Part shown: positions 1 to 64,000 of the stretch, in pieces
Position numbering within the stretch: position 1 is the stretch's first letter
How the letters are laid out: every line of letters starts with the position of its first letter
Assembly: GCA_041651115.1 (NCBI GenBank)
Contig: JBAZJY010000001.1
Span: forward strand, 69,165 to 133,164
Direction of reading: 5' to 3'
DNA length: 64,000 nucleotides
DNA from: Candidatus Omnitrophota bacterium
GTDB taxonomy: Bacteria > Omnitrophota > Gorgyraeia > Gygaellales > Profunditerraquicolaceae
Program-made: the position numbers and the translations under genes
The notes under the pieces: generated by a model
The model's database searches: none
The model's input: the letters and a program-made list of their open reading frames with translations, nothing else
What the model was told of the DNA's origin: nothing

Positions 1-1
1 A

Positions 2-169
2 AAAAGGCTGTGGCTGGTTTTTTCCGCATGGCATACGGAACTTCTGGATGATGCCCCGGGAAAACAGAAGCTTAAGGCATGGGTTGACCGTAATTTTACC
101 CCGATCGGCAGCCGCGCATTCGCCGGAGTCAGGGTATTCCTCTATGAGATCCCCTTGCATAACTAATCC
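2..169 (+). CDS. 3' end of an upstream gene entering the window; product unknown
   Basis: Frame 2 is open from the window edge to TAA at 167-169 (55 codons). No homology recognised. Confidence 0.3.
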
Positions 170-226
170 ATTATGCTACAATAACATGATTGGGAATATG
201 CCTATATACCATTGAAAGGAAGCTTT

Positions 227-1177
227 ATGTTCAGGGAAAAGATCAAGGTTCTTGATTGCACAATAAGAGACGGCGGGCTGATAAATAATCACGATTTTGA
301 CCTTAAATTCGTGCGCGCGGTATATAAGGCGCTTGCCGAGGCCGGTGTGGATTATATGGAGATCGGTTATAAGAACTCCAAGCGGTTGTTTTCGCCTAAA
401 GAATACGGCAGATGGAAATTCTGCGAGGACGATGACATTCGCGCGGTGGTTGACGGCGTTGATTCGCGCACGAAGATCTCCGTGATGGTTGACGTGGACA
501 GGGTAGACATGGACGATATCAAGCCGCGTAAGGAAAGCCCGGTATCCATGATCCGGGTCGCCTCCTATGTAAAAGACATAGATAAGGCGATATATATGGT
601 CAATCAGTTCGCGGATAAAGGCTATGAAACTACGGTTAATATCATGGCGATATCCAAAGCGCTTGACAACGAGCTGAATGAATGCCTGCATCAGCTTGAA
701 GAAGAAAGCAAGGCAGGAGTTATTTATATCGTGGATAGTTTCGGCGCGCTGTATCAGGAAACTACCGAGTTCCTGATAAAAAAGGCAAAGAGTATCCTGA
801 AAACAAAAGAAGTGGGGATACACGCGCATAATAACCAGCAACTCGCCTTTTCCAATACTATTGAAGCGATAATCCACGACGCGAATTTTGTTGACGGCAC
901 AATCTATGGCCTGGGCAGGGCAGCAGGCAACTGCCCGCTGGAACTGCTTCTGGGTTTTTTAAAGAATCCAAAGTTTGACATCCGTCCGGTGCTGGACGTG
1001 ATCTCAAAAGAGTTTATTCCTCTAAGAGAAAAGATGGAATGGGGTTATATTATTCCTTATGCCATTACCGGCATATTGGATGAGCATCCGCGTTCCGCGA
1101 TCGCGCTGCGCGACAGCGACAAAAAAGAAAATTACCGCGAATTTTACGAAAGTCTCGTCGGCGAGGACGAAGACTAG
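227..1177 (+). CDS. HMGL-like / DRE-TIM metallolyase family aldolase (4-hydroxy-2-oxovalerate aldolase / pyruvate carboxyltransferase-domain protein)
   Basis: Motifs CTIRDGG, DSFG and HAHNN...GLGRAAGNCPLE are typical of the HMGL-like TIM-barrel family. ATG at 227 follows the RBS GAAAGGAAG; the ORF track begins at TTG 212. Confidence 0.65.
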   Translation: MFREKIKVLDCTIRDGGLINNHDFDLKFVRAVYKALAEAGVDYMEIGYKNSKRLFSPKEYGRWKFCEDDDIRAVVDGVDSRTKISVMVDVDRVDMDDIKPRKESPVSMIRVASYVKDIDKAIYMVNQFADKGYETTVNIMAISKALDNELNECLHQLEEESKAGVIYIVDSFGALYQETTEFLIKKAKSILKTKEVGIHAHNNQQLAFSNTIEAIIHDANFVDGTIYGLGRAAGNCPLELLLGFLKNPKFDIRPVLDVISKEFIPLREKMEWGYIIPYAITGILDEHPRSAIALRDSDKKENYREFYESLVGEDED

Positions 1178-1819
1178 ATGGATATCGCGAAGTTTAAGCA
1201 GCTGCCGGTGATGGGCGTTTTGCGCGGAGTAAAGCCGGATGTTCTGCTGCCGCTTTTGGATGTCGCTGCCAACGCAGGCCTTGAGACTGTTGAAATTACC
1301 ATGAACACCAAGGATGCCTCCTCGCTTATCCGGCAGGCAGTTAAATCTTATGCCGGCCGCCTTTGCGTAGGTGCGGGAACGGTCCTGGACTTAAAGGGCC
1401 TTAAAGAGGCGCTTGAAGCCGGGGCAACGTTCATCGTTACGCCGGTGCTGGTTGAAGACGTGGCGCAATACTGCGCAAAAAATAAAATACCGGTTTTTCC
1501 CGGCGCGCTTACGCCGCTGGAAGTTTACCGGGCATGGCAGGCAGGAGCAACAATGGTCAAGGTTTTTCCTGCCAAGGTTTTTGGCCCGGAGTATTTTAAA
1601 GAATTGAAGGGCCCGTTCCAGGATATTGAATTGCTCGCCTGTGGAGGTGTTACTCCGGAAAGTATGCAGGCTTATTTTGATAACGGAGCAAGCGCAATAA
1701 CTTTCGGGGCAAGCGTTTTTAGGAAAGACCTGATTGATAAAAAAGATTACGCAACGATCAGCTTGAATATAGGCAGATATTTATCCGGTTTTAAGCGCCG
1801 GGCCAATAATGGGAGTTAA
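1178..1819 (+). CDS. eda: 2-dehydro-3-deoxyphosphogluconate / 4-hydroxy-2-oxoglutarate aldolase
   Basis: The KDPG aldolase signature (VLRG...GLETVEIT...GAGTV...FPGA.TP.E...KVFPA) is present. Confidence 0.85.
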   Translation: MDIAKFKQLPVMGVLRGVKPDVLLPLLDVAANAGLETVEITMNTKDASSLIRQAVKSYAGRLCVGAGTVLDLKGLKEALEAGATFIVTPVLVEDVAQYCAKNKIPVFPGALTPLEVYRAWQAGATMVKVFPAKVFGPEYFKELKGPFQDIELLACGGVTPESMQAYFDNGASAITFGASVFRKDLIDKKDYATISLNIGRYLSGFKRRANNGS

Positions 1820-1825
1820 TATTTT

Positions 1826-2224
1826 ATGGCTGAAGAAGCAAAGCCCGTTGTTCCTAAGAGGATCCTTCTTGTAGACGACGACCTCGATCTATTGTTCCTG
1901 CTTTCTAAAACCATAGAATCGTGGGGTTATAAGGTAATCACCGCTTCCTCCGGGAAAGAGGCAGTTGCCTGCATGGCGCAGGCGAGCCCCGATATCCTTA
2001 TCCTTGATTATAAAATGCCGGATATGAACGGTATTGATACGCTTAAGGAGATCAGGAAGACAAATACTAAGATCCTCGCTATCCTGTTCACTGCCGACCT
2101 TGACAGCGTGCCGATAAAAGGCACCGAAAACCTTGGCATTGCCACTTTCATCCCCAAATGGTATCCCGAATCAATGCTTAAGACCGCGATCATGATGGCG
2201 GAGAAAAAGATTGATGAAAAATAA
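1826..2224 (+). CDS. Single-domain response regulator (CheY-like receiver)
   Basis: Receiver motifs are present (ILLVDDD ... phospho-acceptor Asp in ILILDYKMPDMNG ... K). There is no output domain. Confidence 0.8.
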   Translation: MAEEAKPVVPKRILLVDDDLDLLFLLSKTIESWGYKVITASSGKEAVACMAQASPDILILDYKMPDMNGIDTLKEIRKTNTKILAILFTADLDSVPIKGTENLGIATFIPKWYPESMLKTAIMMAEKKIDEK

Positions 2225-2750
2225 ACGCGTAATACCGGCATTAGTTTTATTAGCGGCTCTTTTTTTCGCTCAACCGGCAGCCGCAAAGGAAAAGCCTGCC
2301 GCGGATAAGCGCAATAAAACTTTTAAGTCTGACTTGGACGCCGATGCAAAATTTGAAGTCATCCAGGTCATTCCCGCGGTTGACCTGGCCGGTGAAACGC
2401 AGGTGAAGATCGCAAAACGCGACCGCACGGAGATCGGTAATTTCAGCGTACCGGGAAAATTCAGCAGGCTGGAGATTATTGACCTTAATGAAGACGGCTA
2501 CAAGCAAATGGCGGTATATTGCGCCGGAGAAAACGGGTTTACTAACCTCGCCGTATATAATCTTAAGAACGGCAGGCTTTCCAAGGTGTTTGCCGCAGGC
2601 AGCAGCTATGGCATAGATACGGATTTCCGCTCTGTGCTTGCCAGGATAAGGGTCGGCAGGCAATGCAAAGTCGCAGACAGGAATTCTTATACGGATATAC
2701 CGGAGTGGGATGTTTGGATATGGTCAGGGGAGAAATTTATCAAGCAATAA
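2211..2750 (+). CDS. Hypothetical secreted protein with an N-terminal signal peptide
   Basis: The hydrophobic leader LVLLAALFFAQPAAA looks like a signal peptide. No recognisable domain. Confidence 0.5.
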   Translation: MMKNKRVIPALVLLAALFFAQPAAAKEKPAADKRNKTFKSDLDADAKFEVIQVIPAVDLAGETQVKIAKRDRTEIGNFSVPGKFSRLEIIDLNEDGYKQMAVYCAGENGFTNLAVYNLKNGRLSKVFAAGSSYGIDTDFRSVLARIRVGRQCKVADRNSYTDIPEWDVWIWSGEKFIKQ

Positions 2751-3436
2751 CTCATCCGGCTATCCGGGAATCGGATATAGTTGAAACTTTTATCAGGTCT
2801 TCCGGCCCGGGCGGCCAGAACGTCAACAAGGTCTCTACCTGCGTGTATTTAAGGCATATCCCTACGGGGATTGAAGTAAAATGCCAGCGGGAGCGTTCGC
2901 AGGCGCTGAACCGCAGGCTGGCAAGGCAGCTATTGTTTCAAAAAATAGAGAGTTTGCGTTTCGCCCGTTTAGCCGAAGAGAAAAAAAAGCTTGAAAAATT
3001 AAGGCGGCAGAAACGCAAAAGATCAAGAGCGGCAAAAATAAAAATGCTTGAAGCCAAGCGCCGGCATTCCCAAAAGAAGATGTTGCGTAAACGCCCAGGC
3101 TTAGAGGCAATTTTCCTGGTTTTTCTGTTTTTAACGGCATTAATCTTGCCCGGAAATTGTTTCGGCAGCGAAGAAACCCGTCAAACAAAAACTCTTGATG
3201 GCCGCGTTGTTGATATTGATTGGGTGGCCGGGACTATCGTGGTCAGCTGGCTGCAGTCTCAGGGGCAGGTTCAATTTGACGAGACTACTTTTTTTGTGCC
3301 GGAGAATACCAGAATAACCAAAGGCTCTGATTCAATATGGCTTTCAGACCTGAATATATCCGATTCGGTAACCGTGGAATATTACAATGCTTCGCCCGGG
3401 CCGCTTACGGCAATCAGCATCAATGTAAATACGTAG
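2663..3436 (+). CDS. arfB: ArfB-like peptidyl-tRNA hydrolase (class-I release factor GGQ domain) continuous with a hydrophobic segment and an extra C-terminal domain
   Basis: SSGPGGQNVNK plus a basic K/R tail matches ArfB/YaeJ. The frame then continues without a stop into a TM-like segment (IFLVFLFLTALILPG) and about 100 further aa. The real start is probably internal (about 2720), because 2663-2750 overlaps the previous ORF. Confidence 0.7.
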   Translation: MQSRRQEFLYGYTGVGCLDMVRGEIYQAITHPAIRESDIVETFIRSSGPGGQNVNKVSTCVYLRHIPTGIEVKCQRERSQALNRRLARQLLFQKIESLRFARLAEEKKKLEKLRRQKRKRSRAAKIKMLEAKRRHSQKKMLRKRPGLEAIFLVFLFLTALILPGNCFGSEETRQTKTLDGRVVDIDWVAGTIVVSWLQSQGQVQFDETTFFVPENTRITKGSDSIWLSDLNISDSVTVEYYNASPGPLTAISINVNT

Positions 3437-3448
3437 CGATATAGTCCT

Positions 3449-3476
3449 TTGTTTTACGCCGGCATTGGTATATAAT
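3449..3476 (+). promoter_or_regulatory. Candidate sigma70 promoter (TTGTTT-16-TATAAT) upstream of the first PilZ gene
   Basis: Hexamers at 3449-3454 and 3471-3476 with a 16-nt spacer. Confidence 0.4.
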
Positions 3477-3496
3477 TATAGCAGGAGAAACAACCT

Positions 3497-3841
3497 ATGG
3501 AAGAACGCAGAGTATTTAAGCGGTTTGACGTGGATATCCCGGTAAAATTCCTTATTGTAGAAGAAAATAAGGAAGGGATGGGCAAGATCATGGATATCTC
3601 TGCCGGAGGCGTAGGTTTGGTCATTACCTTTGAAAGGATGCAGCCATTTATGCATCTGGAGCTTTGGCTTCAACTGCCCGACACCAAGGAACCCTTTCAT
3701 ACTTCCGGAAAAGTAATGTGGCTTAGGCAGGTCCAGCCTGCGGTTTTCCGGGTCGGGATCCAATTTGATAAAGTGGATTTTATGGGCATGTCAAAAGTCC
3801 TTAGGGCCAAGGGAGTGCTGCGCGACAGCCCCTCTTTATAA
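3497..3841 (+). CDS. PilZ-domain protein (c-di-GMP binding)
   Basis: RxxxR (RRVFKRF) and D-x-S-x-G-G (DISAGGVG) PilZ motifs are present. Confidence 0.8.
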   Translation: MEERRVFKRFDVDIPVKFLIVEENKEGMGKIMDISAGGVGLVITFERMQPFMHLELWLQLPDTKEPFHTSGKVMWLRQVQPAVFRVGIQFDKVDFMGMSKVLRAKGVLRDSPSL

Positions 3842-3861
3842 AGGCTTAAGCCGGCAGCTTG

Positions 3862-4182
3862 ATGCAAGAGCGAAGAATCTTTGAGCGGTTTAAAGTAAAT
3901 ATCCCGTTCCGGTTCATGGAAACAGCAAGGAACCGGGAGGGCGTTGGCGAAGTCACCGATATCAGCGCCAGCGGCGCGGGAATGATCGTTACCTGCGGGA
4001 AGCTGGAAGATGCGGCGCGATTGGATATGTGGCTTGAGATACCCGGCAGGCCAGAGCCGCTGCATGCCAAAGGCAGGGTGAGTTGGCTCAAAACCATTGT
4101 CCCCGGTATATTCAGGATCGGCATCATCTTTGACAAAGTAGATTTTATGGCGATTGCGCAGGCGCTGAAATTAAAGGTATAA
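3862..4182 (+). CDS. PilZ-domain protein, tandem paralogue of the preceding gene
   Basis: RRIFERF and DISASGAGM motifs. The product shares its overall layout with 3497-3841 and has a similar C-terminal FDKVDFM motif. Confidence 0.8.
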   Translation: MQERRIFERFKVNIPFRFMETARNREGVGEVTDISASGAGMIVTCGKLEDAARLDMWLEIPGRPEPLHAKGRVSWLKTIVPGIFRIGIIFDKVDFMAIAQALKLKV

Positions 4183-4326
4183 TCGGGGCGCCAAAGAAAT
4201 ATTCTCTTGTATTTCCGGATATTTTTGCTATACTTAGATAAGTTAACTTAGTGCCCCCGCAGTCTTGTTTTATCGGAAGCCCGCGTTTTTTTAGTCAGAT
4301 CCGCTCTTCCGTTATTACCTAAATTA

Positions 4327-4354
4327 TTGACTTATAGTAGAAATTAGGTATAAT
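4327..4354 (+). promoter_or_regulatory. Sigma70 promoter (TTGACT-16-TATAAT) for rpsO-pnp
   Basis: Near-consensus hexamers at 4327-4332 and 4349-4354. Confidence 0.6.
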
Positions 4355-4420
4355 ATTATTCTAAGTTTCAAAACACCCGGACCTATTGGTTGGTTTGGTG
4401 TGCATTTTCTATGCTAGGAG

Positions 4421-4699
4421 GTGGAGAAATTGGCTTTAGTGAAAGATAACAAGAAGAAGATCATTGACGACTTTAAGGCCCATGGCCGCGATACCGGTTC
4501 GGCTGAAGTCCAGATCGCGCTTTTAAGCGAGCGGATCAATATCTTAGGCGAACATTTTAAGTCGCATAAGAAAGATTTCCACTCCCGGCGCGGGCTTTTA
4601 GCCATGGTAGGCAGGCGGCGCAGGCTCCTTAACTATATCAAGCATAAGGATGCCGCTAAATACGAACAAATATTGGATAAGCTTGGCCTGAGAAAATAA
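4421..4699 (+). CDS. rpsO: 30S ribosomal protein S15
   Basis: The conserved S15 sequence ([35 protein letters not shown]) is present. The start is GTG 4421 or TTG 4430, after an AGGAGG RBS. Confidence 0.9.
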
Positions 4700-4733
4700 T
4701 TTTCAGGAAACTATCCTTAAGAAAGGTATAATT

Positions 4734-6818
4734 ATGCAAGTGGGGACAATGAAGATCAATTTCGGCAAGAATGAGCTCCTTCTGGAAACCGGCAAGGTTG
4801 CCAAGCAGGCAAACGGCTCGGTGGTTGTCCAGTATGGAGGGACAGTCATCCTGGTTACGGCATGCATGTCAAAAGAGCCGCGCGAGGGGCTGGGGTTTTT
4901 CCCTTTAACCGTTGAATATCAGGAAAAGACTTATGCCGCAGGCAGGATACCCGGAGGTTTTTTCAAGCGGGAAGGCCGGCCTTCCGAAAGTGAGATCTTA
5001 ACCGCCCGTCTTATTGACCGGCCGATCCGGCCGTTATTCCCCAAAGGCATTTTTAACGACGTGCAGATCATTGCCGTTGTGCTTTCCAGCGATGGAGAGA
5101 ACGACCCTGACATTTTAGCGGTGACCGGCGCTTCAGCCGCGTTAACCATTTCCGATATACCGTTTAACGGGCCGCTTGGCTGCTGCCGCGTGGCTTATGT
5201 AGATAAGCAATTCGTCTTAAACCCCACTTATGCCGAGCTTGAAAAAGCAGAATTAGAAGTTGTGCTTGCTGCCAACGCTAACGGCGTAATGATGCTGGAG
5301 TCCAAGGCCAAAGAAGTATCAGAGGAGCTTTATATTGAGGCGGTAAAATTCGCCAATGAAAGCATCCAGCCCATATTAAAGTTTCAGGAAGAGCTTAGGA
5401 AAAAATTCGGTAAGCCAAAGACAGAAGTCCCGTATAAGAAAATTTCTCCCGAATTGCTCAAACAGGTAGAATCATTGGCTGCGGAAAAACTAAAAGAAAT
5501 CTATAAGCTCGGCAATAAGGATGAAAGAGAAGACCAGATCAGCCTGTTATCTAAAACGCTGGGGGAAAAACTCGCTTCTGACGAATGCACTGCTTCCGAT
5601 ATCAAAATGGCATTGGTGGAAGTGGAAGAAACGCTGGTAAGAAGGAAGATCCTTGAAGAGAACGTGCGCATAGACGGCAGGGGCTTTAAAGAGATCCGCC
5701 CGATCACCTGTGAAGTTGCCGTATTGCCGCGCACTCACGGTTCAGCCTTATTTACCCGCGGCCAGACGCAAAGCCTTTCAGTCACTACCCTCGGCACCGG
5801 AGAGGACGAGCAACTCGTAGAAGCCCTGGAAGGTGAAAAATCAAAATCGTTCATGCTGCATTACAGTTTTCCGCCTTTTAGCGTCGGAGAAACTGCCCCG
5901 ATGCGCGGCCCCGGACGCCGGGAGATCGGCCACGGCGCGCTTGCGGAAAAAGCGCTTTTAGCGGTAATGCCGGCTAAAGAAAAATTTCCTTATACGATCA
6001 GGGTAGTTTCGGAAATCCTGGAATCTAACGGCTCTTCAAGTATGGCCACGGTCTGCGCGTCAACGCTTTCGCTTATGGACGCGGGTGTGCCGATAAAGGA
6101 CGCGGTCAGCGGCATTGCCTTAGGTTTGATAAAGGAAGGCCCGAAGGCATTAATACTAAGCGATATTGCCGGATTAGAAGATCATTTTGGCGATATGGAT
6201 TTTAAGGTTGCCGGCACTGCGCAGGGAATTACCGCGGTGCAGCTTGACCTTAAGATTGATGGGATCCCCGTTGACCTCCTGGATAAGTGCCTTCAGCAGT
6301 CAAAAGAAGGCAGGCTCTTTATTTTAGGGAAAATGAACGAGGCTTTAAAACAGCCGCGCCAGGAATTATCAACTTATGCCCCGCGCATTGAAGTTTTAAA
6401 GATCAACCCGGAAAAGATCGGCGGTTTGATCGGCCCCGGAGGCAAGACGATCAAAAAGATCATTGCCACTACCGGCGCCAGCATTGATATCCAGGATGAC
6501 GGGACAGTCTTTGTCGGTTCAACCGACGCGGTGAAATCCCAGGAAGCGATCAAGCTGATCAGGGCGATCACCGACGACGTTGAGGTCAACCGTATCTATT
6601 TCGGAAAGGTAAAACGTATTATGGCTTTCGGCGCTTTCGTGGAGATCGCTCCCGGCAAAGAAGGGCTGGTGCATGTTTCCGAATTAGCCGACACTTTCGT
6701 GAAAGACGTGGACAGCGTGGTGAAGATCGGCGATGAATTCAAGGTCAAGGTCATAGGCATAGACGAGCTTGGCAGGATCAACTTGAGTAAAAAGCAGGTC
6801 CCGCCGGAAGATCGATAG
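4734..6818 (+). CDS. pnp: Polynucleotide phosphorylase / polyadenylase
   Basis: A 694-aa product with two RNase PH domains, then KH and S1 domains. It lies directly downstream of rpsO, as in the canonical operon. Confidence 0.95.
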   Translation: MQVGTMKINFGKNELLLETGKVAKQANGSVVVQYGGTVILVTACMSKEPREGLGFFPLTVEYQEKTYAAGRIPGGFFKREGRPSESEILTARLIDRPIRPLFPKGIFNDVQIIAVVLSSDGENDPDILAVTGASAALTISDIPFNGPLGCCRVAYVDKQFVLNPTYAELEKAELEVVLAANANGVMMLESKAKEVSEELYIEAVKFANESIQPILKFQEELRKKFGKPKTEVPYKKISPELLKQVESLAAEKLKEIYKLGNKDEREDQISLLSKTLGEKLASDECTASDIKMALVEVEETLVRRKILEENVRIDGRGFKEIRPITCEVAVLPRTHGSALFTRGQTQSLSVTTLGTGEDEQLVEALEGEKSKSFMLHYSFPPFSVGETAPMRGPGRREIGHGALAEKALLAVMPAKEKFPYTIRVVSEILESNGSSSMATVCASTLSLMDAGVPIKDAVSGIALGLIKEGPKALILSDIAGLEDHFGDMDFKVAGTAQGITAVQLDLKIDGIPVDLLDKCLQQSKEGRLFILGKMNEALKQPRQELSTYAPRIEVLKINPEKIGGLIGPGGKTIKKIIATTGASIDIQDDGTVFVGSTDAVKSQEAIKLIRAITDDVEVNRIYFGKVKRIMAFGAFVEIAPGKEGLVHVSELADTFVKDVDSVVKIGDEFKVKVIGIDELGRINLSKKQVPPEDR

Positions 6819-6851
6819 ATCTCAATTTTTTCAGGTAAGCGATTACCAAAA

Positions 6852-9041
6852 GTGAAAGAAAAAAGAATAAACGAAATTAAAGGCGTAATTCTTTTTGCCG
6901 CGGGCCTGATCATCCTTGTCAGCCTGTTATCGTTTACTCCTTTTGACCTTTCTTTTTACACCTCCCATCCTAATATCCCCCCGAAGAACCTTATCCGCGG
7001 TTTTGGCGCGTATTTTTCCGGGATACTTTTCTTTTTATTCGGCTGGTCAAGCTATTGCATCCCCGGGCTGGTATTGCTTATCGCGGTAAAATTATTTAAA
7101 CAAGAAAAACCTGATTTGCGCATTCCCCGTTTTGTGGGCATCCTCGTATTATTACTTGCCTTAAGTTCGCTGCTTGCGACCTTCAGCCTGAAAAATGCGG
7201 CAATGAGATTCTCTCATGCCGGTTACCTCGGGTATGTTATTTCCAGCTTTGTGACGAATTATTTCGGTAAGATCGGGGCAACCGTGCTTTTTGTGACCCT
7301 GATCATTCTTTCCGCCGCGCTGGTAACCGATATATTGATCTCGACCTTCTTTGCCAATATCGCCGGCTATTTTAAGTCTCTCTTTAAACCGTTATTTTCC
7401 TTTAAGCCGAGGCCGCGCATAAAAGATAAGCCGGTTTTTGAGCCGTCAAAAGCAATAAAGAAGCCTTCTGAACCATTGATAAAAGTAAAGAATGGTGCAA
7501 TTGATATTACGCCTAAACAGCCTGCGCCGTTGATCAAGCCCAACATTCAGATAAAGCAGGCAAAGCCGGCTGCTGCGGTTGAAGTAAAGCAAAGGCCGCC
7601 GGAATTAAAGATCGGCGATTATAATTTGCCTTCATTAGAGCTGCTTGATTCTCCGCCGCCGCTTGAAGCAAGACACATCAAAGATGACCTTGAGGCAAAC
7701 GCGCGTATCCTTGAGGCGACCCTGGAAGATTTCAGCATTTCCGCCAAGGTTACGGATATTGAGCGCGGGCCGGTGATCACCCGCTATGAACTTGAACCTG
7801 CTCCGGGCGTTAAGTTAAACCGCATTGTCGCCCTTGGCGATGACATTGCCCTGGCAATGAAAGCGCAGTCGGTAAGGATTGTTGCGCCCATACCCGGAAA
7901 GGCAAGGGTCGGCGTAGAAGTGCCTAATTCCCAAAGTAGCCTCGTTTACCTTAGGGACCTGCTTGTATCGGGAGAATTCCAAAAATCAGAATCAAAGCTT
8001 ACGCTTGCCCTTGGAAAAGACATTGCCGGGTATCCGGTAGTGGCTGACCTGGGCGATATGCCGCATTTACTTATTGCCGGTACCACCGGCGCGGGAAAAA
8101 CAGTCTGCGTGAATACCCTGATATTGTCTATGCTTTACCGCTGTTCTCCCAATGACCTGAAATTCCTGATGGTTGATCCGAAGATGGTAGAGCTGGCGCC
8201 GTTTAACGGCTTGCCGCATCTGCTTTGCCCGGTAGTTACCGACGCGAAAAAAGCCGCCGTTGCCCTTGGCTGGGTGGTCAGCGAAATGGAAGACCGTTAT
8301 CAACTTTTGGCAAAAGCCAGCGCCAGGAACATTGATGCTTATAATGCCAAGCAGGAAGACAAGATACCTTATATCGTAGTGATTATCGATGAAATGGCAG
8401 ACTTAATGATGGTTGCCCGCGACCAGATTGAAAGCGCGATCACCCGCCTGGCGCAGCTATCGCGCGCCGTAGGCATTCATTTGATCATGGCAACGCAGAG
8501 GCCGTCAGTTGACGTTATCACCGGCGTAATTAAAGCCAATTTCCCCGCGCGTATCTCATTTAAAGTCGCTTCTAAGGTTGATTCCCGCACCGTGCTTGAC
8601 ATGAACGGCGCGGATAAGCTTTTGGGTAAAGGGGACATGCTTTTCTTGCGTCCGGGAGAAGCAAAATTAACCCGCGCTCAAGGCTCGCTGGTAAAAGATA
8701 AAGAGATTGAGCGGGTAGTGGATTTTATCAAGGCGCAGGCCGAACCGGTTTACGACGAAGAGATACTCAAGGAGTCGCATAAATCCGGGGTCGGCGGCGG
8801 CGAAAAAGACGATATGTATGATGAGGCGGTAAGGGTGATCATTGAGAGCAATCAGGCATCAGTATCTATACTGCAGAGAAGGCTGCGCCTGGGCTATACG
8901 CGCGCCGCGCGCATCATTGACACAATGGAACAGGAAGGATTAGTCGGCCCGTTTGAAGGCAGTAAGCCGCGCAGGATCCTTGTTGACCGGGATGCCTGGT
9001 TGAGGAATCAGGTTATGCCCGCGGAAGAAGGGACCCAATAA
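6852..9041 (+). CDS. ftsK: DNA translocase FtsK
   Basis: N-terminal TM helices, a proline-rich linker, the Walker A motif GTTGAGKT, and a C-terminal winged-helix gamma domain (ILQRRLRLGYTRAARIID). Confidence 0.9.
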   Translation: MKEKRINEIKGVILFAAGLIILVSLLSFTPFDLSFYTSHPNIPPKNLIRGFGAYFSGILFFLFGWSSYCIPGLVLLIAVKLFKQEKPDLRIPRFVGILVLLLALSSLLATFSLKNAAMRFSHAGYLGYVISSFVTNYFGKIGATVLFVTLIILSAALVTDILISTFFANIAGYFKSLFKPLFSFKPRPRIKDKPVFEPSKAIKKPSEPLIKVKNGAIDITPKQPAPLIKPNIQIKQAKPAAAVEVKQRPPELKIGDYNLPSLELLDSPPPLEARHIKDDLEANARILEATLEDFSISAKVTDIERGPVITRYELEPAPGVKLNRIVALGDDIALAMKAQSVRIVAPIPGKARVGVEVPNSQSSLVYLRDLLVSGEFQKSESKLTLALGKDIAGYPVVADLGDMPHLLIAGTTGAGKTVCVNTLILSMLYRCSPNDLKFLMVDPKMVELAPFNGLPHLLCPVVTDAKKAAVALGWVVSEMEDRYQLLAKASARNIDAYNAKQEDKIPYIVVIIDEMADLMMVARDQIESAITRLAQLSRAVGIHLIMATQRPSVDVITGVIKANFPARISFKVASKVDSRTVLDMNGADKLLGKGDMLFLRPGEAKLTRAQGSLVKDKEIERVVDFIKAQAEPVYDEEILKESHKSGVGGGEKDDMYDEAVRVIIESNQASVSILQRRLRLGYTRAARIIDTMEQEGLVGPFEGSKPRRILVDRDAWLRNQVMPAEEGTQ

Positions 9042-9043
9042 AA

Positions 9044-9880
9044 ATGGAGCCTATCGGAGAAAGAATAAAAAAAGCGCGCCTGGAAAAAGGCCTTACGCTT
9101 GAGGACGTGCACCGCAAGACCAAGATCCACCTTAACGTGCTTAAGTCCATTGAAGAAGGCAGCCTTGTAAATTTCAACCCCGTATATATAAAAGGTTTTT
9201 TGAAGATCTATTGCAAATTCCTCGGCGTGGAATATTCGGATTCCGGGATCAGCGCTAAAACTACGGCGCCGGTTGCGGCTCGCCCGACGCAGGAAAAACA
9301 TAAGCCGTCTTTGCCGGCTGTTAATGTCCCGCCCCTGTTGACGGAAGCGGTAAAGTTTATCCGCGGCAAGTCAAAGCAGATTTTATTCACCGGACTTATC
9401 ATTATCGCAATAATCGGTTTGTTTAAGTTCGGGAAATTTATTAACCTTAAAATCAGGCAGATGCCTAAGAAGCCTGCTGCAGTCAAGCCGGTCCAGCGCC
9501 AGCCGTTAAAGCAGGAGAAGAAAAAAGAAACAACAGCCGCAAAACCGGCAAAAGCTGAAAAGCCGGCTGCCGCGGCGGCGGCAGCGCCTAAGCCGCAAAA
9601 GCCTGAAGATAACGCGGCTGCGGGAATAAGGTTGGGTATCCGCGCTAAAGAAGATTGCTGGACCCAGGTAAAGATTGATGGAAAAACCGTCTTCCAAAGC
9701 ATTTTGAAAAAAGGAAGATTTGAGAATTGGCAGGCAAAGAATAAGATCGAGCTTTCGCTGGGCAATGCCGGCGTTGTGGAGCTGGAGGTGAACGGCAAAT
9801 TTATTTCCAGCCTCGGCCGCCGCGGCCAGTCAGTGAAAAACATCCTGATCACCAAAGACGGCTTAACTACACCCAGATAA
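9044..9880 (+). CDS. rodZ: RodZ-like cytoskeleton protein (XRE HTH, TM helix, low-complexity linker, C-terminal RodZ/DUF4115 domain)
   Basis: An N-terminal HTH (LTLEDVHRKTKIHLNVLKSIEEG), a TM segment, an Ala/Pro/Lys-rich linker, and a conserved C-terminal domain. Confidence 0.7.
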   Translation: MEPIGERIKKARLEKGLTLEDVHRKTKIHLNVLKSIEEGSLVNFNPVYIKGFLKIYCKFLGVEYSDSGISAKTTAPVAARPTQEKHKPSLPAVNVPPLLTEAVKFIRGKSKQILFTGLIIIAIIGLFKFGKFINLKIRQMPKKPAAVKPVQRQPLKQEKKKETTAAKPAKAEKPAAAAAAAPKPQKPEDNAAAGIRLGIRAKEDCWTQVKIDGKTVFQSILKKGRFENWQAKNKIELSLGNAGVVELEVNGKFISSLGRRGQSVKNILITKDGLTTPR

Positions 9881-9885
9881 GCCAT

Positions 9886-11130
9886 ATGTATAAAATAGGT
9901 ATACTGAATCTGGGTTGCCCGCGTAATTTGGTAGACGCGGAAAACATCCTCGGACGGTTAAAGCGCAAAGGTTACCGGATCGTGGATATGGAAAAGGCCG
10001 ATGTGGCGATTGTTAATACCTGCGCTTTTATTGAAGAGGCCAAGCAGGAATCGATCAACGCCATACTTGACTTGGCAGGGCTTAAAAAAGAAGGCAGGCT
10101 TAAGAAAATAATCGTTGCCGGATGCCTTTCCCAGCGCTACCGGGATGAATTAAGAAAAGAGCTGCCGGAAGTAGACGCCTTTACCGGGGCAGCTGCTTTA
10201 AATCACGGCTTGAGCCGATTTGCGATCACGCCCCGGCATTACGCGTATCTGAAGATCTGCGAAAGCTGCCTGAATAATTGCAGTTATTGCGTTATACCTA
10301 AAATAAAAGGCAGGTTTTCAAGCCTTGACATTGATGCGGTATTAAAACGCGTGGAAATGCTCCGGGATTCCGGGATATCGGAGCTTAATATTATTGGCCA
10401 GGATATTACCGCTTACGGCGCGGATATTTACGGCCGAAAGATGCTGCCGGAGCTTTTGCGGCGCATCGTGAAAAAAGCAAAGCGCATCGGCTGGATCAGG
10501 CTGCTTTATTTATACCCTGACAGCATAGTGAATGAATTGCTTGAAATCATTGCCGCTGAGCCAAAGGTTTGCAAGTATATCGATCTGCCTGTGCAGCATA
10601 TAAACGACAGGATATTGAAATTGATGCACCGGCGTCCGGCTAAGAAAGATATTCTCGGCCTGATCGATAAAATAAGGAAGAAGATCCCGGCTGCTGCGAT
10701 CAGGACGTCTGTAATCGTGGGTTTTCCCTCGGAAACAGAGGAAGAGTTTGCAGGGTTATTGGAATTCATAAACGATGTCAAGTTCGACCGGCTTGGCGCG
10801 TTTACTTATTCGCGGGAGGAAGGCACGCCGGCATATGATTTTAGCGGCCAGATTCCGGAAAAAGTGAAACTCGAGCGTTTCAACCGGATCATGTCTGCGC
10901 AGAAGCTTGTTTCCGAGGAGAACAACCGGAAATTCCTGGGGAAAACGCTCGTCTGCCTGATTGATGAAAAAGCCAAGGGGCATTACTTGGCAAGAAGCCA
11001 ATATGACGCGCCGGAAGTTGACGGCACGGTCTACGTAAAATCTTCGCGCAGGCTTAAAGCCGGCGAATTCGTAAAAGTAAAGATCACCGATACGTTAGAT
11101 TACGATTTAGTAGGAGAGGATGTCAAATGA
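9886..11130 (+). CDS. rimO: Ribosomal protein S12 methylthiotransferase
   Basis: The N-terminal MTTase domain (IGILNLGCPRNLVDAE), a radical-SAM CxxxCxxC motif (CESCLNNCSYC), and a C-terminal TRAM domain. Confidence 0.85.
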   Translation: MYKIGILNLGCPRNLVDAENILGRLKRKGYRIVDMEKADVAIVNTCAFIEEAKQESINAILDLAGLKKEGRLKKIIVAGCLSQRYRDELRKELPEVDAFTGAAALNHGLSRFAITPRHYAYLKICESCLNNCSYCVIPKIKGRFSSLDIDAVLKRVEMLRDSGISELNIIGQDITAYGADIYGRKMLPELLRRIVKKAKRIGWIRLLYLYPDSIVNELLEIIAAEPKVCKYIDLPVQHINDRILKLMHRRPAKKDILGLIDKIRKKIPAAAIRTSVIVGFPSETEEEFAGLLEFINDVKFDRLGAFTYSREEGTPAYDFSGQIPEKVKLERFNRIMSAQKLVSEENNRKFLGKTLVCLIDEKAKGHYLARSQYDAPEVDGTVYVKSSRRLKAGEFVKVKITDTLDYDLVGEDVK

Positions 11131-11705
11131 ACATTGCTAATCGGCTTACGATGCTCAGGATCGCCTTAACTTTTGTCTTCATGTTTTTTATTTTCTGCAA
11201 CGGGCTTTGGGCAAAGGTCAGCGCCTTGCTCGTATTTATTTTCGCGGCGCTTTCCGATTTCTTAGACGGCTGGCTTGCCCACAAAAAGAACATGGTCACT
11301 GATTTCGGCAAACTGATGGACCCCATAGCAGATAAGATCCTCGTGCTTGCCGCGTTCTCCGCGTTCGTGCAAATGGGTTTGATCGAGGCGTGGATGATCG
11401 TGATCATCATTTCCCGCGAGCTGCTGATCACTTCCCTGCGGCTTTTTGCCCTTAATAAAGGTAAGGTGCTTTCTGCTGCCAAGGCAGGCAAGCATAAAAC
11501 CGTATCGCAGATGGCGGTGATTTTTCTTATATTGAGCTTTGTAGTCTTTAAGGAGGCAATGCTTACTTTCTCTACCTGGAACCCGGCATGGGAAAGTTTG
11601 TTCAGCCAGGGCATCTACATCCTTATGCTGATTACTGTTGCGCTCACTCTTTATTCCGGGCTTTCTTACCTCTGGGATAACCGTAAGATCATCGCCAAGT
11701 TATAA
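11127..11705 (+). CDS. pgsA: CDP-diacylglycerol--glycerol-3-phosphate 3-phosphatidyltransferase
   Basis: The CDP-alcohol phosphatidyltransferase motif (DGWLAHKKN...G...DPIADK) in a multi-pass membrane protein. Confidence 0.85.
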   Translation: MNIANRLTMLRIALTFVFMFFIFCNGLWAKVSALLVFIFAALSDFLDGWLAHKKNMVTDFGKLMDPIADKILVLAAFSAFVQMGLIEAWMIVIIISRELLITSLRLFALNKGKVLSAAKAGKHKTVSQMAVIFLILSFVVFKEAMLTFSTWNPAWESLFSQGIYILMLITVALTLYSGLSYLWDNRKIIAKL

Positions 11706-11709
11706 GTAA

Positions 11710-12165
11710 ATGAAGCCTTCCGATTTTCTTACCCGTATCACCGCAACTTTTTTTTATGTCGGGTACCTGCCGTTTGTGCCGGGCACGTTCGGAAGCATTG
11801 CCGGCCTCGCCCTGTATTTTTTCTTAAAGGCTGACATTATCCTGTATCTATCTGTTTTGCTGTTGATCGTGTTTTTAGGATTTATTTCCTGCGGCCGGGC
11901 GGAAAAAACTTTTGGGATAAGGGACCCGAAATATGCCGTGATCGATGAAGTAGCGGGGATGTTGATCAGCCTTGCATTTCTGCCTTATGATATCAAGTGG
12001 GTAGTCAGCGGATTTCTATTATTCCGGCTTATCGATACCATTAAGCCGTTTCCGGCAAACCGCTTTCAAAGGATGCACGGGAGCCTGGGCATAATGGGGG
12101 ATGATATTGTAGCCGGCATTTATTCTAATATCGTGCTTCAGGTTGTTTTAAGGCTTGCTTCATAG
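11710..12165 (+). CDS. pgpA: Phosphatidylglycerophosphatase A
   Basis: The PgpA signature (GYLPFVPGTFGS) in a membrane protein. It is adjacent to pgsA. Confidence 0.8.
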   Translation: MKPSDFLTRITATFFYVGYLPFVPGTFGSIAGLALYFFLKADIILYLSVLLLIVFLGFISCGRAEKTFGIRDPKYAVIDEVAGMLISLAFLPYDIKWVVSGFLLFRLIDTIKPFPANRFQRMHGSLGIMGDDIVAGIYSNIVLQVVLRLAS

Positions 12166-12710
12166 ACGGCCTCGTAAACCGGGCCTTTAGGAGAGAGTGA
12201 GCTTTTAAAGAGGGTGATCTTTCCTGCCTGTAATCGCAGGCATTCATTTTTTAATTCCGCGCTTATTTTTTCAATTCCTTCCGTAAGTTTTAACCTGTTG
12301 CGCCCCGATCTTACCCTGGCGATAGTTATGTGACAGGCGAATTCCCTGTCTTCTTTGGGGATCCCGATCTTTTCCAGTCTTTCTTCCAGGCTTTTGGCGA
12401 TTTTTACGGTTTCCGCGCTGCCAGCGTCAGCTCCTACCCAGACTATGCGCGGGTATTTTATGTCCGGGAACGCGCCGGCAGAAGAGAGCTGCATGGAGAA
12501 TGCCGCGTTTTCTTCCGCGGTATCTTTGATCGCCGCAACCGCTGATTCTTTTGTTTTTTCGTCGATCTCTCCGAGGAATTTTAAGGTAATGTGGATATTG
12601 GCAGGCTCAACCCATTTTGCGTCCGCGCCGGAGGTTTTTAATTGTTCTTCAATCCGGCCAAGGCGGGTTTTGACCTCTTTTGGCATGTCAATGGCGATGA
12701 AGGCTCGCAT
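12138..12710 (-). CDS. thpR: RNA 2',3'-cyclic phosphodiesterase (2'-5' RNA ligase family)
   Basis: Two H-x-T-x motifs (HITLKFLG and CHITIARV) in a 190-aa product. Confidence 0.8.
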   Translation of the reverse strand: MRAFIAIDMPKEVKTRLGRIEEQLKTSGADAKWVEPANIHITLKFLGEIDEKTKESAVAAIKDTAEENAAFSMQLSSAGAFPDIKYPRIVWVGADAGSAETVKIAKSLEERLEKIGIPKEDREFACHITIARVRSGRNRLKLTEGIEKISAELKNECLRLQAGKITLFKSSLSPKGPVYEAVYEASLKTT

Positions 12711-13170
12711 ATAACAATTCTAATGAATTTAACGTTGCCAGTTTTCTTACTGCCTGGCGGTTTCCTTTGAAGCGTAATTTTTTACAGATCCCGAAATCGC
12801 GGTCTTTGATGGCGATAAATACGGTTCCTACGGGCTTACCGGGCGCAGCGCCTGTTGGCCCGGCTATGCCGGTAATTCCGATTCCGATATCGGAGCCGGC
12901 CAGTTTTTTTACCGAACCAGCCATCATTATGGCGGTTTCTTTTGATACTGCACCATACTTTTTGATTACGGGCGCAGGTATCTTTAAAATCTTATTTTTG
13001 GCTTTATTGCTGTATGCGGCGACCCCAAGGAGAAAATATTTTGAGCTTCCCGGGGTGCGGGTGAGGGATTCAGAGAGCATGCCACCGGTACAGGATTCAG
13101 CCGCGGAAATAGTCCTCTTTTTCTGTATCAATAAGCCATGTATTTGTTTTATTAAGCGTTCCATGACCAC
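12688..13170 (-). CDS. CinA C-terminal domain protein (nicotinamide-nucleotide amidohydrolase PncC-like)
   Basis: The AESCTGGML motif is typical of the CinA C-terminal domain. Stand-alone, 160 aa. Confidence 0.8.
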   Translation of the reverse strand: MVMERLIKQIHGLLIQKKRTISAAESCTGGMLSESLTRTPGSSKYFLLGVAAYSNKAKNKILKIPAPVIKKYGAVSKETAIMMAGSVKKLAGSDIGIGITGIAGPTGAAPGKPVGTVFIAIKDRDFGICKKLRFKGNRQAVRKLATLNSLELLYASLHRH

Positions 13171-13192
13171 ATTATAAACGGCTTTTATGGTA

Positions 13193-13220
13193 TTGACAAG
13201 CAGCAGTTTTGTGGTATACT
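13193..13220 (+). promoter_or_regulatory. Sigma70 promoter (TTGACA-16-TATACT) driving the FMN riboswitch and rib operon
   Basis: A perfect -35 hexamer at 13193-13198 and TATACT at 13215-13220. Confidence 0.65.
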
Positions 13221-13227
13221 TAAAAAC

Positions 13228-13345
13228 AATCTTCAGGGCAAGGTGAAATTCCTGACCGGCGGATAATGCCCGCGAGTCCCCTATAGGGGACAGATCCGGA
13301 GAGTTTCCGGAGCCGATAGCTATAGTCTAGATGGAAGAAGATAAA
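13228..13345 (+). promoter_or_regulatory. FMN riboswitch (RFN element) aptamer
   Basis: Matches the conserved RFN core (CTTCAGGGCAAGGTGAAATTCCTGACCGGCGG ... GATCCGGAGAGTTTCCGGAGCCGATAGCTATAGTCTAGATGGAAGAAGAT) and lies immediately 5' of ribBA. Confidence 0.85.
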
Positions 13346-13359
13346 AAATATTCATTTAT

Positions 13360-13393
13360 GCCCGAAGAGTCTGTCTTCGGGCATCAGTATTTT
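13360..13393 (+). terminator. Riboswitch expression-platform hairpin or attenuator candidate
   Basis: A 9-bp stem (GCCCGAAGA ... TCTTCGGGC) is followed by a U-rich tract ATCAGTATTTTA, just before the ribBA RBS. Confidence 0.45.
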
Positions 13394-13407
13394 ATAGGGG
13401 GTTTTAG

Positions 13408-14607
13408 ATGGTATTTAACACCATTCCTGAAATATTAGAAGACCTGAAAAACGGCAAGATGGTTATTGTTGTTGATGATGCTGACCGGGAAAACGAGGGC
13501 GACCTGGTGATGCCTGCGTCTTTTGCCCGGGCAGAAGACATAAATTTTATGGCTAAGTTCGGCCGCGGCCTGATTTGCGTGCCTATGGAAGAAGAGAGGC
13601 TTGAGGCCCTTGATTTACAGTCAATGCTTGATGAGAAAGGCAGGGATCCTTTTTCCACTGCCTGGGTGATCTCGGTTGATGCGGCAAGCGGCATTACTAC
13701 CGGAATTTCAGCTTATGACCGGGCGCATACGATCGGCGTATTGATAAATCCCCAAAGTAAGCCGGAAAACCTGATTCGGCCGGGGCATGTGTTTCCTTTA
13801 AAAGCGCGCAAGGGCGGAGTATTGGTAAGGGCAGGCCATACCGAAGCAGCCGTGGACATGATGAAGTTGTCCGGTTTATACCCGGCAGGAGTGATCTGTG
13901 AGATTATGAATGAAGACGGCACAATGGCAAGGCTGCCTCAACTCATTGAATTTTCCCGCCGGCATAAACTTAAAATTTGTTCTATTGAAGACCTGATCGG
14001 GTTTCGCCGCCGCTCTGAAAAATTCGTGGAAAAATTATCCGAAACAGTCCTTCCTACGGACAGCGGCACGTTCAGGCTGATCCTATATAAAGACCTTACC
14101 AATGACCAGGAGCACGTTGTCCTGGCTATGGGAGATCTAAGCGGAGAAGGCGTGCTTGTGCGCGTGCATTCGGAATGCCTTACCGGAGACGTATTCGGTT
14201 CGCTGCGCTGTGACTGCGGCAGGCAATTGAAAAAAGCGATGCAAATGATAGAAAAAGAAGGCAAAGGAGTGATCCTTTATATGAATCAGGAAGGCTGCGG
14301 CATCGGGCTGGCGGATAAGATTAAGGCATATGCGCTTCAAGACGGCGGGCTTGATACGGTTGAGGCCAATGAAGCGTTGGGTTATAAGCCGGACTTGAGG
14401 GATTACGGCATAGGCGCCCAGATACTTGTGGACCTCGGCTTAAAAAATATCCGGCTCCTGACAAATAATCCGCGTAAGATCATCGGGCTTGAGGGCTATG
14501 GCCTGAAAGTTGTAGAACGGATGGCGCTGGAAATAGAGCCAAATCCGTCAAATTATAATTATCTAAGGACAAAGAAGGAGAAATTGGGGCATCAGTTAAA
14601 GATATAG
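13408..14607 (+). CDS. ribBA: Bifunctional 3,4-dihydroxy-2-butanone-4-phosphate synthase / GTP cyclohydrolase II
   Basis: A DHBP synthase N-terminal half (VVDDADRENEGDLV) and a GTP cyclohydrolase II C-terminal half (CDCGRQL zinc site). Confidence 0.9.
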   Translation: MVFNTIPEILEDLKNGKMVIVVDDADRENEGDLVMPASFARAEDINFMAKFGRGLICVPMEEERLEALDLQSMLDEKGRDPFSTAWVISVDAASGITTGISAYDRAHTIGVLINPQSKPENLIRPGHVFPLKARKGGVLVRAGHTEAAVDMMKLSGLYPAGVICEIMNEDGTMARLPQLIEFSRRHKLKICSIEDLIGFRRRSEKFVEKLSETVLPTDSGTFRLILYKDLTNDQEHVVLAMGDLSGEGVLVRVHSECLTGDVFGSLRCDCGRQLKKAMQMIEKEGKGVILYMNQEGCGIGLADKIKAYALQDGGLDTVEANEALGYKPDLRDYGIGAQILVDLGLKNIRLLTNNPRKIIGLEGYGLKVVERMALEIEPNPSNYNYLRTKKEKLGHQLKI

Positions 14608-14679
14608 GGACGGTTCTCAGCCAAGGAGAAAAATGTCCCCGAATGGGGACACTTTTCCCTTGGACTGAGAACCGTCCCT
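14606..14679. repeat. 74-bp near-palindromic repeat element, copy 1 (intra-operonic, between ribBA and ribH)
   Basis: AGGGACGGTTCTCAGCCAAGGAGAAAAATGTCCCC GAAT GGGGACACTTTTCCCTTGGACTGAGAACCGTCCCT. An identical 74-bp copy is at 47575-47648. Confidence 0.85.
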
Positions 14680-14695
14680 AAAGAGGGAGGACAAA

Positions 14696-15163
14696 ATGGT
14701 TAAGACCATCGAAGGTAACTTTATTGCAAAGGGTAAGAAGTTCGGGATTGTTGCTTCGCGTTTTAATGATTTTATCACCAAGGAACTTGTTTCCGGATGC
14801 GTAGATACGTTGGTCAGGCATGGAGCAGACGAATCTGACATCACGCTTACCTGGGTGCCGGGCGCGTTTGAAATACCCGCGGTTGCCGCGAAGATGTCCA
14901 AAGGGAAATCCTATAATGCTCTTATCTGCCTCGGCACGGTGATCCGCGGTTCAACGCCTCATTTTGATTATATCGCGGCGGAAGTTTCCAAAGGCGTGGC
15001 AAAGGTTTCGCAGGAATCGGCGCTGCCGGTCATTCTCGGGGTAATTACCGCGGATACCATTGAGCAGGCTGTAGAGCGCGCCGGGACAAAAGAAGGCAAC
15101 AAAGGCAGCGATGCCGCGTTAAGCGCCATTGAAATGGCCAATTTATTTGAAAAACTAAAGTAA
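14696..15163 (+). CDS. ribH: 6,7-dimethyl-8-ribityllumazine synthase
   Basis: The lumazine synthase signature ([13 protein letters not shown]...GAFEIP) is present. Confidence 0.9.
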
Positions 15164-15165
15164 TC

Positions 15166-15576
15166 ATGCGTAAACGCACACAGGCAAGGATATTTGCTAT
15201 ACAAATCCTTTACCAGATTGATATCACCGGCGATAACCGCAGGGACAGCATTGGTAATTTCTGGCGCGCTATGGATGAGCAAACCGATGTTCAGGTAAAG
15301 GAATTTACCGGAGAGCTGGTTAACGGCACGCTGGAAAATATTGAAGCAATAGACAAAAAGATCGCTGAATACGCGGCTAACTGGCAGATTAAGCGCATGG
15401 CCGTGATCGACAGGAACGTGCTGCGCTTGAGTTGCTATGAGCTGCTTTTCCGGAAAGATATCCCGCCAAAGGTTTCTATCAACGAAGCAGTTGACCTTGC
15501 CAAGAAGTATTCCGGCCCGGAAGCAGGCAAATTCGTCAACGGCATACTGGACAAAATAAAATCAGAAAAGGAATAG
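15166..15576 (+). CDS. nusB: Transcription antitermination factor NusB
   Basis: NusB family (ARIFAIQILYQID), 136 aa. It follows ribH, as in many bacteria. Confidence 0.85.
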   Translation: MRKRTQARIFAIQILYQIDITGDNRRDSIGNFWRAMDEQTDVQVKEFTGELVNGTLENIEAIDKKIAEYAANWQIKRMAVIDRNVLRLSCYELLFRKDIPPKVSINEAVDLAKKYSGPEAGKFVNGILDKIKSEKE

Positions 15577-15579
15577 GCC

Positions 15580-16401
15580 ATGGCTTTTGCCGACCTGCAT
15601 CTACATACCGTTTTTTCCGACGGTACTTATACTCCCGCAGAGCTTGTCCAGCGGGCAGCAAAAAATGGCCTTGCGGCGATCGCGGTTGTTGACCACGATA
15701 CTGTCGGGGGCATTGAGCTGTCCATTGAAGCCGGCAAGGCAAGCGATTTAGAAGTATTGCCAGGCATAGAATTAAGTACCGAACTTGAGGATAAAGAGAT
15801 CCATATCCTCGGCTATCTGATTGATTACAAATCCCCGCTGTTACTTGAGAAACTGGATTTCTTAAAACGCTGCCGCATTGAACGTGTCTATAAGATCACC
15901 GATAAATTAAAAGAAATCGGGATTGACCTAAAACCTGAAGCGGTTTTTGATATTGCCAAAGAAGGCGTGCCCGGCAGGCTGCATATTGCGCGGGCAATGG
16001 TAAAACAGAAGATCATCCGCTCAACCTTTGAAGCATTTCAAAAATATATCGGCGATAACTGCCCTGCCTATGTTTCAGGTTTTAAGCTTTCTCCTTCCGA
16101 AGGCATCCAGTTAATCAAAGCTGCTAAAGGCGTTCCCGTGCTTGCCCATCCCTATAGCTTAAATCAAGATGAACTTATACCGCAGCTTGTAAGCTACGGC
16201 TTGATGGGGCTGGAAGTGTATTATCCCGAGCACAGCCAGTCAATGGTCAATTATTATCTGGACTTAGCGCAAAAAAACGGATTATTGGCCACCGGCGGCT
16301 CGGATTGCCACGGCAGCGCAAAACCGGATATCCGGATCGGTCTGGTAAAAATACCCTATGAGCTGGTGGAGAAATTAAAACAGGCAAAAGAACGGCTATG
16401 A
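15580..16401 (+). CDS. PHP-domain phosphoesterase (TrpH/YciV-like)
   Basis: A PHP domain N-terminus (DLHLHTVFSDG ... VVDHDT) with C-terminal His/Asp metal ligands. Confidence 0.75.
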   Translation: MAFADLHLHTVFSDGTYTPAELVQRAAKNGLAAIAVVDHDTVGGIELSIEAGKASDLEVLPGIELSTELEDKEIHILGYLIDYKSPLLLEKLDFLKRCRIERVYKITDKLKEIGIDLKPEAVFDIAKEGVPGRLHIARAMVKQKIIRSTFEAFQKYIGDNCPAYVSGFKLSPSEGIQLIKAAKGVPVLAHPYSLNQDELIPQLVSYGLMGLEVYYPEHSQSMVNYYLDLAQKNGLLATGGSDCHGSAKPDIRIGLVKIPYELVEKLKQAKERL

Positions 16402-17489
16402 AAAAAGACCGCTTATATTTTATGGATCTGGCAATGAAGCTTGCGCTGCGGGCAAAAGGCCGCACGTCGCCCAATCCTTTAGTCGGCGCGGTCATTGTCA
16501 AGGGCGGAAAAATAGTAGGCAAGGGTTATCATAAGAAAGCCGGTTCTGAGCACGCGGAGATCGTTGCCTTGAATCAGGCAGGAGAGAGGGCAAGGGGCGC
16601 TACTTTATATGTCACGCTTGAGCCTTGCGCGCATTTCGGCAGGACGCCGCCATGCGTAAACAGGATAATTAAAAGCGGCATAAAAGAAGTGATCATAGGC
16701 ATGGCTGACCCTAATCCGGTAAATAACGGAAAGGGCATTGGGCTGCTGCGTAAGCAGGGGATAAAATTAAGCGTGGGCCTGCTTGAGCCGGAATTAAAAC
16801 GAATGAATGAAGTCTTCATAAAATATATTACCAAGAGGATGCCGTTTGTAACTGTCAAGGCTGCCGAGTCTCTGGACGGCAGGATCGCCGCAAAGACCGG
16901 CGATTCCAAATGGATAACTTCCGATAAGTCGCGGCAGCGCAGCCATCGCCTGCGCTGCGATTACGACGCGATAATGGTGGGGATTAACACGGTATTAAGG
17001 GACAATCCGAAATTAGACGCCTGGTTTTCCCGCAAAGAGCCGGTAAAGATCGTAGTTGATACGCAGCTAAGTACTCCCAGCAACGCGAATATTTTTATGA
17101 AAGGGCAGACAGTGATTGTTACTTTACCGGCTAAATCCGGGCAGGAGACCGAGAACCGGGCTATATTGGCGCACAAGGCCAAAATACTTGAGGTCAAAGA
17201 AAAAGACGGGCAGATAAACCTTAAGGATATGATGAAAAAGCTGGCAGCTATGGAGATCACCAATATCCTGGTTGAAGGCGGCGGCACGCTTAACGGCGCG
17301 TTATTTGACGAAGGCCTGGTAGACCGGGTGATGTTTTTTATCAGCCCGAAGATCATCGGCGGCAAAGACGCCATTAGTTCGGTCATGGGCCGGGGCATCA
17401 GCCGGGTGGATAAGGCAATAAAGCTTAAGGAAGTAAAATTATCGCGCGTTGGCGAAGATTTTTTGATTGAAGGAAAATGTTCCTACTAA
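16398..17489 (+). CDS. ribD: Bifunctional diaminohydroxyphosphoribosylaminopyrimidine deaminase / 5-amino-6-(5-phosphoribosylamino)uracil reductase
   Basis: The CMP/dCMP deaminase zinc motif (HAEIVAL ... EPCAHFGRTPPC) plus a C-terminal RibD reductase domain. Confidence 0.9.
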   Translation: MKKDRLYFMDLAMKLALRAKGRTSPNPLVGAVIVKGGKIVGKGYHKKAGSEHAEIVALNQAGERARGATLYVTLEPCAHFGRTPPCVNRIIKSGIKEVIIGMADPNPVNNGKGIGLLRKQGIKLSVGLLEPELKRMNEVFIKYITKRMPFVTVKAAESLDGRIAAKTGDSKWITSDKSRQRSHRLRCDYDAIMVGINTVLRDNPKLDAWFSRKEPVKIVVDTQLSTPSNANIFMKGQTVIVTLPAKSGQETENRAILAHKAKILEVKEKDGQINLKDMMKKLAAMEITNILVEGGGTLNGALFDEGLVDRVMFFISPKIIGGKDAISSVMGRGISRVDKAIKLKEVKLSRVGEDFLIEGKCSY

Positions 17490-17500
17490 TCCATTCATAA

Positions 17501-18070
17501 ATGTTTACCGGGATAATCGAGGATCTGGGTGAAGTAAAAAAACTGTCGCGCAAGGGCAGGGTTACTTTAATTGAGGTCGGGATAAAGGCAGCTGGTTTTA
17601 CCGACGATGTCAAGCCCGGCGACAGCATCGCGGTTAACGGCGCCTGCCTGACAGCGGTAGATAAAAAATCCGGCCTTTTAAGCTTTGAAGCAATGCCGGA
17701 AACTTTAAGCCTTACTAATCTCGGCGCTTTAAAAATAAGAGATAAGGTTAACCTTGAGCGGGCATTAAAGCTCGGCGACCGGGTTTCCGGGCATTTTGTC
17801 AGCGGTCACGTGGACTGCATGGGCGTTATCCGCAGTAAAAGGTATTCCGGCGGGAATCTGGCTTTTGAGATCAGCGTGCCGGTCAAATTCATGAAAGACG
17901 TTCAGCCTAAGGGTTCGGTAGCCATTGACGGCATCAGCTTGACGGTCGTGGATAAGAAAGCCAATTCTTTTACCGTTTACCTGATCCCGCATACGCTTGA
18001 ACATACCACCCTTAAATTCAAAGGCCCTTCAGCCAAAGTCAACGTTGAATTCGATCTCCTTAATAAGTAG
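17501..18070 (+). CDS. ribE: Riboflavin synthase alpha subunit
   Basis: MFTGIIEDLG with duplicated lumazine-binding halves. 189 aa. Confidence 0.85.
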   Translation: MFTGIIEDLGEVKKLSRKGRVTLIEVGIKAAGFTDDVKPGDSIAVNGACLTAVDKKSGLLSFEAMPETLSLTNLGALKIRDKVNLERALKLGDRVSGHFVSGHVDCMGVIRSKRYSGGNLAFEISVPVKFMKDVQPKGSVAIDGISLTVVDKKANSFTVYLIPHTLEHTTLKFKGPSAKVNVEFDLLNK

Positions 18071-18082
18071 GCCCTGTCCCTA

Positions 18083-18110
18083 TTTACAACCCTGTATTTT
18101 CTGATATACT
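18083..18110 (+). promoter_or_regulatory. Candidate promoter (TTTACA-16-TATACT) for the repeat and tRNA-Pro transcript
   Basis: Hexamers at 18083-18088 and 18105-18110, upstream of the repeat array. Confidence 0.35.
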
Positions 18111-18128
18111 AATAGCTTAACATTAGAT

Positions 18129-18274
18129 GATTTCGCCACTTGACGATAAGATAGCGGGGCGTGGCTCATCCCCGCAAAAAGCAGCGAGGATTTCGCCACT
18201 TGACGATAAGATAGCGGGGCGTGGCTCATCCCCGCAAAAAGCAGCGAGGATTTCGCCACTTGACGATAAGATAG
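18129..18274 (+). repeat. Tandem 60-bp direct repeats (2 full units plus a partial third), each carrying the first 14 nt of the downstream tRNA-Pro
   Basis: Unit GATTTCGCCACTTGACGATAAGATAGCGGGGCGTGGCTCATCCCCGCAAAAAGCAGCGAG is at 18129-18188 and 18189-18248. A third copy runs into the genuine tRNA at 18275. Each unit holds a GCGGGG/CCCCGC hairpin. Confidence 0.85.
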
Positions 18275-18349
18275 CGGGGCGTGGCTCAGTTTGGCTAGAG
18301 CGCAGCGTTCGGGACGCTGAGGTCACAGGTTCAAGTCCTGTCGCCCCGA
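18275..18349 (+). tRNA. tRNA-Pro (anticodon CGG)
   Basis: A manual cloverleaf gives acceptor CGGGGCG/CGCCCCG, D arm GCTC/GAGC, anticodon stem CAGCG/CGCTG with loop TTCGGGA, T arm ACAGG-TTCAAGT-CCTGT, and discriminator A. No CCA is encoded. Confidence 0.85.
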
Positions 18350-18355
18350 CTTTTT

Positions 18356-18760
18356 ATGACAAAGATCAAAAAAATAACCAGCAAGAATTTCCGGCGCTAT
18401 GGATGGGTGATTGAATATCCCGGCAAGAACTCCCGCGCAAGGAGCAAGAACCTCTTTCGCGTTGTTCTAAAAGAGCCCGCTAAAACCGGCTGGAGGATCG
18501 CTTATCTGGTTGTCCGGGACAAGGCAGTAAGTAAACTGGAACAGCACCCTGACAGTTTTGAAAGTTTTGAGCCGGTTTGCGGAAGAAGTATCCTCTACGT
18601 GGCTGATGCCGGAAATAACGGTAATGCCGCGTGTTTTCTTCTTGATAAACCAGTCATCCTTAAAAAAGGCATCTGGCATGCCATAGCCAGCATTGGAAAA
18701 GAATCGGAAATAAAGATCACCGAAAATTCCAAAGTCAGGTGCGTATACCGGAGGTTATGA
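18356..18760 (+). CDS. Cupin-like protein resembling ureidoglycolate lyase (AllA family); function uncertain
   Basis: Weak similarity to AllA in the motifs YGWVIE ... LEQHPDSFESFEP ... GIWHA. Confidence 0.4.
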   Translation: MTKIKKITSKNFRRYGWVIEYPGKNSRARSKNLFRVVLKEPAKTGWRIAYLVVRDKAVSKLEQHPDSFESFEPVCGRSILYVADAGNNGNAACFLLDKPVILKKGIWHAIASIGKESEIKITENSKVRCVYRRL

Positions 18761-19131
18761 TGGCCAAAAAAAGGATATTGCTGGTAGACGATGAAACCGC
18801 ATTAGTAGATTTGATGAAGATCCGCCTTGAGGCCAATGGCTACGACGTCCTTACCGCAGGCGACGGCCAACTCGCGCTGGATAAGGCGCGCGCAGATATA
18901 CCCGACCTGATCATTCTGGACCTCATGCTCCCCAAGATAGACGGCTATCAAGTTTGCCGCCAGCTTAAATCCGACGAGAAATATAAGCACATCCCCGTAT
19001 TGATGTTCAGCGCCCGCGCTCAGGAAGCCGATAAAAAAAATGGCGAGGAAGCAGGCGCTGACGGCTATATTGTAAAGCCGTTTGATCCGCCCGCTTTATT
19101 ATCCAAGATCAAAGAGCTTCTAAAAGAATAA
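18760..19131 (+). CDS. Single-domain response regulator (CheY-like receiver)
   Basis: A receiver domain (ILLVDDE ... [13 protein letters not shown] ... K). ATG 18760 sits 5 nt after a GGAGG RBS; the ORF track begins at GTG 18739. Confidence 0.8.
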
Positions 19132-19399
19132 TGAAAAAGCAGGTTCACGTTTATTATAACGGCAGGGTCCAGGGTGTGGGTTTTCGCTTTACTGCCAGAG
19201 AAGCTGCCGATGAATTAGGGGTATCCGGCTGGGTAAGGAATCTTTCCGACGGCAGGGTAGAGATTACCGCAGAAGCCGAAGAGGCAGCGCTGGACGCTTT
19301 TTTAAATAAGTTATACAATTATTTTGAGCGTTATGTGCAGGATGTCGAAATCAACTGGCTTGAGGCAAAGGGAGAATTGAAGGGTTTTGAAGTGAGGTT

Positions 19400-19403
<4 letters not shown>
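19131..19403 (+). CDS. acyP: Acylphosphatase
   Basis: The acylphosphatase signature ([10 protein letters not shown] ... [12 protein letters not shown]), 90 aa. Confidence 0.85.
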
Positions 19404-22641
<3,238 letters not shown>

Positions 22642-22645
<4 letters not shown>

Positions 22646-23262
22646 TCTTAGAAAGGGTTTGTGTCGGAGAACTGGAAGTTAACTGCTATGTCGTTGCCGG
22701 TGACGGATCGCCTGCGGCGGTAGTCATTGATCCGGGAAGCGAAAAAGATAAGATAGCGAAGGTATTGGCCAAACATAAGCTTAAAGCCGTTGCCGTGATC
22801 AATACCCACGGCCACATAGATCATATTGGTTGCGATGATGATTTCGGCGTGCCGGTTTACTGCTCTGAAAAAGATGCGAAGCTCTTGAAAGACAGCCGGC
22901 TTAATTTATCGGGTTTTCTTTCTTCGCCGTTTAGCGTGAAGTCGGCAATAACGCAGTTAAAGGACAATCAGGTAATCAGCCTGGCCGGGATTGAATTCAA
23001 GGTTATCCATACTCCGGGCCACACACCCGGCGGGATCTGCCTCTTAGTAAAGGATGAGGCAAGGTACGTGCTTTTCAGCGGGGACAGCTTATTTCGTTCA
23101 AGCGTGGGCCGCTCGGATTTTGAGGGCGCAGACGGCGAGGCCTTGATAAATTCGATCAAAGAGCGGTTGCTGGTTTTGCCAGATGAAACAGTCGTCTATC
23201 CCGGCCATGGCCCGGCAACGACGATCGGATATGAAAAAGAACATAATCCATTTTTGGTATAG
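22642..23262 (+). CDS. MBL-fold metallo-hydrolase (hydroxyacylglutathione hydrolase-like)
   Basis: The motif HGHIDHIG plus downstream His/Asp ligands. 206 aa. Confidence 0.8.
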
Positions 23263-23264
23263 CA

Positions 23265-23356
23265 ATTACGGGTCCTGTCTGTTGATTTACCCCGTCCTCA
23301 CTCAAGCTTGCGCTTTCGTTCGGTCGGGGTCCCCAAATCAACAGCCACCCGTAATT
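23265..23356. repeat. 92-nt three-stem extended hairpin that fills the MBL-xerD intergenic region
   Basis: Nested inverted repeats: AATTACGGGT/ACCCGTAATT, CTGTTGATTT/AAATCAACAG and ACCCCG/CGGGGT, around a 30-nt loop. Confidence 0.45.
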
Positions 23357-23369
23357 ACCCAAAGCAAAT

Positions 23370-24257
23370 ATGAATGAATTAATTGACAGCTTTTTAAATT
23401 ATCTCTCTGTAGAGAGGGGGTTGTCGGGCAATACGCTTTCTTCGTATGGCCGGGACCTTAAATGTTATATGGATTTTCTGACCCGCAGCCATATTGATGC
23501 CCTATCCAAAGCCGGAAAGAATGAGATCGTAGATTTTATGTTTTATCAAAAAGATAAAGGCATGGCGCCGAACTCGGTCTCCCGCCGGCTTTCGGCAATA
23601 AGGATGTTCTATAAGTTCCTGGCGCGGGAAAGGATCTTAAAAAGCGACCCTTCCAGCCAGATCGATTCCCCAAAGCTTTGGCATAAAATACCCGATGTCC
23701 TGTCATTGAACGAAGTAGAATCCCTCTTGGCTCAGCCGGATACCCGCGACAGCCAAGGCATACGCGACAAGGCCTTTATCGAGGCTCTTTATGCAACCGG
23801 CATGCGGGTTTCGGAAGTAGTAAACTTAAAAGTTGACAACGTGAACATGGATGTTGGGTTTTTGCGTTGCACCGGCAAAGGCAATAAAGAACGGATCATT
23901 CCTTTGGGCAGGAAAGCGATTGATTACATCAAACGGTATATGGATACCGGCCGTAAAAAATTGCTTGGGAATAAAGAAAGCGAATATTTATTTATCAGCC
24001 GGCTGGGCAAGAAGATATCGCGGCAGTCGTTTTGGAAGATCATTAAGAAATACGCCCGGCAGGCAAAGATCAAAAAACCGATCAAGCCGCATACGCTGCG
24101 GCATTCCTTTGCCACGCATCTTTTAGAGAGGGGCGCCGACCTGCGCTCGGTGCAGGAAATGCTCGGCCACGCGAATATTTCCACGACGCAGATCTATACG
24201 CACGTAAACAAGGACCGGTTAAAATCGATACATAAAACTTTCCATCCGAGGCCCTAA
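23370..24257 (+). CDS. xerD: Tyrosine recombinase XerD
   Basis: Near-collinear with XerD across the whole 295 aa (LYATGMRVSE ... GKGNKERIIPLG ... HTLRHSFATHLL ... LGHANISTTQIYTHV, ending HPRP). Confidence 0.85.
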   Translation: MNELIDSFLNYLSVERGLSGNTLSSYGRDLKCYMDFLTRSHIDALSKAGKNEIVDFMFYQKDKGMAPNSVSRRLSAIRMFYKFLARERILKSDPSSQIDSPKLWHKIPDVLSLNEVESLLAQPDTRDSQGIRDKAFIEALYATGMRVSEVVNLKVDNVNMDVGFLRCTGKGNKERIIPLGRKAIDYIKRYMDTGRKKLLGNKESEYLFISRLGKKISRQSFWKIIKKYARQAKIKKPIKPHTLRHSFATHLLERGADLRSVQEMLGHANISTTQIYTHVNKDRLKSIHKTFHPRP

Positions 24258-24258
24258 A

Positions 24259-25542
24259 ATGAAAAAATATCTGGCGAAACTACCGAAAGAAATGCGGGAC
24301 TTGATTTGCCTTACCGGCGAGGTCGCTGAGCTAAGGCGTATGCGCGTTTATCTTGTTGGCGGGTTTGTGCGCGACCTTATGCTTAAGGTAAAAAACTTTG
24401 ATCTTGACGTTGTGGTTGAAGGCGACGGCATAACCTTTGCCGAGGACCTTGCGGCCAGGCTTAAGGCAAGGCTTATCAAGCATCATAGATTTTGCACGGC
24501 AACGGTCATTGCCGGCCGCGGGTTAAAAATAGATGTTGCCACGGCAAGGAACGAGACTTACCCGGAGCCTGCGGCGCTTCCCGTAGTTGAACCGGGATGC
24601 GTTAAGGAAGATTTAAAAAGGCGCGATTTTACGATAAATGCCATGGCCATAGATATCAGCGGATGTAGATACGGCAGCCTGGTAGATTTTTTTCACGGTA
24701 AGCAGGACCTGGCAAAAAAGAAGATCCGGATATTGCACGATAAGAGTTTTATCGACGATCCAACGCGCATGCTGCGCGCGGTGCGCTTTGAACAGCGCTA
24801 TGGCTTCCGCATGGAGCCGCAGACCATAAAATTGCTTAAGGCTGCGAAGCGCAGGAAAATGCTGGAAAAAGTCCAGCCGCAGAGAGTGCGCGACGAATTG
24901 ATCCTTATGCTTAAAGAGAAATACCCGATAATCCATTTGAAGCGTTTAAGCAGCCTTGTGGGCTTGCGGTTCATCAGCCCGCGCCTTAAATTGGCTGCCG
25001 CAGGCATGCGGTTGCTGAAGGCAGTAGAAGAGGAGATCAACTGGTATAAACGCACGTACAGCCATCGCCGGCCGCTGGAAACCTGGCTGATGTATCTCAT
25101 GGCATTAACCGATAGCCTGCGAGTCCCTGCTGCGCAGCAGATATGCAAGGATTTTGCCTTACGCAAGGGAGAAGAAAAAAGGATTATCAGCCTTAAAAAG
25201 CTAAACAGAAAATTTATCCTTGAGCTGGCAAAGCCGGGCCTCAAGCCTTCAAGGATATTCCGGTTGCTTGAGCCGCTAAGCTATGAAACAATCCTTTTGG
25301 CTAAGGCAAAATATCGCCTTGGCGCGGTCAACCGGCACATTGAGGATTTCCTGGAGATCTATAACGGGATGCGTATCTATATTTCCGGCAATCATCTGCG
25401 CAGCCTCGGGATAGAGCCGGGCCCGGTTTACCAAAAAATATTTACAAAAGTGCTTGAGGCTAAGCTAAACGGCCTGATAAAGACCGAAGCAGAAGAGCTG
25501 GCCCTAATCAAAGAGTTAACGAAAAAAACGGAGACGAGCTGA
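24259..25542 (+). CDS. cca: CCA-adding enzyme / poly(A) polymerase family nucleotidyltransferase
   Basis: The Pol-beta-like head motif GGFVRDLML ... DLDVVV plus a tRNA-NT C-terminal region. Confidence 0.7.
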   Translation: MKKYLAKLPKEMRDLICLTGEVAELRRMRVYLVGGFVRDLMLKVKNFDLDVVVEGDGITFAEDLAARLKARLIKHHRFCTATVIAGRGLKIDVATARNETYPEPAALPVVEPGCVKEDLKRRDFTINAMAIDISGCRYGSLVDFFHGKQDLAKKKIRILHDKSFIDDPTRMLRAVRFEQRYGFRMEPQTIKLLKAAKRRKMLEKVQPQRVRDELILMLKEKYPIIHLKRLSSLVGLRFISPRLKLAAAGMRLLKAVEEEINWYKRTYSHRRPLETWLMYLMALTDSLRVPAAQQICKDFALRKGEEKRIISLKKLNRKFILELAKPGLKPSRIFRLLEPLSYETILLAKAKYRLGAVNRHIEDFLEIYNGMRIYISGNHLRSLGIEPGPVYQKIFTKVLEAKLNGLIKTEAEELALIKELTKKTETS

Positions 25543-25937
25543 TGGCAAGGCATGACAGGATAGTTGAGGCATTAAGGGAGGAAGTGAGCATTATCATCCA
25601 TGATGACATAAAAGACCCGCGCCTGGGGTTTGTTACGATTACCAAAGTTGAGCTGGCGCCGGATAAGCGGTTTGCCAAGATCTTTTACAGCGTCCTGGGC
25701 AATGAAGATGCGCGCAACAAGACCAAAGAGGCGCTTGATTCTTCGCTCGGGTTTGTCCGCAAGCTCGTCGGAGAAAGGATCAATTTAAGGTTTGTGCCTG
25801 AACTTATGTTTGATGAAGACAGGTCACAGGAATATTCCAGCCGCATTGAGGAAATCCTTAATGAAATAAAAGAGAGCGAGGCAAAGGAGAAGCATGGGCC
25901 TAAAAAAAATCGTCGCACAAATAAAAAATCACAATAA
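25542..25937 (+). CDS. rbfA: Ribosome-binding factor A
   Basis: RbfA family (RLGFVTITKVELAPDKRFAKIFYSVLG). Confidence 0.85.
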   Translation: MARHDRIVEALREEVSIIIHDDIKDPRLGFVTITKVELAPDKRFAKIFYSVLGNEDARNKTKEALDSSLGFVRKLVGERINLRFVPELMFDEDRSQEYSSRIEEILNEIKESEAKEKHGPKKNRRTNKKSQ

Positions 25938-26883
25938 TTTCCTGATCTCAAGCCACGTCAATATGGAAGGCGACGCCCTGGGTTCGGAATTGGCGTTTGG
26001 CCGCCTGATAAAGCTGCTGGGGAAGAACGCGGTCATCGTCAACGAAGATAAAGTGCCTTATGGTTACGGGTTTTTGCCGGGTATAAACGGCATCAAAAAA
26101 TATAAAGATAACCTCAAGGGCATAAAATTTGACTGTTTTGTGGCGCTTGATTGTTCTGATATAAAGCGCACAGGCGAAGTCTACCGGATGAATAAGGAAA
26201 ATAAGCCCGTACTTAATATTGACCACCATATCAGCAATACAAAATTCGGCACGTTCAACTGGGTTGATCCGTATGCTTCTTCCGCCTGCGAAATGGTCTA
26301 TGAGCTGTATAAAAAAATGAAGGTCCGGCTTGATAAGGACGCGGCATTATATCTTTACGCGGGCATACTTACGGATACCGGGTCTTTCCGTTATTCCAAT
26401 ACTACGGCCGCCACGCATAAGATCGCTGCCGAACTTCTGGGTTTCGGCATTAATGTGGTGGAGGTTTACAAAAACGTCTACGGTAACCTGCCGTTTAACG
26501 AGATGAAGCTGGTCACTCATATTTTAAACAACATCAAGCGCCGCAATAACGGTAAGGTGGTCTGGTTTGAGGCAGATAGCCGCTTGCTTAAAAAATATAA
26601 AGCGCAGTATGTTGACCTGACGGATTATGTGATGAATTTCGGCCGGGCGATTGACGGCGTGGAAGTGGTGGTATTGTTTAAAGAGAACCTGGGAGTTAAA
26701 AACGAGGTTCGCGTCAATTTTCGCTCGCAGGGTAAGATTGATGTAAACGCGATCGCCCAGGGTTTTGGCGGTGGCGGCCACAGGGGCGCTGCCGGATGCA
26801 CCCTGCACGGCGCGCTTGCCGGGATAAAAAAGCAGGTATTAAAAAAGGTTGATGCCGCGTTTGCAAAAGAGAAGGACTGGTGA
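25894..26883 (+). CDS. nrnA: DHH-family oligoribonuclease / pAp phosphatase NrnA
   Basis: A DHH motif (HVNMEGDALGS, DHH) and a DHHA1 GGGH motif. It follows rbfA, as usual. The true start may lie a little downstream of 25894. Confidence 0.8.
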   Translation: MGLKKIVAQIKNHNNFLISSHVNMEGDALGSELAFGRLIKLLGKNAVIVNEDKVPYGYGFLPGINGIKKYKDNLKGIKFDCFVALDCSDIKRTGEVYRMNKENKPVLNIDHHISNTKFGTFNWVDPYASSACEMVYELYKKMKVRLDKDAALYLYAGILTDTGSFRYSNTTAATHKIAAELLGFGINVVEVYKNVYGNLPFNEMKLVTHILNNIKRRNNGKVVWFEADSRLLKKYKAQYVDLTDYVMNFGRAIDGVEVVVLFKENLGVKNEVRVNFRSQGKIDVNAIAQGFGGGGHRGAAGCTLHGALAGIKKQVLKKVDAAFAKEKDW

Positions 26884-28472
26884 AAAAGATAGCGGCGCTG
26901 ATAATATTTACCGCCATAGTTTATGCCAATTCGCTCGCGAATAATTTTGTCCTGGATGATTCCAGCGTCATCTTAGGCAATAAATTCATAAAATTATGGA
27001 AGAATTTTCCGCGCATCTTCACGCGGTCTTATCTTACGCCTTTTACGGATACTGCGGTTGATCATCGTTTTGGCAGCCAGGAAACTTCTTACCGGCCGGT
27101 AACCACCGCGTCCTACTTTATAGATCACGCCCTTTGGAAAAACAACCCTTTTGGATATCACCTGACCAACCTGCTGCTGCACATATTTAACGTGATCCTG
27201 GTTTATACCCTCGCGCTATTGATCACCGGCACAAGCGCGGCTGCCCTGTTCGCGGGATTACTGTTTGCCCTTCACCCGGCAAATGCCGAAGCGGTAAACG
27301 TGATCTCTTTCCGTGATGACCTGCTTTGTTTTACCTTCTTTATTTCTTCGTTAATATTTTACATTAAGCTGCGTAAGCCTGCCGCGAAGAAAAATCCGTT
27401 AATCTATGCAGCCTCATTGTGCTTATTCCTGCTGGCGTTATTTTCCAAAGAGATGGCGATCAGCCTGCCGCTGGTAATACTTTTATACGATTGGATCTTT
27501 AACCGGGAGAGCGAAGCAGGAAAGCCGCTTATCAGGCCGCGGCACTTTGGGTATTTTTTTGTTTTGCTGTTTTACGCCTGGATCAGGTTTTCTGTCATGC
27601 GCAACCCGACAGAGCCGGCAGTGGCTTATATCGGAGGAAGTTTCTTTACGGCCATGATCGCGATGTTCCAGGCTGCGGCCGCGTATTTAAAAACGCTGGT
27701 ATTGCCGCTTGACGCGCATTACATACTGCCGCAAGATCCGCGTATTTCCGTAAACCCGGTATTCGTGCCCGCGGCATTATTTTCCGCGCTGCTGGTTCTA
27801 TCGGTTTTACTGTTTGCGCTGAAGGCCCGCAGGAATTTTAAAGTGGCGGCATTTTGCATATTCTGGTTTTTTGTTACGCTGCTTCCGGTATCTAATCTTT
27901 GGCCGATAACAAACCCGATGGCAATGCGCTACCTGTATATACCCATTTCAGGATTTTGCATTTTACTCGCGTTGGCATTGACCCGCCGGAATACGTTTAA
28001 GGCCGGGGTTTTAGCGGTGGTTATTTTATCGTTTTACGCTTTCTTTACAACGGCAGCTAACCGCACCTGGCATAATAATGCCGGTTTTTGGGCAGAGATG
28101 ACAAAAAAATACCCGGAAAGCCCTTTAGCGTATTATAATCTGGGATTAGCTTATGCAAAGGCCAGGCAGGCAGATACGGCAATCCCGTTATTTAAGAAGG
28201 CGATAAGCCTTAAGCCTGCTTACGCCGATGCCCATAGGAATTTAGGGATCTGTTATTTATTAAATGGCATATCGGATAAGGCGATTGAAGAATTCAACGC
28301 GTCGTTAAATTCAAAGCCACGATCGGCAGATACGTACAACGACCTTGGCATCGGCTATGCCGCGAAGAAAGACTATGAGAAGGCGCAAAAGATGTGGCGG
28401 GAGGCCCTGGCGATAGACCCGGAACATAAGAACGCGCAAAGCAACCTGGAGCAATCCGCGGGAAAAATATAA
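26880..28472 (+). CDS. Multi-pass membrane protein with C-terminal TPR repeats (TMTC/PMT-like glycosyltransferase family 39 architecture)
   Basis: About 11 predicted TM helices are followed by TPR units (YYNLGLAYAK ... AHRNLGICYL ... YNDLGIGYA). Confidence 0.6.
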   Translation: MKKIAALIIFTAIVYANSLANNFVLDDSSVILGNKFIKLWKNFPRIFTRSYLTPFTDTAVDHRFGSQETSYRPVTTASYFIDHALWKNNPFGYHLTNLLLHIFNVILVYTLALLITGTSAAALFAGLLFALHPANAEAVNVISFRDDLLCFTFFISSLIFYIKLRKPAAKKNPLIYAASLCLFLLALFSKEMAISLPLVILLYDWIFNRESEAGKPLIRPRHFGYFFVLLFYAWIRFSVMRNPTEPAVAYIGGSFFTAMIAMFQAAAAYLKTLVLPLDAHYILPQDPRISVNPVFVPAALFSALLVLSVLLFALKARRNFKVAAFCIFWFFVTLLPVSNLWPITNPMAMRYLYIPISGFCILLALALTRRNTFKAGVLAVVILSFYAFFTTAANRTWHNNAGFWAEMTKKYPESPLAYYNLGLAYAKARQADTAIPLFKKAISLKPAYADAHRNLGICYLLNGISDKAIEEFNASLNSKPRSADTYNDLGIGYAAKKDYEKAQKMWREALAIDPEHKNAQSNLEQSAGKI

Positions 28473-28473
28473 A

Positions 28474-29379
28474 ATGAAAATTATTTATGGGATCGAAAAG
28501 ATCGGGAAATTCAGCAAACCGGTAATTGCGCTGGGCGTGTTTGACGGCGTGCATTTAGGCCACAAGCATATCCTGCGGGCAGCCGTAAAAAAGGCGCGGG
28601 AAATAAACGGCACGAGCGTGGTCGTAACTTTTTACCCGCATCCGCAAAAAGAACAGAGCCTTTATTCTTTAGAGCATCGCTTAAGGCTGATCGCCGCTAT
28701 CGGCATAGATGCATGTATCGTAATTAATTTCAGCCCGGCTTTCGCGAAGATAAAGGCGGAAGATTTTATCAGGAAAATGATCTGCGGCAGGATCGGGGCG
28801 GCATTTATTTTTGTGGGGAAGAATTTCCGTTTCGGCTATCGCGCGGCAGGAAGCCGCCGGCTCCTGGAGAATTTAGCGCGGGAGTGCGGTTACAAGCTTA
28901 AGGTTTTCGCGGCAATAAAAACTAACCGCCGCCTGATCAGCAGCACGCGCATCCGCAGATTGATCACAATGGGCAGGCTGTCCACGGCGCAAAAACTGCT
29001 TACCCGCCCGGTAACTGTCCTCGGGACGGTAGTGAAGGGGATCTCGTTGGCGAGGAAAATAGGTTTTCCCACTGCCAATATCAATCCGCACCACGAAATA
29101 CTTCCGCCTTCGGGAGTATACGCGGTAAAAGTTTTCTTTGAAGGAAAAAATTTTAACGGCGTTTGTAACATCGGAAGAAAGCCGACAGTTACAGCCGGCC
29201 GCAAAGATAAACATGTGGAAGTTTACATTTTTAATTTTAACAGGAATATTTACGGTAAAGACTTGGAAATACGGTTTATCAAAAAAATAAGAGAAGAAGT
29301 GGAATTCCCCACGCTTAAGCATTTAGCCTGCCAAATCGCAAAAGACGTAAAAAAAGCCAAAATTATCCTGTCCGCGTAA
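28474..29379 (+). CDS. ribF: Bifunctional riboflavin kinase / FMN adenylyltransferase
   Basis: An FAD synthetase N-terminus (GVFDGVHLGHKHIL) and a riboflavin kinase C-terminus. Confidence 0.9.
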   Translation: MKIIYGIEKIGKFSKPVIALGVFDGVHLGHKHILRAAVKKAREINGTSVVVTFYPHPQKEQSLYSLEHRLRLIAAIGIDACIVINFSPAFAKIKAEDFIRKMICGRIGAAFIFVGKNFRFGYRAAGSRRLLENLARECGYKLKVFAAIKTNRRLISSTRIRRLITMGRLSTAQKLLTRPVTVLGTVVKGISLARKIGFPTANINPHHEILPPSGVYAVKVFFEGKNFNGVCNIGRKPTVTAGRKDKHVEVYIFNFNRNIYGKDLEIRFIKKIREEVEFPTLKHLACQIAKDVKKAKIILSA

Positions 29380-29462
29380 AGTTTACCCACCACAAGCTGT
29401 CCAAAATATCCGGGTTTTAGCCACAATATCTTGTGCCGCAATACTTTTTTAAATTATTTATC

Positions 29463-29491
29463 TTGACAAAAAGGGGGTGTTTTACTATAAT
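29463..29491 (+). promoter_or_regulatory. Sigma70 promoter (TTGACA-17-TATAAT) of the mraZ / division-cell-wall operon
   Basis: Consensus hexamers at 29463-29468 and 29486-29491. Confidence 0.7.
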
Positions 29492-29502
29492 CATGTCACG
29501 AT

Positions 29503-29526
29503 GTGGTTAAGAGTGGAGTAAAGTGG
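29503..29526 (+). promoter_or_regulatory. Putative MraZ operator: three GTGG repeats at 10-bp periodicity
   Basis: GTGG-N6-GTGG-N6-GTGG lies just downstream of the -10 element. MraZ is known to bind such direct repeats in its own promoter. Confidence 0.55.
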
Positions 29527-29564
29527 ATGAGGGCATAAACCGAATCCTACAGGAGTAAAACGCT

Positions 29565-30002
29565 ATGTTCTATGGCGAATATTCACATTCAATAGACCGT
29601 AAAGGCCGCCTTATTTTACCTGCCAAATTCCGCGAAGTTGCCAAGAATAACTTCATTGAAAAATTTTTTGTTACCCGTGGTTTAGATAAGTGCCTTTTTA
29701 TGTTTTCCGAGGAAGAATGGAAGACCCAGGAAAATAAATTTAAGGCGATCTCTTTTACCAAACAGGAAGGCAGGACGTTCAACCGCATCTATTTTTCCGG
29801 CGCGGCTGACGTTACTCCCGATAAGCAGGGGAGGATCCTTCTGCCGCAATACCTTAAGGATTTTGCCGCGATAAAAAAGGACGTGATCATCGTCGGCGTA
29901 TCTAACCGGATTGAGATCTGGGCAAGCACTGCGTGGGAGGATTTTTACGCCAACTCCCGCCAGTCGTTTGAAGGCATAGCTGAAAAGTTGATTGACAATT
30001 AG
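29565..30002 (+). CDS. mraZ: Transcriptional regulator MraZ
   Basis: Duplicated MraZ domains (DRKGRLILPAKFR ... DKQGRILLPQYLK). Confidence 0.9.
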   Translation: MFYGEYSHSIDRKGRLILPAKFREVAKNNFIEKFFVTRGLDKCLFMFSEEEWKTQENKFKAISFTKQEGRTFNRIYFSGAADVTPDKQGRILLPQYLKDFAAIKKDVIIVGVSNRIEIWASTAWEDFYANSRQSFEGIAEKLIDN

Positions 30003-30026
30003 CGTTTTAAAAAACGTTTAACATAT

Positions 30027-30938
30027 ATGATCGGGTTGTTGAAAGTGGAAGAAAAATATCATATCCCCGTGATGTGCGGGGAAATCATAAATTACCTGAA
30101 CCTCGCGCCCGGGAAAAAAATAGTGGACGCGACGCTTGGTACGGCCGGCCACAGCATAGAAATACTCAAGCGGATATCGCCCGGAGGAAAACTTGTGGGC
30201 ATAGACCGCGATGAAGCGGCGATCAACGCCGCGCGGCAAAGGTTGGCCGATTACAGCGCAGCAGCAAATTTTTTTCACGGGAATTTTACGGATATTGATA
30301 AAGCGCTTAGCGCAGCCGGCATCGGCAAGGTTGACGGGATCATCTTTGACCTGGGCATATCAAGTATGCAGCTTGACGATCCGGAGCGCGGTTTTAGTTT
30401 TCAGAACGAGGGGCCGCTGGACATGCGCCTGGATAGGAATAGCTACATATCGGCCTATGACTTGGTGAACAATCTTAACGAAGACGAGCTCTCGGAGCTG
30501 CTTTGGAACTTCGGGCAGGAGAGGTGGCATAACCGTATTGCGCGTTACCTGGTAAAAGAAAGGGAGAAACACCCGATCTCTACCACTTTAGAATTAAGCG
30601 ACGCAGTAGTCAGGGCAATACCATATAGATACAGGCATTACCGGATCCATCCGGCAACAAGGACTTTTCAGGCAGTGCGCATCGCAGTCAACCGCGAATT
30701 GGAATCACTGCAGGCTGCTATCGGCAAGGCGGTTGAGTTTTTGGAAAAGAGCGGCCGGATTTGCGTAATATCTTTTCATTCTTTGGAAGACCGTATCGTG
30801 AAATTCAGTTTTCGCGAACTTGCGGCAAAAGGTCTATTAAAGATCATCACACCTAAGCCGTTGGAAGCTTCGGATGAAGAAAAGGCGCGTAATCCCAGGT
30901 CAAGGAGCGCCAAGCTAAGAGTAGCAGAGAGGTTATAG
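30027..30938 (+). CDS. rsmH: 16S rRNA (cytosine1402-N4)-methyltransferase
   Basis: MraW/RsmH family (HIPVM ... DATLGTAGHS ... DLGISSMQLD). Confidence 0.9.
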   Translation: MIGLLKVEEKYHIPVMCGEIINYLNLAPGKKIVDATLGTAGHSIEILKRISPGGKLVGIDRDEAAINAARQRLADYSAAANFFHGNFTDIDKALSAAGIGKVDGIIFDLGISSMQLDDPERGFSFQNEGPLDMRLDRNSYISAYDLVNNLNEDELSELLWNFGQERWHNRIARYLVKEREKHPISTTLELSDAVVRAIPYRYRHYRIHPATRTFQAVRIAVNRELESLQAAIGKAVEFLEKSGRICVISFHSLEDRIVKFSFRELAAKGLLKIITPKPLEASDEEKARNPRSRSAKLRVAERL

Positions 30939-30939
30939 G

Positions 30940-31308
30940 ATGAGGCTATCCAGATTCCTCCTTACGGTTTCTCTGGTTACGTCATTTTCCCTGCTTTACG
31001 TATATCAGCAGTCGGAAATCTTCCGGCTTGCTTACGCGGGGCAGAAGCGGGTAACGCGTTTTGAGGATTTGCTTGATAAGAACGCGGGATTAAAGTACAA
31101 TATAGCCAAGAATGTTTCTTTGACCCGCATCGGCAGTAAAGTTGCCGCTGACCCGGATTTTCAGATGCCTGACAGTTATAGGCTGATCAAGTTATCGCGG
31201 CCGTTGAACGGCCTTAAGGTAACGCAATACGCGCCAAAGAAAGAAACCCTGCTGTCGCGGTTGTTCGGGATAAAGCGGCAGGCTGAAGCAGCACTGAGCC
31301 AACAATAA
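30940..31308 (+). CDS. ftsL: Cell division protein FtsL-like (small bitopic membrane protein)
   Basis: A 122-aa product with one TM helix, in the canonical position between rsmH and ftsI. Its last 17 nt lie inside an inverted repeat. Confidence 0.55.
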   Translation: MRLSRFLLTVSLVTSFSLLYVYQQSEIFRLAYAGQKRVTRFEDLLDKNAGLKYNIAKNVSLTRIGSKVAADPDFQMPDSYRLIKLSRPLNGLKVTQYAPKKETLLSRLFGIKRQAEAALSQQ

Positions 31309-31608
31309 ATAACGGACACATTGGCTGAGCTAATTTTTGAGCGAGACAAGGAACGAGGACGCAGACGTAGTCTTGTGCTACGTCAAGGACGAGTGACGCA
31401 GTCGCAGCCAAAAATTAGCCAGCTCATAGTATAGATTAAGGAGAAGCCCGCCTTTCAGCCGTCTGCGGCGTTGCTCCTCCTCGGCGTAGTACTGAAGACT
31501 ACGCCTTCGTCGTCGCGCCTTGCATACGGCCTAAATTCGGGCTTCCAATGTATCCGTTATTTATTGTTGGCTCAGTGATCAATCCCTGATAACAGGTTCT
31601 ATTCTTAA
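31292..31608. mobile_element. MITE-like 317-bp element bounded by perfect 25-bp terminal inverted repeats, between ftsL and ftsI
   Basis: CACTGAGCCAACAATAAATAACGGA (31292-31316) is the exact reverse complement of 31584-31608. The interior carries several further hairpins and no ORF. Confidence 0.35.
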
Positions 31609-31620
31609 CCTTCACTCATT

Positions 31621-33345
31621 GTGCATATCAGCAATTATCGCCGCAGGACCGAAGCGGTGTTTTTATGTTTCATCCTCTTTTTTCTATTCTGCGCAGGCAG
31701 GCTTTTCTTCATTCAGGTTTTCCGTTCCAATTACCTCGCGATAATCGCCAAAAAACAGCATAACCTTTTCGTGGAATTAGAGCCGCGCCGCGGCACAATA
31801 TACGATTCCAACCTTAAGCCGCTGGCAGTCAACATGCAGGTGGATTCGCTTTTTGCTTGCCCCAACGGGATGTCTTTTAAAGACCGGGAAACCGCGGCAA
31901 AAAAGATCTCCGCGATCTTGGGCCTGAATATTTCCCAGCTCCGGGAAAGGCTTAACCGGAAAAAATATTTTGTCTGGCTCGCCCGCAAGATCACCCCGCA
32001 GCAAAGCGCAGAGATCAGAAAACTTAATATTAAAGGGCTTGATTTTATCAAGGAAAGCAAGCGCTGCTATCCCGACGGTTATCTTGCCAGCCATGTGCTT
32101 GGTTTTGCCGGATTGGATAACACCGGGTTGGAAGGGCTGGAATTATATTATGACTCTTATCTTAAGGGAGAGGCAGGCTGGGCAATGTTTTTGCGCGACG
32201 CGCGCCAGAAGAAGCTTGACCTTTGGGAAAAAATGGTCCTGCCTAAAGATGGTTACGACCTCGTACTTACGATTGATGAGGTGATCCAGTATATTGCCGA
32301 GCGAGAGCTTGATAAAGCTTACCGTAAATATAATGCCAAAGGCGCCAGTATTGTCGTGCTTGATCCGCGCACCGGAGCCGTGCTTGCCTTAGCCAACCGG
32401 CCGACCTATGACCTTAACGAATCTACCAGCGTAAGCCGCGATATCCGGCGTAACCGCCTCATCACCGATATGTTTGAGCCGGGCTCGGTGTTTAAGATCG
32501 TTACCGCTTCCGGGGCGCTTGAAGAAAAAAAAGTAGATGAGAAAGTAAAGATCTTTTGCGAGAACGGCGCTTATAAGGTCTCTTCGCATGTCTTGCATGA
32601 CCACAGGCCGCACGGATGGTTGACCTTCCGCGAGGTGATCGAGCAGTCAAGCAATATCGGCACGTCCAAGGTCGCGCAGATGCTCGGCAATGACCTATTA
32701 TATAAATATATCCGGCTTTTCGGGTTTGGCGCTAAACTCGGCATTGACCTGCCCGGTGAAATATCCGGCGTTGCCAGGCCTCCGCGTTTTTGGTCAAAGG
32801 TATCCGTTGCTACGATACCAATGGGCCATGAGATTGGCGTAACTACGCTTCAGCTTGCCGGCGAGATCTCTATCATTGCCAACGGCGGCCGCTTGATGAA
32901 GCCGTATATTGTAAGCGAAGTGCGCGATAAATTCGGGGAAACCATAAAACAATTTTCCCCGGTTGAGATCAACCGCGTAATGTCTGAGAATACGGCAGAG
33001 AGGATTAAAAAAATACTTGTCGGCGTAATAGAAGAAGGCACAGGCAAGCTTGCGAAGGTCATGGGATTTGATGCTGCCGGTAAGACCGGCACAGCGCAGA
33101 AGCTTGAGCCAAACGGCAGGTATTCGCATAATAAATACGTTGCTTCGTTCATCGGCTTTGCTCCGGCGGACGAGCCGTTGATCGCCGTAGCGGTAACGCT
33201 TGACGAGCCGCACCCATATTATTTCGGAGGCGTTGTGGCTGCCCCGGTATTTAAGGGCGTGGCCAACGATGCGATAAGGTATTTAAAGACAAGACAGTTG
33301 CCTGAAGAAATATCTGTGAGCCATGAAATTAACCCGGTTAATTAA
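31621..33345 (+). CDS. ftsI: Peptidoglycan D,D-transpeptidase FtsI (PBP3)
   Basis: An N-terminal TM helix, a PBP dimerisation domain and transpeptidase motifs (SxxK ... KTGT). GTG start. Confidence 0.85.
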   Translation: MHISNYRRRTEAVFLCFILFFLFCAGRLFFIQVFRSNYLAIIAKKQHNLFVELEPRRGTIYDSNLKPLAVNMQVDSLFACPNGMSFKDRETAAKKISAILGLNISQLRERLNRKKYFVWLARKITPQQSAEIRKLNIKGLDFIKESKRCYPDGYLASHVLGFAGLDNTGLEGLELYYDSYLKGEAGWAMFLRDARQKKLDLWEKMVLPKDGYDLVLTIDEVIQYIAERELDKAYRKYNAKGASIVVLDPRTGAVLALANRPTYDLNESTSVSRDIRRNRLITDMFEPGSVFKIVTASGALEEKKVDEKVKIFCENGAYKVSSHVLHDHRPHGWLTFREVIEQSSNIGTSKVAQMLGNDLLYKYIRLFGFGAKLGIDLPGEISGVARPPRFWSKVSVATIPMGHEIGVTTLQLAGEISIIANGGRLMKPYIVSEVRDKFGETIKQFSPVEINRVMSENTAERIKKILVGVIEEGTGKLAKVMGFDAAGKTGTAQKLEPNGRYSHNKYVASFIGFAPADEPLIAVAVTLDEPHPYYFGGVVAAPVFKGVANDAIRYLKTRQLPEEISVSHEINPVN

Positions 33346-34789
33346 GAGCCTTGAAGGCTGTAACGTAAATTATCATCTTGCCGACTTTGAAGTCAAGGGC
33401 ATCAGCGCCGATTCAAAGGGCATCAGGGAAGGTTTTGTTTTTGTGGCGATAAGAGGCTCGGGTGCCGACGGCAACGCGTTTATCGATGAAGCCATAAAGA
33501 ACGGGGCAGGTGCGGTGGTGGTCGCAGCTTCGGAGTTGACCGCCCGCAACCTCTACAAGGCGCCGGTTGTTACTGTCAGCGATCCGCGCAAGGCGCTGGC
33601 AATGCTGGCCGTGGAATTTTACGGAAATCCCGGACAAAAAATAAAAATAGCGGGGATCACCGGCACAAACGGCAAGACAACCATATCTTATCTGCTTGAG
33701 GCGCTGCTGAAAAAATCAGGCAAGAACCCGGCAGTCATCGGTACGATTAATTACCGGTTTAAGGACAAGCTTATCCCGGCGAAAAATACCACGCCCGGCC
33801 CGGTTGAGCTCCAGTCAATGCTTGCTCAAATGCTTGAAGAAAAAGTAGATTACGCGGTAATGGAAGTATCTTCGCACGCGCTGGACCAGGACAGGGCATT
33901 AGGCATACCGTTCCATTCCGCGTTGTTTACGAATTTAACGCAGGACCACCTGGATTATCATAAAACACTGGAAGATTATTTTCAGGCGAAGGCGCGGCTC
34001 TTTACCGGCCTTGCCAAGGATTCCTTCGCGGTGATCAATACCGACGACCCGTACGGCCGGAGGCTGGCAGCAATGACTGAGGCAAAAGTAATTTCTTACG
34101 GCATTGATCAGCCCGCCGATATTATGGCCCAAGACATAAAGTTTGACATTTCTCATACGGAATTCACGCTTGATGCAGCCGGGCAAAGCATAAAATTGAA
34201 AAGCCGGCTTATCGGCAGGCATAATGTGTATAATCTCCTTGCCTGCGCAGGCTGGGCAGTCAATGCCGGCTTTAGCTTAAAAATACTGCAGTCAGCGCTG
34301 GAAGATTTTTCCTGCGTGCCAGGCAGGCTTGAGCCGGTGCAGACCAACCGGGGTTTTTCCGTGTTTGTAGATTACGCCCATACCGACGACGCGTTGAATA
34401 ACGTTATCCGCACGCTGCGGCAGGTAGCGCAAGGAAAGATCATCGTGGTATTCGGCTGCGGCGGAGATAGAGACAGATTAAAGCGGCCCAGGATGGGCGC
34501 GATCGCTGCGCAATTGGCGGATTACGCGGTGATCACCAGCGATAATCCGCGCTCGGAAGACCCGCTGGAAATAATTAAGGAGATCAAAGAGGGGATCACG
34601 AAAGATAATTATTGCGTTGTAGCCGACCGGATGGAAGCGATAAAGAAAGCTTTGTCTATTGCCTCCAATGGTGATATTGTATTGATTGCCGGCAAGGGCC
34701 ATGAGAATTATCAGGTTATCAAGGATAAGGTTTTGCAATTTGACGACAGAGAGGCAGTAAAAAAATGCTTAGGGTTGATGAGATCCTAA
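33323..34789 (+). CDS. murE: UDP-N-acetylmuramoyl-L-alanyl-D-glutamate--2,6-diaminopimelate ligase
   Basis: Mur ligase P-loop (GITGTNGKTT) plus a DNPR motif indicating meso-DAP specificity. Confidence 0.9.
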   Translation: MKLTRLIKSLEGCNVNYHLADFEVKGISADSKGIREGFVFVAIRGSGADGNAFIDEAIKNGAGAVVVAASELTARNLYKAPVVTVSDPRKALAMLAVEFYGNPGQKIKIAGITGTNGKTTISYLLEALLKKSGKNPAVIGTINYRFKDKLIPAKNTTPGPVELQSMLAQMLEEKVDYAVMEVSSHALDQDRALGIPFHSALFTNLTQDHLDYHKTLEDYFQAKARLFTGLAKDSFAVINTDDPYGRRLAAMTEAKVISYGIDQPADIMAQDIKFDISHTEFTLDAAGQSIKLKSRLIGRHNVYNLLACAGWAVNAGFSLKILQSALEDFSCVPGRLEPVQTNRGFSVFVDYAHTDDALNNVIRTLRQVAQGKIIVVFGCGGDRDRLKRPRMGAIAAQLADYAVITSDNPRSEDPLEIIKEIKEGITKDNYCVVADRMEAIKKALSIASNGDIVLIAGKGHENYQVIKDKVLQFDDREAVKKCLGLMRS

Positions 34790-36132
34790 AGGCTGTCCAG
34801 GGAAAGCTGGTCTGCGGCAGCAGGAATAAAACGGTCCGGGGTTATTCCATAGACTCCCGGGCGATAAAAAAGGGCGAAGCATTTATCGCCATAAAGGGCG
34901 ATAAGTTTGACGGCCATGATTTTATACCGCAGGCGTTAAAGAAGGGCGCTTCCTGCGTTATTGCTTGCGCGATACAAAAGCCTTCTGCTGCCGGCAGGGC
35001 AACTTTTATTGAAGTCAATGATACGCAAAAAGCATTAGCTGGCATTGCCCGGGCATTACGCGTGAAATATGACATTCCGGTGATCGCGATTACCGGTTCA
35101 GCCGGAAAAACTACAGTTAAGGAAATGCTTGCGTGGGTGCTTTCGGCAAAGTTAAATGTCCTTAGTAACGAAGGCACGAAGAATAATCATATCGGCATGC
35201 CCATTACTCTCTGCGGGCTGAACAAGAGCCACAATATTGCCGTGCTTGAGTTAGGGACAAATCATTTTGGCGAGATCAAAAATCTTAGCCAGATCTGCCT
35301 GCCGGACGCGGCGGTGGTCACGAACATCGGGCCGGCGCACCTGGAGCATTTTAATAACCTTGAAGGCGTGCTTAAGGAAAAATATACCCTGGTGGAAAAT
35401 CTACGCGGAGCGCAACTGGCGGTCTTAAATGCCGATGACGCGATGCTTAGCCCGAAACTTTTGAATCATTGCGCGGCAAAGCCGTTTATTCTGGGTTTCG
35501 GCATAAATAATTCGGCGGATTTCCTGGCTTCGGATATCCGCCTTACGCCGGGCGGAATAAAATTTTTGATAAACGGCAGGCATAAATTCAGCCTGAACAC
35601 CTGCGGCAGGCACAATGTCTATAATGCGCTGGCTGCGGTTGCCGCGGCAAGGGCTTTCGGCATTGAATATAAAACCATAATCCGCAGGCTGGCGAGCTTT
35701 ACGTTCCCGGCAGGCAGGCTTAGCCTGAAGTCCTGCAATAAGGTCAAGTTTATAGATGATACCTATAATTCCAACCCGCTTTCCCTGAAACAGGCGTTGG
35801 ACGCGCTGGAAAAATTGGAAGGGGCAGGCAGGAAGATCTTTGTTATGGGCGACATGCTTGAACTGGGCGAGGCAAAAGAGGCGTTCCACTGCGAAGCAGG
35901 CTTTAACGCCGCTAAGATCTGTGATATATTTATTGCCGTAGGCAGCCTTTCTCGCCTGGCGGCAAAAGAAGCGGCCTCCTGCGGCTTAAAAGCAAAAAGC
36001 ATATTTACCTGCGACAGCGCCTTAGAGGCGCGTGACATCTTAGTCAATAAGATATCGCTTAAAGACGGCGACATCGTCCTCGTGAAAGGTTCACGCGGGA
36101 TGAAAATGGAAAATGTTTTAAATGCTATATAA
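34765..36132 (+). CDS. murF: UDP-N-acetylmuramoyl-tripeptide--D-alanyl-D-alanine ligase
   Basis: Mur ligase family (ITGSAGKTT). In canonical cluster order. Confidence 0.9.
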   Translation: MLRVDEILKAVQGKLVCGSRNKTVRGYSIDSRAIKKGEAFIAIKGDKFDGHDFIPQALKKGASCVIACAIQKPSAAGRATFIEVNDTQKALAGIARALRVKYDIPVIAITGSAGKTTVKEMLAWVLSAKLNVLSNEGTKNNHIGMPITLCGLNKSHNIAVLELGTNHFGEIKNLSQICLPDAAVVTNIGPAHLEHFNNLEGVLKEKYTLVENLRGAQLAVLNADDAMLSPKLLNHCAAKPFILGFGINNSADFLASDIRLTPGGIKFLINGRHKFSLNTCGRHNVYNALAAVAAARAFGIEYKTIIRRLASFTFPAGRLSLKSCNKVKFIDDTYNSNPLSLKQALDALEKLEGAGRKIFVMGDMLELGEAKEAFHCEAGFNAAKICDIFIAVGSLSRLAAKEAASCGLKAKSIFTCDSALEARDILVNKISLKDGDIVLVKGSRGMKMENVLNAI

Positions 36133-37210
36133 TCTACTCTACCCCCTTCACGAGATATTCCCTGTTTTTAATCTTTTCCGCTATATCAGTTTCCGGGCGA
36201 GCATGGCAGCGCTTACCGCCTTTATCATCAGCCTGATATTAGGGCCGGTGATCATCAATATGATGAAGCGGCTGCAGATCGGCGAGAAGGTAATCAAGGA
36301 GGACAGTAAACGGCTCGACGACCTCCACAAGAAAAAGCAGGGCACGCCGACCATGGGCGGGATATTGATCCTGCTTGCGATATTTTCTTCGGTATTCCTC
36401 TGGGCAGATATCTTTAACAAATACATCCTGATCGCGGCGTTGAGCACGTTATGGCTGGGCATTACCGGTTTTGTGGACGATTACCTTAAGCAGATAAAAA
36501 AAGTATCAAAGGGCCTGACTGTTACTGCCAAGTTCACCAGCCAGATCATTCTCGGCCTTATCCTCGGGGTCATTCTTTTCAGCGACCCGCAGACCTCCAC
36601 AAGGCTGGACGTTCCGTTCCTCAAGGACGTTTCTCTTGAGCTGGGCATAATCTATATATTGTTTACGTTATTAGTCGTTACCGGATCATCCAATGCCGTT
36701 AACCTTACTGACGGCCTTGACGGCCTGGCAATCGGCTGTGTAGTCATGGCTTCGCTTGCTTTCGGAGTATTAAGCTATGTTTCCGGTAATATCAAGATCA
36801 GCGAATACCTGCTTATTCCCTATATCAAAGGAAGCGGGGAGTTGACGATCTTTTGCTCTGCGATCTTCGGGGCAGGCCTGGGTTTCTTATGGTTTAATTG
36901 CTATCCGGCGCAGATCTTTATGGGCGACGTGGGCGCGCTGGCATTGGGAGGGGCGCTGGGCACAGTGGCGCTTTTAATAAAAAAAGAATTGCTCCTGGTG
37001 ATCGTCGGAGGGATCTTTGTGGTTGAGGCATTGTCGGTAATTTTACAAATCGTTTCTTTCCGGCTGACCAGAAAAAGGATATTTAAGATCGCGCCGCTGC
37101 ATCATCATTTCCAGTTCCTTGATTGGCCGGAGAATAAGGTGATCGTGAGGTTTTGGATCATTGCGGCGTTTTTGGCGCTGGTAACCATCGTGACGCTGAA
37201 GTTGAGATAA
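36122..37210 (+). CDS. mraY: Phospho-N-acetylmuramoyl-pentapeptide transferase
   Basis: A polytopic membrane protein with MraY motifs (NLTDGLDGLA ... HHHF). Confidence 0.9.
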   Translation: MLYNLLYPLHEIFPVFNLFRYISFRASMAALTAFIISLILGPVIINMMKRLQIGEKVIKEDSKRLDDLHKKKQGTPTMGGILILLAIFSSVFLWADIFNKYILIAALSTLWLGITGFVDDYLKQIKKVSKGLTVTAKFTSQIILGLILGVILFSDPQTSTRLDVPFLKDVSLELGIIYILFTLLVVTGSSNAVNLTDGLDGLAIGCVVMASLAFGVLSYVSGNIKISEYLLIPYIKGSGELTIFCSAIFGAGLGFLWFNCYPAQIFMGDVGALALGGALGTVALLIKKELLLVIVGGIFVVEALSVILQIVSFRLTRKRIFKIAPLHHHFQFLDWPENKVIVRFWIIAAFLALVTIVTLKLR

Positions 37211-37217
37211 TCATAAT

Positions 37218-38492
37218 ATGTTAAGCAGGAATTATTTTAGAGGTAAAAAAGTGACAATCGTGGGTTTGGCGCGTTCCGGCCTTGCCTGCGCCAACCTGCT
37301 TTTTGACCTGGGCGCTAAGGTAAGGATAACCGATAATCAGGACAGTTCCGCGGTGCGCACTAATGCCGCGCAGTTAAGGTCTGCGGATATAAAAGTTGAG
37401 CTGGGCAGGCACACGCGGGAATTCATTAAAGGAAGCGACCTGGTTGTGGTTTCTCCCGGCGTTACCGATGCAAGCCCTGCGCTGGCCTGGGCTAAGGAGC
37501 TACACATTCCGGCGATCAGCGAGATAGAAGTAGGCTGGCTTGTTTGCCCGGCGCCGATAATTGCCGTTACCGGTTCAAGCGGCAAGACCACAGTCACCAC
37601 CCTGATCGGAAAAGTTATTGAGGCATCCGGGAAAAAAGCCTTTGTCTGCGGTAATATCGGGAATCCATTCTGCGGCGAAGTGGCGAAAGTATCGCCTCAT
37701 GATTATGTCTGCCTTGAGATCAGCTCTTTTCAGCTGGAGAGGATCGTTACCTTTATGCCGAAGATCGCCGTGATGCTGAATTTCAGCAGGAACCATCTGG
37801 ACCGGCACAAGGACATGCAGGAATACCTGGACGCAAAAAAACGCATATTCATGAACCAGGATAAGAATGATTTTCTTGTTTTGAACGCCGCTGACCCGGC
37901 GATCAAGGCCCTGGCCAAAGAAACAGCGGCAAAAGCCGTGTATTTTTCAGAAGGCGACGGCTTAAATCCTAATCAGGCGGCAGTAGCGGCAGTTGCCGCG
38001 ATCCTGGGGATCAATAAGCAGGTATGCTTAAAGGTCTTCAGTGAATTTAAAGGCCTGGAGCACCGCTTTGAATACGTGGCTGAGATCAACGGAGTAAAAT
38101 TCATCAATGATTCCAAGGCAACTGTGGCGGAGTCAACTGTCTGGGCATTAAAAAATATTCCGTCTTCCGTGATATTGATCGCCGGAGGCAGGGACAAGGG
38201 CGTTGATTATTCCGGTATCCTTGAAGCAGCGGCGGGAAAAGTGCGCGCGGTAATACTCATCGGCGAGGCCAAAGAAAAGATCAGCCAACAGCTCTCGGGT
38301 ACGCTGGCAGTTAAGCAAGCCGCGGATTTAAAGGATGCGGTTAACGAAGCATTCGCGCTTTCATCTTCGGGGGATTACGTATTATTATCACCGATGTGCT
38401 CCAGTTTTGATATGTTTGCCAATTACGAAGAGCGCGGCAAGGCGTTTAAAGAAATCGTCTTTGACCTGGCCAAGAGCATTGCTATCAGATAA
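37218..38492 (+). CDS. murD: UDP-N-acetylmuramoylalanine--D-glutamate ligase
   Basis: Mur ligase family (VTGSSGKTT) with an N-terminal Rossmann-like domain. Confidence 0.9.
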   Translation: MLSRNYFRGKKVTIVGLARSGLACANLLFDLGAKVRITDNQDSSAVRTNAAQLRSADIKVELGRHTREFIKGSDLVVVSPGVTDASPALAWAKELHIPAISEIEVGWLVCPAPIIAVTGSSGKTTVTTLIGKVIEASGKKAFVCGNIGNPFCGEVAKVSPHDYVCLEISSFQLERIVTFMPKIAVMLNFSRNHLDRHKDMQEYLDAKKRIFMNQDKNDFLVLNAADPAIKALAKETAAKAVYFSEGDGLNPNQAAVAAVAAILGINKQVCLKVFSEFKGLEHRFEYVAEINGVKFINDSKATVAESTVWALKNIPSSVILIAGGRDKGVDYSGILEAAAGKVRAVILIGEAKEKISQQLSGTLAVKQAADLKDAVNEAFALSSSGDYVLLSPMCSSFDMFANYEERGKAFKEIVFDLAKSIAIR

Positions 38493-38495
38493 GAT

Positions 38496-39590
38496 ATGGT
38501 CCGCAACATAAGGTTGAATCTTTTTACTGTTACGGTCATCCTGATCTGCGTGGGGATCGTAATGATCTATAGTTCTTCCAGTATTTATGCCTGGGAGAAG
38601 TATAAAGACAGTTTTTTCTTCCTCAAAAGGCACCTCGCTTTTCTGTTTATCGGAGTAGCCCTGGCATTCCTGGCGATGTGCGCCGATTACCGCAAATTGC
38701 AGGAAGCTGCCAAGCCCTTATTGGCAGTATCCCTGCTTTTGTTGTTTTTGGTCTTGATACCGGGTATAGGCAGGGAGGTATCCGGAGCGCAGCGCTGGTT
38801 CAGGTTTAAGTTCCTAAGTTTCCAGCCGTCGGAACTGGCAATACTGGCAGTGATCGTTTATACCGCGGATTTTGTTTCTCGTAAACAAAACCTCCTGCGT
38901 AATTTCTGGAAAGGATTTATGCCGCCGATGTTCATTCTCGGCAGCACTGCGCTGCTTATTTTGATGCAGCCTGACCTCGGCACAACCATATCTTTAAGCG
39001 TAGTGGTGATGGTGATGGTATTTTCTGCCGGCACGCGGCTGACTTATCTATTGTCGCTTTTTCTGATGAGTTTACCGGCGCTGTACATATTGATCTTTAG
39101 CGTGCCATACCGCCGTATGCGTATCATGGCGTTTTTAAATCCCTGGCTTGATCCTAAAGGAAGCGGCTTCCAGATCATTCAGTCGCAGCTTGCATTAGGC
39201 TCCGGCGGGATATTCGGCGTGGGCCTTGGGCATTCGCGGCAAAAATTATTTTATTTGCCGGCTGCGCACACCGATTTTATTTTTTCAATCATCGGGGAAG
39301 AGCTCGGCCTTTTGGGAACGTTAAGCATTGTCATACTTTTTATGATCTTTGTCCGGCAGGGCCTGAAAGTGATCAGGAACGCGCCGGACAGATTCGGGCA
39401 TTTCTTAAGCCTCGGGCTGGTTTTAATGATCTGCCTCCGCGCGGCAATAAATATCGGGGTTTCCTGCGGCCTGCTTCCTACAAAAGGCCTGCCGCTGCCG
39501 TTCATCAGCTACGGCGGTTCTTCTTTGATGTTTGACATGGTTGCAGTAGGAATACTCCTGAACATCGCCCGCACCGGAGAATATCCATGA
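38496..39590 (+). CDS. ftsW: Peptidoglycan glycosyltransferase FtsW (SEDS family)
   Basis: A ten-TM SEDS protein (PSEL ... HTDFIFS). Cluster position. Confidence 0.85.
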   Translation: MVRNIRLNLFTVTVILICVGIVMIYSSSSIYAWEKYKDSFFFLKRHLAFLFIGVALAFLAMCADYRKLQEAAKPLLAVSLLLLFLVLIPGIGREVSGAQRWFRFKFLSFQPSELAILAVIVYTADFVSRKQNLLRNFWKGFMPPMFILGSTALLILMQPDLGTTISLSVVVMVMVFSAGTRLTYLLSLFLMSLPALYILIFSVPYRRMRIMAFLNPWLDPKGSGFQIIQSQLALGSGGIFGVGLGHSRQKLFYLPAAHTDFIFSIIGEELGLLGTLSIVILFMIFVRQGLKVIRNAPDRFGHFLSLGLVLMICLRAAINIGVSCGLLPTKGLPLPFISYGGSSLMFDMVAVGILLNIARTGEYP

Positions 39591-40678
39591 AACCTGCCAG
39601 GATACTTGTCGCTACCGGCGCAAGCGGAGGCCATATATTTCCGGCGCTGGCATTCCTTGAGGCGCTTAAAGATAAATATCCGCAAGCCAAAACGCTTTTA
39701 CTGCTGCCGGAAAAAAGCAAAACAAAGGTCCGCATTGACGAAGATGAATTTGATACCAGGTATATTTCTTTATCTTCTGTCAGCGCCGGCATAAACCGCG
39801 AAAGCATAAAAAGTTTTTTAGCCGCGATCAGGGGGATATTGCAAAGTATCCGCGCCTTGCTGAAATTCCATCCGGATATCGTAGTCGGTTTTGGCAGCGC
39901 TGCCAGTGTGCCCGCGGTAATTTTCGGCTGGCTGCTCAGGGCAAAAACGATCATACATGAACAAAATGTGATCCCCGGAAAAGCAACCCGGCTACTGGCG
40001 GAATTCAGCGATAAAATCGCTATTTCTTTTGAAGCGAGCCGCGGATATTTTAAGCGGCATCAGGATAAGATCGTGCTTACCGGAAATCCCTTGCGTAAGC
40101 AAATGGCGCCGGTAGCCAAAGACGCGGCATTGGGATACTTTAAATTTGATAAAAATAAATTGACCGTATTGGTTATGGGCGGCAGCCAGGGTAGCCGCAG
40201 GATAAACGAAGAATTCCTGAACGCGTTAACGCTGCTTTCGGACAAACAAAAGCTGCAGGTGATCCATTTGTCCGGCAGGCAGGATTATGTCCGCTTAAAA
40301 GAGCGGTATCAGGCATCCGGGGTAAGCTTTGCCTTATTTGATTTTTTCGGGCCGATGAATTACGCTTATTGCGCCGCTGATATTGCCTTGTCCAGGTCAG
40401 GCGCCACCACAGCCGCGGAGCTGATATTTTTTGCGCTGCCGGCAATGCTTTCGCCTTATCCTTACGCCTACGACCATCAGCATAAGAACGCAAAGGCGCT
40501 GGAAGAAAAAGGCTGCGCGTTTATCATTAAAGATCAGGATTTGAACCGTCAATTGCTAAAAGAAAAATTGGAAGCGCTGATCGCGGACCGTTCTTTGCTT
40601 GAGAAGATGCGCCGCAGTTACAGCGGCTTTAAGGTTGAGGATGCCGCCGGCTTGCTGGTAAAGGAGGCCTTGTCATGA
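39587..40678 (+). CDS. murG: UDP-N-acetylglucosamine--N-acetylmuramyl-(pentapeptide) pyrophosphoryl-undecaprenol N-acetylglucosamine transferase
   Basis: GT28 family (GGSGGHIFPALA ... MGGSQGS). Confidence 0.9.
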   Translation: MKPARILVATGASGGHIFPALAFLEALKDKYPQAKTLLLLPEKSKTKVRIDEDEFDTRYISLSSVSAGINRESIKSFLAAIRGILQSIRALLKFHPDIVVGFGSAASVPAVIFGWLLRAKTIIHEQNVIPGKATRLLAEFSDKIAISFEASRGYFKRHQDKIVLTGNPLRKQMAPVAKDAALGYFKFDKNKLTVLVMGGSQGSRRINEEFLNALTLLSDKQKLQVIHLSGRQDYVRLKERYQASGVSFALFDFFGPMNYAYCAADIALSRSGATTAAELIFFALPAMLSPYPYAYDHQHKNAKALEEKGCAFIIKDQDLNRQLLKEKLEALIADRSLLEKMRRSYSGFKVEDAAGLLVKEALS

Positions 40679-41454
40679 AAAGATTTTTTTTCGCGGTATT
40701 GGCCGTAAGCATTCTTTTTTATCCCTGCCTTTGCCGGGCAGAGGAAAAATGGAAGACTTCCAAAAGCACGCATTTTATAGTATACTTTAAAAACGCTCCG
40801 GAAAGTTTTATTGAGCAGTTGGTTGATAAAGCGGAATATTACTATGACCGGATCGCCGACAACCTCGGCTTTACGCGTTTTAATTTCTGGCTTTGGGATA
40901 ATCGCGCCAAGGTTTATATATACGACGACGCCAATGACTACCGCGTTTCCACCGGCCAGCCCGGCTGGTCCGCAGGCGCTGCGCGGCCGCGGGAAAAAAT
41001 AATCTATACTTATCCCTACGCGCAGGGGTTTTTTGAAACTATCCTGCCGCATGAAATGGGCCATATTATTTTTCGGGAGTTTGTGGGATTTGACAATCAT
41101 GCCATACCGGGTTGGCTTGACGAAGGCGTGGCGTCTTATCAGGAGAGCATGCGTTATTCCGCTGCCCTGGCGGTAGCAAAAAAGGCGGCGAGGGAAGGGG
41201 CGCTGATCCCGCTGGATAAGCTTGCGCAGATCAACCCGCAGTCGATCATTGACCAGTCTTCAGCGCAGCTTTATTATGCCGAGGCGATCAGCCTCGTAGA
41301 TTATTTAATCAAGGAGCATGGCAAGGATAATTTTGTGATCTTCTGCCAGAATTTACGCGATAAGAAGGACCTGCGCCAGTCGCTCTGCCTGGTCTATCCT
41401 TTTTCCGGGCTGCAGGACTTTGACGAAGCGTGGCAAAGATACCTTAAAAAATGA
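40675..41454 (+). CDS. Secreted HExxH zinc-metallopeptidase-like protein inserted between murG and murC
   Basis: A signal peptide and the motif LPHEMGHIIFREF with a downstream Glu. There is no counterpart in the canonical division-cell-wall cluster. Confidence 0.5.
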   Translation: MKRFFFAVLAVSILFYPCLCRAEEKWKTSKSTHFIVYFKNAPESFIEQLVDKAEYYYDRIADNLGFTRFNFWLWDNRAKVYIYDDANDYRVSTGQPGWSAGAARPREKIIYTYPYAQGFFETILPHEMGHIIFREFVGFDNHAIPGWLDEGVASYQESMRYSAALAVAKKAAREGALIPLDKLAQINPQSIIDQSSAQLYYAEAISLVDYLIKEHGKDNFVIFCQNLRDKKDLRQSLCLVYPFSGLQDFDEAWQRYLKK

Positions 41455-42836
41455 GCAAACACATTCATTTCATCGGCATTGGCGGCATTGGCATGAGCGG
41501 GATCGCGTTCATCCTGCTTAACCGGGGCGTGAAAGTAAGCGGCTCGGACGTGAAGAATACCAGGGTAACCGCCGGGCTTGCTGCTGCCGGAGCAAAAGTA
41601 TTTATCGGCCACAGCCCGGAGAATATCGGTATGGCGGATACAGTGGTTTATTCTTCCGCGGTAAAAGAAGATAACCCCGAGATGATTGAAGCGAGAAAGC
41701 GCGGCATACCCCTTATCAGGCGCGCGCAGGCGCTTGCCGGGTTAATGCAGGACAAGAAAGTCATTGCCGTAGCCGGCAGCCACGGTAAGACCACTACTAC
41801 TTCGCTTGTATCGCTTTTGCTTTCAGAGGCGGGCTTACGGCCCAGCGCGGCAATCGGCGGCATACTTAAAAACACGGATGCCAATACTTATTTCGGGGAC
41901 GGGGAATTTTTTGTTGCCGAGGCAGACGAATCCGACGGTTCTTTTCTTTATTACGATCCGCTCTATTCCATAATTACCAATATTGACCGTGAACACCTTG
42001 ATTATTACGGTAATTTTCAAAGCGAGTTGGACGCGTTCCGGCAGTTCATTGCCAAGACCAGGAATTCCGGCTGCATATTCTATTGCGCAGACGACGCGAA
42101 TTTAGAGAAGCTCGTGGGCCAGCATAAAGGAAGAAAGATCTCGTTCGGGCTTAACCCCGGAGCGGATATTTATCCGCTGGAGGTTAAAATGCAGGGGCTG
42201 GTTTCTTCTTTTGAATGCGCATATAAAGGTAAGCCGCTGGGAAGTTTCGGGCTTTCTTTAGCCGGGATACACAATGTTTCCAACGCGCTTTCCGTCATTG
42301 CCCTCGGCTTGGAGTTGGGCATAGATATAGAAACAATTAACAATACCCTCGTCGCGTATAAAGGTTCGGGCAGGCGCATGGAAGTCAGGTTCCGCAACAA
42401 CGATTATATGGTGATCGATGATTACGCGCATCATCCGACGGAAATAAGCGCTACTTTGCAGGCAGCCCGGAATATCGCGCCCGGCAGGCTGATCGCCGTA
42501 TTCCAGCCTCACCGCTATACGCGCACAAAGCTTTTATTGGATGAATTCGGCAGTTGTTTTGATCAGGCAGACCACGTGATTATCACGGATATCTATGCGG
42601 CAAGCGAGCCGGCCATAGAAGGGGTTTCCGGAATGAATATTTGCGAAAAGATCCGGCAGCGCAGGCCGCAAAAATCCGCGGCTTTTCTGCATAAAGAAGA
42701 ATTGCTCCCGGCAATACTTGGAATGCTCAAGGCCGGCGACCTTGTGGTCATGCTCGGCGCGGGGGATATTGTAAAGGTTTGCGATGAACTGGTGGGAGAA
42801 CTTAAGGGGCAGGGTCAGGCTCAAAGAGCCGCTTAA
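41451..42836 (+). CDS. murC: UDP-N-acetylmuramate--L-alanine ligase
   Basis: Mur ligase family (FIGIGGIGMSG ... VAGSHGKTTTT). Confidence 0.9.
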   Translation: MSKHIHFIGIGGIGMSGIAFILLNRGVKVSGSDVKNTRVTAGLAAAGAKVFIGHSPENIGMADTVVYSSAVKEDNPEMIEARKRGIPLIRRAQALAGLMQDKKVIAVAGSHGKTTTTSLVSLLLSEAGLRPSAAIGGILKNTDANTYFGDGEFFVAEADESDGSFLYYDPLYSIITNIDREHLDYYGNFQSELDAFRQFIAKTRNSGCIFYCADDANLEKLVGQHKGRKISFGLNPGADIYPLEVKMQGLVSSFECAYKGKPLGSFGLSLAGIHNVSNALSVIALGLELGIDIETINNTLVAYKGSGRRMEVRFRNNDYMVIDDYAHHPTEISATLQAARNIAPGRLIAVFQPHRYTRTKLLLDEFGSCFDQADHVIITDIYAASEPAIEGVSGMNICEKIRQRRPQKSAAFLHKEELLPAILGMLKAGDLVVMLGAGDIVKVCDELVGELKGQGQAQRAA

Positions 42837-43668
42837 GCTGCATACGACATTTAAGATCGGCGGCCCGGCAAAATATTTTATTGAACCGAGAGATGCCGTT
42901 GACCTGAAATTTCTGCTTGAGTCGGTAAAAAGCCGCAAGATCCCTTTAATGGTGATCGGGGCAGGCAGCAATATCCTTGTTGCTGACAGGGGCGTGAATG
43001 CCTGTGTGGTTAAATTAAGCCCGCAGGATTTCGGAAAAATCGATTTTAAGCCCGGGGGCTTCGTTGTTGGCGCGGGCTGCCCGCTTAACCGGGTGATCGC
43101 TGAATCAAAGAATCGCGGCGTTTCTTCTCTGGAGCTTTTGGCAGGCATACCCGGAACAGTAGGGGGCGCTCTGGTAATGAATGCGGGAGTGCCGGGAAAA
43201 AATATCGGCGATTTAGTTGAAGAAATCACGGTAATGGATTATAATGGTAAAGTAAAGCAGCTTAAGCGCAGTGAGGCGAAATTTACCTACCGCGGCTCAA
43301 AGCTCTCAAAATACATAATCCTGGCCGCTTCTTTCAGGTCGCGGCCTAAACGCGCGGAAGAGATCGCGGCAATGATCAGCAGCCGTTTGTCTATGCGCCG
43401 CGATAAACAGGAATGGTCTTTGCCTTCAGCAGGTTGCGTGTTTAAAAACCCGGCAGAAGAGATTTCCGCCGGCAGGCTGATAGACCTCTGCGGCCTTAAA
43501 GGCGAGCGCGCGGGCAACGCCGTTATTTCAGAAAAGCACGCGAATTTTATCGTTAACGCGGGAAGCGCAAGCGCCAGGGACGTTGCGCGGTTGATGCGCC
43601 TGGCGACGCGGCGGGTAAAAAATAAATTCAACATTGATTTGCAGCCGGAGATAAAAATATGGCGGTAG
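42784..43668 (+). CDS. murB: UDP-N-acetylenolpyruvoylglucosamine reductase
   Basis: FAD-binding MurB family (LHTTFKIGGPA ... GAGSN). Confidence 0.85.
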   Translation: MNWWENLRGRVRLKEPLKLHTTFKIGGPAKYFIEPRDAVDLKFLLESVKSRKIPLMVIGAGSNILVADRGVNACVVKLSPQDFGKIDFKPGGFVVGAGCPLNRVIAESKNRGVSSLELLAGIPGTVGGALVMNAGVPGKNIGDLVEEITVMDYNGKVKQLKRSEAKFTYRGSKLSKYIILAASFRSRPKRAEEIAAMISSRLSMRRDKQEWSLPSAGCVFKNPAEEISAGRLIDLCGLKGERAGNAVISEKHANFIVNAGSASARDVARLMRLATRRVKNKFNIDLQPEIKIWR

Positions 43669-44687
43669 ATGTAGCGAATTGCAGGTTACAAGTTCCGCCG
43701 CAGGCGGACCAGCCTACGGCTGGCACAAATCACGACGGCGAATGTTTCGGTAGGATCGGGGTCCTGATGGGCGGGCCGTCAACAGAAAGAGAGATTTCTT
43801 TAAAGTCCGGTAATGCCGTTTATGAAAGCTTAAAGGGGATCGGCCTTGACGTGATTGCCCTGGATATTAAGACTGCCGGCAGAGAAGAGAATCTGCATTT
43901 GATAAAATCTTCCGGCATAAGCTGCGCTTTTGTCGCCCTGCACGGATATTTCGGCGAAGACGGCAAGATCCAGGTGATCCTTGATGAAGCAGGCATACCG
44001 TATACCGGCTCAGGGGCCGAAGCCAGCAGGCTGGCAATGGATAAGGTTGCTTCCCGCGCGATATTCCAGGATAAGGGCATTAGGGTACCGCGTTCTGAAA
44101 TCGTGCTTAAAGATTCCAGTTTTTCTCCGGGTGATCTTTGCGCTGCGCTGGGCTTACCGCTGGTGGTTAAGCCTGCAACGCAAGGCTCAAGCGTCGGGCT
44201 TTCCATAGTAGATAAGGAACAGGATATGCCTGCGGCGCTTGCGTTGGCGCTTAGTTTTGATGAAAAAGCGATTGTGGAGGAATACATCCGCGGCCGCGAG
44301 CTGACCGTCGGCATATTAGAAGAGAAGGCCTTGCCGGTGGTAGAGATTATTCCGAAGCACAGGTTTTTTGATTTCGAGGCAAAATATCAATACGGATTGA
44401 CGGAATATATCGTGCCTGCCGAGCTGGACCCCACAGTAAGCCTGGAGCTTGCCGATAATGCGCTCCGGGCGCATAATGCGCTTGGCTGTTCCGGCTGTTC
44501 CCGCGTGGATATCATCCTGGCAAAAGGCAATACCCCTTTTGTGTTGGAGATCAACACTATTCCCGGATTAACGGCAACAAGCCTTTTACCGAAAGCGGCA
44601 AAAGCCGCGGGCATTGATTTTTCTCATCTTTGCGCTACCCTGATCCGGCTGGCATATGAAAAAGCGAAAAATAAAAGTACCCGTTAA
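43659..44687 (+). CDS. ddl: D-alanine--D-alanine ligase
   Basis: ATP-grasp Ddl family (VLMGGPSTEREISL ... GSSVG). The real start probably lies downstream of 43659, which would remove the roughly 30-aa N-terminal extension. Confidence 0.85.
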   Translation: MAVDVANCRLQVPPQADQPTAGTNHDGECFGRIGVLMGGPSTEREISLKSGNAVYESLKGIGLDVIALDIKTAGREENLHLIKSSGISCAFVALHGYFGEDGKIQVILDEAGIPYTGSGAEASRLAMDKVASRAIFQDKGIRVPRSEIVLKDSSFSPGDLCAALGLPLVVKPATQGSSVGLSIVDKEQDMPAALALALSFDEKAIVEEYIRGRELTVGILEEKALPVVEIIPKHRFFDFEAKYQYGLTEYIVPAELDPTVSLELADNALRAHNALGCSGCSRVDIILAKGNTPFVLEINTIPGLTATSLLPKAAKAAGIDFSHLCATLIRLAYEKAKNKSTR

Positions 44688-45450
44688 GCCGGCTGCCTCG
44701 GCTGCCGCGGTTGTACTTATTTTATTCATTTCTTTTAATCTGCTGGCGACCGCTGCGAGAAATTCCCGCCTCTTTATCGTGCGGGATGTGATCGTCAGAC
44801 AGGATATTGCTTCCGGGGAAAAGATCGACCTTTCTTTTCTTGCCGGCCGCAATATCATGGATATCAACCTGCAGGAGCAGGAGCGCAATATTACCAAGCT
44901 TTATCCGGGTTACAACCAGATCAAGCTTGTGCGTATATTTCCCGATCGGCTATTCGCGTATTTTATCAAGCGTAAGCCCGTGGCAGCCGTAAAACTGAAC
45001 CGTTATTTCTGCGTTGACGAAAACGCGGTATTATTTGATATGCCTGCGGCTGGGTCAGCGGCAAGCATAGAGCTTCCGGTTATCTACGGCCTCCAGGGAA
45101 AAATACCCGCTCCGCAGCCTGGCAGGAAATATAATGTCAGGGAACTGCTGCTTGCGGTGAATTTGACTAAGGTAGTAAAAAATAACCGCCAGCTGCGAGG
45201 GCTAAAGATAATACGCATTGACGTTACTAACCCGGCAAATGCCTCGCTTTCGGTATCGCTTCCTGCTATGGCGCAGGCCAAAGTTCCGGCAGGCATGGAG
45301 ATAAAAGTGGGGCAGGATTATCTGGCGGATAAAATGAATATCTTAGCCAGCCTGCTCATTCAGGGCAGGAGCGACTGGGATAATATAAAATATATTGATT
45401 TGAGATTTAAAGAACCGGTAATAAAATTTAAAGATAAGGCAAAAAAGTAA
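44656..45450 (+). CDS. ftsQ: Cell division protein FtsQ (POTRA domain)
   Basis: A basic N-terminus, one TM helix and a POTRA-like region. Canonical position between ddl and ftsA. Confidence 0.7.
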   Translation: MKKRKIKVPVKPAASAAAVVLILFISFNLLATAARNSRLFIVRDVIVRQDIASGEKIDLSFLAGRNIMDINLQEQERNITKLYPGYNQIKLVRIFPDRLFAYFIKRKPVAAVKLNRYFCVDENAVLFDMPAAGSAASIELPVIYGLQGKIPAPQPGRKYNVRELLLAVNLTKVVKNNRQLRGLKIIRIDVTNPANASLSVSLPAMAQAKVPAGMEIKVGQDYLADKMNILASLLIQGRSDWDNIKYIDLRFKEPVIKFKDKAKK

Positions 45451-45451
45451 A

Positions 45452-46708
45452 ATGTTTAAAAATTACATTTGCGGTGTGGACATCGGTTCAAGCAAGATCT
45501 CTGCGGTGCTGGCAAAATTTGACCGCAAGCGCATCAGCGGGCTTTATTTCGGGACAGTAGATTCCCGGGGCGTAAAAGCCGGGGCAGTCGTTGATTCAAT
45601 TGAATTGACCGGATGCATTGAACGCCTTCTTAAAAAATTAAAAGCCGATTCCGGCGTAAAGATCAAGGTGGTTTATTCCAATATCTCCGGCCATGACCTG
45701 ATTGTCAAGCACAGCCGGGCGATCCTGCCTTTGGCGGAAAGAGGCAACAAGGTTATCACCTTGTCGGATATTTATAAAGTCAATGATATGGCGCGTATAT
45801 TGGGCTCAAGCCTTGAAGAAGAGGTGATCCATCAAATGCCCTATGGCTACGCGATAGATTCCAAGAGCGACATCCTTAACCCCCTCGGCCTTTATAGCCA
45901 CAGGCTGGAGACCGACCTGCTGCTGATCTCCGCGCGAATGTCGTGCGTGCAAAGCGTGATCCGGGTGATCAACCAGGCCGGCTATGAGATCAAAGACCTG
46001 TTTTTTTCAGGCCTGGCTACTGCCAAGGCAGTGCTCGGCAAAAACTCCGGAGAAGGGATAAGCGCTGTCTGCGATATCGGCAGCGACGTTACAGAGTTAT
46101 TGATATTTCACGGCAACCTGCTTAAGGCCATTGAGATCCTGCCGCAGGGCGGCGATGACCTGACGCATGAGATCGCCGAAACGCTCAAAATTCCTTTTGA
46201 ACTTGCCGAGGAAGTAAAAAAATCCCACTCCAGCATTGGAGACTCCAGCCTTATAGATGAGAATAAGGAAATATTAATAAAGAAGAATAATATCTATAAG
46301 CCGATCAAACAAAGGGCGGTTTCGGAAATGGTTACTTCCCGGGCAAAGCAGCTTTGCCAAAATATCCGGGCGGCGATAGAAAAGACCGTTCCCGTAGATA
46401 ACTTGGATAATTTTATCGTTACCGGTAGGGCCGTGCTGCTGGACGGCCTTATGGAAGCGCTGGAAAATAATTTAGGAGTAACGGTCAAGCTTGGCCGGGC
46501 CAGCAATCCGGGAATCGCCCCTCTGGTAAACAGCTATGATGCGCTCGCAGGCCAGAAATACCTTGTTTATCTTACCTGCCTCGGCATAATCTGCCAGGTC
46601 ATACAGGCAGATGACCCCTATTTGTTGTCATCCAACCATCAACCTAGTCCAAATAAGCTCGTCAGGCTGCTGGACAGGGCTAAGGAAGTGTATCAGGAAT
46701 ACTTTTAA
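45452..46708 (+). CDS. ftsA: Cell division protein FtsA
   Basis: Actin-like ATPase fold (VDIGSSKISAV ... ). 418 aa. Confidence 0.9.
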   Translation: MFKNYICGVDIGSSKISAVLAKFDRKRISGLYFGTVDSRGVKAGAVVDSIELTGCIERLLKKLKADSGVKIKVVYSNISGHDLIVKHSRAILPLAERGNKVITLSDIYKVNDMARILGSSLEEEVIHQMPYGYAIDSKSDILNPLGLYSHRLETDLLLISARMSCVQSVIRVINQAGYEIKDLFFSGLATAKAVLGKNSGEGISAVCDIGSDVTELLIFHGNLLKAIEILPQGGDDLTHEIAETLKIPFELAEEVKKSHSSIGDSSLIDENKEILIKKNNIYKPIKQRAVSEMVTSRAKQLCQNIRAAIEKTVPVDNLDNFIVTGRAVLLDGLMEALENNLGVTVKLGRASNPGIAPLVNSYDALAGQKYLVYLTCLGIICQVIQADDPYLLSSNHQPSPNKLVRLLDRAKEVYQEYF

Positions 46709-46837
46709 ATGAGGCCATAACTTATGGAGCGTGTGAAAGCGCGAACATAAGTTATTGGGCCGAATTAATCCCGCAGCTGCGAGTAGGTCCCAACAGAACC
46801 TACGAGCTGCTTAGCTGCCGGGATCCACGTTATTTGA

Positions 46838-46865
46838 TTGACCCTGCCGGTTTGTTGTGTATAAT
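46838..46865 (+). promoter_or_regulatory. Candidate promoter (TTGACC-16-TATAAT) immediately upstream of yggS
   Basis: Hexamers at 46838-46843 and 46860-46865. The yggS GTG start is only about 9 nt downstream, which implies a very short leader. Confidence 0.45.
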
Positions 46866-46873
46866 AATGTATC

Positions 46874-47569
46874 GTGATAACAGAAAATATCGTCAGGATA
46901 CGGCAGAGGGTTGCCTCTGCCTGCTCGCGGGCAGGCCGGGCCCCTGCGTCAGTAACACTCGTTGCTGTTACTAAGAACCGCGGAGTGGAAGAAATAAAAG
47001 CGGCCATTACCAACGGCGTAACCGATATCGGTGAGAACCGGGTGCAGGAAGCCCTTTTGAAATACCAACACCTATCACCTGACACCTATCACCTAACACC
47101 TATAAGCTGGCATCTGGTTGGCCATTTGCAGACGAATAAAGCCAAAGAAGCAGTGGGGATTTTTGACCTGATCCATTCAGTGGACAGCCGGCGACTGGCA
47201 GAAGAGATTGATAAGCAGGCGTTAAAAATAAATAAGGTCCAGGATTGTTTGATTGAGGTTAATGTTTCCGGCGAAGCGTCAAAATTCGGGGTAAAGCCGG
47301 TTGCGGCAGCCGGGCTGATAAAAGAAATATCCGGATTGAAAAATATCAGCGTTAAAGGCCTGATGACAATCGCGCCGATGGCTGATGATCCGGAAAAAGC
47401 CAGGCCGTATTTCAGGCAGTTGAGAGAGCTTAGGGATAATATCAACACGCTTGGAATTTGGGATTTGAAATTTGGAATTTTATCAATGGGTATGACCGAC
47501 GATTTTGAAGTTGCAGTAGAAGAAGGCGCGACAATCGTCAGGATAGGCAGGGCGATATTTAAAGACTAA
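46874..47569 (+). CDS. yggS: YggS-family pyridoxal-phosphate homeostasis protein
   Basis: The alanine racemase N-terminal-like fold (LVAVTKNRG ... GENRVQE ... WHLVGHLQTNK). Confidence 0.85.
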   Translation: MITENIVRIRQRVASACSRAGRAPASVTLVAVTKNRGVEEIKAAITNGVTDIGENRVQEALLKYQHLSPDTYHLTPISWHLVGHLQTNKAKEAVGIFDLIHSVDSRRLAEEIDKQALKINKVQDCLIEVNVSGEASKFGVKPVAAAGLIKEISGLKNISVKGLMTIAPMADDPEKARPYFRQLRELRDNINTLGIWDLKFGILSMGMTDDFEVAVEEGATIVRIGRAIFKD

Positions 47570-47574
47570 GGGGT

Positions 47575-47648
47575 AGGGACGGTTCTCAGCCAAGGAGAAA
47601 AATGTCCCCGAATGGGGACACTTTTCCCTTGGACTGAGAACCGTCCCT
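47575..47648. repeat. 74-bp near-palindromic repeat element, copy 2 (between yggS and proC)
   Basis: Identical over 74/74 nt to 14606-14679. Confidence 0.85.
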
Positions 47649-47658
47649 AACTAAAGAA

Positions 47659-48480
47659 ATGAAAATTGGGATTATTGGTTACGGGAATATGGGCTCGGCA
47701 ATTGCCCGGCAGCTCAAAAACAATTATGAGGTATTGGTTTTTGATAAAGATAAGGCCAGGCTTGGCAGTGCTGACGGCATAGCCGCTACGGCGAGCATTG
47801 CCGAGCTCGTGGAAAAATCAGGGATCGTGATCCTGGCAGTTAAGCCGCAGGATTTTTCCGATGCTTTGGCGGCTATCAAGGCAGTTGCAAAAAATAAATT
47901 ATTCATTTCCATCGCTGCCGGAATAAGCGCAACGTACATTGAAGATGCGCTTGGTCAGGCAAGGGTGATCAGGACCATGCCGAATATGCCGGCAAAGATC
48001 GGAGAAAGCATGACCTGCCTGGCGCAGGGAAGATTTGCTACATTAGATGATCTTGATACCGCGGAAAACCTTTTTGAATATATGGGTGAAGTCTTGGTAA
48101 TTGAAGAAAATATGATGAACCAGGCTACGGCAATTTCGGGAAGCGGCCCGGCTTACGTGTGCAATTTCCTTGAATCGCAGGGGCTTGGCCCGGAGAATGT
48201 CCCGGACGATAAAAAGGCTTATTTCCTGGATATTTTTCAGAAGGCAGCGCGGGAATTGGGCTTCAGCGAGCATGACGCAAGGCTTTTGACAAAGGCGACA
48301 TTTAACGGGACTTTAAGTTTTTTGAAACGGGAAAAAATATCACCTGCGGAATTAAGAGAGCAAGTAACTTCCAAGGGTGGTACTACTGAAGCGGCGCTGG
48401 TAACATTAAATAAAGGCGGTTCTTTGGTTGATGCTGTTAAGGCCGCGGCTAAACGGGCGGAAGAGTTATCAAGGGGGTAA
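47659..48480 (+). CDS. proC: Pyrroline-5-carboxylate reductase
   Basis: A Rossmann motif (IGIIGYGNMGSAIA) and the P5CR C-terminal domain (SKGGTTEAAL). Confidence 0.85.
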   Translation: MKIGIIGYGNMGSAIARQLKNNYEVLVFDKDKARLGSADGIAATASIAELVEKSGIVILAVKPQDFSDALAAIKAVAKNKLFISIAAGISATYIEDALGQARVIRTMPNMPAKIGESMTCLAQGRFATLDDLDTAENLFEYMGEVLVIEENMMNQATAISGSGPAYVCNFLESQGLGPENVPDDKKAYFLDIFQKAARELGFSEHDARLLTKATFNGTLSFLKREKISPAELREQVTSKGGTTEAALVTLNKGGSLVDAVKAAAKRAEELSRG

Positions 48481-48481
48481 A

Positions 48482-49342
48482 ATGGGTAAGATCGGCATTA
48501 TCGGCGGCAGCGGATTATATAATATTGAAGGTATCAAAAATGTGAAGAAAGTTTCCGTGGTGACGCCTTTTGGCAAGCCATCGGATAAATTTATCACTGG
48601 AAAACTTGAGGGTAGGGAAGTGGTGTTCTTGCCGCGCCACGGGGTTGGCCACCGCATTTCGCCCAGCGAAATAAATTACCGCGCCAATATTTACGCAATG
48701 AAAAAACTCGGCGTGGAAAGGATCGTTTCCGTAACCGCCTGCGGCAGCCTGCGTGAAGATTTTAAGCCGTTGGATTTTGTTATTCCGCATCAATTCGTGG
48801 ATCGCACAAACCAGGCGCGGCCAATGACTTTTTTCGGCTCAGGGATAGTCGCGCATATAAGTTTTGCTGATCCGGTTTGCCCTGGAACCGCAGAAGTAGT
48901 CAGCCGCGCAGCGAAAAGTTCCGGCGTTATCGTGCATGACGGCGCGACTTACATAAATATGGAAGGCCCGGCTTTTTCTACCCGCGCGGAATCGGAATTA
49001 TACCGCAAATGGGGAATGGATATTATCGGCATGACCAATATGTCGGAGGCAAAGCTGGCCCGCGAAGCTGAGATCTGCTATGTGACCCTGGCTGCGATCA
49101 CCGACTACGACTGTTGGTATAAATCAAGGGAATCAGTTACCCTGGAAATGGTCATACAAAATCTTTTTAAGAACGTGGATAACGCGAAGAAAATAATCCG
49201 GGAGTTCGTAAAAAATATGCCGCAGGAAAGAAGCTGCGGTTGTGGCTTTGCCCTGAAGGACGCGATAGTTACTGATCGCAAACTGATCCCGGCGAAAGTC
49301 AAAAAAGACCTGAAGATATTTATCGGAAAATATGGAATATAA
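48482..49342 (+). CDS. mtnP: S-methyl-5'-thioadenosine phosphorylase
   Basis: PNP/MTAP family (IGIIGGSGLY ... LPRHG). ATG 48482 is chosen; the track ORF begins at 48428. Confidence 0.8.
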   Translation: MGKIGIIGGSGLYNIEGIKNVKKVSVVTPFGKPSDKFITGKLEGREVVFLPRHGVGHRISPSEINYRANIYAMKKLGVERIVSVTACGSLREDFKPLDFVIPHQFVDRTNQARPMTFFGSGIVAHISFADPVCPGTAEVVSRAAKSSGVIVHDGATYINMEGPAFSTRAESELYRKWGMDIIGMTNMSEAKLAREAEICYVTLAAITDYDCWYKSRESVTLEMVIQNLFKNVDNAKKIIREFVKNMPQERSCGCGFALKDAIVTDRKLIPAKVKKDLKIFIGKYGI

Positions 49343-52085
49343 AAATACACTAAACTTACCCAAGACCGATTTTCCCATGAAAGCGGACTTGCCTAAGCGC
49401 GAGCCGCTTTTATTGGAGCGTTGGAAAGGCGAAGATATTTATCAGCTGATCGTTAAGAAATCAGAAGGAAGCCCAAGGTACGTCCTGCATGACGGCCCGC
49501 CTTATGCCAACGGCAATATCCATATCGGCCATGCTTTAAATAAAACACTGAAGGATATTGTGGTTAAATATAAGACCATGCGCGGATATTTTTCACCCTA
49601 TGTCCCGGGATGGGATTGCCACGGGCTGCCGATAGAGCACGCGCTTTTTAAAGAGCTGAAGATTAATAAATCCCAGATCTCGCAGGTAGAATTCCGTAAA
49701 AAGGCACACGAGTATGCGATGAAATTTGTGGACACGCAGCGCGAGCAGTTCAAGCGCCTCGGCGTAACAGGGGATTGGCCCAACCCATACCTGACGCTTA
49801 CCCCGGAATATGAAGTAGGCATCCTGAATTCTTTTAAACTGCTGCGCGAAAAAGGCTATATTTACCGCGGCTTAAAACCGGTTAACTGGTGTTTTAGATG
49901 CGAAACCGCGCTGGCGGAAGCGGAAGTTGAATATGAAGACCATAGTTCGCCGTCTATCTTCGTAAGATTCAAGCTGGCAGATGCCGGAAAATTCGGCAAA
50001 GATGCTTACCTGGTAATTTGGACCACTACTCCCTGGACATTGATGGCGAACGTCGCGGTAGCAGTGCATCCTAATTTTACCTATCATTGTATCAAGACCG
50101 ATAAAGGGGATTTGATCGTCGGCGACAAAGACCTGTTCCCTGATCTTTTGTCAAGGCTGGGGATCACTGATCCGGTTGTCACAAGCACAATGCCCGGCAA
50201 AGAGCTTGAAGGATTGACGTATCAGCATCCTTTTTTAGAGAGAAAAGGCAAAGTAGTGCTGGCGGATTATGTAGCTGCCGGAGACGGGACCGGACTCGTG
50301 CATACTGCGCCGGGCCACGGAAACGAAGATTATGTCACCGGTGTAAAATATAAATTGGAAACCGTAATGCCGGTGGATGCGCGCGGCCGTTACGATGAAA
50401 GCGTGCCCGAACAATTCCGTAAAATGAACGTGCTTGAGGCGAATAAGGCGATCCTGGAAATGATGCAGGAAAGCAAAGCGCTTTTGTGGGCAGGGCAATT
50501 ACAGCACTCTTACCCGCATTGCTGGAGATGCAAGAATCCGATCATCTTTCGGGCAACCAACCAATGGTTTTTAAACCTTGATCATGAAGATCTACGTAAA
50601 AAGCTGGTGGAGGCAATTGAAAAAGAAGTGGTATGGGTCCCTGCGGCAGGCAAGGAACGCATTAAGGCAATGGTCCAACTGCGGCCTGACTGGTGCCTTT
50701 CCCGTCAGAGATATTGGGGCGTACCTATTCCGGCGCTGATCTGTAAAAAATGCGGGCACGAAGATATTTATCTTTCGGTAGTGGATAAATTTATCGGCGC
50801 AGTTGCCAAAGAAGGCACGGACAGCTGGTTTATCAGGGATGTCAAAGATTTTATTCCCGAAGGATTAAAATGCCCGAAGTGCGGCCATACCGATTTCCAG
50901 CCGGGTTCGGATATTCTTGACGTGTGGTTTGATTCCGGGGTAAGCCACCAGGCAGTATTAAAAAACAGGAAAGAGCTGGGAGGCGTTCCCTGCGATTTGT
51001 ATCTTGAAGGTTCTGACCAGCATCGCGGCTGGTTCCAGGCTTCGCTTATTCCCGGCATATGCATAGAAGGAAAGCCGCCGTTTAAGTCAGTGCTCACGCA
51101 CGGCTTTGTGGTTGATGGCGAAGGCAGAAAAATGTCCAAGTCATTGGGCAATGTGATTGCGCCCGATGAGATCATCAAGAATTATGGGGCAGATATTCTG
51201 AGGCTTTGGGTTGCTTCCAGCGACTACAATGAAGATATAAGAATATCGCCGCTGATCCTTACGCGGCTTGCCGAAGCATACCGTAAGATCAGAAATACGG
51301 CGCGCTTTATCTTAAGCAATTTATATGATTTTGATCCTGATGCGGACAAGGTTGAGCACAAAGACCTGAAAAAAATAGATAAATGGATATTGTCCAGTAT
51401 TAATAGCCGGCTGCTTGAGCCTGCGGAAAAAGCATACGAGGGATTTGAATTTTACAAAGCTTATCAGGCGGTCTATGATTTTTGCAACATAGAGTTATCG
51501 TCGCTGTATCTGGATATGGCAAAGGGCAGGCTCTATACTTACGCGGCGAAATCCGTGGAAAGAAAGGCTGCGCAGACTGCGATGCATGCGGCTCTTAGTG
51601 CTTTGGTAAGGGCAATGGCGCCGATATTGGTATTTACCGCGGAAGAGATCTGGCAGTGTATGCTCAAGGCAAAAGCGGAGCGCGCGATTGCCAGCGTGCA
51701 TCTGGCGGCTTGGCCGGCCGAGGCTGATATCTTACCGGAAGAGGGCTTAAAAGAAATTTTTGCATTGATCCCGGAAGTAACAAAAGTGCTGGAAGAGAAG
51801 CGCAGCGCCGGTTTGATCGGCAGTTCTTTTGACGCGAAAATAAAACTATTGACAAATAATGAAATTCGTTATAATTATTTATCCGCTTTAAGGCAGGATC
51901 TGCCGGAAATCTTTAAAGTTTCGCAGGTTGAGGTTGAAAAGCGTGAGGGGCCGGCCGGCATAGAAGTGAGCAAGGCCGACGGCATTAAGTGCGAGCGCTG
52001 CTGGAATTATTCGCATTCGGTAGGGGCTGATAAGGATCATCCTTTAATCTGCGACAGGTGTTGTCGTGCCATAACAGGAAAGTAA
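49332..52085 (+). CDS. ileS: Isoleucine--tRNA ligase
   Basis: HIGH (HIGHALN) and KMSKS motifs, an editing domain, and C-terminal zinc-finger cysteines (CERCWNY ... CDRCCRA). Confidence 0.95.
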   Translation: MEYKNTLNLPKTDFPMKADLPKREPLLLERWKGEDIYQLIVKKSEGSPRYVLHDGPPYANGNIHIGHALNKTLKDIVVKYKTMRGYFSPYVPGWDCHGLPIEHALFKELKINKSQISQVEFRKKAHEYAMKFVDTQREQFKRLGVTGDWPNPYLTLTPEYEVGILNSFKLLREKGYIYRGLKPVNWCFRCETALAEAEVEYEDHSSPSIFVRFKLADAGKFGKDAYLVIWTTTPWTLMANVAVAVHPNFTYHCIKTDKGDLIVGDKDLFPDLLSRLGITDPVVTSTMPGKELEGLTYQHPFLERKGKVVLADYVAAGDGTGLVHTAPGHGNEDYVTGVKYKLETVMPVDARGRYDESVPEQFRKMNVLEANKAILEMMQESKALLWAGQLQHSYPHCWRCKNPIIFRATNQWFLNLDHEDLRKKLVEAIEKEVVWVPAAGKERIKAMVQLRPDWCLSRQRYWGVPIPALICKKCGHEDIYLSVVDKFIGAVAKEGTDSWFIRDVKDFIPEGLKCPKCGHTDFQPGSDILDVWFDSGVSHQAVLKNRKELGGVPCDLYLEGSDQHRGWFQASLIPGICIEGKPPFKSVLTHGFVVDGEGRKMSKSLGNVIAPDEIIKNYGADILRLWVASSDYNEDIRISPLILTRLAEAYRKIRNTARFILSNLYDFDPDADKVEHKDLKKIDKWILSSINSRLLEPAEKAYEGFEFYKAYQAVYDFCNIELSSLYLDMAKGRLYTYAAKSVERKAAQTAMHAALSALVRAMAPILVFTAEEIWQCMLKAKAERAIASVHLAAWPAEADILPEEGLKEIFALIPEVTKVLEEKRSAGLIGSSFDAKIKLLTNNEIRYNYLSALRQDLPEIFKVSQVEVEKREGPAGIEVSKADGIKCERCWNYSHSVGADKDHPLICDRCCRAITGK

Positions 52086-52147
52086 ATTAGGCCCCGCGTT
52101 TCCTAAGAAATTTAGGTACGGGGGTATATTCAGAAAGGAAGAGCGGG

Positions 52148-52531
52148 GTGAAAAAGAAACTGACGAAAAAAGAGCTGGGTGAATACAAGAAGCTGATATT
52201 AAAGAGAAAAGACGAAATTGTAGAAGACATTCAGCATATCTCCGAAGACACGCTTAAAAAATCGCAGAAAGACGCGTCGGGAGACATTTCCGGCTATACC
52301 TACCACATGGCTGACGTAGCCACCGATACCTATGACCGGGAATTTTCCCTTAGCCTTGCCTCAAGCGGCAGGGAAATGCTTTACGGTCTTGATGATGCAT
52401 TAAAAAGGATAGAAGAAGGCGCGTTCGGAGTTTGCGAAGAGTGCAAGGTGCTGATTGCCAAGTCCCGCTTAAAAGCAGTGCCTTGGGCGCGCTACTGCGT
52501 GAAGTGCCAGCAGAAAAAGGAAAAGAAATAG
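52148..52531 (+). CDS. DksA/TraR-family C4 zinc-finger protein
   Basis: A C-terminal CxxC-N17-CxxC motif (CEECKV ... CVKCQ) after a coiled-coil region. GTG start. Confidence 0.7.
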   Translation: MKKKLTKKELGEYKKLILKRKDEIVEDIQHISEDTLKKSQKDASGDISGYTYHMADVATDTYDREFSLSLASSGREMLYGLDDALKRIEEGAFGVCEECKVLIAKSRLKAVPWARYCVKCQQKKEKK

Positions 52532-52535
52532 CCTT

Positions 52536-52979
52536 TTGATGATCGTTATCATCGTTTTCACGGTCCTCGCTCTAGACCAGTTCAGCAAATACCTGATCAC
52601 AAATAATCTTTCCCTGCACCAGTCTGTGCCGGTCATAAACGGCATATTCCATATAACGCTTGTTCATAACCGCGGCGCGGCTTTTGGGCTGCTCAAGGGC
52701 CAGCTTTATTTATTTATGCTTGCCTCTCTTGGTGCTATAATACTTATCGGCTTGCATCTTAAGCAGCAGCGGGGCAAAAGGCTTGATCTTTACACTTTTT
52801 CTTTGACGCTTATTCTTGCCGGAGCGCTGGGCAATCTCATTGACCGCGCGATGTTCGGCCATGTGATTGATTTTTTGGATTTCCGCGTCTGGCCGGTATT
52901 TAATATTGCCGACAGCGCGATAACCGTTGGAGCAATATTACTGGGGTGGAAGATATGTATCCGGTCATCTGCAAAATAG
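52536..52979 (+). CDS. lspA: Lipoprotein signal peptidase II
   Basis: LspA motifs (NRGAAFGLL ... FNIADSAI) in a membrane protein. Confidence 0.9.
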   Translation: MMIVIIVFTVLALDQFSKYLITNNLSLHQSVPVINGIFHITLVHNRGAAFGLLKGQLYLFMLASLGAIILIGLHLKQQRGKRLDLYTFSLTLILAGALGNLIDRAMFGHVIDFLDFRVWPVFNIADSAITVGAILLGWKICIRSSAK

Positions 52980-53644
52980 GGCCGTTTCAGGTATACTCTT
53001 ACGGCTTGATGCTTGTTTTGGCTTTTATTGCCGCTACGTCGCTTGTGCTGGCAGAAGCAAAACGGCAGAAGCTTGACCATGAAGCGATCTTTAATTTTTT
53101 GTTTACAGCGCTGGTCTGCGGCATAATCGGCAGCCGGCTTTTTTATGTGCTGGAGCACCTTGGTTACTATGTAAAGAATCCGCTGGAGATCATTATGCTG
53201 CAGCAGGGAGGCCTGTCCTGGTTCGGCGGCCTGATGCTGGGCAGCAGCGCGGGAATATGGTATTTAAAGAAGAAGAAGCTCCCGATATACCGGACGCTTG
53301 ATCTGATAGTTCCGTATCTGGCGCTGGCGCAATCTATCGGCAGGATCGGCTGCCTGCTTAACGGCTGTTGTTACGGCAGGACGCCGTTTTTGCCTACGCA
53401 GATGTATGCGTCGCTGGCGCTTCTGGCGATCTACATTATTTTGCGGATGATGCAGGCAAGCCCGAAGCCGCAGGGCACGATATTTTTCTCTTACCTATTG
53501 TTATATTCCATTAAAAGGTTTACCATTGAATTCTGGCGGGAAGATAATCCGGCAGTCTTCTACGGCCTGAGCCTTTTCCAGCTCTTGAGCATCGTCTTAT
53601 TCGTCTTAGCCGCTGCCAAGCTCTGCCTGATCAAGAAAAAATAA
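52946..53644 (+). CDS. lgt: Prolipoprotein diacylglyceryl transferase
   Basis: Lgt family (GPFQVYSYGLMLVLAFIAA ... GRIGCLLNGCCYG). Confidence 0.85.
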   Translation: MEDMYPVICKIGPFQVYSYGLMLVLAFIAATSLVLAEAKRQKLDHEAIFNFLFTALVCGIIGSRLFYVLEHLGYYVKNPLEIIMLQQGGLSWFGGLMLGSSAGIWYLKKKKLPIYRTLDLIVPYLALAQSIGRIGCLLNGCCYGRTPFLPTQMYASLALLAIYIILRMMQASPKPQGTIFFSYLLLYSIKRFTIEFWREDNPAVFYGLSLFQLLSIVLFVLAAAKLCLIKKK

Positions 53645-53698
53645 TAAGTAGGGACAGAGACTACTTTTCTGCAGAAAAGTAGTCTCTGTCCCTACTTA
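53645..53698. repeat. 54-bp perfect palindrome (27-bp arms, no loop) between lgt and rluD
   Basis: TAAGTAGGGACAGAGACTACTTTTCTGC|GCAGAAAAGTAGTCTCTGTCCCTACTTA. It shares TAGGGAC...GTCCCTA termini with the 74-bp element. Confidence 0.8.
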
Positions 53699-53711
53699 TA
53701 CAAGGATATAT

Positions 53712-54620
53712 ATGCAAGAATATACGCTTACCGTATCTGAACAGGATGTCGGCAGCCGCCTGGACATATTTTTATTTGAATTTTCCAAGCGCGACAATAT
53801 CGGCCTGTCCCGCACTTTTATCCAGAAACTGATTGAAAACGGCAATGTCAGCGTTAACGGCGTAGTTGTAAACAAGGCCAAGCATAAAATGAAACTCGCC
53901 GAAGCGGTCCGGGTTTCCTTTGAAGAGCATAAGCAGTCTTCGGCGGCAGCAGAAGACATTCCCCTGGAAATTATTTATGAAGACGATGACCTCGCGGTAA
54001 TAAATAAACCTATCGGGTTAGTTACTCATCCTGCGCCCGGAAATTACGAGCACACGCTGGTCAATGCGCTATTACACCACATCAAGAAACTTTCCGATAT
54101 TAATCCTGAAAGGCCGGGCATAGTTCATCGTTTGGATAAAGATACTTCCGGGCTGCTTGTCATCGCCAAAAATAATGCCAGCCATTTGAATCTCGCCCAG
54201 CAATTTGCCAAGCATGCAATCAAACGCCAGTATGCCGCCGTTGTTTTCGGAAAAATGGAATTTGACGAGAATATTATTGAGATCCCTATCGGAAGGCATC
54301 CGTACAAGCGTAAAAGTATGTCCGTAGGCTTTGGTAAGAGCACAAAATACGCCAAGACCTTATATCGCACAATAAAGCGCGGCAAAGAATTCACGCTGGT
54401 TGAGCTGGAACCGTTTACCGGAAGGACGCATCAGTTAAGGGTGCACCTGGCGTTTATCGGCCATCCGATCATCGGAGATATCAAATACGGCAAGCATACG
54501 GTTTTTAAGCGGCTTGCCCTGCACGCGAAATTACTCGGCTTTACCCATCCCCGCACCGGGAAATATCTGGAATTTTCCTGCCCCGTGCCGAAAGAATTCG
54601 GGGAGATAGTAGGAAAATAA
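53712..54620 (+). CDS. rluD: 23S rRNA pseudouridine synthase, RluA/RluD family
   Basis: An S4-like N-terminus and the catalytic motif HRLDKDTSGLLVIAKN. Confidence 0.85.
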   Translation: MQEYTLTVSEQDVGSRLDIFLFEFSKRDNIGLSRTFIQKLIENGNVSVNGVVVNKAKHKMKLAEAVRVSFEEHKQSSAAAEDIPLEIIYEDDDLAVINKPIGLVTHPAPGNYEHTLVNALLHHIKKLSDINPERPGIVHRLDKDTSGLLVIAKNNASHLNLAQQFAKHAIKRQYAAVVFGKMEFDENIIEIPIGRHPYKRKSMSVGFGKSTKYAKTLYRTIKRGKEFTLVELEPFTGRTHQLRVHLAFIGHPIIGDIKYGKHTVFKRLALHAKLLGFTHPRTGKYLEFSCPVPKEFGEIVGK

Positions 54621-54715
54621 ACCTTGAAAATCGGTAATTTTATGGTATATTTTAAGTAGATTTTTAGGAAAGCGTTTTCGCAGGAGGCGCGAAAGCGCGA
54701 TATACGGTTTGAATA

Positions 54716-54770
54716 AACCGGAATGCCACGGAAAAAGAAAGAGGGTTGGCTTCCGGATTTTTTATTTTTT
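54716..54770 (+). terminator. Candidate rho-independent terminator after rluD
   Basis: An imperfect stem (ACCGGAATGCC ... GGCTTCCGGAT) is followed by TTTTTTATTTTTT. Confidence 0.35.
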
Positions 54771-54812
54771 GATATTTAAAACTTTGATAAACAATTGAAG
54801 AAAGGGATAGCG

Positions 54813-57800
54813 ATGTTAAATAAAATAATATCCTTAGTCTTAAGCTTCGGCTTGCTCTTTCAGCAAATAAGCTTTGCGCAAATCGCCACAGAGTTAAACC
54901 TTTCAAATTACCTCTCTAAGATCAGCAGCAATATAATTCAGGAAAAATTCCGGCCTTTACACCTACGTTATTTCTCTTATGACAGCTTAAATGATAATTT
55001 TAAAATACTTCTTGATAAGGGTAGCGTAAAACAGCTGGATGATGTCAAGGCGCAGGAATCAGCTAAAACGCTATTAAGCTACTTTTTAATAGGGGTAACT
55101 CTTCCTGATGAAGCATTCTGGGTTAACTTAAGGCCTGACACAGAAGACCAGATCATAGACCCGTCTTTGGAGAAAACTGATGTCGGTAAGATTATGCTGG
55201 AAGCAGATCTCCAGCTTAAGAAAGACACTGCGCTTTTTACTTCTCCCAAGACTCCCGAAGGAAAAGAATACTGGAATAAGCTCTATAAGAAAGCGGGAGA
55301 GCTTTGCGGTAATGATAATGTTACCATTCCTACCTTAACCCGGCCCTGGATAGTCCCCGGGGAAATAATTGTCAGGGAAGCGAAAGATTCAGCTTATGTC
55401 TATAAAGCTACATTAAAGGTAATGTTAGAACAGGATTATCTTAAAGATTCCGCTACCTATAGCTTTAAAGATGAACGCTCTAAAGCGTTAAATGAATATT
55501 CTTCGCAGCTAATCCGAGAACTAATTATTCCTAAACTTACCAAAGAAGTAAATTCAAGCAAGAGGTATGCAGCCTTGCGTCAAGTTTACTATTCATTAAT
55601 TCTCTCCCGATGGTTTAAGCTGCGTTTTAGCGGCAAAACCGGCACCTACGCTTCATTGATCAATACTAAAAACCTTACCAACTTAGTTTCTCAAGAGGCT
55701 TGGTCAAAAACCGAATATTTTAAGCAATATAAAAAATCCTTTGCCGAGGGTGAATACAGCATCCAGGAGCCCGTTTATACCCCTACAGGGCAAGTTATCA
55801 GAAGCTACTTTAGCGGCGGCATAAATGTAGCCAGCAGCGCTATTAATACGCAGAATGGTGCTATCTTTTTAAATGATAATGCAAATAAACTGGGCGATGT
55901 CATTGGGGGTAGGGCGGTCCTTGATTTAAAAAGTATAAATCTAAAACCGATTGCCGTAAGCTCACCGATAACTAACCCAGACAAAGTTACAATCGAGTTC
56001 CCTATTGAGGAATGGTCTGCTTACGAAGATCAGTACGGACTTGGCTCTGGTCCAACTATTATTAACGCAGTGCCCTATGCTCTTTTAGAAGAAGTTAAAC
56101 GGAAATTCGGTAAGCAGGTTATTATTGATATATCAATATTTGATCATGAAAGTTCTACGGATGATTACGGAGGTTGGAAGGGATCATATAAAACAAAAAC
56201 AACATTGATTTTCTCCCAGGATATTGCCGATAAAATTAAAGAAGTAGTCAGAAAATATTATCCGAACGAATCTTTTAGTATTAGTTTACCTTTTCATTTA
56301 GATGAGGCTGCCATTTTAAGCTTTAAAACAACAGTCCTCAGTTTAGTAAAAAACAACCAACGAACATCGTTAGACAGCTTAATTGATTCTCTACCTCAAG
56401 GCTCCGCCGTAAGGAATGCTTTATTTAATTTAAAGCACCTCCATGGTAAGCCGACCGATGAAGCTGTTCAGCGAATAATTAAGGAAAATAATCTTAACGA
56501 CGCCGAACAGGCAGCTATTGTTCAGGTGCCTATTGTTTTACTAGCGCAGCCGGAAGTCACAATTGAATTACCTATCGATGAATGGTCTGGTAGTGAGGAT
56601 ATGTACGGGCTTGGTTATTCAACTCAGACGAACCCGATACCAAGAGGTTTTCTGGAGGAAATTAAAAGTAAATTTAGCAAGCAGGTTAGCATTGATCATG
56701 GAATATTTGATAGCGAAAATTCTGAAGATAATGTTGGGGGCTGGAAAGGTTCCTTTAAAACAAAAACAACATTGATTTTCTCCCAGGATATTGCCGATAA
56801 GGTTAAAGAAATATTCAGAAAATATTATCCTAACGAATCTTTTTTCGTTAGTTCGCCAATTAAAGATACTACAGAGGATAGCTCGCCGGTTTCTAAATTT
56901 GTAACTTTACCGGTAAACAAAGACGAGCAAGGTTTGGATTTTAGGGATGTTGAAAAAGCAATTGCGAGCGGAAGAATGGCGATTGCTGAAGTTTCGGTTG
57001 ATTGGGCAGAGAAAATAAAAAAGACTTTTCCTGATGAGGTTTATACTATTTTTATATCTCCTTTGAGCGAAGAACAAATTACAGAGCGTATGCGAAAGAA
57101 GGGTCAAGCGCGAGAGGCGGTTATTTTTGACGAGATGACAGGAAGACAGAGAGAGCGTGCCATAGAAAAACCAACGGATGAAAAGAAACAACTTGCACGC
57201 GCTCAAGCGTCAATTATAGAAATGTCTAGACAGAATGAATATGATATCGTTATTGTCAATAACGTATTAAAAGATTTAGAAAAAGATAATATTCGGTGGG
57301 CAGGTGAAGAGGGGGCTAAGGTAGTCTCGAAGTTTATGGGCGCTGTGGATAATGCCAGGAAGGATGGGAAAAAATTGATTCTGTATTCCGGCCCTTCTGC
57401 CACCGGGAAGAGCCCATTGTGGAACCAAATACAGCAGAGATATGGTGATCAATTTTCGCGTATTGTTCTTCATACAACACGCCCGATGCGAGACGGAGAA
57501 GAGAACGGAGTAGATTTTCATTTTTCTCCGGTTACAAAAGACCAAATTGAAAAAATCGGGATGGATTGGAATGACACTTCCAGTAAGCTTGTTAAAAATG
57601 GCTGGGCCCAGCAAGTAAGTCCAACAGAAGTAATTATGTTGACGAAAATAGAGAAAGAAAAAGATAAGGCGTTGGAAGCTTTTGGTGACAATCTCACGAA
57701 AATCTTACAGGCTCCTGTTGAGCAGTTAAAAGAGCTTGAGAAAAAAATTAATGCTTCTAGTCCTGTGTTAAACAGGGAGGATGATTTATATATTCCAACT

Positions 57801-58895
57801 TCTCAAGGTGAAGCCTATGATGCCGTAATGGCAACGTTAACTAAAATAAGAGGTACCCAGGAAAGTCACGGCTATCCGCTCTTTAAAACAAATATCGACA
57901 GAAATAAGGTGGAAGAGGCTTTTTCTGCTAAGAAAGCTACTCAAATAGGTTCGGTTCTTTACGGGTATGATACAGGTGATTATTCTACCGATTACGAAGT
58001 TACCGTTAATTTTAACGAGGCCAATATAACATTAACTTTTTTAAGCAGAGAAGAAAAATATAAATTAGAACGGCCTTTTAGCGAAGAGCGGGTAAGAGGA
58101 CAACTTTTTGCGATTCTTTGGAATATCGGTTGGGCCCACAAAAACATATCGTTTTCGGTTTCCGAAGAAATAGCGATTGATTCAGTAGAAAACCGCCATC
58201 TTCTTGCGGGGCCCGGTACGGATGATGAACATTACCAGGATGAGCCGGGCTATCAAGAACTGAGAGAAGCCTATGATGCAGTTATGGAAAAGATAAAATC
58301 TGCGACAGAAGCCAAGATCAATGAAATAATCAATTGGGTTAAGGAAAATCCGGAAATAAATTTCAAAATAGAAGAAGTTTATGTCCTTGGCGGAACCGGC
58401 CAGGAAGCAGGTATAGTCGGGCGCATTGACCGTGGTATTGCTGAAAAACTTGGACTTGCTTATGGAACGATCAATTTTTTAACGCAAGATATATCCAAGA
58501 AAACGGATAGAAAGAATAATAGCTCGCCGGTACGATCGATGTCCGGAAAAACAGGCGGTATTGATTTCCGTGCTTTACCGATGGCTATTCAGCCTATGGG
58601 GAGTTTTGGTAGTTTGAATTTTACGCTGCCTCAATTAAGCCAGGTGGAGCTTGAGAAAATAGATGTCGCTGCCGAGATACAACAGATCAAGAATATGGTG
58701 CAATCCGGGATTATCCCCTCCGGCGAACGAGTAAAATATCTTATTGCTGCTTGTGAACAAAAAGGGGAAATAAATTCTCAAGTGGACAACCTGTTGTTAT
58801 GCCTTACGGATATTTTTAAGCTGGAAGAAGAAAATGCTAGCGAGAGTTCTCCGGAATTAAGGGAAGCATTGGTAATTGTTGATATGCAGGCCTAA
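54813..58895 (+). CDS. Giant (about 1360 aa) secreted multi-domain repeat protein with guanylate-kinase-like P-loop segments; no confident family assignment
   Basis: The N-terminus looks like a signal peptide (MLNKIISLVLSFGLLFQQISFAQIA). Two roughly 105-aa internal repeats share stretches of identical DNA. GK-like motifs occur (GPSATGKS ... HTTRPMRDGEENGVDFHF; FISPLSEE ... YDIVIVNN). GC content is visibly lower than in neighbouring genes. ATG 54813 follows AAGGGA; the track ORF starts at TTG 54795. Confidence 0.75.
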   Translation: MLNKIISLVLSFGLLFQQISFAQIATELNLSNYLSKISSNIIQEKFRPLHLRYFSYDSLNDNFKILLDKGSVKQLDDVKAQESAKTLLSYFLIGVTLPDEAFWVNLRPDTEDQIIDPSLEKTDVGKIMLEADLQLKKDTALFTSPKTPEGKEYWNKLYKKAGELCGNDNVTIPTLTRPWIVPGEIIVREAKDSAYVYKATLKVMLEQDYLKDSATYSFKDERSKALNEYSSQLIRELIIPKLTKEVNSSKRYAALRQVYYSLILSRWFKLRFSGKTGTYASLINTKNLTNLVSQEAWSKTEYFKQYKKSFAEGEYSIQEPVYTPTGQVIRSYFSGGINVASSAINTQNGAIFLNDNANKLGDVIGGRAVLDLKSINLKPIAVSSPITNPDKVTIEFPIEEWSAYEDQYGLGSGPTIINAVPYALLEEVKRKFGKQVIIDISIFDHESSTDDYGGWKGSYKTKTTLIFSQDIADKIKEVVRKYYPNESFSISLPFHLDEAAILSFKTTVLSLVKNNQRTSLDSLIDSLPQGSAVRNALFNLKHLHGKPTDEAVQRIIKENNLNDAEQAAIVQVPIVLLAQPEVTIELPIDEWSGSEDMYGLGYSTQTNPIPRGFLEEIKSKFSKQVSIDHGIFDSENSEDNVGGWKGSFKTKTTLIFSQDIADKVKEIFRKYYPNESFFVSSPIKDTTEDSSPVSKFVTLPVNKDEQGLDFRDVEKAIASGRMAIAEVSVDWAEKIKKTFPDEVYTIFISPLSEEQITERMRKKGQAREAVIFDEMTGRQRERAIEKPTDEKKQLARAQASIIEMSRQNEYDIVIVNNVLKDLEKDNIRWAGEEGAKVVSKFMGAVDNARKDGKKLILYSGPSATGKSPLWNQIQQRYGDQFSRIVLHTTRPMRDGEENGVDFHFSPVTKDQIEKIGMDWNDTSSKLVKNGWAQQVSPTEVIMLTKIEKEKDKALEAFGDNLTKILQAPVEQLKELEKKINASSPVLNREDDLYIPTSQGEAYDAVMATLTKIRGTQESHGYPLFKTNIDRNKVEEAFSAKKATQIGSVLYGYDTGDYSTDYEVTVNFNEANITLTFLSREEKYKLERPFSEERVRGQLFAILWNIGWAHKNISFSVSEEIAIDSVENRHLLAGPGTDDEHYQDEPGYQELREAYDAVMEKIKSATEAKINEIINWVKENPEINFKIEEVYVLGGTGQEAGIVGRIDRGIAEKLGLAYGTINFLTQDISKKTDRKNNSSPVRSMSGKTGGIDFRALPMAIQPMGSFGSLNFTLPQLSQVELEKIDVAAEIQQIKNMVQSGIIPSGERVKYLIAACEQKGEINSQVDNLLLCLTDIFKLEEENASESSPELREALVIVDMQA

Positions 58896-58913
58896 AATAT
58901 TTTACTTTAAAAA

Positions 58914-58950
58914 GGGGACGTTTCCCGGTAGGGAAACGTCCCCTTTTTGT
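58914..58950 (+). terminator. Rho-independent, potentially bidirectional terminator after the giant gene
   Basis: A 13-bp perfect stem (GGGGACGTTTCCC-GGTA-GGGAAACGTCCCC) is flanked by AAAA upstream and TTTTTGTT downstream. Confidence 0.85.
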
Positions 58951-58970
58951 TGCACCATTTAAAATAACTC

Positions 58971-58998
58971 TTGATTTTTGGATAACCGATGTTATACT
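58971..58998 (+). promoter_or_regulatory. Candidate promoter (TTGATT-16-TATACT) for the coiled-coil gene and aroA
   Basis: Hexamers at 58971-58976 and 58993-58998. Confidence 0.4.
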
Positions 58999-59067
58999 AA
59001 CAACTTAAAGCATAACGAGTTGCGTTATAATCTTATCTATTCTTTTAAATGTAAAAGGAGGGCGGGA

Positions 59068-59919
59068 ATGAGTGAAAGGGCCAAAGTTCCTGTAGTATTG
59101 ATAATCGTGATCCTGGTCGCCGTACTTTCTTTAGGCGCGGCAGGAATGTTATTTTTATCTTTGCAGCAGGAAGTCATGAAAAGCACCGCCTTGCAGGAAG
59201 AGTTAAAGAGCACGAAAGAAATGCAAAAGATGCTCGAGAACAAGATGGAGGAAACAAAGAAAACCGTGCAAAACCTGGAGTCCAAGCTTAAAGATAACCT
59301 TTCACAAATTGAATCTTTATCCAGGGAATTACAGGCAGAGAGGTCGCAGAAGGAAGAGGCCTTAAGCCAGGTGAAAAATTTAAGGGCTGACTTGGAGCAG
59401 CAGCAGTCGCTGCGTTCCGACCTGGAAGGCAAGTTTATTAACGCGCAGGAACAGTTAAAAAATATGGACGCGCAATTAAGCGCTTTAGAAGGCAAGAAGG
59501 CCGAGCTGGAAGTAAAATTAAAGGAACTGGAAGAAAAGTCGCAGGGTGTTGAATTAGGCACGATAGTTGTCGCTCCGGAAACCCCGCCAGCCGCGGAAAA
59601 ACCAGCGCCGGCAAAAAAGGAACCGGCTAAAAAAGCCGCCAGGGCCGAGAAAAAGCAGAAAGCAGCGCCGGCGCCCGTATCCGGGATGGAAGGCAAGATC
59701 CTGGTAGTCAACAAGGATTATAATTTCGTAGTCATCAGCTTAGGCAGCAAAGACGGAATAAATATGGGCGATACATTCGCGCTTTACCACAACAATAAAT
59801 ATCTCGGGGACGCGAAAATCGAAAAGGTCCACGAGTCGATGTCCGCTGCCGGGCTTGTCAGCGAATCCTTGAAGAATAAAGTTGTTGAAGGCGATAAGGC
59901 CATCCGCAAAGAAAAATGA
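59068..59919 (+). CDS. Membrane-anchored coiled-coil protein with a Pro/Ala/Lys-rich linker and a conserved small C-terminal domain
   Basis: A TM helix (VVLIIVILVAVLSLGAAGMLFL), about 150 aa of heptad-like coiled coil, then a PAPAKKEPAKK linker and a C-terminal domain (GKILVVNKDYNFVVISLGSKDGINMGDTF). ATG 59068 follows a GGAGGG RBS. Confidence 0.6.
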   Translation: MSERAKVPVVLIIVILVAVLSLGAAGMLFLSLQQEVMKSTALQEELKSTKEMQKMLENKMEETKKTVQNLESKLKDNLSQIESLSRELQAERSQKEEALSQVKNLRADLEQQQSLRSDLEGKFINAQEQLKNMDAQLSALEGKKAELEVKLKELEEKSQGVELGTIVVAPETPPAAEKPAPAKKEPAKKAARAEKKQKAAPAPVSGMEGKILVVNKDYNFVVISLGSKDGINMGDTFALYHNNKYLGDAKIEKVHESMSAAGLVSESLKNKVVEGDKAIRKEK

Positions 59920-61304
59920 CCCCTTTTTTAATCAGGCCTGCCTGTTGCGCCGGAGGCAAGCTTTCCTTCCCGGGCGATAAGTCCATAGCTCATCGCGCGG
60001 CGATCCTTGCCGCGCTTAGTTCCCCCAAAACAATAATCAGGAATTTTCCCGCTAATGAAGATTGCTTATCCACGTTAAACGCTTTCCGTCGCTTAGGCGT
60101 CAAAATAGTTTTCCATCCTAATGAAAAATTTTCCGGCAGCGTAACGGTTACGGTCTTCGGCAAAGGGTTGTTTAGCCTGTCCGGGCCGCGGCAGCCTGTT
60201 TTTGTCGGCGATTCCGGGACAACGCTACGCTTATTGCTGGGCGTGTTGGCAGGCCAGGATTTCCAGGTTACACTTAATGCCGGAAAATCCCTTTCTAAAA
60301 GGCCGATGCTGCGCGTTACTGCTCCGTTAAGGACAATGGGCGCGGGAATAAGAGCAAAAAGTTCCGCCGCAGGCGGATCCGCCTACGGCGGAAAAAGTCA
60401 AAAATCAAAAACAGAGGAATACCCTCCGATTGCGATCAGCGGCGGCGAGTTAAGGCCGATCGCATACAAGATGCCGGTTGCTTCGGCGCAGGTAAAATCC
60501 GCGATCCTTTTAGCCGGGCTTTACCCCAGGGGAAAAACTTCTGTAATTGAATCTGTCCGGAGCCGCGACCACACCGAGCGGATGATGAAATTATTCAAGG
60601 CAGACGTAAAAACCAAGGGCAGCGTTGTTTTTATAAACGGAGGCAGGAACCTTTCTTCTCCCGGGGAAGTTAATATTCCCGGAGACATTTCTTCGGCGGC
60701 TTTTTTTATTGTCTTGGGCCTGGTTTGTAAGCATTCGCGGCTGCTGCTGCAAAATATCTGCCTTAACCCTACCCGCAGCGGAATAATTAAGGTATTGAAA
60801 AGAATGGGAGGCAATATCCGGGTGTCAGGTGCCAGGTGCCAGGTGCCAGGCGGAGAGCCCGCGGGAAATATTACAGTCCGGCACAGTAATTTAAAAGGAA
60901 CGCGGATCAAGAAGAAAGAGATTCCGTCTTTGATCGATGAACTGCCGGTTCTAATGGTCGCGGCTTGTTTTGCCAAAGGAAAATCAACATTTGAAGGGGT
61001 AAAAGAGCTGCGCGTAAAGGAAACCGACAGGATAAACTCAATGGCGGAAAACCTTACGAGAATGGGCGCGGATATCCGTATAGAAAAGGCCGCAGGTTCG
61101 GAAAATATCATTATCTATGGCACAAAAGGCTTAAGCGGGGCTGCGGTTAAGAGTTTTGGCGACCATCGCACGGCAATGAGTATGGCCATAGCCGGCCTGG
61201 CTGCTAAAGGCGGCACCCTGATTGACGACATTAACTGCGTAAAGAAGTCTTTCCCGCAGTTTTTCTCGGTTTTGGAAAAGGCGACAAAGCCTGCCTTACG
61301 CTAA
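59916..61304 (+). CDS. aroA: 3-phosphoshikimate 1-carboxyvinyltransferase (EPSP synthase)
   Basis: EPSP synthase motifs (KSIAHRAAILAALS ... GDSGTTLRLL ... RVKETDR). The coding sequence contains a GYCAGGY heptamer tract. Confidence 0.9.
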   Translation: MTPFLIRPACCAGGKLSFPGDKSIAHRAAILAALSSPKTIIRNFPANEDCLSTLNAFRRLGVKIVFHPNEKFSGSVTVTVFGKGLFSLSGPRQPVFVGDSGTTLRLLLGVLAGQDFQVTLNAGKSLSKRPMLRVTAPLRTMGAGIRAKSSAAGGSAYGGKSQKSKTEEYPPIAISGGELRPIAYKMPVASAQVKSAILLAGLYPRGKTSVIESVRSRDHTERMMKLFKADVKTKGSVVFINGGRNLSSPGEVNIPGDISSAAFFIVLGLVCKHSRLLLQNICLNPTRSGIIKVLKRMGGNIRVSGARCQVPGGEPAGNITVRHSNLKGTRIKKKEIPSLIDELPVLMVAACFAKGKSTFEGVKELRVKETDRINSMAENLTRMGADIRIEKAAGSENIIIYGTKGLSGAAVKSFGDHRTAMSMAIAGLAAKGGTLIDDINCVKKSFPQFFSVLEKATKPALR

Positions 61305-61312
61305 ATATTCAT

Positions 61313-61341
61313 TTGACATAGGGTTTAAACTCTGTTAAAAT
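61313..61341 (+). promoter_or_regulatory. Sigma70 promoter (TTGACA-17-TAAAAT) for the mreB-mreC-mreD-mrdA operon
   Basis: Hexamers at 61313-61318 and 61336-61341. Confidence 0.6.
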
Positions 61342-61371
61342 TTCCCCATTAACCTTAAAACAGGAGCAGCC

Positions 61372-62445
61372 TTGGGTAAATTCAAGGAATTCGTCACAAC
61401 TCTCACCGATTATTTCTACGGCTTATTATCCAATGACATCGGCATTGACTTAGGCACTGCCACTACCCTTGTTTACGTCAAGGGCGAGGGGGTTGTTCTT
61501 TGCGAGCCTTCAGTAGTCGCGGTTGAACGGGGTACGTCACACGTGCTTGCCGTAGGCGAAGAGGCAAAGCGCATGCTTGGCCGCACTCCCGGCAATATCG
61601 TGGCGATCCGGCCGATGCGCGACGGCGTGATCACGGATTTTGAAATTACCGAAGCAATGCTGCGCCACTTTATCCGCAGGGTGAAGCACCGCCGTTTCCA
61701 GGTCAGGCCGCGCATTGTCATTGCGATCCCTTCAGGCATTACGGAAGTAGAGCGGCGCGCAGTCAAGGAATCAGCAGAACGCGCCGGCGCAAGAGAGGTG
61801 TATCTTGTTGAAGAGCCGGTTGCCGCGGCAATCGGAGTAGGGCTGCCGATTGATGAGCCGCTGGGCAATATGATCATTGATATCGGCGGCGGCACCACAG
61901 AGATCGCGGTGATCTCGCTGGCAGGCATAGTATTTTCCAAGTCCATCCGCATCGGCGGCGACGAAATGAACGAAGCGATCGTTGAGTACCTTAAAAAAAC
62001 ATATAACCTGATGATCGGCGAGCGCACATCCGAAGACATAAAAATAAAGATCGGCTCAGCTTATCCGCTTGAAGAAGAGATGAGCATGGAAGTCAAGGGC
62101 AGGGACCTGGTAGCCGGGCTTCCCAAAACCGTGACCGTGACTTCCGAAGAAATCCGAGAGGCGCTGCAGGAACCTTTACGCGCGATCCTTGAGATCGCCA
62201 AGATTTCGCTTGAACGCACGCCCCCTGAATTGGCAGCGGACCTGATTGAACACGGCATTGTGATGGCTGGCGGTGGTTCGCTTTTAAGGGGCCTGGATAA
62301 ATTGATCTCTGAAGAGACGGGTTTGCCGGTCCATGTTGCCGATGATCCGCTTACCGCAGTAGCCAACGGCACAGGTAAGGTGCTTAATGAAATAAGCTAT
62401 TTGAAAAAAGTTACGGTCCCGATAAAATCCGAAACACATATTTAA
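61372..62445 (+). CDS. mreB: Rod shape-determining protein MreB
   Basis: Actin-like MreB ([14 protein letters not shown] ... [11 protein letters not shown]). TTG start. Confidence 0.95.
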
Positions 62446-62462
62446 TTGCCGCAGTATAGAAT

Positions 62463-63236
62463 GTGCTTAAGCTCACAAAGAAAAATCTCTCGTATTTAGC
62501 AATATCCCTCGCAGCCCTGCTTCTTTTATCCTCTTTTTCTCCGGCGTTAAGGCCGTCTTTGACCTCTGCTTTGAAATTTCCCCTTGCGGTATTTTCTTTT
62601 TTCTGGAACGAAGCAGGCGCGCTTATTTTTTTCCATCATAATTTTTCCCAAAATAAAAGGTTTGAACGGGAAAACGGCTTTTTAAGGAACAAGCTCAATG
62701 AAGCCAGCGAAGTTTATCTTGAAAACCAGCGCCTGAAAGAGCTGCTTTCATTTAAACAAAAGACAGAACTTAAAGTGATCGCCTGCCGCGTGATCGGCCG
62801 CAGCGCGGATAACTGGTCTTCCGTGATCATCGTGGATAAAGGCCGGCACAGCGGAATAAAACGGGGGATGGCGGTGATCAATTATCTGGGTTTAGCAGGC
62901 AGGGTTATTGAGACAAGCGGCTCTACCAGTAAGATCATGCTGATCAATGACCCTAACTTGAGCGTATCGGCGATCGTGCAGCGCAGCCGCCAGGAGGGCC
63001 TGGTTACCGGCACGCTGGGAAATTTAATGGTGATGAAATATTTGCCGGCGGACGCGGATATTGAAATTTCCGATACGGTCGTGGCATCAGGCTTAAGCAG
63101 CAGTTATCCCAAGGGTATTTTGATCGGCACGGTAACCAGTATTGCCACTGAATTCTCCGGCTTAAGCCGTTACGCGTTAATAAAACCGGCAGTAAACCTT
63201 TCTAACCTGGAAGAAGTCCTTGTCGTCATACAATAA
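62463..63236 (+). CDS. mreC: Rod shape-determining protein MreC
   Basis: An N-terminal TM helix, coiled coil and a beta-rich C-terminal domain, directly after mreB. GTG start. Confidence 0.8.
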   Translation: MLKLTKKNLSYLAISLAALLLLSSFSPALRPSLTSALKFPLAVFSFFWNEAGALIFFHHNFSQNKRFERENGFLRNKLNEASEVYLENQRLKELLSFKQKTELKVIACRVIGRSADNWSSVIIVDKGRHSGIKRGMAVINYLGLAGRVIETSGSTSKIMLINDPNLSVSAIVQRSRQEGLVTGTLGNLMVMKYLPADADIEISDTVVASGLSSSYPKGILIGTVTSIATEFSGLSRYALIKPAVNLSNLEEVLVVIQ

Positions 63237-63768
63237 TCCGCATACCGGAGGCATGGTGAAGAACCTGGTTTTTTTACCGGCCCTGTTCGTCATTGCGATC
63301 GCGCAGGCAACCGTGCTCAACCACTTCAAATTTTTTGGCGTTAAACCGGACCTCTTTATCGGTTTTGTGGCGGCAGCGAGTATTTACCTTAATTGGAAAT
63401 GGGCGCTTCCCTTTAGCCTGCTGGCAGGCCTGCTCAAGGACCTGTTTGGGACCGCGGGTTTCGGAATAAACGTTTTTCTGTTGCCGTTATGGAGTTATCT
63501 TATCCTGCAATTAGCGGGAAAGATCTCGCTGGATGACCCGGTCGCGGTTTCCGCGGCAGCGTTTTTTACGGCGTTGCTTAACGACATCGCCAGCCGCTTG
63601 TTCTACCTGTATTACGGCAAATACATCAGCCTCGGTATATTTTTACGCATCATGCTTATTGAGCCGGCCTATACGGCGCTGGCCGTATTATTCTTTATCA
63701 GGATCTTTGCCTGCGCCGCAGCTAATTTACGGCGTAAGGAAAACGCAAATGTTGAGGCTCCGGTTTGA
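63220..63768 (+). CDS. mreD: Rod shape-determining protein MreD
   Basis: A small polytopic membrane protein downstream of mreC. Confidence 0.65.
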   Translation: MSSYNNPHTGGMVKNLVFLPALFVIAIAQATVLNHFKFFGVKPDLFIGFVAAASIYLNWKWALPFSLLAGLLKDLFGTAGFGINVFLLPLWSYLILQLAGKISLDDPVAVSAAAFFTALLNDIASRLFYLYYGKYISLGIFLRIMLIEPAYTALAVLFFIRIFACAAANLRRKENANVEAPV

Positions 63769-63770
63769 TT

Positions 63771-64000
63771 ATGCGAATAGGGATTGCGGCTTTACTGCTT
63801 GCGGTAATTTTTTTATTCATTGCCGCCGGTATCTTCAATTTACAGGCCATCCACGGCAGGGAATTCAGAGACCTGAGTAATAATAACTGCATCCGTTTGC
63901 TTCCGCAGGCAGGCTCGCGCGGAAGGATCCTTGACCGCCAGGGCAGAGTGATCGCCGGCAATCGGCTTTCTTACGACGCAATGATCTTGCCGCAGGACCG
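63771..64000 (+). CDS. mrdA: Penicillin-binding protein 2 (peptidoglycan D,D-transpeptidase MrdA), 5' fragment running off the window end
   Basis: Hand translation from ATG 63771 gives MRIGIAALLLAVIFLFIAAGIFNLQAIHGREFRDLSNNNCIRLLPQAGSRGRILDRQGRVIAGN. This matches the PBP2 N-terminus: a TM helix followed by RG.I.DRNG.VLA. It is absent from the ORF track because no stop lies within the window. Confidence 0.7.
   Translation, partial: MRIGIAALLLAVIFLFIAAGIFNLQAIHGREFRDLSNNNCIRLLPQAGSRGRILDRQGRVIAGNRLSYDAMILPQD

Follow-up and report, generated by a model that had tools for sequence, protein, structure and literature searches.

The closest described relatives of the element discussed here are the REP and REPIN repeats with their RAYT transposases, represented by the REP/BIME sequences of E. 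coli with TnpA_REP and by the REPINs of Pseudomonas fluorescens. They have in common with it two short imperfect palindromes, inverted with respect to each other and forming one long hairpin; an extragenic, non-coding position between co-directional genes; and a core that also stands beside a single gene for a Y1 HUH transposase, here seen in Clostridia. They differ in several respects: the tag of our element is TAG rather than GTAG; few copies are visible; the part of the genome that was read contains no RAYT; an 11-nt core recurs unchanged from one phylum to another, where classical REPs are each specific to a lineage; and the host belongs to the Omnitrophota. For the RAYTs that have been studied, what determines binding and cleavage is the hairpin together with a 5' guide tetranucleotide and, in some cases, particular bases of the loop (PMC8266576).

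A second comparison is with the TIRtrons (Di Nocera 2013). Their TIRYT genes stand between inverted repeats that contain GGGGWSAS, frequently dimeric and moderate in copy number (PMC3733652); the motif is also written GGGG[AT][CG]A[CG] (PMC3733652, PMC6006769). They are equivalent to subclass 2.1 of TnpA_Y1 (Quentin 2018), long proteins with a C-terminal HTH for which the survey found no REP-like sequence nearby (PMC6006769), and probably also to the Group 1 RAYTs (Bertels 2017), which in Clostridia have low-copy flanking 16-mers (PMC5581495). Our material resembles the TIRtrons in a Y1 protein of ~246 aa, long for the family, with a C-terminal HTH-like tail; in flanking inverted repeats that start GGGG[AT][CG].., occur as dimers and have moderate or low copy number; and in a wide, patchy phylogenetic distribution. 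The published motif is only an 8-mer, GGGGWSAS, as against the 11-14 nt core described below. The inner motif of the element, GGGGACAC, agrees with the TIRYT motif at 8/8 positions, and the outer core at 6-7/8 ((A)GGGACGG at 6/8 here, GGGGACGG at 7/8 in other phyla).

The ends of IS200/IS605 elements and the PATEs offer a more distant parallel: a Y1 HUH enzyme recognises a hairpin, and insertion takes place beside a short target without true duplication. The element here differs from them in having no internal transposase, and in having identical ends rather than distinct left and right ends. Correia elements, ERIC and RUP are TA-duplicating MITEs of 100-170 bp, related to IS630-type or unknown DDE elements. 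These too are short palindromes at TA, lie in transcribed intergenic regions and give an RNA hairpin, whereas the element here measures 74-76 nt and has ends in common with RAYT-flanking repeats.

Two identical copies at operon junctions

The window, by which we mean the whole 64,000-nt stretch of a Candidatus Omnitrophota contig that was analysed, contains one 77-nt stretch twice, at 14605-14681 and 47574-47650, with 100% identity between both. The first-pass annotation had reported an identical 74-nt repeat at these two loci, a description right to 1-2 bases, and domain matches bear out its naming of the flanking genes, ribBA and ribH in one case and yggS and proC in the other. The element proper measures 76 nt and is nearly palindromic, TAGGGACGGTTCTCAG...CTGAGAACCGTCCCTA (TAGGGAC...GTCCCTA). 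Copy 1, a palindromic element with the form of a REP doublet (14605..14680, + strand), occupies the gap between ribBA (13408-14607; DHBP_synthase and GTP_cyclohydro2 domains) and ribH (14696-15163; DMRL_synthase), in a rib operon under the control of an FMN riboswitch that lies upstream of ribBA (13225-13346). Copy 2 (47574..47649, + strand) repeats copy 1 at 100% identity and with the same orientation; it separates a YggS-family gene (46874-47569; Ala_racemase_N) from proC (47659-48480; P5CR). No further copy was found in the window or in the 8.8 kb upstream of it; the copies visible in this genome number 2 in 73 kb, both intergenic.

The arms of the element, 36 nt each, are complementary at 31/36 positions around a 4-nt loop, GAAT, at 14641-14644, and the minimum-free-energy fold has 34 bp. 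Predicted RNA folds reach -61.4 kcal/mol for the + strand (z -10.4) and -65.2 kcal/mol for the - strand (z -11.1); the DNA folds are -36.7 and -37.4 kcal/mol (z -12.6). Inspection of the arms resolves them into smaller units. The outer core, GGGACGGTTCTCAG, forms the left arm of copy 1 at 14607..14620 (+ strand), with its inverted partner at 14665-14678; the corresponding pair in copy 2 is at 47576-47589 and 47634-47647. Around the GAAT loop, two degenerate cores, (A)GAAAAATGTCCCC / GGGGACACTTTT, can be read as an inner inverted pair at 14629..14656 (+ strand). Each 36-nt half of the element is then the core GGGACGGTTCT(CAG) together with a degenerate inverted copy of that core, and because the halves are mutually inverted, one strand on its own folds up as a 34-bp hairpin. 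The terminal 16-mer of the element occurs 4 times, against 0.22 expected.

Trivial origins were also considered. An assembly or adapter artefact is ruled out, since four data sets independent of one another (ENA, Logan, JGI and a GenBank MAG) contain the element, and also since it lies at conserved gene junctions; the Logan contigs, from the assembly of SRR8542065, break within the element, which places it in an independent data set. The window derives from contig k141_400606 (146 kb) of the ENA assembly ERZ27247363, and its RibH and ProC match proteins of a 'Candidatus Omnitrophota bacterium' MAG at 100% identity. A phage origin was rejected: the 16-mer matches 4 sites in IMG/VR, but these are single and non-palindromic, and were judged to be chance. 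Rfam at gathering thresholds gave no match for the element in the window or at 16 loci; at lax thresholds, generic miRNA-precursor hairpin models alone appeared, far under their cut-offs and non-specific.

The history of the ribBA-ribH junction can be read by comparison with relatives. In two of them, with 83% RibH identity, the spacer is 16 nt (L026) or 41 nt (L027), and ribBA ends ...GHQLKI followed by a TAA stop. In the window the junction reads AAG ATA TAG, then GGAC...GTCCC, then TA AAGAGGGAGGACAAAATG. Subtracting 74 nt gives ATA TAA AGAGGGAGG..., in which the ancestral stop stands at the homologous codon and the Shine-Dalgarno sequence of ribH is intact. The TA of the ribBA stop was therefore the point of entry, and the G of TAG now comes from the element: the present stop codon (14605..14607, + strand) consists of the host's TA and the element's first G. 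In the metagenome contig L028 (see below), the stop of the upstream gene is likewise the element's TAG. At the other junction, yggS and proC have 4 nt in common in one relative (L034, 70% ProC identity) and lie 6 nt apart in another; in the window they are 89 nt apart. Read against such relatives, the element at both junctions is an insertion, apparently that of a small non-coding mobile element, and these empty sites support a recently inserted repeat of REP, REPIN or MITE type, in line with the earlier likening to REP, BIME or MITE repeats.

A further relative, at 88% RibH identity, carries between ribBA and ribH a 147-nt multi-hairpin sequence (L025, 2126-2272; -55 kcal/mol, z -3.4), an insert different from the element. 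The ribBA-ribH spacer appears to be a recurrent landing site.

Other palindromes and repeats in the window

The gap between lgt and rluD contains a perfect 56-bp palindrome, ATAAGTAGGGACAGAGAC...GTCTCTGTCCCTACTTAT, at 53644..53699. Its ends, (G)TAGGGAC...GTCCCTA(C), are the same as those of the 76-nt element; its interior is unrelated. At the same junction the relative L034 has a 13-nt spacer. This palindrome probably represents a second family of the same kind. Just 3' of ribE, at 18063..18087, stands ATAAGTAGGCCCTGTCCCTATTTAC, a possible collapsed remnant of that second family, in which the ends would have been kept and the centre lost; the 18-nt match to the 56-bp palindrome, at 89% identity, is weak evidence.

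Several other repeats were noted along the way. A perfect 60-nt tandem repeat of 2.7 copies occupies 18129-18288; its unit combines a TTGACG stretch that resembles a promoter with the initial 15 nt of tRNA-Pro(CGG) and a short hairpin, CCCCG, and the last unit runs into the real tRNA-Pro gene (18275-18350). The gap between an ftsL-like ORF and ftsI contains an imperfect palindrome of ~286 nt with nested hairpins (31292-31577). Its RNA fold is -140 kcal/mol (z -10.5), Rfam offers no credible match for it, and it may belong, as a larger element, to this general kind. At 58911-58950 a hairpin, AAAAAGGGGACGTTTCCC GGTA GGGAAACGTCCCCTTTTT, looks like an intrinsic terminator; its stem resembles the REP core (GGGGACGtTTCcC vs GGGGACGGTTCTC), perhaps by chance. 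Within a 1366-aa ORF (54795-58895), a 204-nt direct repeat with 79% identity (56083-56286 and 56650-56853) suggests an internally repeated protein domain.

The family and its core beside RAYT genes

When one genome per species was scanned for GACGGTTCTCAG, then 30-60 nt, then CTGAGAACCGTC, the inverted core was found at 20 loci in 12 MAGs of 4 phyla, where by our own calculation ~0.13 would be expected by chance. The Omnitrophota MAG STA_32 (JAQTMD01) has two 84-nt copies (L016 and L021), in mutually opposite orientations, with identical 16-nt ends and a diverged interior; at L021 the upstream ORF extends nine codons into the element. A JGI metagenome contig (L028) has one 76-nt copy with 3 differences from the window copy. 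All three fall within the 8 unpaired positions (P about 8e-4), so pairing has been maintained. Each of these copies has the same fold as the window element, two inverted units making one long hairpin; the fold of the half-element, weak in the window (-5.5 kcal/mol, z -2.0), is good in L021 (-12.5 kcal/mol, z -4.8). Related copies in other Omnitrophota support the earlier reading of a repeat family.

Outside the Omnitrophota, the scan matched a Myxococcota MAG (6 loci), a Propionibacteriales MAG, and rumen and gut Firmicutes, and the core GGGACGGTTCT is present also in the palindromes of Myxococcota and Actinomycetota. Copies with the exact ends number only 5 across the public collections scanned. 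A scan of metagenomes with a strict TA-flanked pattern returned one locus, the pattern being too narrow for sizing the family.

The association of this core with transposase genes was found in Clostridia. The terminal 11-mer of the element, GGGACGGTTCT, matches exactly the core that stands on both sides of the RAYT gene at 5/5 Clostridial loci examined (L013, L020, L033, L035 and L036). At L013 and L020, inverted hairpin doublets with the exact 11-mer stand on either side of a 246-aa gene, whose product matches Pfam Y1_Tnp (PF01797), has a match to NCBIfam REP_Tyr_transpos below the model's cut-off, and carries the motifs HVHLL (HUH) and YIxxNP (Y). Because these two loci had come from the DNA pattern, the other three were picked by protein similarity alone, and all of them (3/3) have the exact 11-mer on each side of the gene. 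A profile of the Clostridial proteins finds E. coli TnpA_REP (4ER8) as its best PDB match. Their C-terminal 70 residues are weakly HTH-like; from this signal and their length they would belong to subclass 2.1.

The core is presented differently in different hosts. In Firmicutes it is located in the loop of a local hairpin with a 6-13 bp stem, and the stems vary by lineage: GTGTGTCA, ACTAACCA, TGCACCAA, CAGTCA, AAGTCA, GGCAC and others. Stems that differ between lineages around one 11-mer mean that the loop is conserved and the stem covaries. In the Omnitrophota and Myxococcota copies, the core is at the outer end of the long palindrome, without a local stem. A likeness of GGTTCTCAGTGGTTAG in L013 to a tRNA D-arm was considered and ruled out, as the flanking stem differs in other lineages.

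Gene order around the Clostridial loci is conserved: ychF, RAYT and flavin reductase at L013 (1737-2768) and L020 (4337-5274), pyruvate:ferredoxin oxidoreductase and RAYT, again with conserved neighbours, at L033 (2867-3860) and L036 (2406-3330), in each case with hairpins that present GGGACGGTTCT as the loop on the flanks; L035 (2307-3276) is a further Clostridial RAYT locus with such hairpins. These loci look like vertically inherited, single-copy genes of the REPtron type. In a Lachnospiraceae MAG (L005, at 168, 1790, 2619 and 4187), single hairpin units, gtgtgtcaaaaGGGACGGTTCTctttgacacac, occur at gene ends every ~1-2 kb. Two of them have 30 further downstream nt in common, so that in this MAG the repeat unit extends beyond the hairpin.

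The first-pass annotation had pointed to an associated RAYT. That link finds real support in the terminal 11-mer of the element, which is the core at five Clostridial RAYT loci; the 73 kb read of this genome contain no such gene. No Y1/RAYT gene was found in the 64-kb window, in the 8.8 kb upstream, or at any Omnitrophota locus read; and a search for an Omnitrophota RAYT through a list of homologues, a representative search and cluster names gave only Clostridia-like or unnamed proteins. The clade itself is very large, with about 30,000 representative clusters at E<=1e-3, 749 of them at E<=1e-30. Literature searches with 10- and 12-mers returned only unrelated oligonucleotides, and neither the 11-14 nt core nor its presentation in a hairpin loop was found in the literature searched.

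One way to understand this distribution, which we offer tentatively and with more doubt than confidence, is that the 11-14 nt core GGGACGGTTCT(CAG) serves the long RAYTs with a C-terminal HTH (Group 1/subclass 2.1/TIRYT) as their recognition sequence throughout the bacteria. Its presentation may then vary, as the loop of a lineage-specific hairpin in Firmicutes or as the ends of a long palindrome in Omnitrophota, Myxococcota and Actinomycetota.

Movement and possible roles of the hairpin

For the element itself, the reading that we favour, and consider probable, is that of a non-autonomous REP doublet of REPIN/TIR type, mobilised in trans by a HUH transposase of the RAYT kind. Because no RAYT lies in the 73 kb of this genome that were read, we infer the enzyme's part here, and with it a single-strand mechanism. 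On this account, a Y1 HUH tyrosine transposase of RAYT type would be encoded once, elsewhere in the genome; it would recognise folded single-stranded DNA via the conserved core, cut and rejoin the strand, and re-insert the element beside a TA, most likely at the replication fork. Only insertions into very short intergenic spacers would survive. In the ribBA case the element entered the TAA stop and regenerated a stop as TAG. In mRNA it would form a very stable hairpin within two operons, with effects on decay or translation, if any, being secondary. Some observations sit uneasily with such an origin: the architecture is unlike that of the Clostridial units, GTAG is not strict, the TA ends fit an IS630-type duplication, and the visible copy number is low. 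The GTAG tag of classical REPs is in fact not conserved; TAG is invariant, and a preceding G is present at 3/10 ends, about as often as chance would give.

A different perspective locates the mobilizing enzyme among the DDE transposases. The element would be a MITE of an IS630/Tc1-mariner-like or IS5-subgroup transposon, whose transposase binds the 16-bp terminal inverted repeats in trans, with duplication of TA. A TA stands at each end of the element and is itself part of the palindrome, an arrangement that fits both insertion 3' of a TA and genuine duplication of the dinucleotide, and this scenario is therefore the main rival. In its favor, TA...TA bounds all five Omnitrophota copies and the 56-bp palindrome, the empty ribBA site fits TA duplication exactly, and the terminal repeats are perfect across 16 bp. 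Nevertheless we consider it unlikely. No DDE transposase with the element's ends was found at any locus looked at; at 5/5 Clostridial loci the core on either side of the Y1/RAYT gene is identical to the element's terminal 11-14 nt; TA flanks are lacking from the copies of Myxococcota, Actinomycetota and Firmicutes; and a single-strand transposase inserting 3' of TA would give an equal apparent duplication.

The hairpin might instead owe its presence mainly to selection by the host, as an RNA structure that protects upstream mRNA from 3' exonucleases, attenuates read-through, or tunes translation between stop and start. E. coli REPs reportedly stabilise upstream mRNA and, where they lie close to a stop codon, lower translation. 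The window copies and that of L028 are alike in their orientation relative to transcription, all three lie 0-4 nt from the upstream stop codon, and variation is found only at unpaired bases. The orientation argument is weak, with n=3, and proximity to a stop codon was unavoidable, as the ancestral spacers measured ~15 nt. Moreover, the same junctions in related genomes do without the element, and the host operons are unrelated. The full stem is followed by AAGAGGG in copy 1 and ACTAAAG in copy 2; with no U-tract 3' of it, the element is not an intrinsic terminator, the sole candidate U-tract being the marginal CTTTTCCC tail of an inner 7-bp hairpin. Host selection as the main explanation is improbable.

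A stable predicted hairpin 0-4 nt past a stop codon may have consequences for mRNA decay or for termination, as reported for E. coli REPs. The likely Shine-Dalgarno sequence of proC (AAGGGG) is now upstream of the hairpin, and translation of proC may depend on the predicted folding, which would return that sequence to the neighbourhood of the start codon.

A coding role had also been raised. The element does contain AAGGAG, 4 nt before an ATG that opens an 11-codon ORF, MSPNGDTFPLD (14634..14669, + strand), closed by an in-frame TGA: the first-pass annotation was right about the letters, and its mini-ORF with a Shine-Dalgarno sequence is not supported as a feature. From the symmetry of the palindrome an equivalent ORF follows on the opposite strand, where a GTG start behind AAGGGA opens MSPFGDIFLLG; we judge the mini-ORF a by-product of the palindrome rather than a gene. 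That the element exists to encode an 11-residue peptide with its own Shine-Dalgarno sequence can hardly be credited: the ORF is retained in L028, but with three substitutions that all alter the peptide (N to G, D to V); it is absent from L021 and replaced by a different one in L016; and the Shine-Dalgarno sequence and ATG are paired within the -61 kcal/mol stem.

The element is an ordinary small selfish hairpin repeat, and its novelty is its phylum: a literature search met no report of REP/REPIN-type elements in Omnitrophota, and the present copies extend such elements to this uncultured phylum of the PVC group. The ribBA copy shows cleanly how an element can land in a stop codon and yet rebuild it, TAA having become TAG. 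A 74-nt hairpin is, moreover, tolerated between tightly coupled genes, which is relevant to operon annotation and to the prediction of translational coupling in such genomes. A core common to Clostridial RAYT hairpins and to the palindromes of two further phyla is a candidate recognition site for a very large RAYT clade; if GGGACGGTTCT(CAG) does prove to be pan-bacterial, it would be the first sign of one REP/RAYT recognition code common to at least 4 phyla.

Follow-up and report, generated by a model that had tools for sequence, protein, structure and literature searches.

The closest known counterpart of the element described here is the tRNA-linked repeats (TLRs) of E. coli, seen in mirror image. 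TLRs include the 178-bp repeats at tyrT (Egan and Landy, 1978) and rrA, rrB and rrF; they are found within tRNA or rRNA operons as 1–5 units per locus and are co-transcribed with the tRNA, and their function was long unknown (PMC8144298). RrA, RrB and RrF, which are RNAs derived from TLRs, bind to Hfq and to CsrA, and the tRNA spacer fragment 3'ETS-leuZ functions as a sponge (PMC8144298). Like TLRs, the Omnitrophota units are short repeats that carry a copy of the terminal segment of the adjacent stable-RNA gene, and their number varies. TLRs, however, lie downstream of the tRNA and repeat its last 18–19 bp (the 3' end), whereas the Omnitrophota units lie upstream and repeat its first 14 nt, which places the units studied here outside the definition of a TLR. 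Unlike TLRs, the Omnitrophota unit also adds a near-copy of the 3' acceptor strand which pairs with the 5' copy, contains a hairpin supported by covariation, and belongs to another phylum.

Plant mitochondrial t-elements and the mascRNA element of MALAT1 are acceptor/T-arm mimics that are cut by RNase P or RNase Z. The Omnitrophota unit would likewise be a partial tRNA mimic within a precursor, and variants in some lineages (L035 and L065) have a perfect acceptor-like 7-bp helix. In contrast to those mimics, its usual register pairs nt 5–11, and neither Rfam nor ARAGORN scores the units as tRNA.

In a synthetic RNase P riboswitch, sequestration of the pre-tRNA 5' leader was engineered to be ligand-controlled (PMC7897497). 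As in that system, alternative pairing near tRNA nt 1 could gate RNase P in Omnitrophota; the synthetic system has a defined aptamer and a single-stranded leader target, whereas the Omnitrophota candidate target lies inside the tRNA (nt 5–11) and switching is hypothetical.

Two full leader units and a truncated one precede tRNA-Pro(CGG)

The window (the whole 64-kb stretch of Omnitrophota DNA that was analyzed) contains an intact tRNA-Pro(CGG) gene at 18275–18350, the one gene found by ARAGORN. The Rfam tRNA model (RF00005) matched 18275–18349 with 64.8 bits, its sole tRNA match at E up to 1, and the complete tRNA named in the preliminary description was thereby confirmed. Directly upstream, Tandem Repeats Finder (TRF; period 60, 2.7 copies) showed that the tandem array is real, with a 60-bp unit present 2.67 times across 18129–18288 at 100% identity and without indels. 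The 3' end of the array (18288) overlaps the start of the tRNA (18275). As had been claimed, CGGGGCGTGGCTCA, which is tRNA nt 1–14, is reproduced in each unit (18155–18168 and 18215–18228). The third copy, which had been called partial, is incomplete as a repeat, having 40 nt in common with the other copies (26 nt of leader and 14 nt of tRNA), but it closes with nt 1–14 of the genuine tRNA. The units are 100% identical and the tRNA continues from the last copy only, in agreement with their earlier interpretation as serial duplicates. The features of the locus, all on the plus strand, are:

18083..18110, plus strand: promoter-like site TTTACA-16 nt-TATACT, with TG before the second hexamer; 10/12 matches
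18127..18414, plus strand: 95-aa ORF spanning array and tRNA, spurious
18129..18154, plus strand: unit 0, truncated: 'anti' strand GATTTCGCCAC, with GCCAC at 18135–18139, and spacer TTGACGATAAGATAG
18154..18175 and again 18214–18235, plus strand: GCGGGG-N10-CCCCGC hairpin, lineage-specific
18155..18214, plus strand: leader unit 1; match to covariance model R1 at 18151–18201, 54.7 bits, E 9e-13
18155–18168, plus strand: unit 1 tRNA-5' copy CGGGGCGTGGCTCA
18169–18175, 18176–18183 and 18184–18190, plus strand: 5' arm (TCCCCGC), loop and 3' arm (GCGAGGA) of unit 1 hairpin P2
18195–18199 and 18200–18214, plus strand: unit 1 anti strand GCCAC, separated from P2 by TTTC, and spacer
18215..18274, plus strand: leader unit 2, identical to unit 1 (TRF 100%); R1 match 18211–18261, 54.7 bits
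18215–18228; 18229–18235 and 18244–18250; 18255–18259; 18260–18274, plus strand: unit 2 tRNA-5' copy; P2 arms; GCCAC; spacer
18275..18350, plus strand: tRNA-Pro(CGG) (ARAGORN, Rfam), CCA not encoded

Model R1 gave these two matches, of 54.7 bits each, and none elsewhere in the window. Three sub-strings of the unit were likewise absent from the rest of the 64 kb, even with 3 mismatches allowed (chance expectation 0–0.02), and dispersal in the manner of a MITE or REP was rejected on these grounds. The repeat units themselves gave no cloverleaf match with ARAGORN or with Rfam RF00005 at E up to 1. Unit 0 has neither a tRNA-5' copy nor a P2 hairpin upstream. L022, L026 and L027 likewise have an orphan anti strand plus spacer, comparable to unit 0, before their first 5' copy.

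The 95-aa ORF had no real homologues; its seven database matches were all ORFs overlapping tRNA-Pro genes, and these sole matches bear out the earlier view that it is spurious. A gene or terminator on the minus strand was also considered and discarded, as no terminator was found there and the 67-aa minus-strand ORF is repeat-derived. The leader element accounts for recurring spurious ORF calls across tRNA-Pro loci in Omnitrophota MAGs.

The unit belongs to a conserved leader element of Omnitrophota tRNA-Pro genes

Genome and metagenome scans found approximately 70 distinct tRNA-Pro loci with the leader module, for anticodons CGG, UGG and GGG, almost all of them from Omnitrophota MAGs; the loci were sampled by motif, and all counts given here are therefore counts among motif-chosen loci and not prevalence in the phylum. 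Four parts make up the element: (i) a repeat of tRNA nt 1–14, (ii) hairpin P2 (UCCnnnn/nnnnGGA), (iii) the conserved string UUUCGCCACG, and (iv) an A-rich spacer of 12–17 nt ending at tRNA nt 1. Within part (iii), CGCCACG nearly matches the 3' acceptor strand of the tRNA, CGCCCCG, and GCCACG(C) is antisense to tRNA nt 5–11; in the window, the leader string GCCAC(G) complements tRNA nt 5–11 (GCGUGGC). By model R1 the window unit is a member of the family, with the 5' copy, P2, the conserved string and the position all present, and its spacer of 15 nt (18260–18274) lies within the family range. The proteins flanking the array are 63–83% identical to those of the Omnitrophota MAG L017, in the same gene order. 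It is very probable that the window is of Omnitrophota origin, that its 60-bp unit represents a structured leader element conserved among the tRNA-Pro genes of this phylum, and that its array is recent; the unit is no chance feature confined to this genome.

When only GGATT(N)CGCCA and the tRNA 5' end served as anchors in a genome scan, 26 loci emerged, approximately 22 of them in Omnitrophota MAGs or in motif-bearing MAGs labelled 'Planctomycetales'. Most of those also had the 5' copy and the hairpin, neither of which the scan demanded; in L018, L020, L021, L026, L029 and L030 the 5' copy was degenerate or absent. In metagenomes, with the 5' copy and the tRNA as anchors, 52 loci were recovered, of which 46 were distinct; nearly all had P2, which was weakened in 4/45, and an anti string near GGAUUUCGCCACG. 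In columns to which the respective scan was not anchored, identity was 0.88–0.94 for the 5' copy and 0.93–0.99 for UUUC plus GCCACG, against 0.60–0.64 for spacer and flank. A recognizable 5' copy was missing from 9/68 loci. Rfam gave no match to the leader element, and none to the T-box covariance model, in the window or 8 related loci at E up to 1, and full-text literature searches found no description of the leader element, which is apparently undescribed. The string GGGUGGUACCG, seen in some relatives and considered as a possible T-box feature, proved to be the 3' arm of a palindromic GGUACC hairpin.

Could the element be a neutral relic, an old tandem tRNA-Pro duplicate that lost its interior, has no function and keeps its similarity through gene conversion or unequal crossover? 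The string UCGCCACG is one base off the tRNA 3' end UCGCCCCG and some lineages have CGCCCCG exactly, copy number is variable, the window copy is structurally degraded, and tRNA-Arg(UCU) leaders also hold decayed copies of their own tRNA. The anti strand and spacer are identical at all tRNA-Pro loci within one genome, being homogenized as such a relic would be, and their conservation may therefore partly reflect gene conversion rather than selection on leader function. Against this, most 5' copies share a 1-nt deletion (GUGG-UCA) which is foreign to the tRNA, suggesting that they evolve as a lineage of their own and are not continually recopied (the window keeps the full CGGGGCGTGGCTCA), and the element is found at the loci of all three proline isoacceptors in deeply separated branches of the phylum. 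Selection on structure is also indicated by P2, whose inner pairs covary (see below) despite drift in its loop and in the spacer. A relic without function appears unlikely to us.

Predicted structure and covariation

The 5' copy is predicted to pair with the anti strand, giving a stem-loop of 45–50 nt (approximately -20 kcal/mol) in which this closing helix stacks on P2 to form one long stem-loop; z-scores in seven relatives were -3.0 to -4.6. At one position of P2 the pair types were UA 23, CG 16 and GC 13, and at the next CG 39, GC 10, AU 4 and UA 2. The P2 covariation score was 0.17, compared to 0.07 in shuffles (0/500 reached 0.17) and 0.03–0.05 in slid registers. The closing helix, which was paired in 87% of cells, showed almost no covariation; since its sequence is under constraint and one or the other arm served as search anchor, its pairing rests on conservation, complementarity and predicted energy. 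In folds of the unit alone, the closing helix had a median probability of 0.90 and P2 one of 0.99, and in folds of the full leader plus tRNA the anti strand paired with the real tRNA with a mean probability below 0.1.

The register of the closing helix is usually GCGUGGY:GCCACGC. An acceptor-like helix CGGGGCG:CGCCACG with a G.A mismatch was considered and rejected, as folding gave GCGUGGY:GCCACGC, with U8 pairing to the conserved A. The acceptor-like register (CGGGGCG:CGCCNCG in some lineages) is confined to variants, such as L035 and L065 (CGGGGCG...CGCCCCG), where a perfect 7-bp helix sits atop the hairpin. Such helices in a few relatives would suit the RNase P substrate mimics put forward in the preliminary description, though the units themselves gave no tRNA match in Rfam or ARAGORN. 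Natural variants that switch the register (CGCCCCG, CGCCUCG, CGCUUCG, and pseudo G3 to U in L009) retain the closing helix. In many relatives the stem-loop is extended to a multi-helix domain of approximately 130–150 nt (P0, P3); where this 5' domain exists, helix P3 takes in nt 1–3 of the 5' copy and covaries too.

The window's own copy is a weak example of the element. Its P2 (UCCCCGC/GCGAGGA) has 6/7 pairs and one C.A mismatch, and is weaker than that of its relatives. It has GGAUUUCGCCACU where the family has GGAUUUCGCCACG (last G to U), leaving a closing helix of 5 bp (GUGGC:GCCAC), and its z-score was -1.3.

A stable, conserved stem-loop would also suit a leader processed to a stable RNA of approximately 60 nt per unit, released by RNase P and acting in trans, the cut falling at tRNA nt 1 and perhaps also at the first nt of every 5' copy. 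The domain of approximately 130–150 nt in many relatives exceeds the need of a simple leader, tandem units would raise the dose, and there is precedent in the TLR-derived RrA, RrB and RrF and in 3'ETS-leuZ (PMC8144298). A target or single-stranded seed region is, however, not evident, and the element is strictly linked to tRNA-Pro and found nowhere else in the 64-kb window. Its strict tie to tRNA-Pro and fixed distance to tRNA nt 1 point instead to action in cis, and we regard a trans-acting RNA as rather doubtful.

The preliminary description had centered on a different hairpin, GCGGGG/CCCCGC, which pairs 18154–18159 with 18170–18175 and 18214–18219 with 18230–18235. This hairpin can form, and is part of the predicted minimum free energy (MFE) fold of the isolated window unit (-17.8 kcal/mol, compared to -16.2 for the family fold), but it is not conserved in relatives: it is lacking in L005, the nearest of them, and across 52 units the P2 5' arm paired with the 5' copy with a mean probability of 0.02. 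As both use CCCCGC, the hairpin excludes P2, and the conserved structure is the competing P2 together with the closing helix of the tRNA-5' copy with GCCAC(G). Two nearly isoenergetic hairpins sharing CCCCGC, with a similar alternative permitted in L004 (TGCGGG/CCCGCA), might suggest a transcription attenuator in which GCGGGG/CCCCGC and P2 plus UUU serve as antiterminator and terminator to tune read-through into the tRNA. No terminator-like site was detected in 17900–18600, P2 being followed only by UUU and CGCC, and as the alternative hairpin is not conserved we consider attenuation very unlikely.

Copy number and origin of the array

Comparison with relatives showed that copy number varies, with two upstream 5' copies in 8/68 distinct tRNA-Pro loci, the window included; L081, L038, L054 and L084 are further examples. 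Other lineages have similar two-copy arrays, of various ages. The window array (truncated unit 0, two full units and the tRNA) very probably arose by recent replication slippage or unequal crossover between the 40-nt repeats. Exact-protein look-ups for copy-number variation (RibE, the response regulator and the 95-aa ORF) returned only the window contig and fragmented k=31 contigs from one other run. The end of the L002 contig, at the expected k=31 branch, was not used as evidence, as a second tRNA-Pro locus with the same leader 31-mer breaks alike.

The contig is from a short-read MEGAHIT assembly (k141 in its name), the array copies are 100% identical, and the k=31 contigs of the second sample break at the repeat and at the tRNA, all of which would fit an array expanded or collapsed by the assembler. 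However, an array of 160 bp with a 60-bp period contains 141-mers lying wholly inside it, which need reads over at least 2.35 units. By the logic of de Bruijn graphs, 2.67 copies should therefore be a minimum and not an expansion, and the true unit count could exceed the assembled count. Diverged two-unit arrays are also present in independent assemblies from other assemblers (L038, L054, L081 and L084), making an artefact scarcely credible.

Partial tRNA duplications are classic signatures of att sites, and the preliminary description had raised integration as a source of the repeats. Mobile elements entering the 5' part of tRNA-Pro and excising could leave att-like fragments, and L029 has a GIY-YIG nuclease ORF in a duplicated, interrupted tRNA-Pro region. 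As in att duplications, a direct repeat of a tRNA gene fragment lies beside the intact gene. Those duplications, however, usually involve the tRNA 3' end, their copies being separated by kilobases of an element with an integrase, whereas here the 5' end is copied, just 46 nt separate the copies, and mobile genes are lacking. No integrase lies in the flanks, where housekeeping genes (rib operon, response regulator, acylphosphatase, ligA) follow a conserved order; ten ORFs were assigned by Pfam to riboflavin genes, nusB, and PHP-domain, cupin-like, response regulator, acylphosphatase and phosphoesterase proteins. The same short structured insert is moreover conserved phylum-wide. An origin by integration is therefore unsupported, and we judge it extremely unlikely. 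A viral origin was rejected, as viral contigs (IMG/VR) gave no match to the element.

Promoter signals and a model for action in cis

Judging from the position of the promoter-like site, transcription would likely start at approximately 18117–18120, and the whole array would then be pre-tRNA leader. The TGATATACTAATA box is also present at the orthologous position in L005. The units sit between the promoter-like site (18083–18110) and the tRNA and would belong to the leader transcript, in keeping with the suggestion, made previously, that the array is transcribed as the tRNA leader. Among relatives, a -10-like box was upstream of the element in 28/64 leaders and inside it in 2/64. A promoter inside the unit was rejected: TTGACG at 18140 lacks a suitably spaced -10 box, and it is not a conserved string (L005 reads TAGACG). 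Strings in the spacer resembling a -10 box end 1–2 nt before tRNA nt 1, and were rejected since a start there would fall inside the tRNA.

The analysis shows the conservation of the element, the covariation of P2 and P3, the predicted thermodynamics and the position between promoter-like sites and the tRNA; transcription, processing and any regulatory switching are inferences. That the element is a conserved structured leader acting in cis on pre-tRNA maturation is our best explanation of the whole, and we give it about an even chance of being right. How it would do so is more tentative; the following model is possible, though we stop short of calling it probable. The element would be transcribed within the pre-tRNA, and its anti strand would have two possible partners, the upstream decoy (the 5' copy) and nt 5–11 of the real tRNA; pairing with the tRNA would block formation of the acceptor and D stems. 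Being made first, and having its helix lengthened by P2, the decoy would normally capture the anti strand, leaving the tRNA free to fold and to be cut by RNase P. Were the decoy helix loosened, the anti strand would be diverted onto the tRNA and maturation held back. Extra units would add more decoy/anti pairs under the same logic. This toggle model gives no reason for the existence of the anti strand.

A stronger version, in which GCCACG(C) would toggle between decoy and tRNA-Pro nt 5–11 as a natural gate on tRNA maturation, switching RNase P processing and tRNA-Pro supply, we consider improbable. In such a gate the P0/P3 domain of many relatives could bind a ligand or protein. If true, this would be the natural equivalent of the synthetic RNase P riboswitch and the first case of a tRNA gene under riboswitch-like control.

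Significance for Omnitrophota

Bacterial pre-tRNA leaders are commonly viewed as disposable and unstructured. The Omnitrophota leader stands apart, as it is phylum-wide, precedes the genes of three proline isoacceptors and has covarying helices. It is a well-defined new RNA motif with a seed alignment, structure and covariance model in hand, and it unites a sense copy of the tRNA 5' end with a strand that nearly copies the 3' acceptor and is antisense to nt 5–11. If released, the element would match, on the 5' side, the tRNA-linked repeats of enterobacteria, which are themselves poorly understood; if cis-acting, it would be a natural case of a leader that controls or chaperones the folding of the tRNA and its processing by RNase P.

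The repeat array and its genomic setting

Tandem Repeats Finder detected a 60-bp unit in 2.7 copies, with 100% identity and no indels, leading into a single intact tRNA-Pro(CGG) that was identified by ARAGORN and Rfam. The features of this region are:

18083-18110, promoter-like site TTTACA-16-TGaTATACT, between ribE and the array
18129-18288, array of 60-bp units
18275-18350, tRNA-Pro(CGG) gene
18356-18760, cupin-like ORF of 134 aa

Each unit carried CGGGGCGTGGCTCA, identical to tRNA nt 1-14. The third copy matches the other two over 40 nt, of which 26 are leader and 14 tRNA, and the real tRNA follows. The tandem units, the tRNA start within each and the continuation of only the last copy into a full tRNA were all as the preliminary description had stated. 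Outside the array, sub-strings of the unit had no site in the 64-kb window, even with three mismatches allowed. A 95-aa ORF across the array had been called spurious, and we agree, because its database matches were only other ORFs crossing tRNA-Pro genes.

The riboflavin operon (ribBA, ribH, nusB, a PHP-domain gene, ribD, ribE) lies upstream of the array, with nusB and the PHP-domain gene between ribH and ribD (13408-18070), an order also seen at the orthologous ribE locus L005 and in L017. Downstream of the tRNA are the cupin-like ORF, a response regulator, an acylphosphatase, a phosphoesterase and then DNA ligase. An ENA metagenome, assembled with MEGAHIT, supplied the 146-kb contig to which the window belongs. 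The proteins of the window are 63–83% identical to those of L017 (MAG Candidatus Omnitrophica bacterium) and the gene order is the same, showing that it is Omnitrophota chromosome and not a mobile element.

The tRNA-Pro gene has no encoded CCA. The ATG of the cupin-like ORF is 5 nt from its 3' end (18350-18358), and homologues of this ORF (54–63% identity) occupy the same position in relatives. No terminator-like sites were found around the array (17900-18600). As none separates tRNA-Pro from the cupin-like ORF, the tRNA may share a transcript with the genes that follow it. We regard it as very unlikely that the leader acts as an attenuator.

A leader element of tRNA-Pro genes

The first lead to relatives was a homologue search with the spurious ORF, in which 'GRGSS...ISP...GRGSVWLE' in ORFs from other metagenomes proved to be a diverged second tRNA 5' copy before another tRNA-Pro. 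Locus L005 has one unit, consisting of CGGGGCGTGG-TCA, TCCTGCttcGCAGGA, TTTCGCCAC, spacer and tRNA. The layout is the same at an unrelated tRNA-Pro(UGG) locus, L004, with a different hairpin sequence (TCCCGCA/TGCGGGA). The parts are referred to here as 5' copy, hairpin P2, anti strand and spacer.

A genome scan anchored only on GGATT(N)CGCCA, a 10–30 nt gap and the tRNA 5' end gave 26 loci, about 22 of them in Omnitrophota MAGs or in 'Planctomycetales'-labelled MAGs sharing the motif. The 5' copy and a complementary hairpin, neither of them demanded by the scan, accompany it in most of these; the 5' copy was degenerate or absent at L018, L020, L021, L026, L029 and L030. Matches at L012 (Xanthobacteraceae MAG, within a coding region) and at L016 and L024 (Gemmatimonadota MAGs, in a tRNA cluster) had no 5' copy and were set aside as chance matches. 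A metagenome scan anchored on 5' copy and tRNA gave 52 loci (46 distinct), nearly all with the hairpin and an anti string near GGAUUUCGCCACG; P2 was weakened in 4 of 45. At unanchored positions column identity was 0.88–0.94 in the 5' copy, 0.93–0.99 in UUUC and GCCACG, and 0.60–0.64 in the spacer and flanks.

The element is present at all three isoacceptors (CGG, UGG, GGG), and in one MAG all three tRNA-Pro genes bear it (L010, L019, L034). In a search of 587 kb of related DNA, R1, a covariance model of the element, placed it only beside tRNA-Pro genes; the acceptor strands of real tRNAs also draw weak matches from the model (~24 bits). Bystander tRNAs at these loci were mostly free of such self-copies (His 0/17, Thr 0/4, Tyr 0/5). 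For the window and related loci Rfam 15 contained no family matching the leader, and a literature search found no description of it. We are highly confident in the identification of the element, which is a structured, phylum-wide and apparently undescribed leader motif. Viral contigs gave no match to the element, and we consider it very improbable that the units are footprints of integration.

Predicted structure of the leader

On a 64-sequence alignment the inner pairs of P2 covaried (UA 23, CG 16, GC 13; next pair CG 39, GC 10, AU 4, UA 2). The score of 0.17 compared with 0.07 for column shuffles (0/500 reached it) and 0.03–0.05 when the partner was slid by 1–3 columns. P2 loops range from tetraloops to insertions of ~45 nt.

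For the closing helix, between 5' copy and anti strand, a CGGGGCG:CGCCACG acceptor mimic with a G.A mismatch was rejected as the usual form, because unit folds gave another register: GCGUGGY (5' copy nt 5-11) with GCCACGC, the conserved A pairing with U8. The acceptor-like register is found instead in the CGCCCCG, CGCCUCG and CGCUUCG variants and at L009 (5' copy G3-to-U). These variants still pair, so the helix is kept despite the change of register. In unit folds, median pairing probability was 0.90 for the closing helix and 0.99 for P2; unit MFE was about -20 kcal/mol, with z-scores of -3.0 to -4.6 in seven relatives. Since the closing helix showed no ordinary covariation, its support comes from conservation, complementarity and predicted energy.

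An additional 5' domain is found in about half of the leaders. In 20 of 64 this is a hairpin, P0, followed by a helix, P3 (CCGUUUUnC:GnAAAACGG), which pairs 5' copy nt 1-3. P3 was 96.6% paired and covaried (UA 9, GC 5, CG 3, AU 1; score 0.151 vs 0.035). With nt 1-3 in P3 and nt 5-11 in the closing helix, the 5' copy is fully held in leader helices. P0 reads GGUACCnn...nnGGUACC and P3 encloses a conserved AAUAGAUUG loop; this domain is seen at L072 ((-) ~960-1070), L061, L044, L039 and L065, and is absent from the window. A second class (L004, L011, L037, L074, L086) has long GGCACCC...GGGUGCC and short CCGnnn-UGGU-nnnCGG hairpins in the same place.

The copy in the window and its duplication

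Within the 64 kb, R1 had only two matches, 18151-18201 and 18211-18261, both scoring 54.7 bits. The array runs as an orphan anti strand and spacer, two full units and the tRNA. Its P2 has one C.A mismatch, the anti strand reads GCCACU, limiting the closing helix to 5 bp, and the unit z-score is only -1.3. The GCGGGG/CCCCGC hairpin proposed in the preliminary description can form in the window, where it belongs to the lowest-energy fold of an isolated unit (MFE -17.8 kcal/mol); the family fold reaches -16.2. However, it is absent from the nearest relative, and the equivalent pairing has a mean probability of 0.02 across the family; it is a lineage-specific alternative and not the conserved feature.

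Because the 5' copy and the tRNA start with their spacers form direct repeats, slippage or unequal crossover adds or removes 60-bp units. The 100% identity of the copies indicates recent expansion, and the window array is a recently duplicated, somewhat degraded instance of the motif. Two upstream 5' copies occur in 8/68 distinct tRNA-Pro loci, window counted, near-identical in some (L081, L038, L054) and diverged in others (L084, L021, L026, L032). Duplication therefore recurs and is tolerated, in line with the earlier suggestion of serial duplicates. That the array is an assembly artefact is the least probable reading, as a k=141 assembly threads a 160-bp array of period 60 only if reads hold 141-mers wholly inside it. 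The assembled unit number should thus be a minimum, which the true count could exceed through collapse. In a second sample, contigs end at the repeat and within the tRNA.

Possible function and relation to known systems

Covariation in P2 and P3 backs a conserved stem-loop that follows promoter-like sites and precedes tRNA nt 1. Both of its arms relate to tRNA nt 5-11, the 5' arm as a sense copy and the 3' arm as the antisense. We infer that the element is transcribed and cis-acting. In full-length folds the 5' copy bound the anti strand (median 0.75), and the mean probability of anti-strand pairing with the real tRNA stayed below 0.1. For the tRNA 3' strand, the real 5' strand had a competitor in the unpaired start of the 5' copy (mean 0.34; window 0.86). 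We tentatively prefer a decoy/anti-strand toggle, which would leave the 5' region of the tRNA available for folding and for cleavage by RNase P, or could instead gate it.

The identity of anti strand and spacer among all tRNA-Pro loci within one genome would fit a neutral relic of a pseudo-tRNA that gene conversion maintains, but helix covariation and a 1-nt deletion common to the 5' copies speak against this reading, and we think it unlikely. This identity covers ~27 nt upstream of tRNA nt 1 (L010, L019 and L034 in JAMWCI01; L021 and L026 in CAWDSS01), whereas the 5' copy and P2 differ; this suggests concerted evolution of the tRNA genes and their proximal leader.

Among described elements, the E. 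coli tRNA-linked repeats come closest; their units occur downstream of a tRNA or rRNA gene, close with its last 18–19 bp and number 1–5 per locus (PMC8144298). The leader element is their mirror image, being upstream with the 5' end copied, and is additionally self-pairing. Processing of some E. coli repeats yields RNAs that bind Hfq and CsrA (PMC8144298); release of the leader as a small RNA is, in our judgment, a doubtful alternative to the toggle.

At several loci tRNA-Arg(UCU) is preceded by a copy of its own nt 1-27 and then a different long hairpin, so self-copying leaders are not limited to tRNA-Pro. Such genes, with acceptor strand and D arm copied, lie downstream of tRNA-Pro(UGG) at L022 (~6377-6506 (+)), L058, L064 and L076. 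Their hairpin reads UUAAUGAGCRC-AUAACUUAC...GUAAGUUAU...GYGCGAAUUAA, and the same module follows a tRNA-Pro 5' fragment at L006 620-757. At L029 ((-) 1-460) tRNA-Pro nt 1-26 are interrupted by a P2-like hairpin (UCCGCCACUAAAACGUUGGCGGA), followed by anticodon-arm remnants, a 78-aa GIY-YIG nuclease ORF (Pfam, 50 bits), and the leader anti strand and spacer. The same interrupted start then recurs, with a period of 395 nt as far as the contig end, and the arrangement may represent insertion of a homing endonuclease into an array of tRNA-Pro. L072 has an Rfam match to a group I intron (105-343 (-), 63.6 bits, gathering score 50) ~480 nt downstream of tRNA-Pro.

The finding exceeds a local repeat, and exposes a structured leader of tRNA-Pro genes throughout the phylum.

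What the first reader, a model, noticed from the sequence alone, without database searches (positions are those of the whole stretch)
31292..31608. MITE-like 317-bp element with perfect 25-bp terminal inverted repeats inside the operon, between ftsL and ftsI
The last 17 nt of ftsL plus 8 nt beyond its stop codon (CACTGAGCCAACAATAAATAACGGA) recur as an exact reverse complement at 31584-31608, just before the ftsI start. These two arms bracket about 270 bp of non-coding DNA. That DNA is itself rich in hairpins: CAAAAATTAGCCAGC pairs with GGCTGAGCTAATTTTTG, GACGTAGTCTTGTGCTACGTC folds on itself, and GGCGTAGT-ACTGAAG-ACTACGCC forms a third stem. ftsL and ftsI are normally adjacent or overlapping. 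A large structured insert here would be co-transcribed with the operon. It could be a miniature transposable element or a regulatory RNA.
Basis: seen in the sequence. Interest (0 to 1): 0.6.

Follow-up and report, generated by a model that had tools for sequence, protein, structure and literature searches.

The report
Hairpin mobile element inside ftsL end
A 286-bp non-coding, hairpin-forming mobile element sits in the last codons of the putative ftsL gene of an Omnitrophota bacterium; I found no published description of its family, which settles at gene junctions inside operons and may be built so that ribosomes can read through it.

Summary
The inverted repeat is real and perfect (25/25 bp), but the right arm lies at 31553-31577, not 31584-31608. 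The element is therefore 286 bp (31292-31577), not 317 bp.

It is an insertion, not a native spacer. In 47 of 66 Omnitrophota relatives the ftsL-position protein ends in xT(I/V/L)NP-stop, usually 12-44 nt before ftsI. In the window the orphaned original end, ATC AAT CCC TGA (INP-stop), lies directly after the right arm. The gene now ends in element-encoded LSQQ-stop.

The element belongs to a family. Homologous 270-307-bp copies sit at unrelated gene junctions in other metagenomic genomes: asd|truA, murF|mraY, mraY|murD, hydrogenase small|large subunit, purE|tsaC, aminotransferase|leuC and inside moaA. At least 89 ORF clusters read through further copies.

Most ends read TA|CTGAG...CTCAG|TA. 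The arms diverge between copies yet stay complementary: 40 of 99 pairs show compensatory changes. One orthologous copy pair is 95% identical while its flanking genes are 72-79% identical. Most copies carry an ATG in the left arm and an open frame ending at the right end. The window copy has lost this (ACG, internal TAG).

Verdict: MITE-like element, new family, with unusual structural and translational features. The transposase is unknown, and more than one copy in a single genome was not shown.

The parts
31292..31577 (+). The inserted element, 286 bp: one copy of a palindromic, non-coding repeat family. Its orientation is the one in which the purine-rich arm A comes first.
   Evidence: Bounded by the perfect inverted repeat. 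Absent from the same site in relatives. nhmmer E = 6e-95 to the family profile.
31292..31316 (+). Left arm, perfect 25 bp. It supplies codons L-S-Q-Q and the TAA stop (31306-31308) of the ftsL-position gene. ACG at 31312-31314 stands where other copies have ATG.
   Evidence: (alignment column 22).
31553..31577 (+). Right arm, the exact reverse complement of the left arm. Its last bases plus the flanking A form TGA (31576-31578) in the frame that ends at the element's end in other copies.
31323..31423 (+). Arm A. Basal stem 31323-31339 with 31409-31423. T-poor strands flank the apical hairpin 31364-31384 (GACGTAG...CTACGTC).
   Evidence: The basal stem covaries across copies: 9 of 18 pairs show compensatory changes.
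31443..31545 (+). Arm B. Basal stem 31443-31466 with 31522-31545. A-poor strands flank the apical hairpin 31483-31505 (GGCGTAGT...ACTACGCC). Arm B is roughly the reverse complement of arm A.
31432..31434 (+). TAG in the central loop. It interrupts the frame that is open through the whole element in most other copies.
30940..31308 (+). ftsL-position gene (122 aa, named by synteny only). Homology to relatives stops at residue 117. Residue 118 spans the insertion boundary (its codon, 31291-31293, starts one base before the element). Residues 119-122 and the stop codon come from the element.
31578..31589 (+). Orphaned original 3' end of the gene: ATC AAT CCC TGA = I-N-P-stop.
   Evidence: Matches ATT AAT CCC TGA of L003 and the xT(I/V/L)NP-stop tail of 47 of 66 relatives.
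31590..31620 (+). Native 31-nt leader of ftsI. It has the same length as in L003 and a similar sequence.
31621..33345 (+). ftsI (PBP dimerisation and transpeptidase domains). GTG start, as in relatives.
29463..29491 (+). Consensus sigma-70-type promoter (TTGACA-17-TATAAT) upstream of mraZ. It is the likely source of the transcript that carries the element.
   Evidence: This is a consensus match only. No promoter-like or terminator-like site was found inside the element.

Best explanation
The feature is one copy of a family of 270-307-bp, non-coding, hairpin-forming mobile elements (MITE-like) of Candidatus Omnitrophota. I found no published description of the family.

Shown:
- It is an insertion into the last codons of the ftsL-position gene. 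The gene now terminates on element sequence (LSQQ-TAA), and the old end (INP-TGA) is stranded behind the right arm.
- Related copies occupy unrelated gene junctions in other genomes.
- The outer stem and the base of one inner arm stay paired through compensatory changes.

Inferred:
- The element inserts at a TA dinucleotide and duplicates it, as IS630/Tc1-mariner-type elements do.
- It is moved in trans by a transposase not yet identified.
- It is co-transcribed with the dcw operon from the promoter upstream of mraZ.
- In the mRNA it folds into a 31-bp outer stem carrying two about 100-nt arms, or alternatively into one long hairpin.

Family design:
- The left arm carries early stop codons for the upstream gene, followed by an ATG.
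- The right end forms a stop codon from the TA plus the flanking base, 0-5 nt before the downstream start codon.
- Ribosomes could therefore read through the element and hand over to the next gene.

The window copy is a decayed member. Its ATG is ACG and it has one in-frame TAG. Its likely effects are limited to a replaced FtsL tail and a large RNA structure ahead of the intact native ftsI leader.
For: Insertion:
- Homology of the ORF to relatives ends at residue 117. 47 of 66 relatives then read xT(I/V/L)NP-stop, and 42 of 66 have a spacer of at most 44 nt.
- The window has ATC AAT CCC TGA plus an L003-like leader immediately after the right arm.

Family:
- Using the six-frame translation as a protein query found genes extended into other copies.
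- DNA identity to the window copy is 84% (L086), 82% (L087), 91% (L085, half copy) and 76% (L088, opposite orientation).
- Further copies are L089, L090, L093, L096 and L099.
- 89 ORF clusters of mostly 88-90 aa read through copies.
- Sites: asd|truA, murF|mraY, mraY|murD, hydrogenase small|large subunit, purE|Sua5-family gene (tsaC), aminotransferase|leuC, upstream of a TPM-domain gene, and inside moaA.

Ends:
- TA|CTGAG...CTCAG|TA in L089, L090, L093 and L099, and at the right ends of L085 and L096.
- Removing the element plus one dinucleotide restores EA(x)INP-stop in the window, ATG CTT AAT TTC AAG (MLNFKLEIEYDG) for truA in L086, a TAATG junction in L096 and TAA-G-ATG in L090. These are my readings of the sequences.

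Non-coding:
- Reading frames are mosaic between copies.

Structure:
- 95.4% of cells are paired and 40 of 99 pairs show compensatory changes. This compares with 12.4 +/- 2.5 in shuffles (0 of 500 reach the observed value) and 3-5 in slid controls.

Assemblies:
- The element is complete in an ENA contig, and its first 125 nt, up to the contig end, are in an independent Logan contig.
Against: - No second copy in the 64-kb window or in about 745 kb of related loci. More than one copy in a single genome was never shown.
- No transposase or full-length parent element with these ends was found.
- The window copy is flanked by CA...TG and L086/L087 by TG...CA, not TA...TA. The duplication is therefore inferred, not seen, at these sites.
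- The reconstructed murF|mraY site of L093 does not give a sensible murF stop.
- The arms are less conserved than the core. This is the reverse of what is usual when a transposase reads the terminal repeats.
- Exact-word scans for the arm found nothing real in 185,579 species genomes, in JGI metagenomes or in IMG/VR.
Confidence: 0.8

Rival explanations
1. Host-beneficial 'translational relay'. The family persists at operon junctions because it rebuilds translational coupling. The upstream gene stops in the left arm. Ribosomes restart at the arm's ATG and translate through the element, which melts the hairpin. They terminate at the TA-derived stop, 0-5 nt before the downstream start codon. In many copies that start codon follows a GGAG in the right arm. 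Selection would then act on frame and structure, not on the peptide. This extends the best explanation rather than replacing it.
For: - Of 92 element ORFs, 79 end in the frame that stops at the element's end, against 8 and 3 in the other two frames. This holds although internal frames differ between copies (a/b/c and x/y/z mosaics).
- The distance from the ATG to the right end is a multiple of 3 in the window copy (264), L090 (249), L093 (267), L096 (285) and L099 (264), although the three loops differ in length.
- Downstream ATGs start 1-5 nt after the right end in L085, L090, L093, L096 and L099.
- Upstream genes stop at TAA-ATA-ATG or TAATG in the window copy, L086, L099, L093 and L096.
- The orthologous copies L086 and L087 are 94.8% identical with no indel and identical arms. 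The flanking genes are 72-79% identical, with third codon positions at 49%.
- At positions paired in the long-hairpin model, six of the eight changes (five pairs) keep or gain sense-strand pairing; the other two hit positions that are not paired in either copy or lose the pair.
Against: - Almost all copies were found through their ORFs, so openness is ascertained, not measured.
- Stop codons are not depleted relative to dinucleotide shuffles, and 5-10% of shuffles are open full-length.
- The frame bias could reflect one dominant subfamily or gene-caller behaviour.
- G-U does not clearly outnumber A-C mismatches across copies: 42 against 22 in total, or 24 against 22 once two invariant G-U pairs are removed.
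- The window copy itself lacks the ATG and has an in-frame TAG.
- There are no expression data.
Confidence: 0.35
2. A dedicated cis-regulatory RNA structure of the dcw operon that controls ftsI relative to ftsL.
For: - Very stable fold, z = -10.
- Co-oriented with the operon and without a terminator or promoter of its own.
- Many relatives also carry some hairpin in this spacer.
Against: - The sequence is absent from this site in all 66 relatives examined.
- The hairpin inserts of other relatives are unrelated in sequence.
- The same element occurs at junctions of unrelated operons and once in the opposite orientation.
- It destroys the conserved tail of the upstream protein.
- There is no Rfam match.
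Confidence: 0.05
3. A REP/REPIN-type element spread by a RAYT (IS200/IS605-like tyrosine transposase). The two GTAG-containing hairpins would be an inverted REP doublet nested in a longer palindrome.
For: - Both apical hairpins contain GTAG...CTAC.
- REP dimers lie 20-100 bp apart, can fold as one large stem-loop and can sit within longer palindromes. GTAG repeats occur in PVC-group bacteria (PMC3733652).
Against: - GTAG here is paired inside the stem, not a terminal tag.
- GTAG is not invariant. Variants are ATAG in L090, GTAC in L093 and GTAT in L096, each with a compensatory change on the other strand.
- The element has long terminal inverted repeats and TA flanks.
- The units are far longer than the 20-40 bp of REPs.
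- No RAYT gene was seen in any fetched locus table.
Confidence: 0.05
4. A real small protein gene of about 89 aa that is conserved in Omnitrophota. The window copy would be a pseudogene.
For: - 89 ORF clusters of very uniform length (88-90 aa) share the N-terminus M-x-TLAELILERDKERGRRRS.
Against: - After residue 20 the copies use different reading frames of the same conserved DNA (RSTTPRTSDAVAAQNQPA or LALRQGRVTQSQPKISQP; GKPAFRPSAALLLLGV or GEARLSAVCGVAPPRRS). The DNA is conserved, not the protein.
- The sequence is palindromic, and L088 is read through on the other strand.
- None of the 89 element-ORF clusters carries a Pfam domain.
Confidence: 0.03
5. An assembly artefact, that is, a chimeric palindrome created by the assembler.
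For: - Palindromes can be produced by assemblers.
- Several contigs end inside copies (L002, L085).
Against: - The same junction and element sequence are present in an ENA megahit contig of 146 kb, and its first 125 nt are present in an independent Logan assembly of another run.
- Homologous copies appear in JGI, ENA and NCBI assemblies from many samples.
Confidence: 0.01

Closest known systems
Correia elements (CREE/NEMIS) of Neisseria
   Same: - Non-coding, with terminal inverted repeats of about 26 bp.
- TA at both ends.
- Often co-transcribed with neighbouring genes and able to fold into long hairpins.

Class and size come from PMC3184786. The TA target and the cleavage of the hairpin RNA by RNase III are from my own knowledge.
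   Different: - About 104-157 bp, against 270-307 bp here.
- No sequence similarity tested or expected.
- Correia elements carry promoters and IHF sites. None was detected here.
- Correia elements are not known to carry an ATG-to-end open frame or a three-way structure with covarying inner stems.
RUP of Streptococcus pneumoniae and other IS630-derived bacterial MITEs
   Same: - Small non-autonomous element.
- TA duplication, thought to be mobilised in trans by an IS630-family transposase.

My own knowledge; the size of 107 bp is from PMC3184786.
   Different: - RUP has an identified candidate parent IS. None is identified here.
- RUP is much shorter.
- The terminal repeat here begins CTGAG and diverges between copies while remaining paired.
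ERIC/IRU elements of Enterobacteriaceae and Yersinia
   Same: - Imperfect whole-length palindromes located in transcribed intergenic regions of operons.
- Some have TA flanks.
- They change the stability of the flanking mRNA segments (PMC3184786).
   Different: - 127 bp.
- Their effect is described as RNase E-dependent mRNA decay.
- No built-in stop, start and stop layout has been reported.
Rickettsia palindromic elements (RPE)
   Same: - Palindromic mobile elements tolerated inside essential genes because they remain translatable (PMC10969869).
   Different: - RPEs insert in frame and become part of the host protein.
- This family usually terminates the upstream gene and carries its own frame between two genes.
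- In-frame fusion is seen only in special cases: truA in L086/L087, leuC in L088 and the TPM-domain gene in L085.
[quoted passage not shown]
   Same: - Repeats that bring translation signals to the gene next to them (PMC3184786).
   Different: - Those supply a promoter, ribosome-binding site and ATG for the downstream ORF.
- They are not described as junction-filling elements with a through-frame.

Membership tests
MITE (miniature inverted-repeat transposable element) | Terminal inverted repeats | tested here: met
   25/25 bp perfect in the window. Arms of 31-33 bp are present in every complete copy.
MITE (miniature inverted-repeat transposable element) | Small size and no transposase gene | tested here: met
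   Copies are 270-307 bp. The only ORFs are frame-mosaic read-throughs of 79-115 aa with no Pfam domain.
MITE (miniature inverted-repeat transposable element) | Flanking target-site duplication (direct repeat) | tested here: inconclusive
   TA is on both sides in L089, L090, L093 and L099, and on the visible or right side in L085 and L096. It is CA/TG in the window and TG/CA in L086/L087. TA is its own reverse complement, so it cannot be told apart from the tip of the inverted repeat. A 2-bp remainder restores frames in the window, L086, L096 and L090, but not in L093.
MITE (miniature inverted-repeat transposable element) | Copies at different loci, with filled and empty sites between genomes | tested here: met
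   At least 9 distinct insertion sites. Empty ftsL|ftsI sites in 66 relatives and in L093. The window itself is the empty site for the murF|mraY and mraY|murD insertions.
MITE (miniature inverted-repeat transposable element) | Several copies within one genome | not testable with these tools
   One copy in the 64-kb window and one per fetched locus. Contigs that break inside copies (L002, L085) only hint at repetition.
MITE (miniature inverted-repeat transposable element) | A parent insertion sequence or transposase with matching ends | not testable with these tools
   No transposase appears in any fetched locus table. No way was left to scan genomes by DNA.
IS630/Tc1-mariner-derived element | Insertion at TA with TA duplication, and ends bound by a DDE transposase of that family | tested here: inconclusive
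   The TA flanks are as described in the MITE target-site-duplication row. The transposase was not found. The end sequence CTGAG was not compared with known IS630 ends.
REP/REPIN mobilised by RAYT | Stem-loop units of 20-40 bp that end in an unpaired, conserved GTAG tag (PMC3733652) | tested here: not met
   GTAG lies inside an 8-bp stem. It varies (ATAG, GTAC, GTAT) with compensatory changes.
Rickettsia-type palindromic element (RPE) | In-frame insertion that leaves the host ORF continuous | tested here: not met
   The window copy brings a TAA after 4 codons. Most copies stop the upstream gene within 21 nt.
Any Rfam RNA family | Covariance-model match | tested here: not met
   cmscan of 31000-31900 at E up to 10 gave only four weak matches (12-17 bits), all outside the element.
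Locus-specific cis-regulatory RNA of the dcw operon | Conservation at the same locus in relatives | tested here: not met
   Absent in 66 relatives. Other inserts at that spacer are unrelated.

The most novel reading that the evidence does not exclude
The family is a mobile element adapted to, or co-opted by, compact operons. It would be a symmetric cassette with three built-in features:
- Its inverted ends present stop codons plus an ATG on the 5' side, and on the 3' side a stop, in many copies preceded by a Shine-Dalgarno-like GGAG.
- Its T-poor and A-poor stem strands keep the interior largely free of stop codons on both strands.
- Its hairpin hides the downstream start region until a ribosome reads through.

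Such a cassette could sit between translationally coupled genes without breaking the coupling. It would then be kept by host-level purifying selection on nucleotide sequence and frame, but not on the peptide.
Probability: 0.35. Interest if true: 0.8.

Novelty: new variant of a known kind. Interest (0 to 1): 0.6.

Why it matters
- For this genome, an essential-operon gene has had its conserved C-terminal motif replaced by element sequence. A structure of about -139 kcal/mol now sits in the dcw transcript. Annotation pipelines will miss both.
- More generally, the family is widespread in an uncultured phylum with compact genomes. It targets, or survives only at, stop-start junctions inside operons, and it hit the dcw operon at three different junctions in three lineages.
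- It shows covarying stems. At one orthologous site its sequence is conserved more strongly than the neighbouring protein genes. That is not expected of a neutrally decaying selfish insert.
- If the read-through design is real, it would be a new way for a transposable element to neutralise its own polar effects. It would also be a natural part for insulating or coupling genes in synthetic operons.
- The many 88-90-aa 'hypothetical proteins' in public databases that derive from it should be flagged as element read-throughs.

Tried and rejected
- Exact-word scans for the arm. The 22-mer found nothing in genome contigs. The 20-mer found nothing in viral contigs. The 20-mer found two hits in JGI metagenomes, both single arms inside unrelated coding sequence and therefore chance. 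In hindsight the arm was a poor probe, because arms differ between copies and the core would have been better.
- A core 19-mer in IMG/VR gave two chance hits in GC-rich DNA.
- A 1710-aa concatenation of six-frame translations of four copies returned nothing. The candidate list was probably swamped. A single 91-aa ORF then found 89 clusters.
- The listing of cluster members gave no accession numbers or names, so neither taxonomy nor co-occurrence in one assembly could be read.
- Rfam gave nothing relevant.
- A general depletion of stop codons in the element was tested and not found.
- An excess of G-U over A-C mismatches, as a sign of RNA-level selection across all copies, was not significant.
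- Target-site duplications of 3, 4 or 5 bp, and a palindromic target cut in its centre, were checked by eye against the flanks and do not fit.
- I considered that the left arm might be native ftsL sequence copied in inverted form. I rejected this because the native end is still present after the right arm.
- Literature searches for MITEs in Omnitrophota, or for MITEs linked to translational coupling, found nothing relevant. The 2024 review of prokaryotic MITEs does not mention such a role.
Full report
**1. Observation**

The 25-mer CACTGAGCCAACAATAAATAACGGA lies at 31292-31316.
- Allowing three mismatches, these are the only two matches in the window, and shuffles give none.
- The pairing does not extend outward: the flanking bases are G and A.
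- It continues inward imperfectly, as 83-nt arms that are 77% complementary.
- The element is therefore 286 bp.
- As RNA it folds at -138.7 kcal/mol (z = -10.3). As DNA it folds at -78 kcal/mol (z = -9.9).
- No Rfam family matches.

**2. Setting**

The window comes from a Candidatus Omnitrophota genome. RsmH finds 65 or more Omnitrophota metagenome-assembled genomes, the best at 82% identity.
- The same locus is present in an ENA contig of 146 kb.
- Up to the middle of the element, it is also present in an independent Logan contig that ends at window position 31416.
- The gene order is mraZ, rsmH, a 122-aa membrane-anchored ORF in the ftsL position (no Pfam or NCBIfam hit), ftsI, murE, murF, mraY and so on. 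All genes are on the + strand.
- A consensus promoter lies upstream of mraZ. Nothing promoter-like or terminator-like lies in the element.

**3. It is an insertion**

- In tblastn against 66 relatives, homology of the ftsL-position protein stops at residue 117.
- 47 of the relatives then read xT(I/V/L)NP-stop.
- 42 have a spacer of at most 44 nt before the GTG of ftsI.
- L003, the closest relative, reads GCG ATG ACG ATT AAT CCC TGA followed by 31 nt and GTG.
- The window reads GCA G, then the element, then ATC AAT CCC TGA followed by 31 similar nucleotides and GTG.
- So the original end of the gene is stranded behind the right arm, and the gene now ends LSQQ-TAA on element sequence.
- The window copy is unrelated to the hairpin inserts that 11 relatives carry in the same spacer.

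**4. It belongs to a family**

DNA word scans failed. I therefore used the six-frame translation of the element as a protein query and one frame for an exhaustive phmmer search.

These searches found genes whose predicted products run into other copies: a TPM-domain gene, truA (twice), leuC and a truncated moaA. They also found free-standing ORFs.

The fetched DNA shows homologous elements at the following sites:

| Site | Locus |
|---|---|
| asd\|truA | L086, L087 |
| aminotransferase\|leuC, opposite orientation | L088 |
| upstream of the TPM-domain gene; the contig starts inside the element | L085 |
| two further sites | L089, L090 |
| murF\|mraY in another Omnitrophota dcw operon | L093 |
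| NiFe-hydrogenase small\|large subunit | L096 |
| purE\|Sua5-family gene (tsaC) | L099 |
| mraY\|murD (gene table only) | P0019 |

A 91-aa element ORF then retrieved 89 clusters, mostly of 88-90 aa. No extra copy occurs in the window or in about 745 kb of related loci.

**5. Anatomy of the family** (alignment A2, nine copies)

- The core is highly conserved.
- It has two arms of about 100 nt, and each arm has an apical hairpin. The strands of arm A are T-poor. The strands of arm B are A-poor and roughly complementary to arm A.
- The outer 31 bp differ strongly between copies but match within each copy.
- On the RNAalifold consensus, which is a three-way junction, 95.4% of cells pair.
- 40 of 99 pairs show changes on both sides. 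Shuffles give 12.4 +/- 2.5 (0 of 500 reach the observed value), and slid controls give 3-5.
- The compensatory pairs are distributed as follows: 22 of 31 in the outer stem, 9 of 18 in the base of arm A, and 3 of 8 in each apical hairpin.
- The alternative single long hairpin keeps 91.5% pairing between arms A and B. That helix hardly varies, and the model's version of the arm A base pairs in only 67% of cells.
- Both folds are close in energy. The minimum-free-energy fold is the long hairpin for the window and L088, and the three-way junction for L086 and L087.
- G-U and A-C mismatches do not clearly differ, so RNA-level and DNA-level selection cannot be separated on the whole set.

**6. Ends and target**

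- Five copies end TA|CTGAG...CTCAG|TA or a close variant.
- The window has CA...TG, and L086/L087 have TG...CA. In both cases the changes keep the two ends complementary.
- Taking out the element plus one dinucleotide gives the following reconstructions, which are my readings of the sequences:
  - GAA GCA Gxx ATC AAT CCC TGA, in frame, in the window
  - ATG CTT AAT TTC AAG..., a plausible truA start overlapping asd, in L086
  - GAT TAA TG, a TAATG junction, in L096
  - ACA TAA G ATG in L090
- L093 does not reconstruct cleanly against the window's own murF|mraY overlap.
- L099 is ambiguous.
- I read this as a 2-bp TA duplication of the IS630/Tc1-mariner kind. This is not proven, and no transposase was found.

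**7. Translation layout**

- In most copies the left arm reads ...TAAATAATGG.
- Upstream genes stop at one of the two TAA codons (window, L086, L099, L093, L096) or at the TGA of CTGAG (L089, L090).
- An ATG follows.
- In the commonest frame, the frame from that ATG runs to CAG-TAA or CAG-TAG, formed by the right TA plus the next base.
- Downstream ATGs begin 1-5 nt after the right end in L085, L090, L093, L096 and L099.
- The ORFs are not a protein family, because copies switch between reading frames of the same DNA at the three loops.
- Even so, 79 of 92 finish in the frame that stops at the element's end, against 8 and 3 in the other two frames.
- The ATG-to-end length is 249, 264, 264, 267 and 285 nt in five independent copies, although their loop lengths differ.
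- Caveats: the copies were found through ORFs. Stop codons are not depleted overall. 5-10% of shuffles are open full-length.
- The window copy has ACG for ATG and a TAG at 31432-31434, so its frame is broken. Its length (264) and its terminal TGA still fit the pattern.

**8. Constraint**

L086 and L087 carry the same insertion, with the same private arms and the same TG/CA flanks.
- The element is 273/288 identical with no indel, and the first 65 and last 46 nt are identical.
- asd is 79% identical and truA is 72% identical. Third codon positions of truA are 49% identical.
- The high identity is confined to the element plus about 24 nt on each side.
- Five pairs of the long-hairpin model keep or gain sense-strand pairing (C/T opposite G, A to G opposite C, one double change); two further changes at paired columns do not preserve a pair.
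- This points to purifying selection on the sequence in place.
- The alternatives are independent insertion of one subfamily at the same site, or conversion from other copies. These cannot be excluded.

**9. Comparison with known kinds**

- The element meets the MITE criteria of terminal inverted repeats, small size, no transposase and different loci between genomes.
- The target duplication is inconclusive.
- Copy number per genome and the parent element are untested.
- It is not a REP. GTAG is paired and variable, whereas REPs end in a conserved tag (PMC3733652).
- It is not an RPE-type in-frame insert in the window.
- The nearest analogues are Correia, RUP and ERIC elements, and repeats that bring a ribosome-binding site and ATG (PMC3184786; PMC10969869).
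- I found no paper on MITEs in Omnitrophota or on MITEs preserving translational coupling.

**10. Verdict**

The MITE reading is right in kind. The element is a decayed member of a new, widespread, structurally constrained family that lives at operon junctions. The relay hypothesis is my inference. It is attractive but rests on ascertained data.

Noticed in passing
window 14605-14680 and 47574-47649; also L047, L052, L053 and L064 ftsL-ftsI spacers: Two identical 76-bp palindromes (TAGGGACGGTTCTCAGCC...) lie in short gaps between co-directional ORFs. The GGGACGGTTCTC hairpin core recurs in the ftsL-ftsI spacer of several relatives. This looks like a second, REP-like or terminator-like repeat family of Omnitrophota.
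   Followed up: partly
window 53644-53699: A perfect 56-bp palindrome (ATAAGTAGGGACAGAGACTACTTTTCTG and its reverse complement) lies between two co-directional ORFs.
   Followed up: no
window 22127-22160: A heptanucleotide tandem repeat, (AAATTCC) x 4.4, starts right after the ATG of a putative lipoprotein ORF (lipobox LSTGC). The ENA contig of the same locus has one unit fewer, which shifts the frame. This is a candidate phase-variable gene.
   Followed up: partly
ftsL-ftsI spacers of L005, L011, L017, L018/L021, L020/L063, L039, L056, L057: The same spacer carries unrelated structured inserts of 100-290 nt in 11 of 66 relatives. L056 has one long hairpin of about 190 nt, and L005 has a tandemly duplicated unit. 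The site is a hot spot for palindromic DNA.
   Followed up: partly
window 30940-31308: The ORF in the ftsL position has no Pfam or NCBIfam match at E up to 1. Its relatives share a conserved C-terminal xT(I/V/L)NP motif of unknown role.
   Followed up: partly
window 29463-29491: A perfect 12/12 sigma-70 consensus (TTGACA, 17 nt, TATAAT) lies 74 nt upstream of mraZ.
   Followed up: no
L086:6053-7075, L087:1719-2735, L088:10001-11524: In these loci the element separates truA or leuC from any start codon of its own. The gene is read in frame from the element's ATG and gains an extension of about 90 aa.
   Followed up: partly
protein P0011 (ENA ERZ27297570, no DNA available): A moaA-like radical-SAM gene is cut after about 150 residues by a copy of the element. 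A 127-aa ORF follows that may be the rest of the gene.
   Followed up: no
window 58909-58948: An 18-bp perfect hairpin flanked by A and T runs (AAAAAGGGGACGTTTCCC / GGGAAACGTCCCCTTTTT) follows the 1366-aa ORF. It looks like a bidirectional intrinsic terminator.
   Followed up: no

Follow-up and report, generated by a model that had tools for sequence, protein, structure and literature searches.

Gene organization of the division and cell-wall cluster

The DNA analysed here, referred to as the window, is a stretch of 64,000 nucleotides from an uncultured bacterium of the candidate phylum Omnitrophota in the PVC superphylum, a group that is abundant and mostly ultra-small. It carries a division and cell-wall (dcw) cluster in which ftsA, directly after ftsQ, is the last division gene and is followed by a 165-bp spacer and yggS. 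The features are as follows.

6852–9880, +: block of ftsK (6852–9041; Pfam FtsK_4TM, alpha, SpoIIIE and gamma domains) and rodZ (9044–9880; Pfam HTH_25 and RodZ_C)
29565–30002, +: mraZ (Pfam MraZ, E = 6e-41)
30027–30938, +: rsmH (mraW) (Pfam Methyltransf_5, E = 1e-106)
30940–31308, +: putative ftsL, a 122-aa ORF between rsmH and ftsI, assigned only by its position and an N-terminal hydrophobic/membrane segment
31621–33345, +: ftsI-type class B penicillin-binding protein gene (Pfam PBP_dimer and Transpeptidase)
33323–36132, +: murE (33323–34789) and murF (34765–36132), three Mur ligase domains each
36122–40678, +: mraY, murD, ftsW and murG (Pfam annotation of an identical contig)
40675–41454, +: Peptidase_MA_2 gene between murG and murC (Pfam PF13485, E = 2e-16)
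41451–44687, +: murC, murB and ddl (Pfam)
44656–45450, +: ftsQ (Pfam FtsQ_DivIB_C, 28.6 bits, cutoff 21)
45452–46708, +: ftsA (TIGR01174 and Pfam)
46709–46873, +: ftsA-yggS spacer
46708–46824, +: two consecutive stable hairpins (46708–46766 and 46768–46824) right after the ftsA stop codon
46838–46865, +: putative sigma-70-like promoter, TTGACC-16 nt-TATAAT, 9 nt upstream of the yggS GTG
46874–47569, +: yggS (PLP-homeostasis protein, YggS/YlmE family), GTG start (TIGR00044, 190.8 bits, cutoff 106.25)
47659–54620, +: proC, pnp-family phosphorylase gene, ileS, dksA-like gene, lspA, lgt and rluD (Pfam), a conserved downstream block
61372–63768, +: mreB, mreC and mreD (Pfam MreB_Mbl, 503 bits; MreC and MreD also matched)

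Measured against the canonical dcw order, the genes from mraZ to ftsA are collinear, but ftsZ is missing and the Peptidase_MA_2 gene is inserted. The order given in an earlier note on this DNA was retained, except that the note had passed over the Peptidase_MA_2 gene. This gene occupies the same place in the Pfam-annotated Omnitrophota contigs L025, L026, L028, L030 and L032, and the first set of 22 related loci has about 10 members with the gene between murG and murC as well. FtsW scored 421 bits with TIGR02614 (cutoff 337.5). The ftsI-type gene matched NCBIfam models of the SpoVD/FtsI type, all below their own equivalog cutoffs, and the ftsL candidate matched no Pfam or NCBIfam family. The window keeps MreB, RodZ and the peptidoglycan genes (mreBCD, rodZ, murB-G, mraY and ddl), as is typical of FtsZ-less PVC bacteria. 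FtsK and RodZ are division and elongation proteins that are still available without FtsZ. Two further proteins of the window are uncharacterised: one of 313 aa, a coiled-coil protein that weakly matches the crescentin rod, and one of 1366 aa that contains a guanylate-kinase fragment.

The ftsA-yggS junction

The ORF map and the sequence agree with the earlier note that ftsA (stop codon ending at 46708) is followed by a 165-bp intergenic region and then yggS (start at 46874), with no ftsZ between them. The spacer has no coding capacity for FtsZ, as judged from its sequence, and no similarity to FtsZ in any of the six frames. The RNA of the hairpin region is predicted to fold at -59.8 kcal/mol (z = -4.1), a stability reached by none of 200 shuffled sequences, and the region contains a perfect 10-nt inverted repeat. 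A U-tract is absent from the hairpin pair, which is likely an operon-end terminator or an RNA-stabilising structure. A dispersed repeat was rejected as the origin of the hairpins, both being unique within the window. The promoter-like site matches 11 of 12 consensus positions and is proposed from this consensus match only. The spacer may be a simple operon end, in which two hairpins would be followed by a promoter-like site serving the yggS-proC-pnp-ileS block.

Directly after yggS lie proC, the purine-nucleoside-phosphorylase-family gene and the isoleucyl-tRNA synthetase gene, and the block from proC to rluD is also found downstream of ftsA in most relatives. The earlier note had described yggS-proC as usually lying downstream of ftsZ. 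This is true of some lineages, ylmE/yggS being downstream of ftsZ in Gram-positives, but it is not general: E. coli has lpxC next to ftsZ on the downstream side.

ftsZ is absent from the window and from the related loci

We searched all six frames of the window by tblastn and phmmer --max with the authentic E. coli FtsZ as the query. No ftsZ was found anywhere in the 64 kb or in the 165-bp gap, the best match having only E = 0.59. Likewise, neither the Pfam annotation of the main ORFs nor phmmer --max revealed a tubulin-like protein in the window.

The window FtsA is 100% identical to NCBI MFA5155879.1, which is labelled "Candidatus Omnitrophota bacterium", and the longest contig on record carrying the identical protein is 647 kb. 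Of the 22 relatives from GTDB, 17 bear the title Omnitrophota or Omnitrophica, three are called "uncultured Planctomycetales" and one is called "bacterium". In about 110 related contigs, whose FtsA proteins are 29–77% identical to that of the window, ftsA is the last gene of the dcw cluster, and most of them run from ftsA straight into yggS-proC-pnp-ileS. These include the loci L001–L023 and three deeper lineages, represented by P0280/P0282/P0283 (36–38% FtsA identity) and P0165/P0422 (28–30%). The cluster again ends at ftsA in 80 further metagenome contigs; where at least 900 bp of downstream sequence was available (53 contigs), yggS follows directly in 43 (median gap 128 bp) and other genes follow in 10. 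The contig L032, with an FtsA about 30% identical to that of the window, retains yggS-proC-pnp-ileS-dksA-lspA-lgt-rluD after ftsA, which indicates that the ftsA-yggS arrangement is ancient in the phylum.

Six-frame translations of the relatives were searched by tblastn and phmmer --max. No FtsZ homologue was found in the approximately 1.4 Mb that surround the cluster in Omnitrophota, covering about 110 loci (up to about 10 kb from ftsA, plus the 64-kb window). When we walked through the FtsA family by a representative search, two profile searches and gene-context look-ups, no Omnitrophota lineage with an ftsA-ftsZ pair was met from 77% down to about 28% identity. A search for remnants of ftsZ in the 165-bp spacer, and in relatives whose spacer is longer, found none; L032 and L030 do have small ORFs between the two genes, but these encode membrane or unknown proteins and not FtsZ fragments. 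Hence no Omnitrophota locus examined has ftsZ in the cluster or in its surroundings. The comparison with relatives that the earlier note had proposed as a check extends its observation to about 110 contigs. Its description of the synteny as unusual holds insofar as ftsZ is missing after ftsA, but this is the normal state of the phylum and not an oddity of one genome.

FtsA is conserved and predicted to be functional

The window FtsA passes the TIGR01174 equivalog model (203.3 bits, cutoff 175.85), matches Pfam FtsA and SHS2_FTSA (46 bits) and recovers solved FtsA structures in a sequence search. Its AF2 model (pLDDT 90.9) has a predicted actin-like fold with an SHS2/1C subdomain replacing 1B. 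The top 19 Foldseek matches in the PDB are all FtsA (including 4A2A), PilM ranking lower, and TM-scores against canonical FtsA structures (PDB 4A2A and 7Q6D) are 0.75–0.87. The model ends with a low-confidence linker (389–397) and a helix (402–417). Alignments show that the C-terminal tail ...(K/R)E(V/I)YQEYF is invariant across the clade of the window FtsA, and the hydrophobic moment of the helix is 0.61, compared with 0.57 for the membrane-targeting sequence of E. coli. These features point to a conserved, putative amphipathic membrane-targeting helix behind a flexible linker, by which FtsA is predicted to bind the membrane. The dN/dS ratios of ftsA in seven close pairs of relatives, 0.04–0.11, indicate strong purifying selection. 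Taken together, the TIGR01174 score, the FtsA-like predicted fold, the conserved C-terminal helix and the dN/dS values lead us to regard ftsA as a real, functional gene.

The FtsZ-tail-binding triad of FtsA is degenerate

The binding site for the FtsZ C-terminal peptide lies in subdomain 2B of FtsA and was represented here by the triad D242, R300 and E303 (E. coli numbering). D242 and R300 were reportedly shown to take part in binding FtsZ by Pichoff and Lutkenhaus in 2007 and by Szwedziak and colleagues in 2012. E303 forms a salt bridge with R379 of FtsZ in the FtsZ-binding region (PMC13423804). The window FtsA has E-R-Q instead of D-R-E. D242, R300 and E303 are present in 96%, 95% and 90%, respectively, of 131 FtsA proteins lacking the Omnitrophota-type tail, compared with 13%, 17% and 21% of 150 Omnitrophota-type proteins, a class that is set by the C-terminal tail and of which only some members carry the taxonomic label. 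The full triad occurs in 89% of the former and 6.7% of the latter, and it varies even between close Omnitrophota relatives. At the level of sequence, other bacteria keep the triad almost without exception, whereas in Omnitrophota it varies freely; its degeneracy suggests that FtsA in this phylum has been uncoupled from FtsZ. The P0165/P0422 sublineage has the full D-R-E triad in 9 of 20 representatives, which could reflect a retained partner.

The nucleotide motifs are also altered in part. The phosphate-1 motif of the window FtsA is kept (DIGSSK). The canonical phosphate-2 motif DxGGGT (DIGGGT) and adenosine motif GG are replaced in the window's subclade by DIGSD(V/I)T (DIGSDVT in the window) and G-R. 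Deeper lineages of the phylum show DIGAxxT together with G-G. DIGAxxT is also seen in PilM proteins, which nonetheless bind ATP.

FtsZ of Omnitrophota in the literature

The absence of FtsZ in Omnitrophica was already tabulated in 2021, when an HMM-based survey (Pende et al. 2021, Nat Commun; PMC8178401) listed the group as FtsZ-less. FtsZ is given as "NA" in four Omnitrophica genomes, which are incomplete MAGs, and FtsA is present in three of them. The evidence consists of a figure legend and a supplementary table, without synteny or FtsA analysis. The only FtsZ-positive "Omnitrophica" in that table is OLB16, which NCBI taxonomy now assigns to Candidatus Hinthialibacterota, another phylum. 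PVC reviews of 2016, 2017 and 2025 place Omnitrophota among the FtsZ-using phyla, the first two on the basis of OLB16. The main genomics paper on Omnitrophota (Seymour et al. 2023) does not mention Fts genes, and the supplements of a 2025 iScience paper have no Omnitrophota rows. We found no description of an FtsA uncoupled from FtsZ in the literature searched.

Loss, relocation or replacement of ftsZ

The earlier note had left two options, an FtsZ encoded elsewhere or absent; its synteny claim and the possibility of an FtsZ-less bacterium are both upheld, and the evidence presented here favours absence. The best reading, which we consider probable, is a true loss of FtsZ with FtsA retained: ftsZ was lost early in Omnitrophota, so that the division operon ends at ftsA, and the loss most likely extends to the whole genome. 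It is favoured by the lack of ftsZ in about 110 loci, the conservation of FtsA, the degenerate triad and the negative survey of 2021.

Alternatively, ftsZ may merely have moved elsewhere in the same genome, with division remaining conventional. There are grounds for considering this: ftsA and ftsZ accessions are non-adjacent in other phyla of the survey table, such as Poribacteria and Sumerlaeota (PMC8178401), half of the P0165 sublineage keeps the triad, and the DNA read here is confined to the window and the flanks of ftsA. Moreover, FtsA is retained under strong constraint, and in model bacteria it works with FtsZ. However, the HMM-based survey lacked FtsZ in all four genomes still classified as Omnitrophica, the roughly 1.4 Mb around the cluster contains no ftsZ, and variation of the triad even among close relatives, set against its near-invariance in other bacteria, is not expected were FtsZ still the partner of FtsA. 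We therefore regard relocation as unlikely.

Another candidate is a replacement, in which a highly divergent member of the tubulin/FtsZ superfamily or a new cytoskeletal protein encoded elsewhere, missed by sequence searches, would take the place of FtsZ. A novel division-ring protein was reportedly proposed for anammox planctomycetes by van Niftrik et al. in 2009, and the two uncharacterised proteins of the window are conceivable candidates. Nevertheless, nothing tubulin-like was detected in the window, and the neighbourhood of ftsA contains no gene of unknown function that recurs consistently in the lineages examined, making this explanation quite improbable.

Finally, the chance that a mis-join at the ftsA-yggS junction or a binning artefact dropped ftsZ, an assembly error that the earlier note had raised against its own observation, is negligible: the window is a metagenome contig, but the identical FtsA is on record from ENA (146-kb contig), NCBI (the accession given above) and JGI, the same junction with short spacers recurs in 58 or more contigs that were assembled independently in many studies, and ftsZ is likewise missing from the sublineages in which ftsA has one of three other downstream contexts.

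Comparison with other division systems

Chlamydiota resemble Omnitrophota in belonging to the PVC superphylum, in the lack of ftsZ (probable in Omnitrophota) and in keeping peptidoglycan genes, FtsK, FtsQ/L, FtsW/FtsI, MreB and RodZ, a gene set found in the window at 6852–9880, 29565–45450 and 61372–63768. They differ in that Chlamydiae also lack FtsA (PMC8178401 table; PMC12283558), whereas Omnitrophota keep it under purifying selection, together with a complete and collinear division cluster. The FtsZ-less Planctomycetota (Phycisphaerae, Planctomycetales and anammox bacteria) are likewise PVC relatives without FtsZ, and some of them divide by binary fission and retain peptidoglycan genes (PMC5147048, PMC12283558). 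In contrast to the window with its intact mraZ-to-ftsA cluster, they have lost ftsA and ftsB too and their cluster is fragmented. Loss of FtsA along with FtsZ is thus not observed here, and FtsA retention separates Omnitrophota from the two known FtsZ-less PVC phyla. With the canonical proto-ring of E. coli and Thermotoga the window shares the FtsA fold, the 1C subdomain, the C-terminal helix and the position after ftsQ; it differs in that ftsZ is not beside ftsA, the triad is not conserved and the phosphate-2 and adenosine motifs are altered.

Implications for FtsZ-independent division

Because ftsZ is missing in all relatives examined and FtsA lacks the residues that hold FtsZ, Omnitrophota probably divide without this protein, which nearly all bacteria use. 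If FtsZ has been lost, membrane-bound FtsA, probably as filaments, would organise FtsQ/FtsL, FtsW/FtsI and FtsK without a Z-ring. Septal wall synthesis in FtsZ-less Chlamydiae is organised by the MreB-RodZ-MreCD system, which would probably contribute here as well. More tentatively, and with somewhat less than even confidence, we propose that the phylum as a whole may use an FtsA-centred, FtsZ-free divisome, in which the FtsZ pocket has been lost, the nucleotide site has been remodelled in the window's subclade and FtsA serves as the main cytoskeletal protein at the membrane by which septal wall synthesis is organised.

Nearly all bacteria have FtsZ, and division without it, long an open question, has so far been investigated mostly in Chlamydiae and Planctomycetes, where FtsA went with FtsZ. 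The statement in the PVC literature that Omnitrophica possess FtsZ rests on OLB16, which is no longer in the phylum, and is corrected accordingly. If Omnitrophota are truly FtsZ-less with a constrained FtsA and a full cluster, they would be a natural experiment in which the Z-ring anchor persists without the ring. This makes it testable what FtsA can do on its own (forming filaments, and recruiting or activating FtsQLB and FtsWI) and which of its residues serve FtsZ alone. An FtsA-centred divisome, if true, would be a third, mechanistically distinct FtsZ-independent route beside those of Chlamydiae and Planctomycetes.

Division and cell-wall cluster ends at ftsA

The earlier note described a division and cell-wall cluster that closes with ftsA, contains no ftsZ and is followed by a 165-bp spacer and yggS-proC. 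The ORF map, the sequence and family searches all agree with this arrangement. The features concerned are as follows.

40675-41454, Peptidase_MA_2 (PF13485) gene between murG and murC (Pfam)
45452-46708, + strand, ftsA (ORF map and sequence; TIGR01174, Pfam FtsA and SHS2_FTSA)
46708-46766, hairpin 1, starting at the ftsA stop codon (RNA fold)
46709-46873, ftsA-yggS spacer, 165 bp (sequence)
46768-46824, hairpin 2, directly after hairpin 1 (RNA fold)
46838-46865, sigma-70-type match TTGACC-16-TATAAT, 11/12 consensus, 9 nt before the yggS GTG
46874-47569, yggS, GTG start (TIGR00044)

On the NCBIfam equivalog TIGR01174, whose cutoff is 175.85, FtsA reached 203.3 bits; YggS reached 190.8 bits on TIGR00044 (cutoff 106.25). 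Upstream of ftsA lie mraZ, rsmH, 'ftsL', ftsI, murE, murF, mraY, murD, ftsW, murG, murC, murB, ddl and ftsQ, with 'ftsL' named by position as it has no family match. Family searches reproduced this order as previously listed, but the list had omitted the Peptidase_MA_2 gene. Downstream of yggS follow ProC, a PNP_UDP_1 phosphorylase, IleRS, a DksA-like zinc finger protein, LspA, Lgt and RluD.

The canonical cluster has no Peptidase_MA_2 gene. It was found between murG and murC in 5/5 Pfam-annotated Omnitrophota lineages, down to about 28% FtsA identity (at about 5260-6070 in the loci L025, L026, L028, L030 and L032), as well as in about 10 loci of the initial set of 22 relatives. Overlaps of a few bases with the adjacent genes suggest that it is co-transcribed.

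Authentic E. coli FtsZ from NC_000913 was used as the query for ftsZ. No match was detected in the window by tblastn or by phmmer --max on every six-frame ORF. The main ORFs of the window gave no tubulin-like Pfam match and are ordinary housekeeping genes. An artefactual junction was ruled out by identical FtsA records and by the same ftsA end in relatives. The protein of NCBI record MFA5155879.1 ('MAG: cell division protein FtsA [Candidatus Omnitrophota bacterium]') has the same sequence as the window FtsA, and this sequence is recorded by NCBI, JGI and ENA (ENA contig 146 kb, longest contig 647 kb).

The two spacer hairpins fold at -59.8 kcal/mol (z = -4.1; 0/200 shuffles equally stable) and contain a perfect 10-nt inverted repeat. 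They have no U-tract and no other copy in the window. The simplest reading of these predicted elements is that the spacer would be an operon boundary. With the promoter-like -10 box ending 9 nt from the yggS GTG, the transcript would be leaderless or have a very short leader, unless the consensus match is due to chance.

The ftsA end is shared across Omnitrophota

We scanned one genome per GTDB species and obtained 22 relatives with 46-73% FtsA identity. Their titles read Omnitrophota or Omnitrophica (17), 'uncultured Planctomycetales' (3) and 'bacterium' (1). Related genomes had been proposed as a check on the junction, and the ftsA end without ftsZ recurs across these loci. In 15/22, ftsA is followed directly by yggS-proC, mostly continuing into pnp-ileS-dksA-lspA-lgt-rluD like the window. 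In L023 ftsA is followed by proC, and the subclade L005/L006/L007/L009 carries a convergent polyprenyl synthetase gene and unrelated genes at this position. The E. coli FtsZ search found no ftsZ in any locus of this set.

Run exhaustively over 1.84 billion representative proteins with the window FtsA as query, HMMER recovered a large family of FtsAs that share a characteristic (L/V/I)YQEYF tail at the C-terminus, with identities to the query down to 25-30%. Its members with NCBI names are Omnitrophota. The clusters of P0280 (612-kb JGI contig), P0282 and P0283 (GCA_030692045.1), whose FtsAs are 36-38% identical to that of the window, match the window cluster including the Peptidase_MA_2 insertion, and end at ftsA, followed by a radical-SAM gene and others. 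Those of P0165 and P0422 (GCA_028716625.1, 984-kb contig), at 28-30% identity, likewise terminate at ftsA. L032 has two small membrane-protein ORFs after ftsA and then yggS-proC-pnp-ileS-dksA-lspA-lgt-rluD, indicating that the window's downstream block is ancient in the phylum.

In L030 and L032, the deepest Omnitrophota lineage sampled, small ORFs separate ftsA from the next conserved gene. They are not FtsZ-like and were rejected as FtsZ remnants.

L030 11232-11594, 120-aa soluble protein
L032 11328-12084, 154-aa and 84-aa membrane proteins

A further 80 contigs (810 kb in total) came from a metagenome scan. Among those with at least 900 bp 3' of ftsA, 43 of 53 ran straight into yggS, at a median gap of 128 bp, and 10 of 53 into other genes, and FtsZ was not found in the 80 contigs at E <= 1. 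Altogether, about 1.4 Mb around the cluster, from roughly 110 Omnitrophota contigs, contained no ftsZ. No Omnitrophota lineage sampled has ftsZ in the cluster.

FtsA is intact and constrained

The ftsA gene is live, and its product is intact and under constraint. Seven close pairs gave ftsA dN/dS values of 0.04-0.11. Mean identity to the window is 48.5% for FtsA, comparable to MurB (48%) and ProC (49%) and above FtsQ (36%). An AlphaFold2 model built with 72 sequences reached a pLDDT of 90.9 and a pTM of 0.87. The best 19 Foldseek matches in the PDB were all FtsA (Vibrio 7Q6F, E. coli 7Q6D, S. aureus 3WQT, Thermotoga 4A2A/1E4F), with PilM and MreB ranked below them. At the C-terminus, a low-confidence linker (residues 389-397) precedes a helix (402-417) that ends in the invariant YQEYF. 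This helix has a hydrophobic moment of 0.61; the membrane-targeting sequence of E. coli FtsA has one of 0.57.

In the subclade of the window FtsA, the phosphate-2 motif reads DIGSD(V/I)T (residues 208-214) instead of DIGGGT (DxGGGT loop), and the adenosine motif is G-R (325-326) versus the usual G-G. Deeper Omnitrophota FtsAs have DIGAxxT and G-G. Judging from these motifs, nucleotide binding may be altered in the subclade.

FtsZ-binding triad of FtsA is not conserved

Omnitrophota-type FtsAs, defined by the YQEYF-type tail, and other FtsAs were aligned to E. coli FtsA, and positions near-invariant outside Omnitrophota were listed. The set without the tail included Proteobacteria, Firmicutes, Patescibacteria, Chloroflexi, Nitrospirae and others. 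Most such positions are also kept in Omnitrophota, for example D14, G16, D108, D138, P146, D210, G212, A254, E255, K258 and G336. Three are not, namely D242, R300 and E303, all in subdomain 2B, at the site for the FtsZ C-terminal peptide.

Conservation of the triad in FtsAs with and without the YQEYF-type tail
Without the tail (n = 131): D242 96%, R300 95%, E303 90%, full triad 89%
With the tail (n = 150): D242 13%, R300 17%, E303 21%, full triad 6.7%

The window FtsA has E-R-Q. The alignment is ungapped in this region and anchored by the conserved E295-I-I, and HMMER's pairwise alignment with the E. coli structure agrees. R300 (Thermotoga R301) is reportedly another residue that touches the FtsZ tail (Pichoff & Lutkenhaus 2007; Szwedziak et al. 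2012). E303 is situated in the FtsZ-binding region; its predicted partner is FtsZ R379, an arrangement like that of the Thermotoga FtsA:FtsZ-peptide structure (PMC13423804).

Several of the 14 triad exceptions in the set without the tail have near-YQEYF tails and are probably themselves Omnitrophota-type. All but one of the intact triads among Omnitrophota-type FtsAs belong to the P0165/P0422 sublineage, in which 9/20 cluster representatives keep D-R-E. The others, 55-84% identical to P0165, have N-K-E, Y-G-E, G-R-D, S-G-D, D-R-K, S-K-N and similar states. This pattern suggests that an ancestral site is still decaying and is not being maintained, although a partner may be retained in this sublineage. 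At the level of the alignment, the FtsZ-tail pocket of Omnitrophota FtsA is no longer conserved.

Other genes of the window

At 6852-9880, ftsK, with its four domains complete and gamma among them, is followed after 3 nt by rodZ (HTH_25, RodZ_C), a divisome gene beside an elongasome gene in an organism apparently without FtsZ. A 313-aa protein (58978-59919) matched only the crescentin rod domain, weakly and below threshold, and is therefore likely a coiled coil. Its gene is just upstream of aroA-mreB-mreC-mreD, and L032 has an unannotated 259-aa ORF at the same position. A 1366-aa protein (54795-58895) has a signal-peptide-like N-terminus, and its sole family match is a 60-residue guanylate kinase domain fragment (residues 860-920). 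Upstream of ribBA (13408-14607) is an FMN riboswitch (13225-13346; Rfam RF00050, 105.8 bits); ribH and ribD/ribE homologues come after ribBA, in an ordinary arrangement.

Discussion

Rivas-Marin et al. 2016 reported FtsZ from 'Omnitrophica bacterium OLB16' alone, leaving real absence undecided in two other Omnitrophica genomes (PMC5147048). Owing to that OLB16 result, PVC reviews credit Omnitrophica with FtsZ (PMC5945725). A 2025 paper places Omnitrophota with phyla of conserved division genes (PMC12283558), and the main Omnitrophota genomics paper is silent on division genes (PMC10066038). Pende et al. 2021 count Omnitrophica among the FtsZ-less PVC phyla; their table already records the absence of FtsZ in Omnitrophus magneticus, GWA2_41_15, RIFOXYB12_FULL_50_7 and SM23_29, with FtsA in 3/4 of these, and lists both proteins in OLB16 (PMC8178401). 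In the NCBI taxonomy, OLB16 (taxid 1617433) is now Candidatus Hinthialibacteria bacterium OLB16, phylum Candidatus Hinthialibacterota. Its transfer removes the sole FtsZ-positive 'Omnitrophica' and reconciles the literature. We found no published account of the phylum-wide synteny, of a resolved OLB16 conflict or of triad loss in a strongly selected FtsA, and our literature search found no paper on FtsZ-independent FtsA function in Omnitrophota.

We propose that FtsZ would have been lost early in Omnitrophota, and the four genomes of Pende et al. support this (PMC8178401). The main rival is relocation of ftsZ elsewhere in the genome, which we consider unlikely. Under early loss, division would proceed via a divisome of FtsA, FtsQ/L, FtsW/I and FtsK assembled without a Z-ring, to which MreB-RodZ-MreCD, encoded in the window, would probably contribute as in Chlamydiae. 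Known FtsZ-less systems also lack FtsA, whereas Omnitrophota retain it, and the loss of the triad is the most informative new result on this FtsA.
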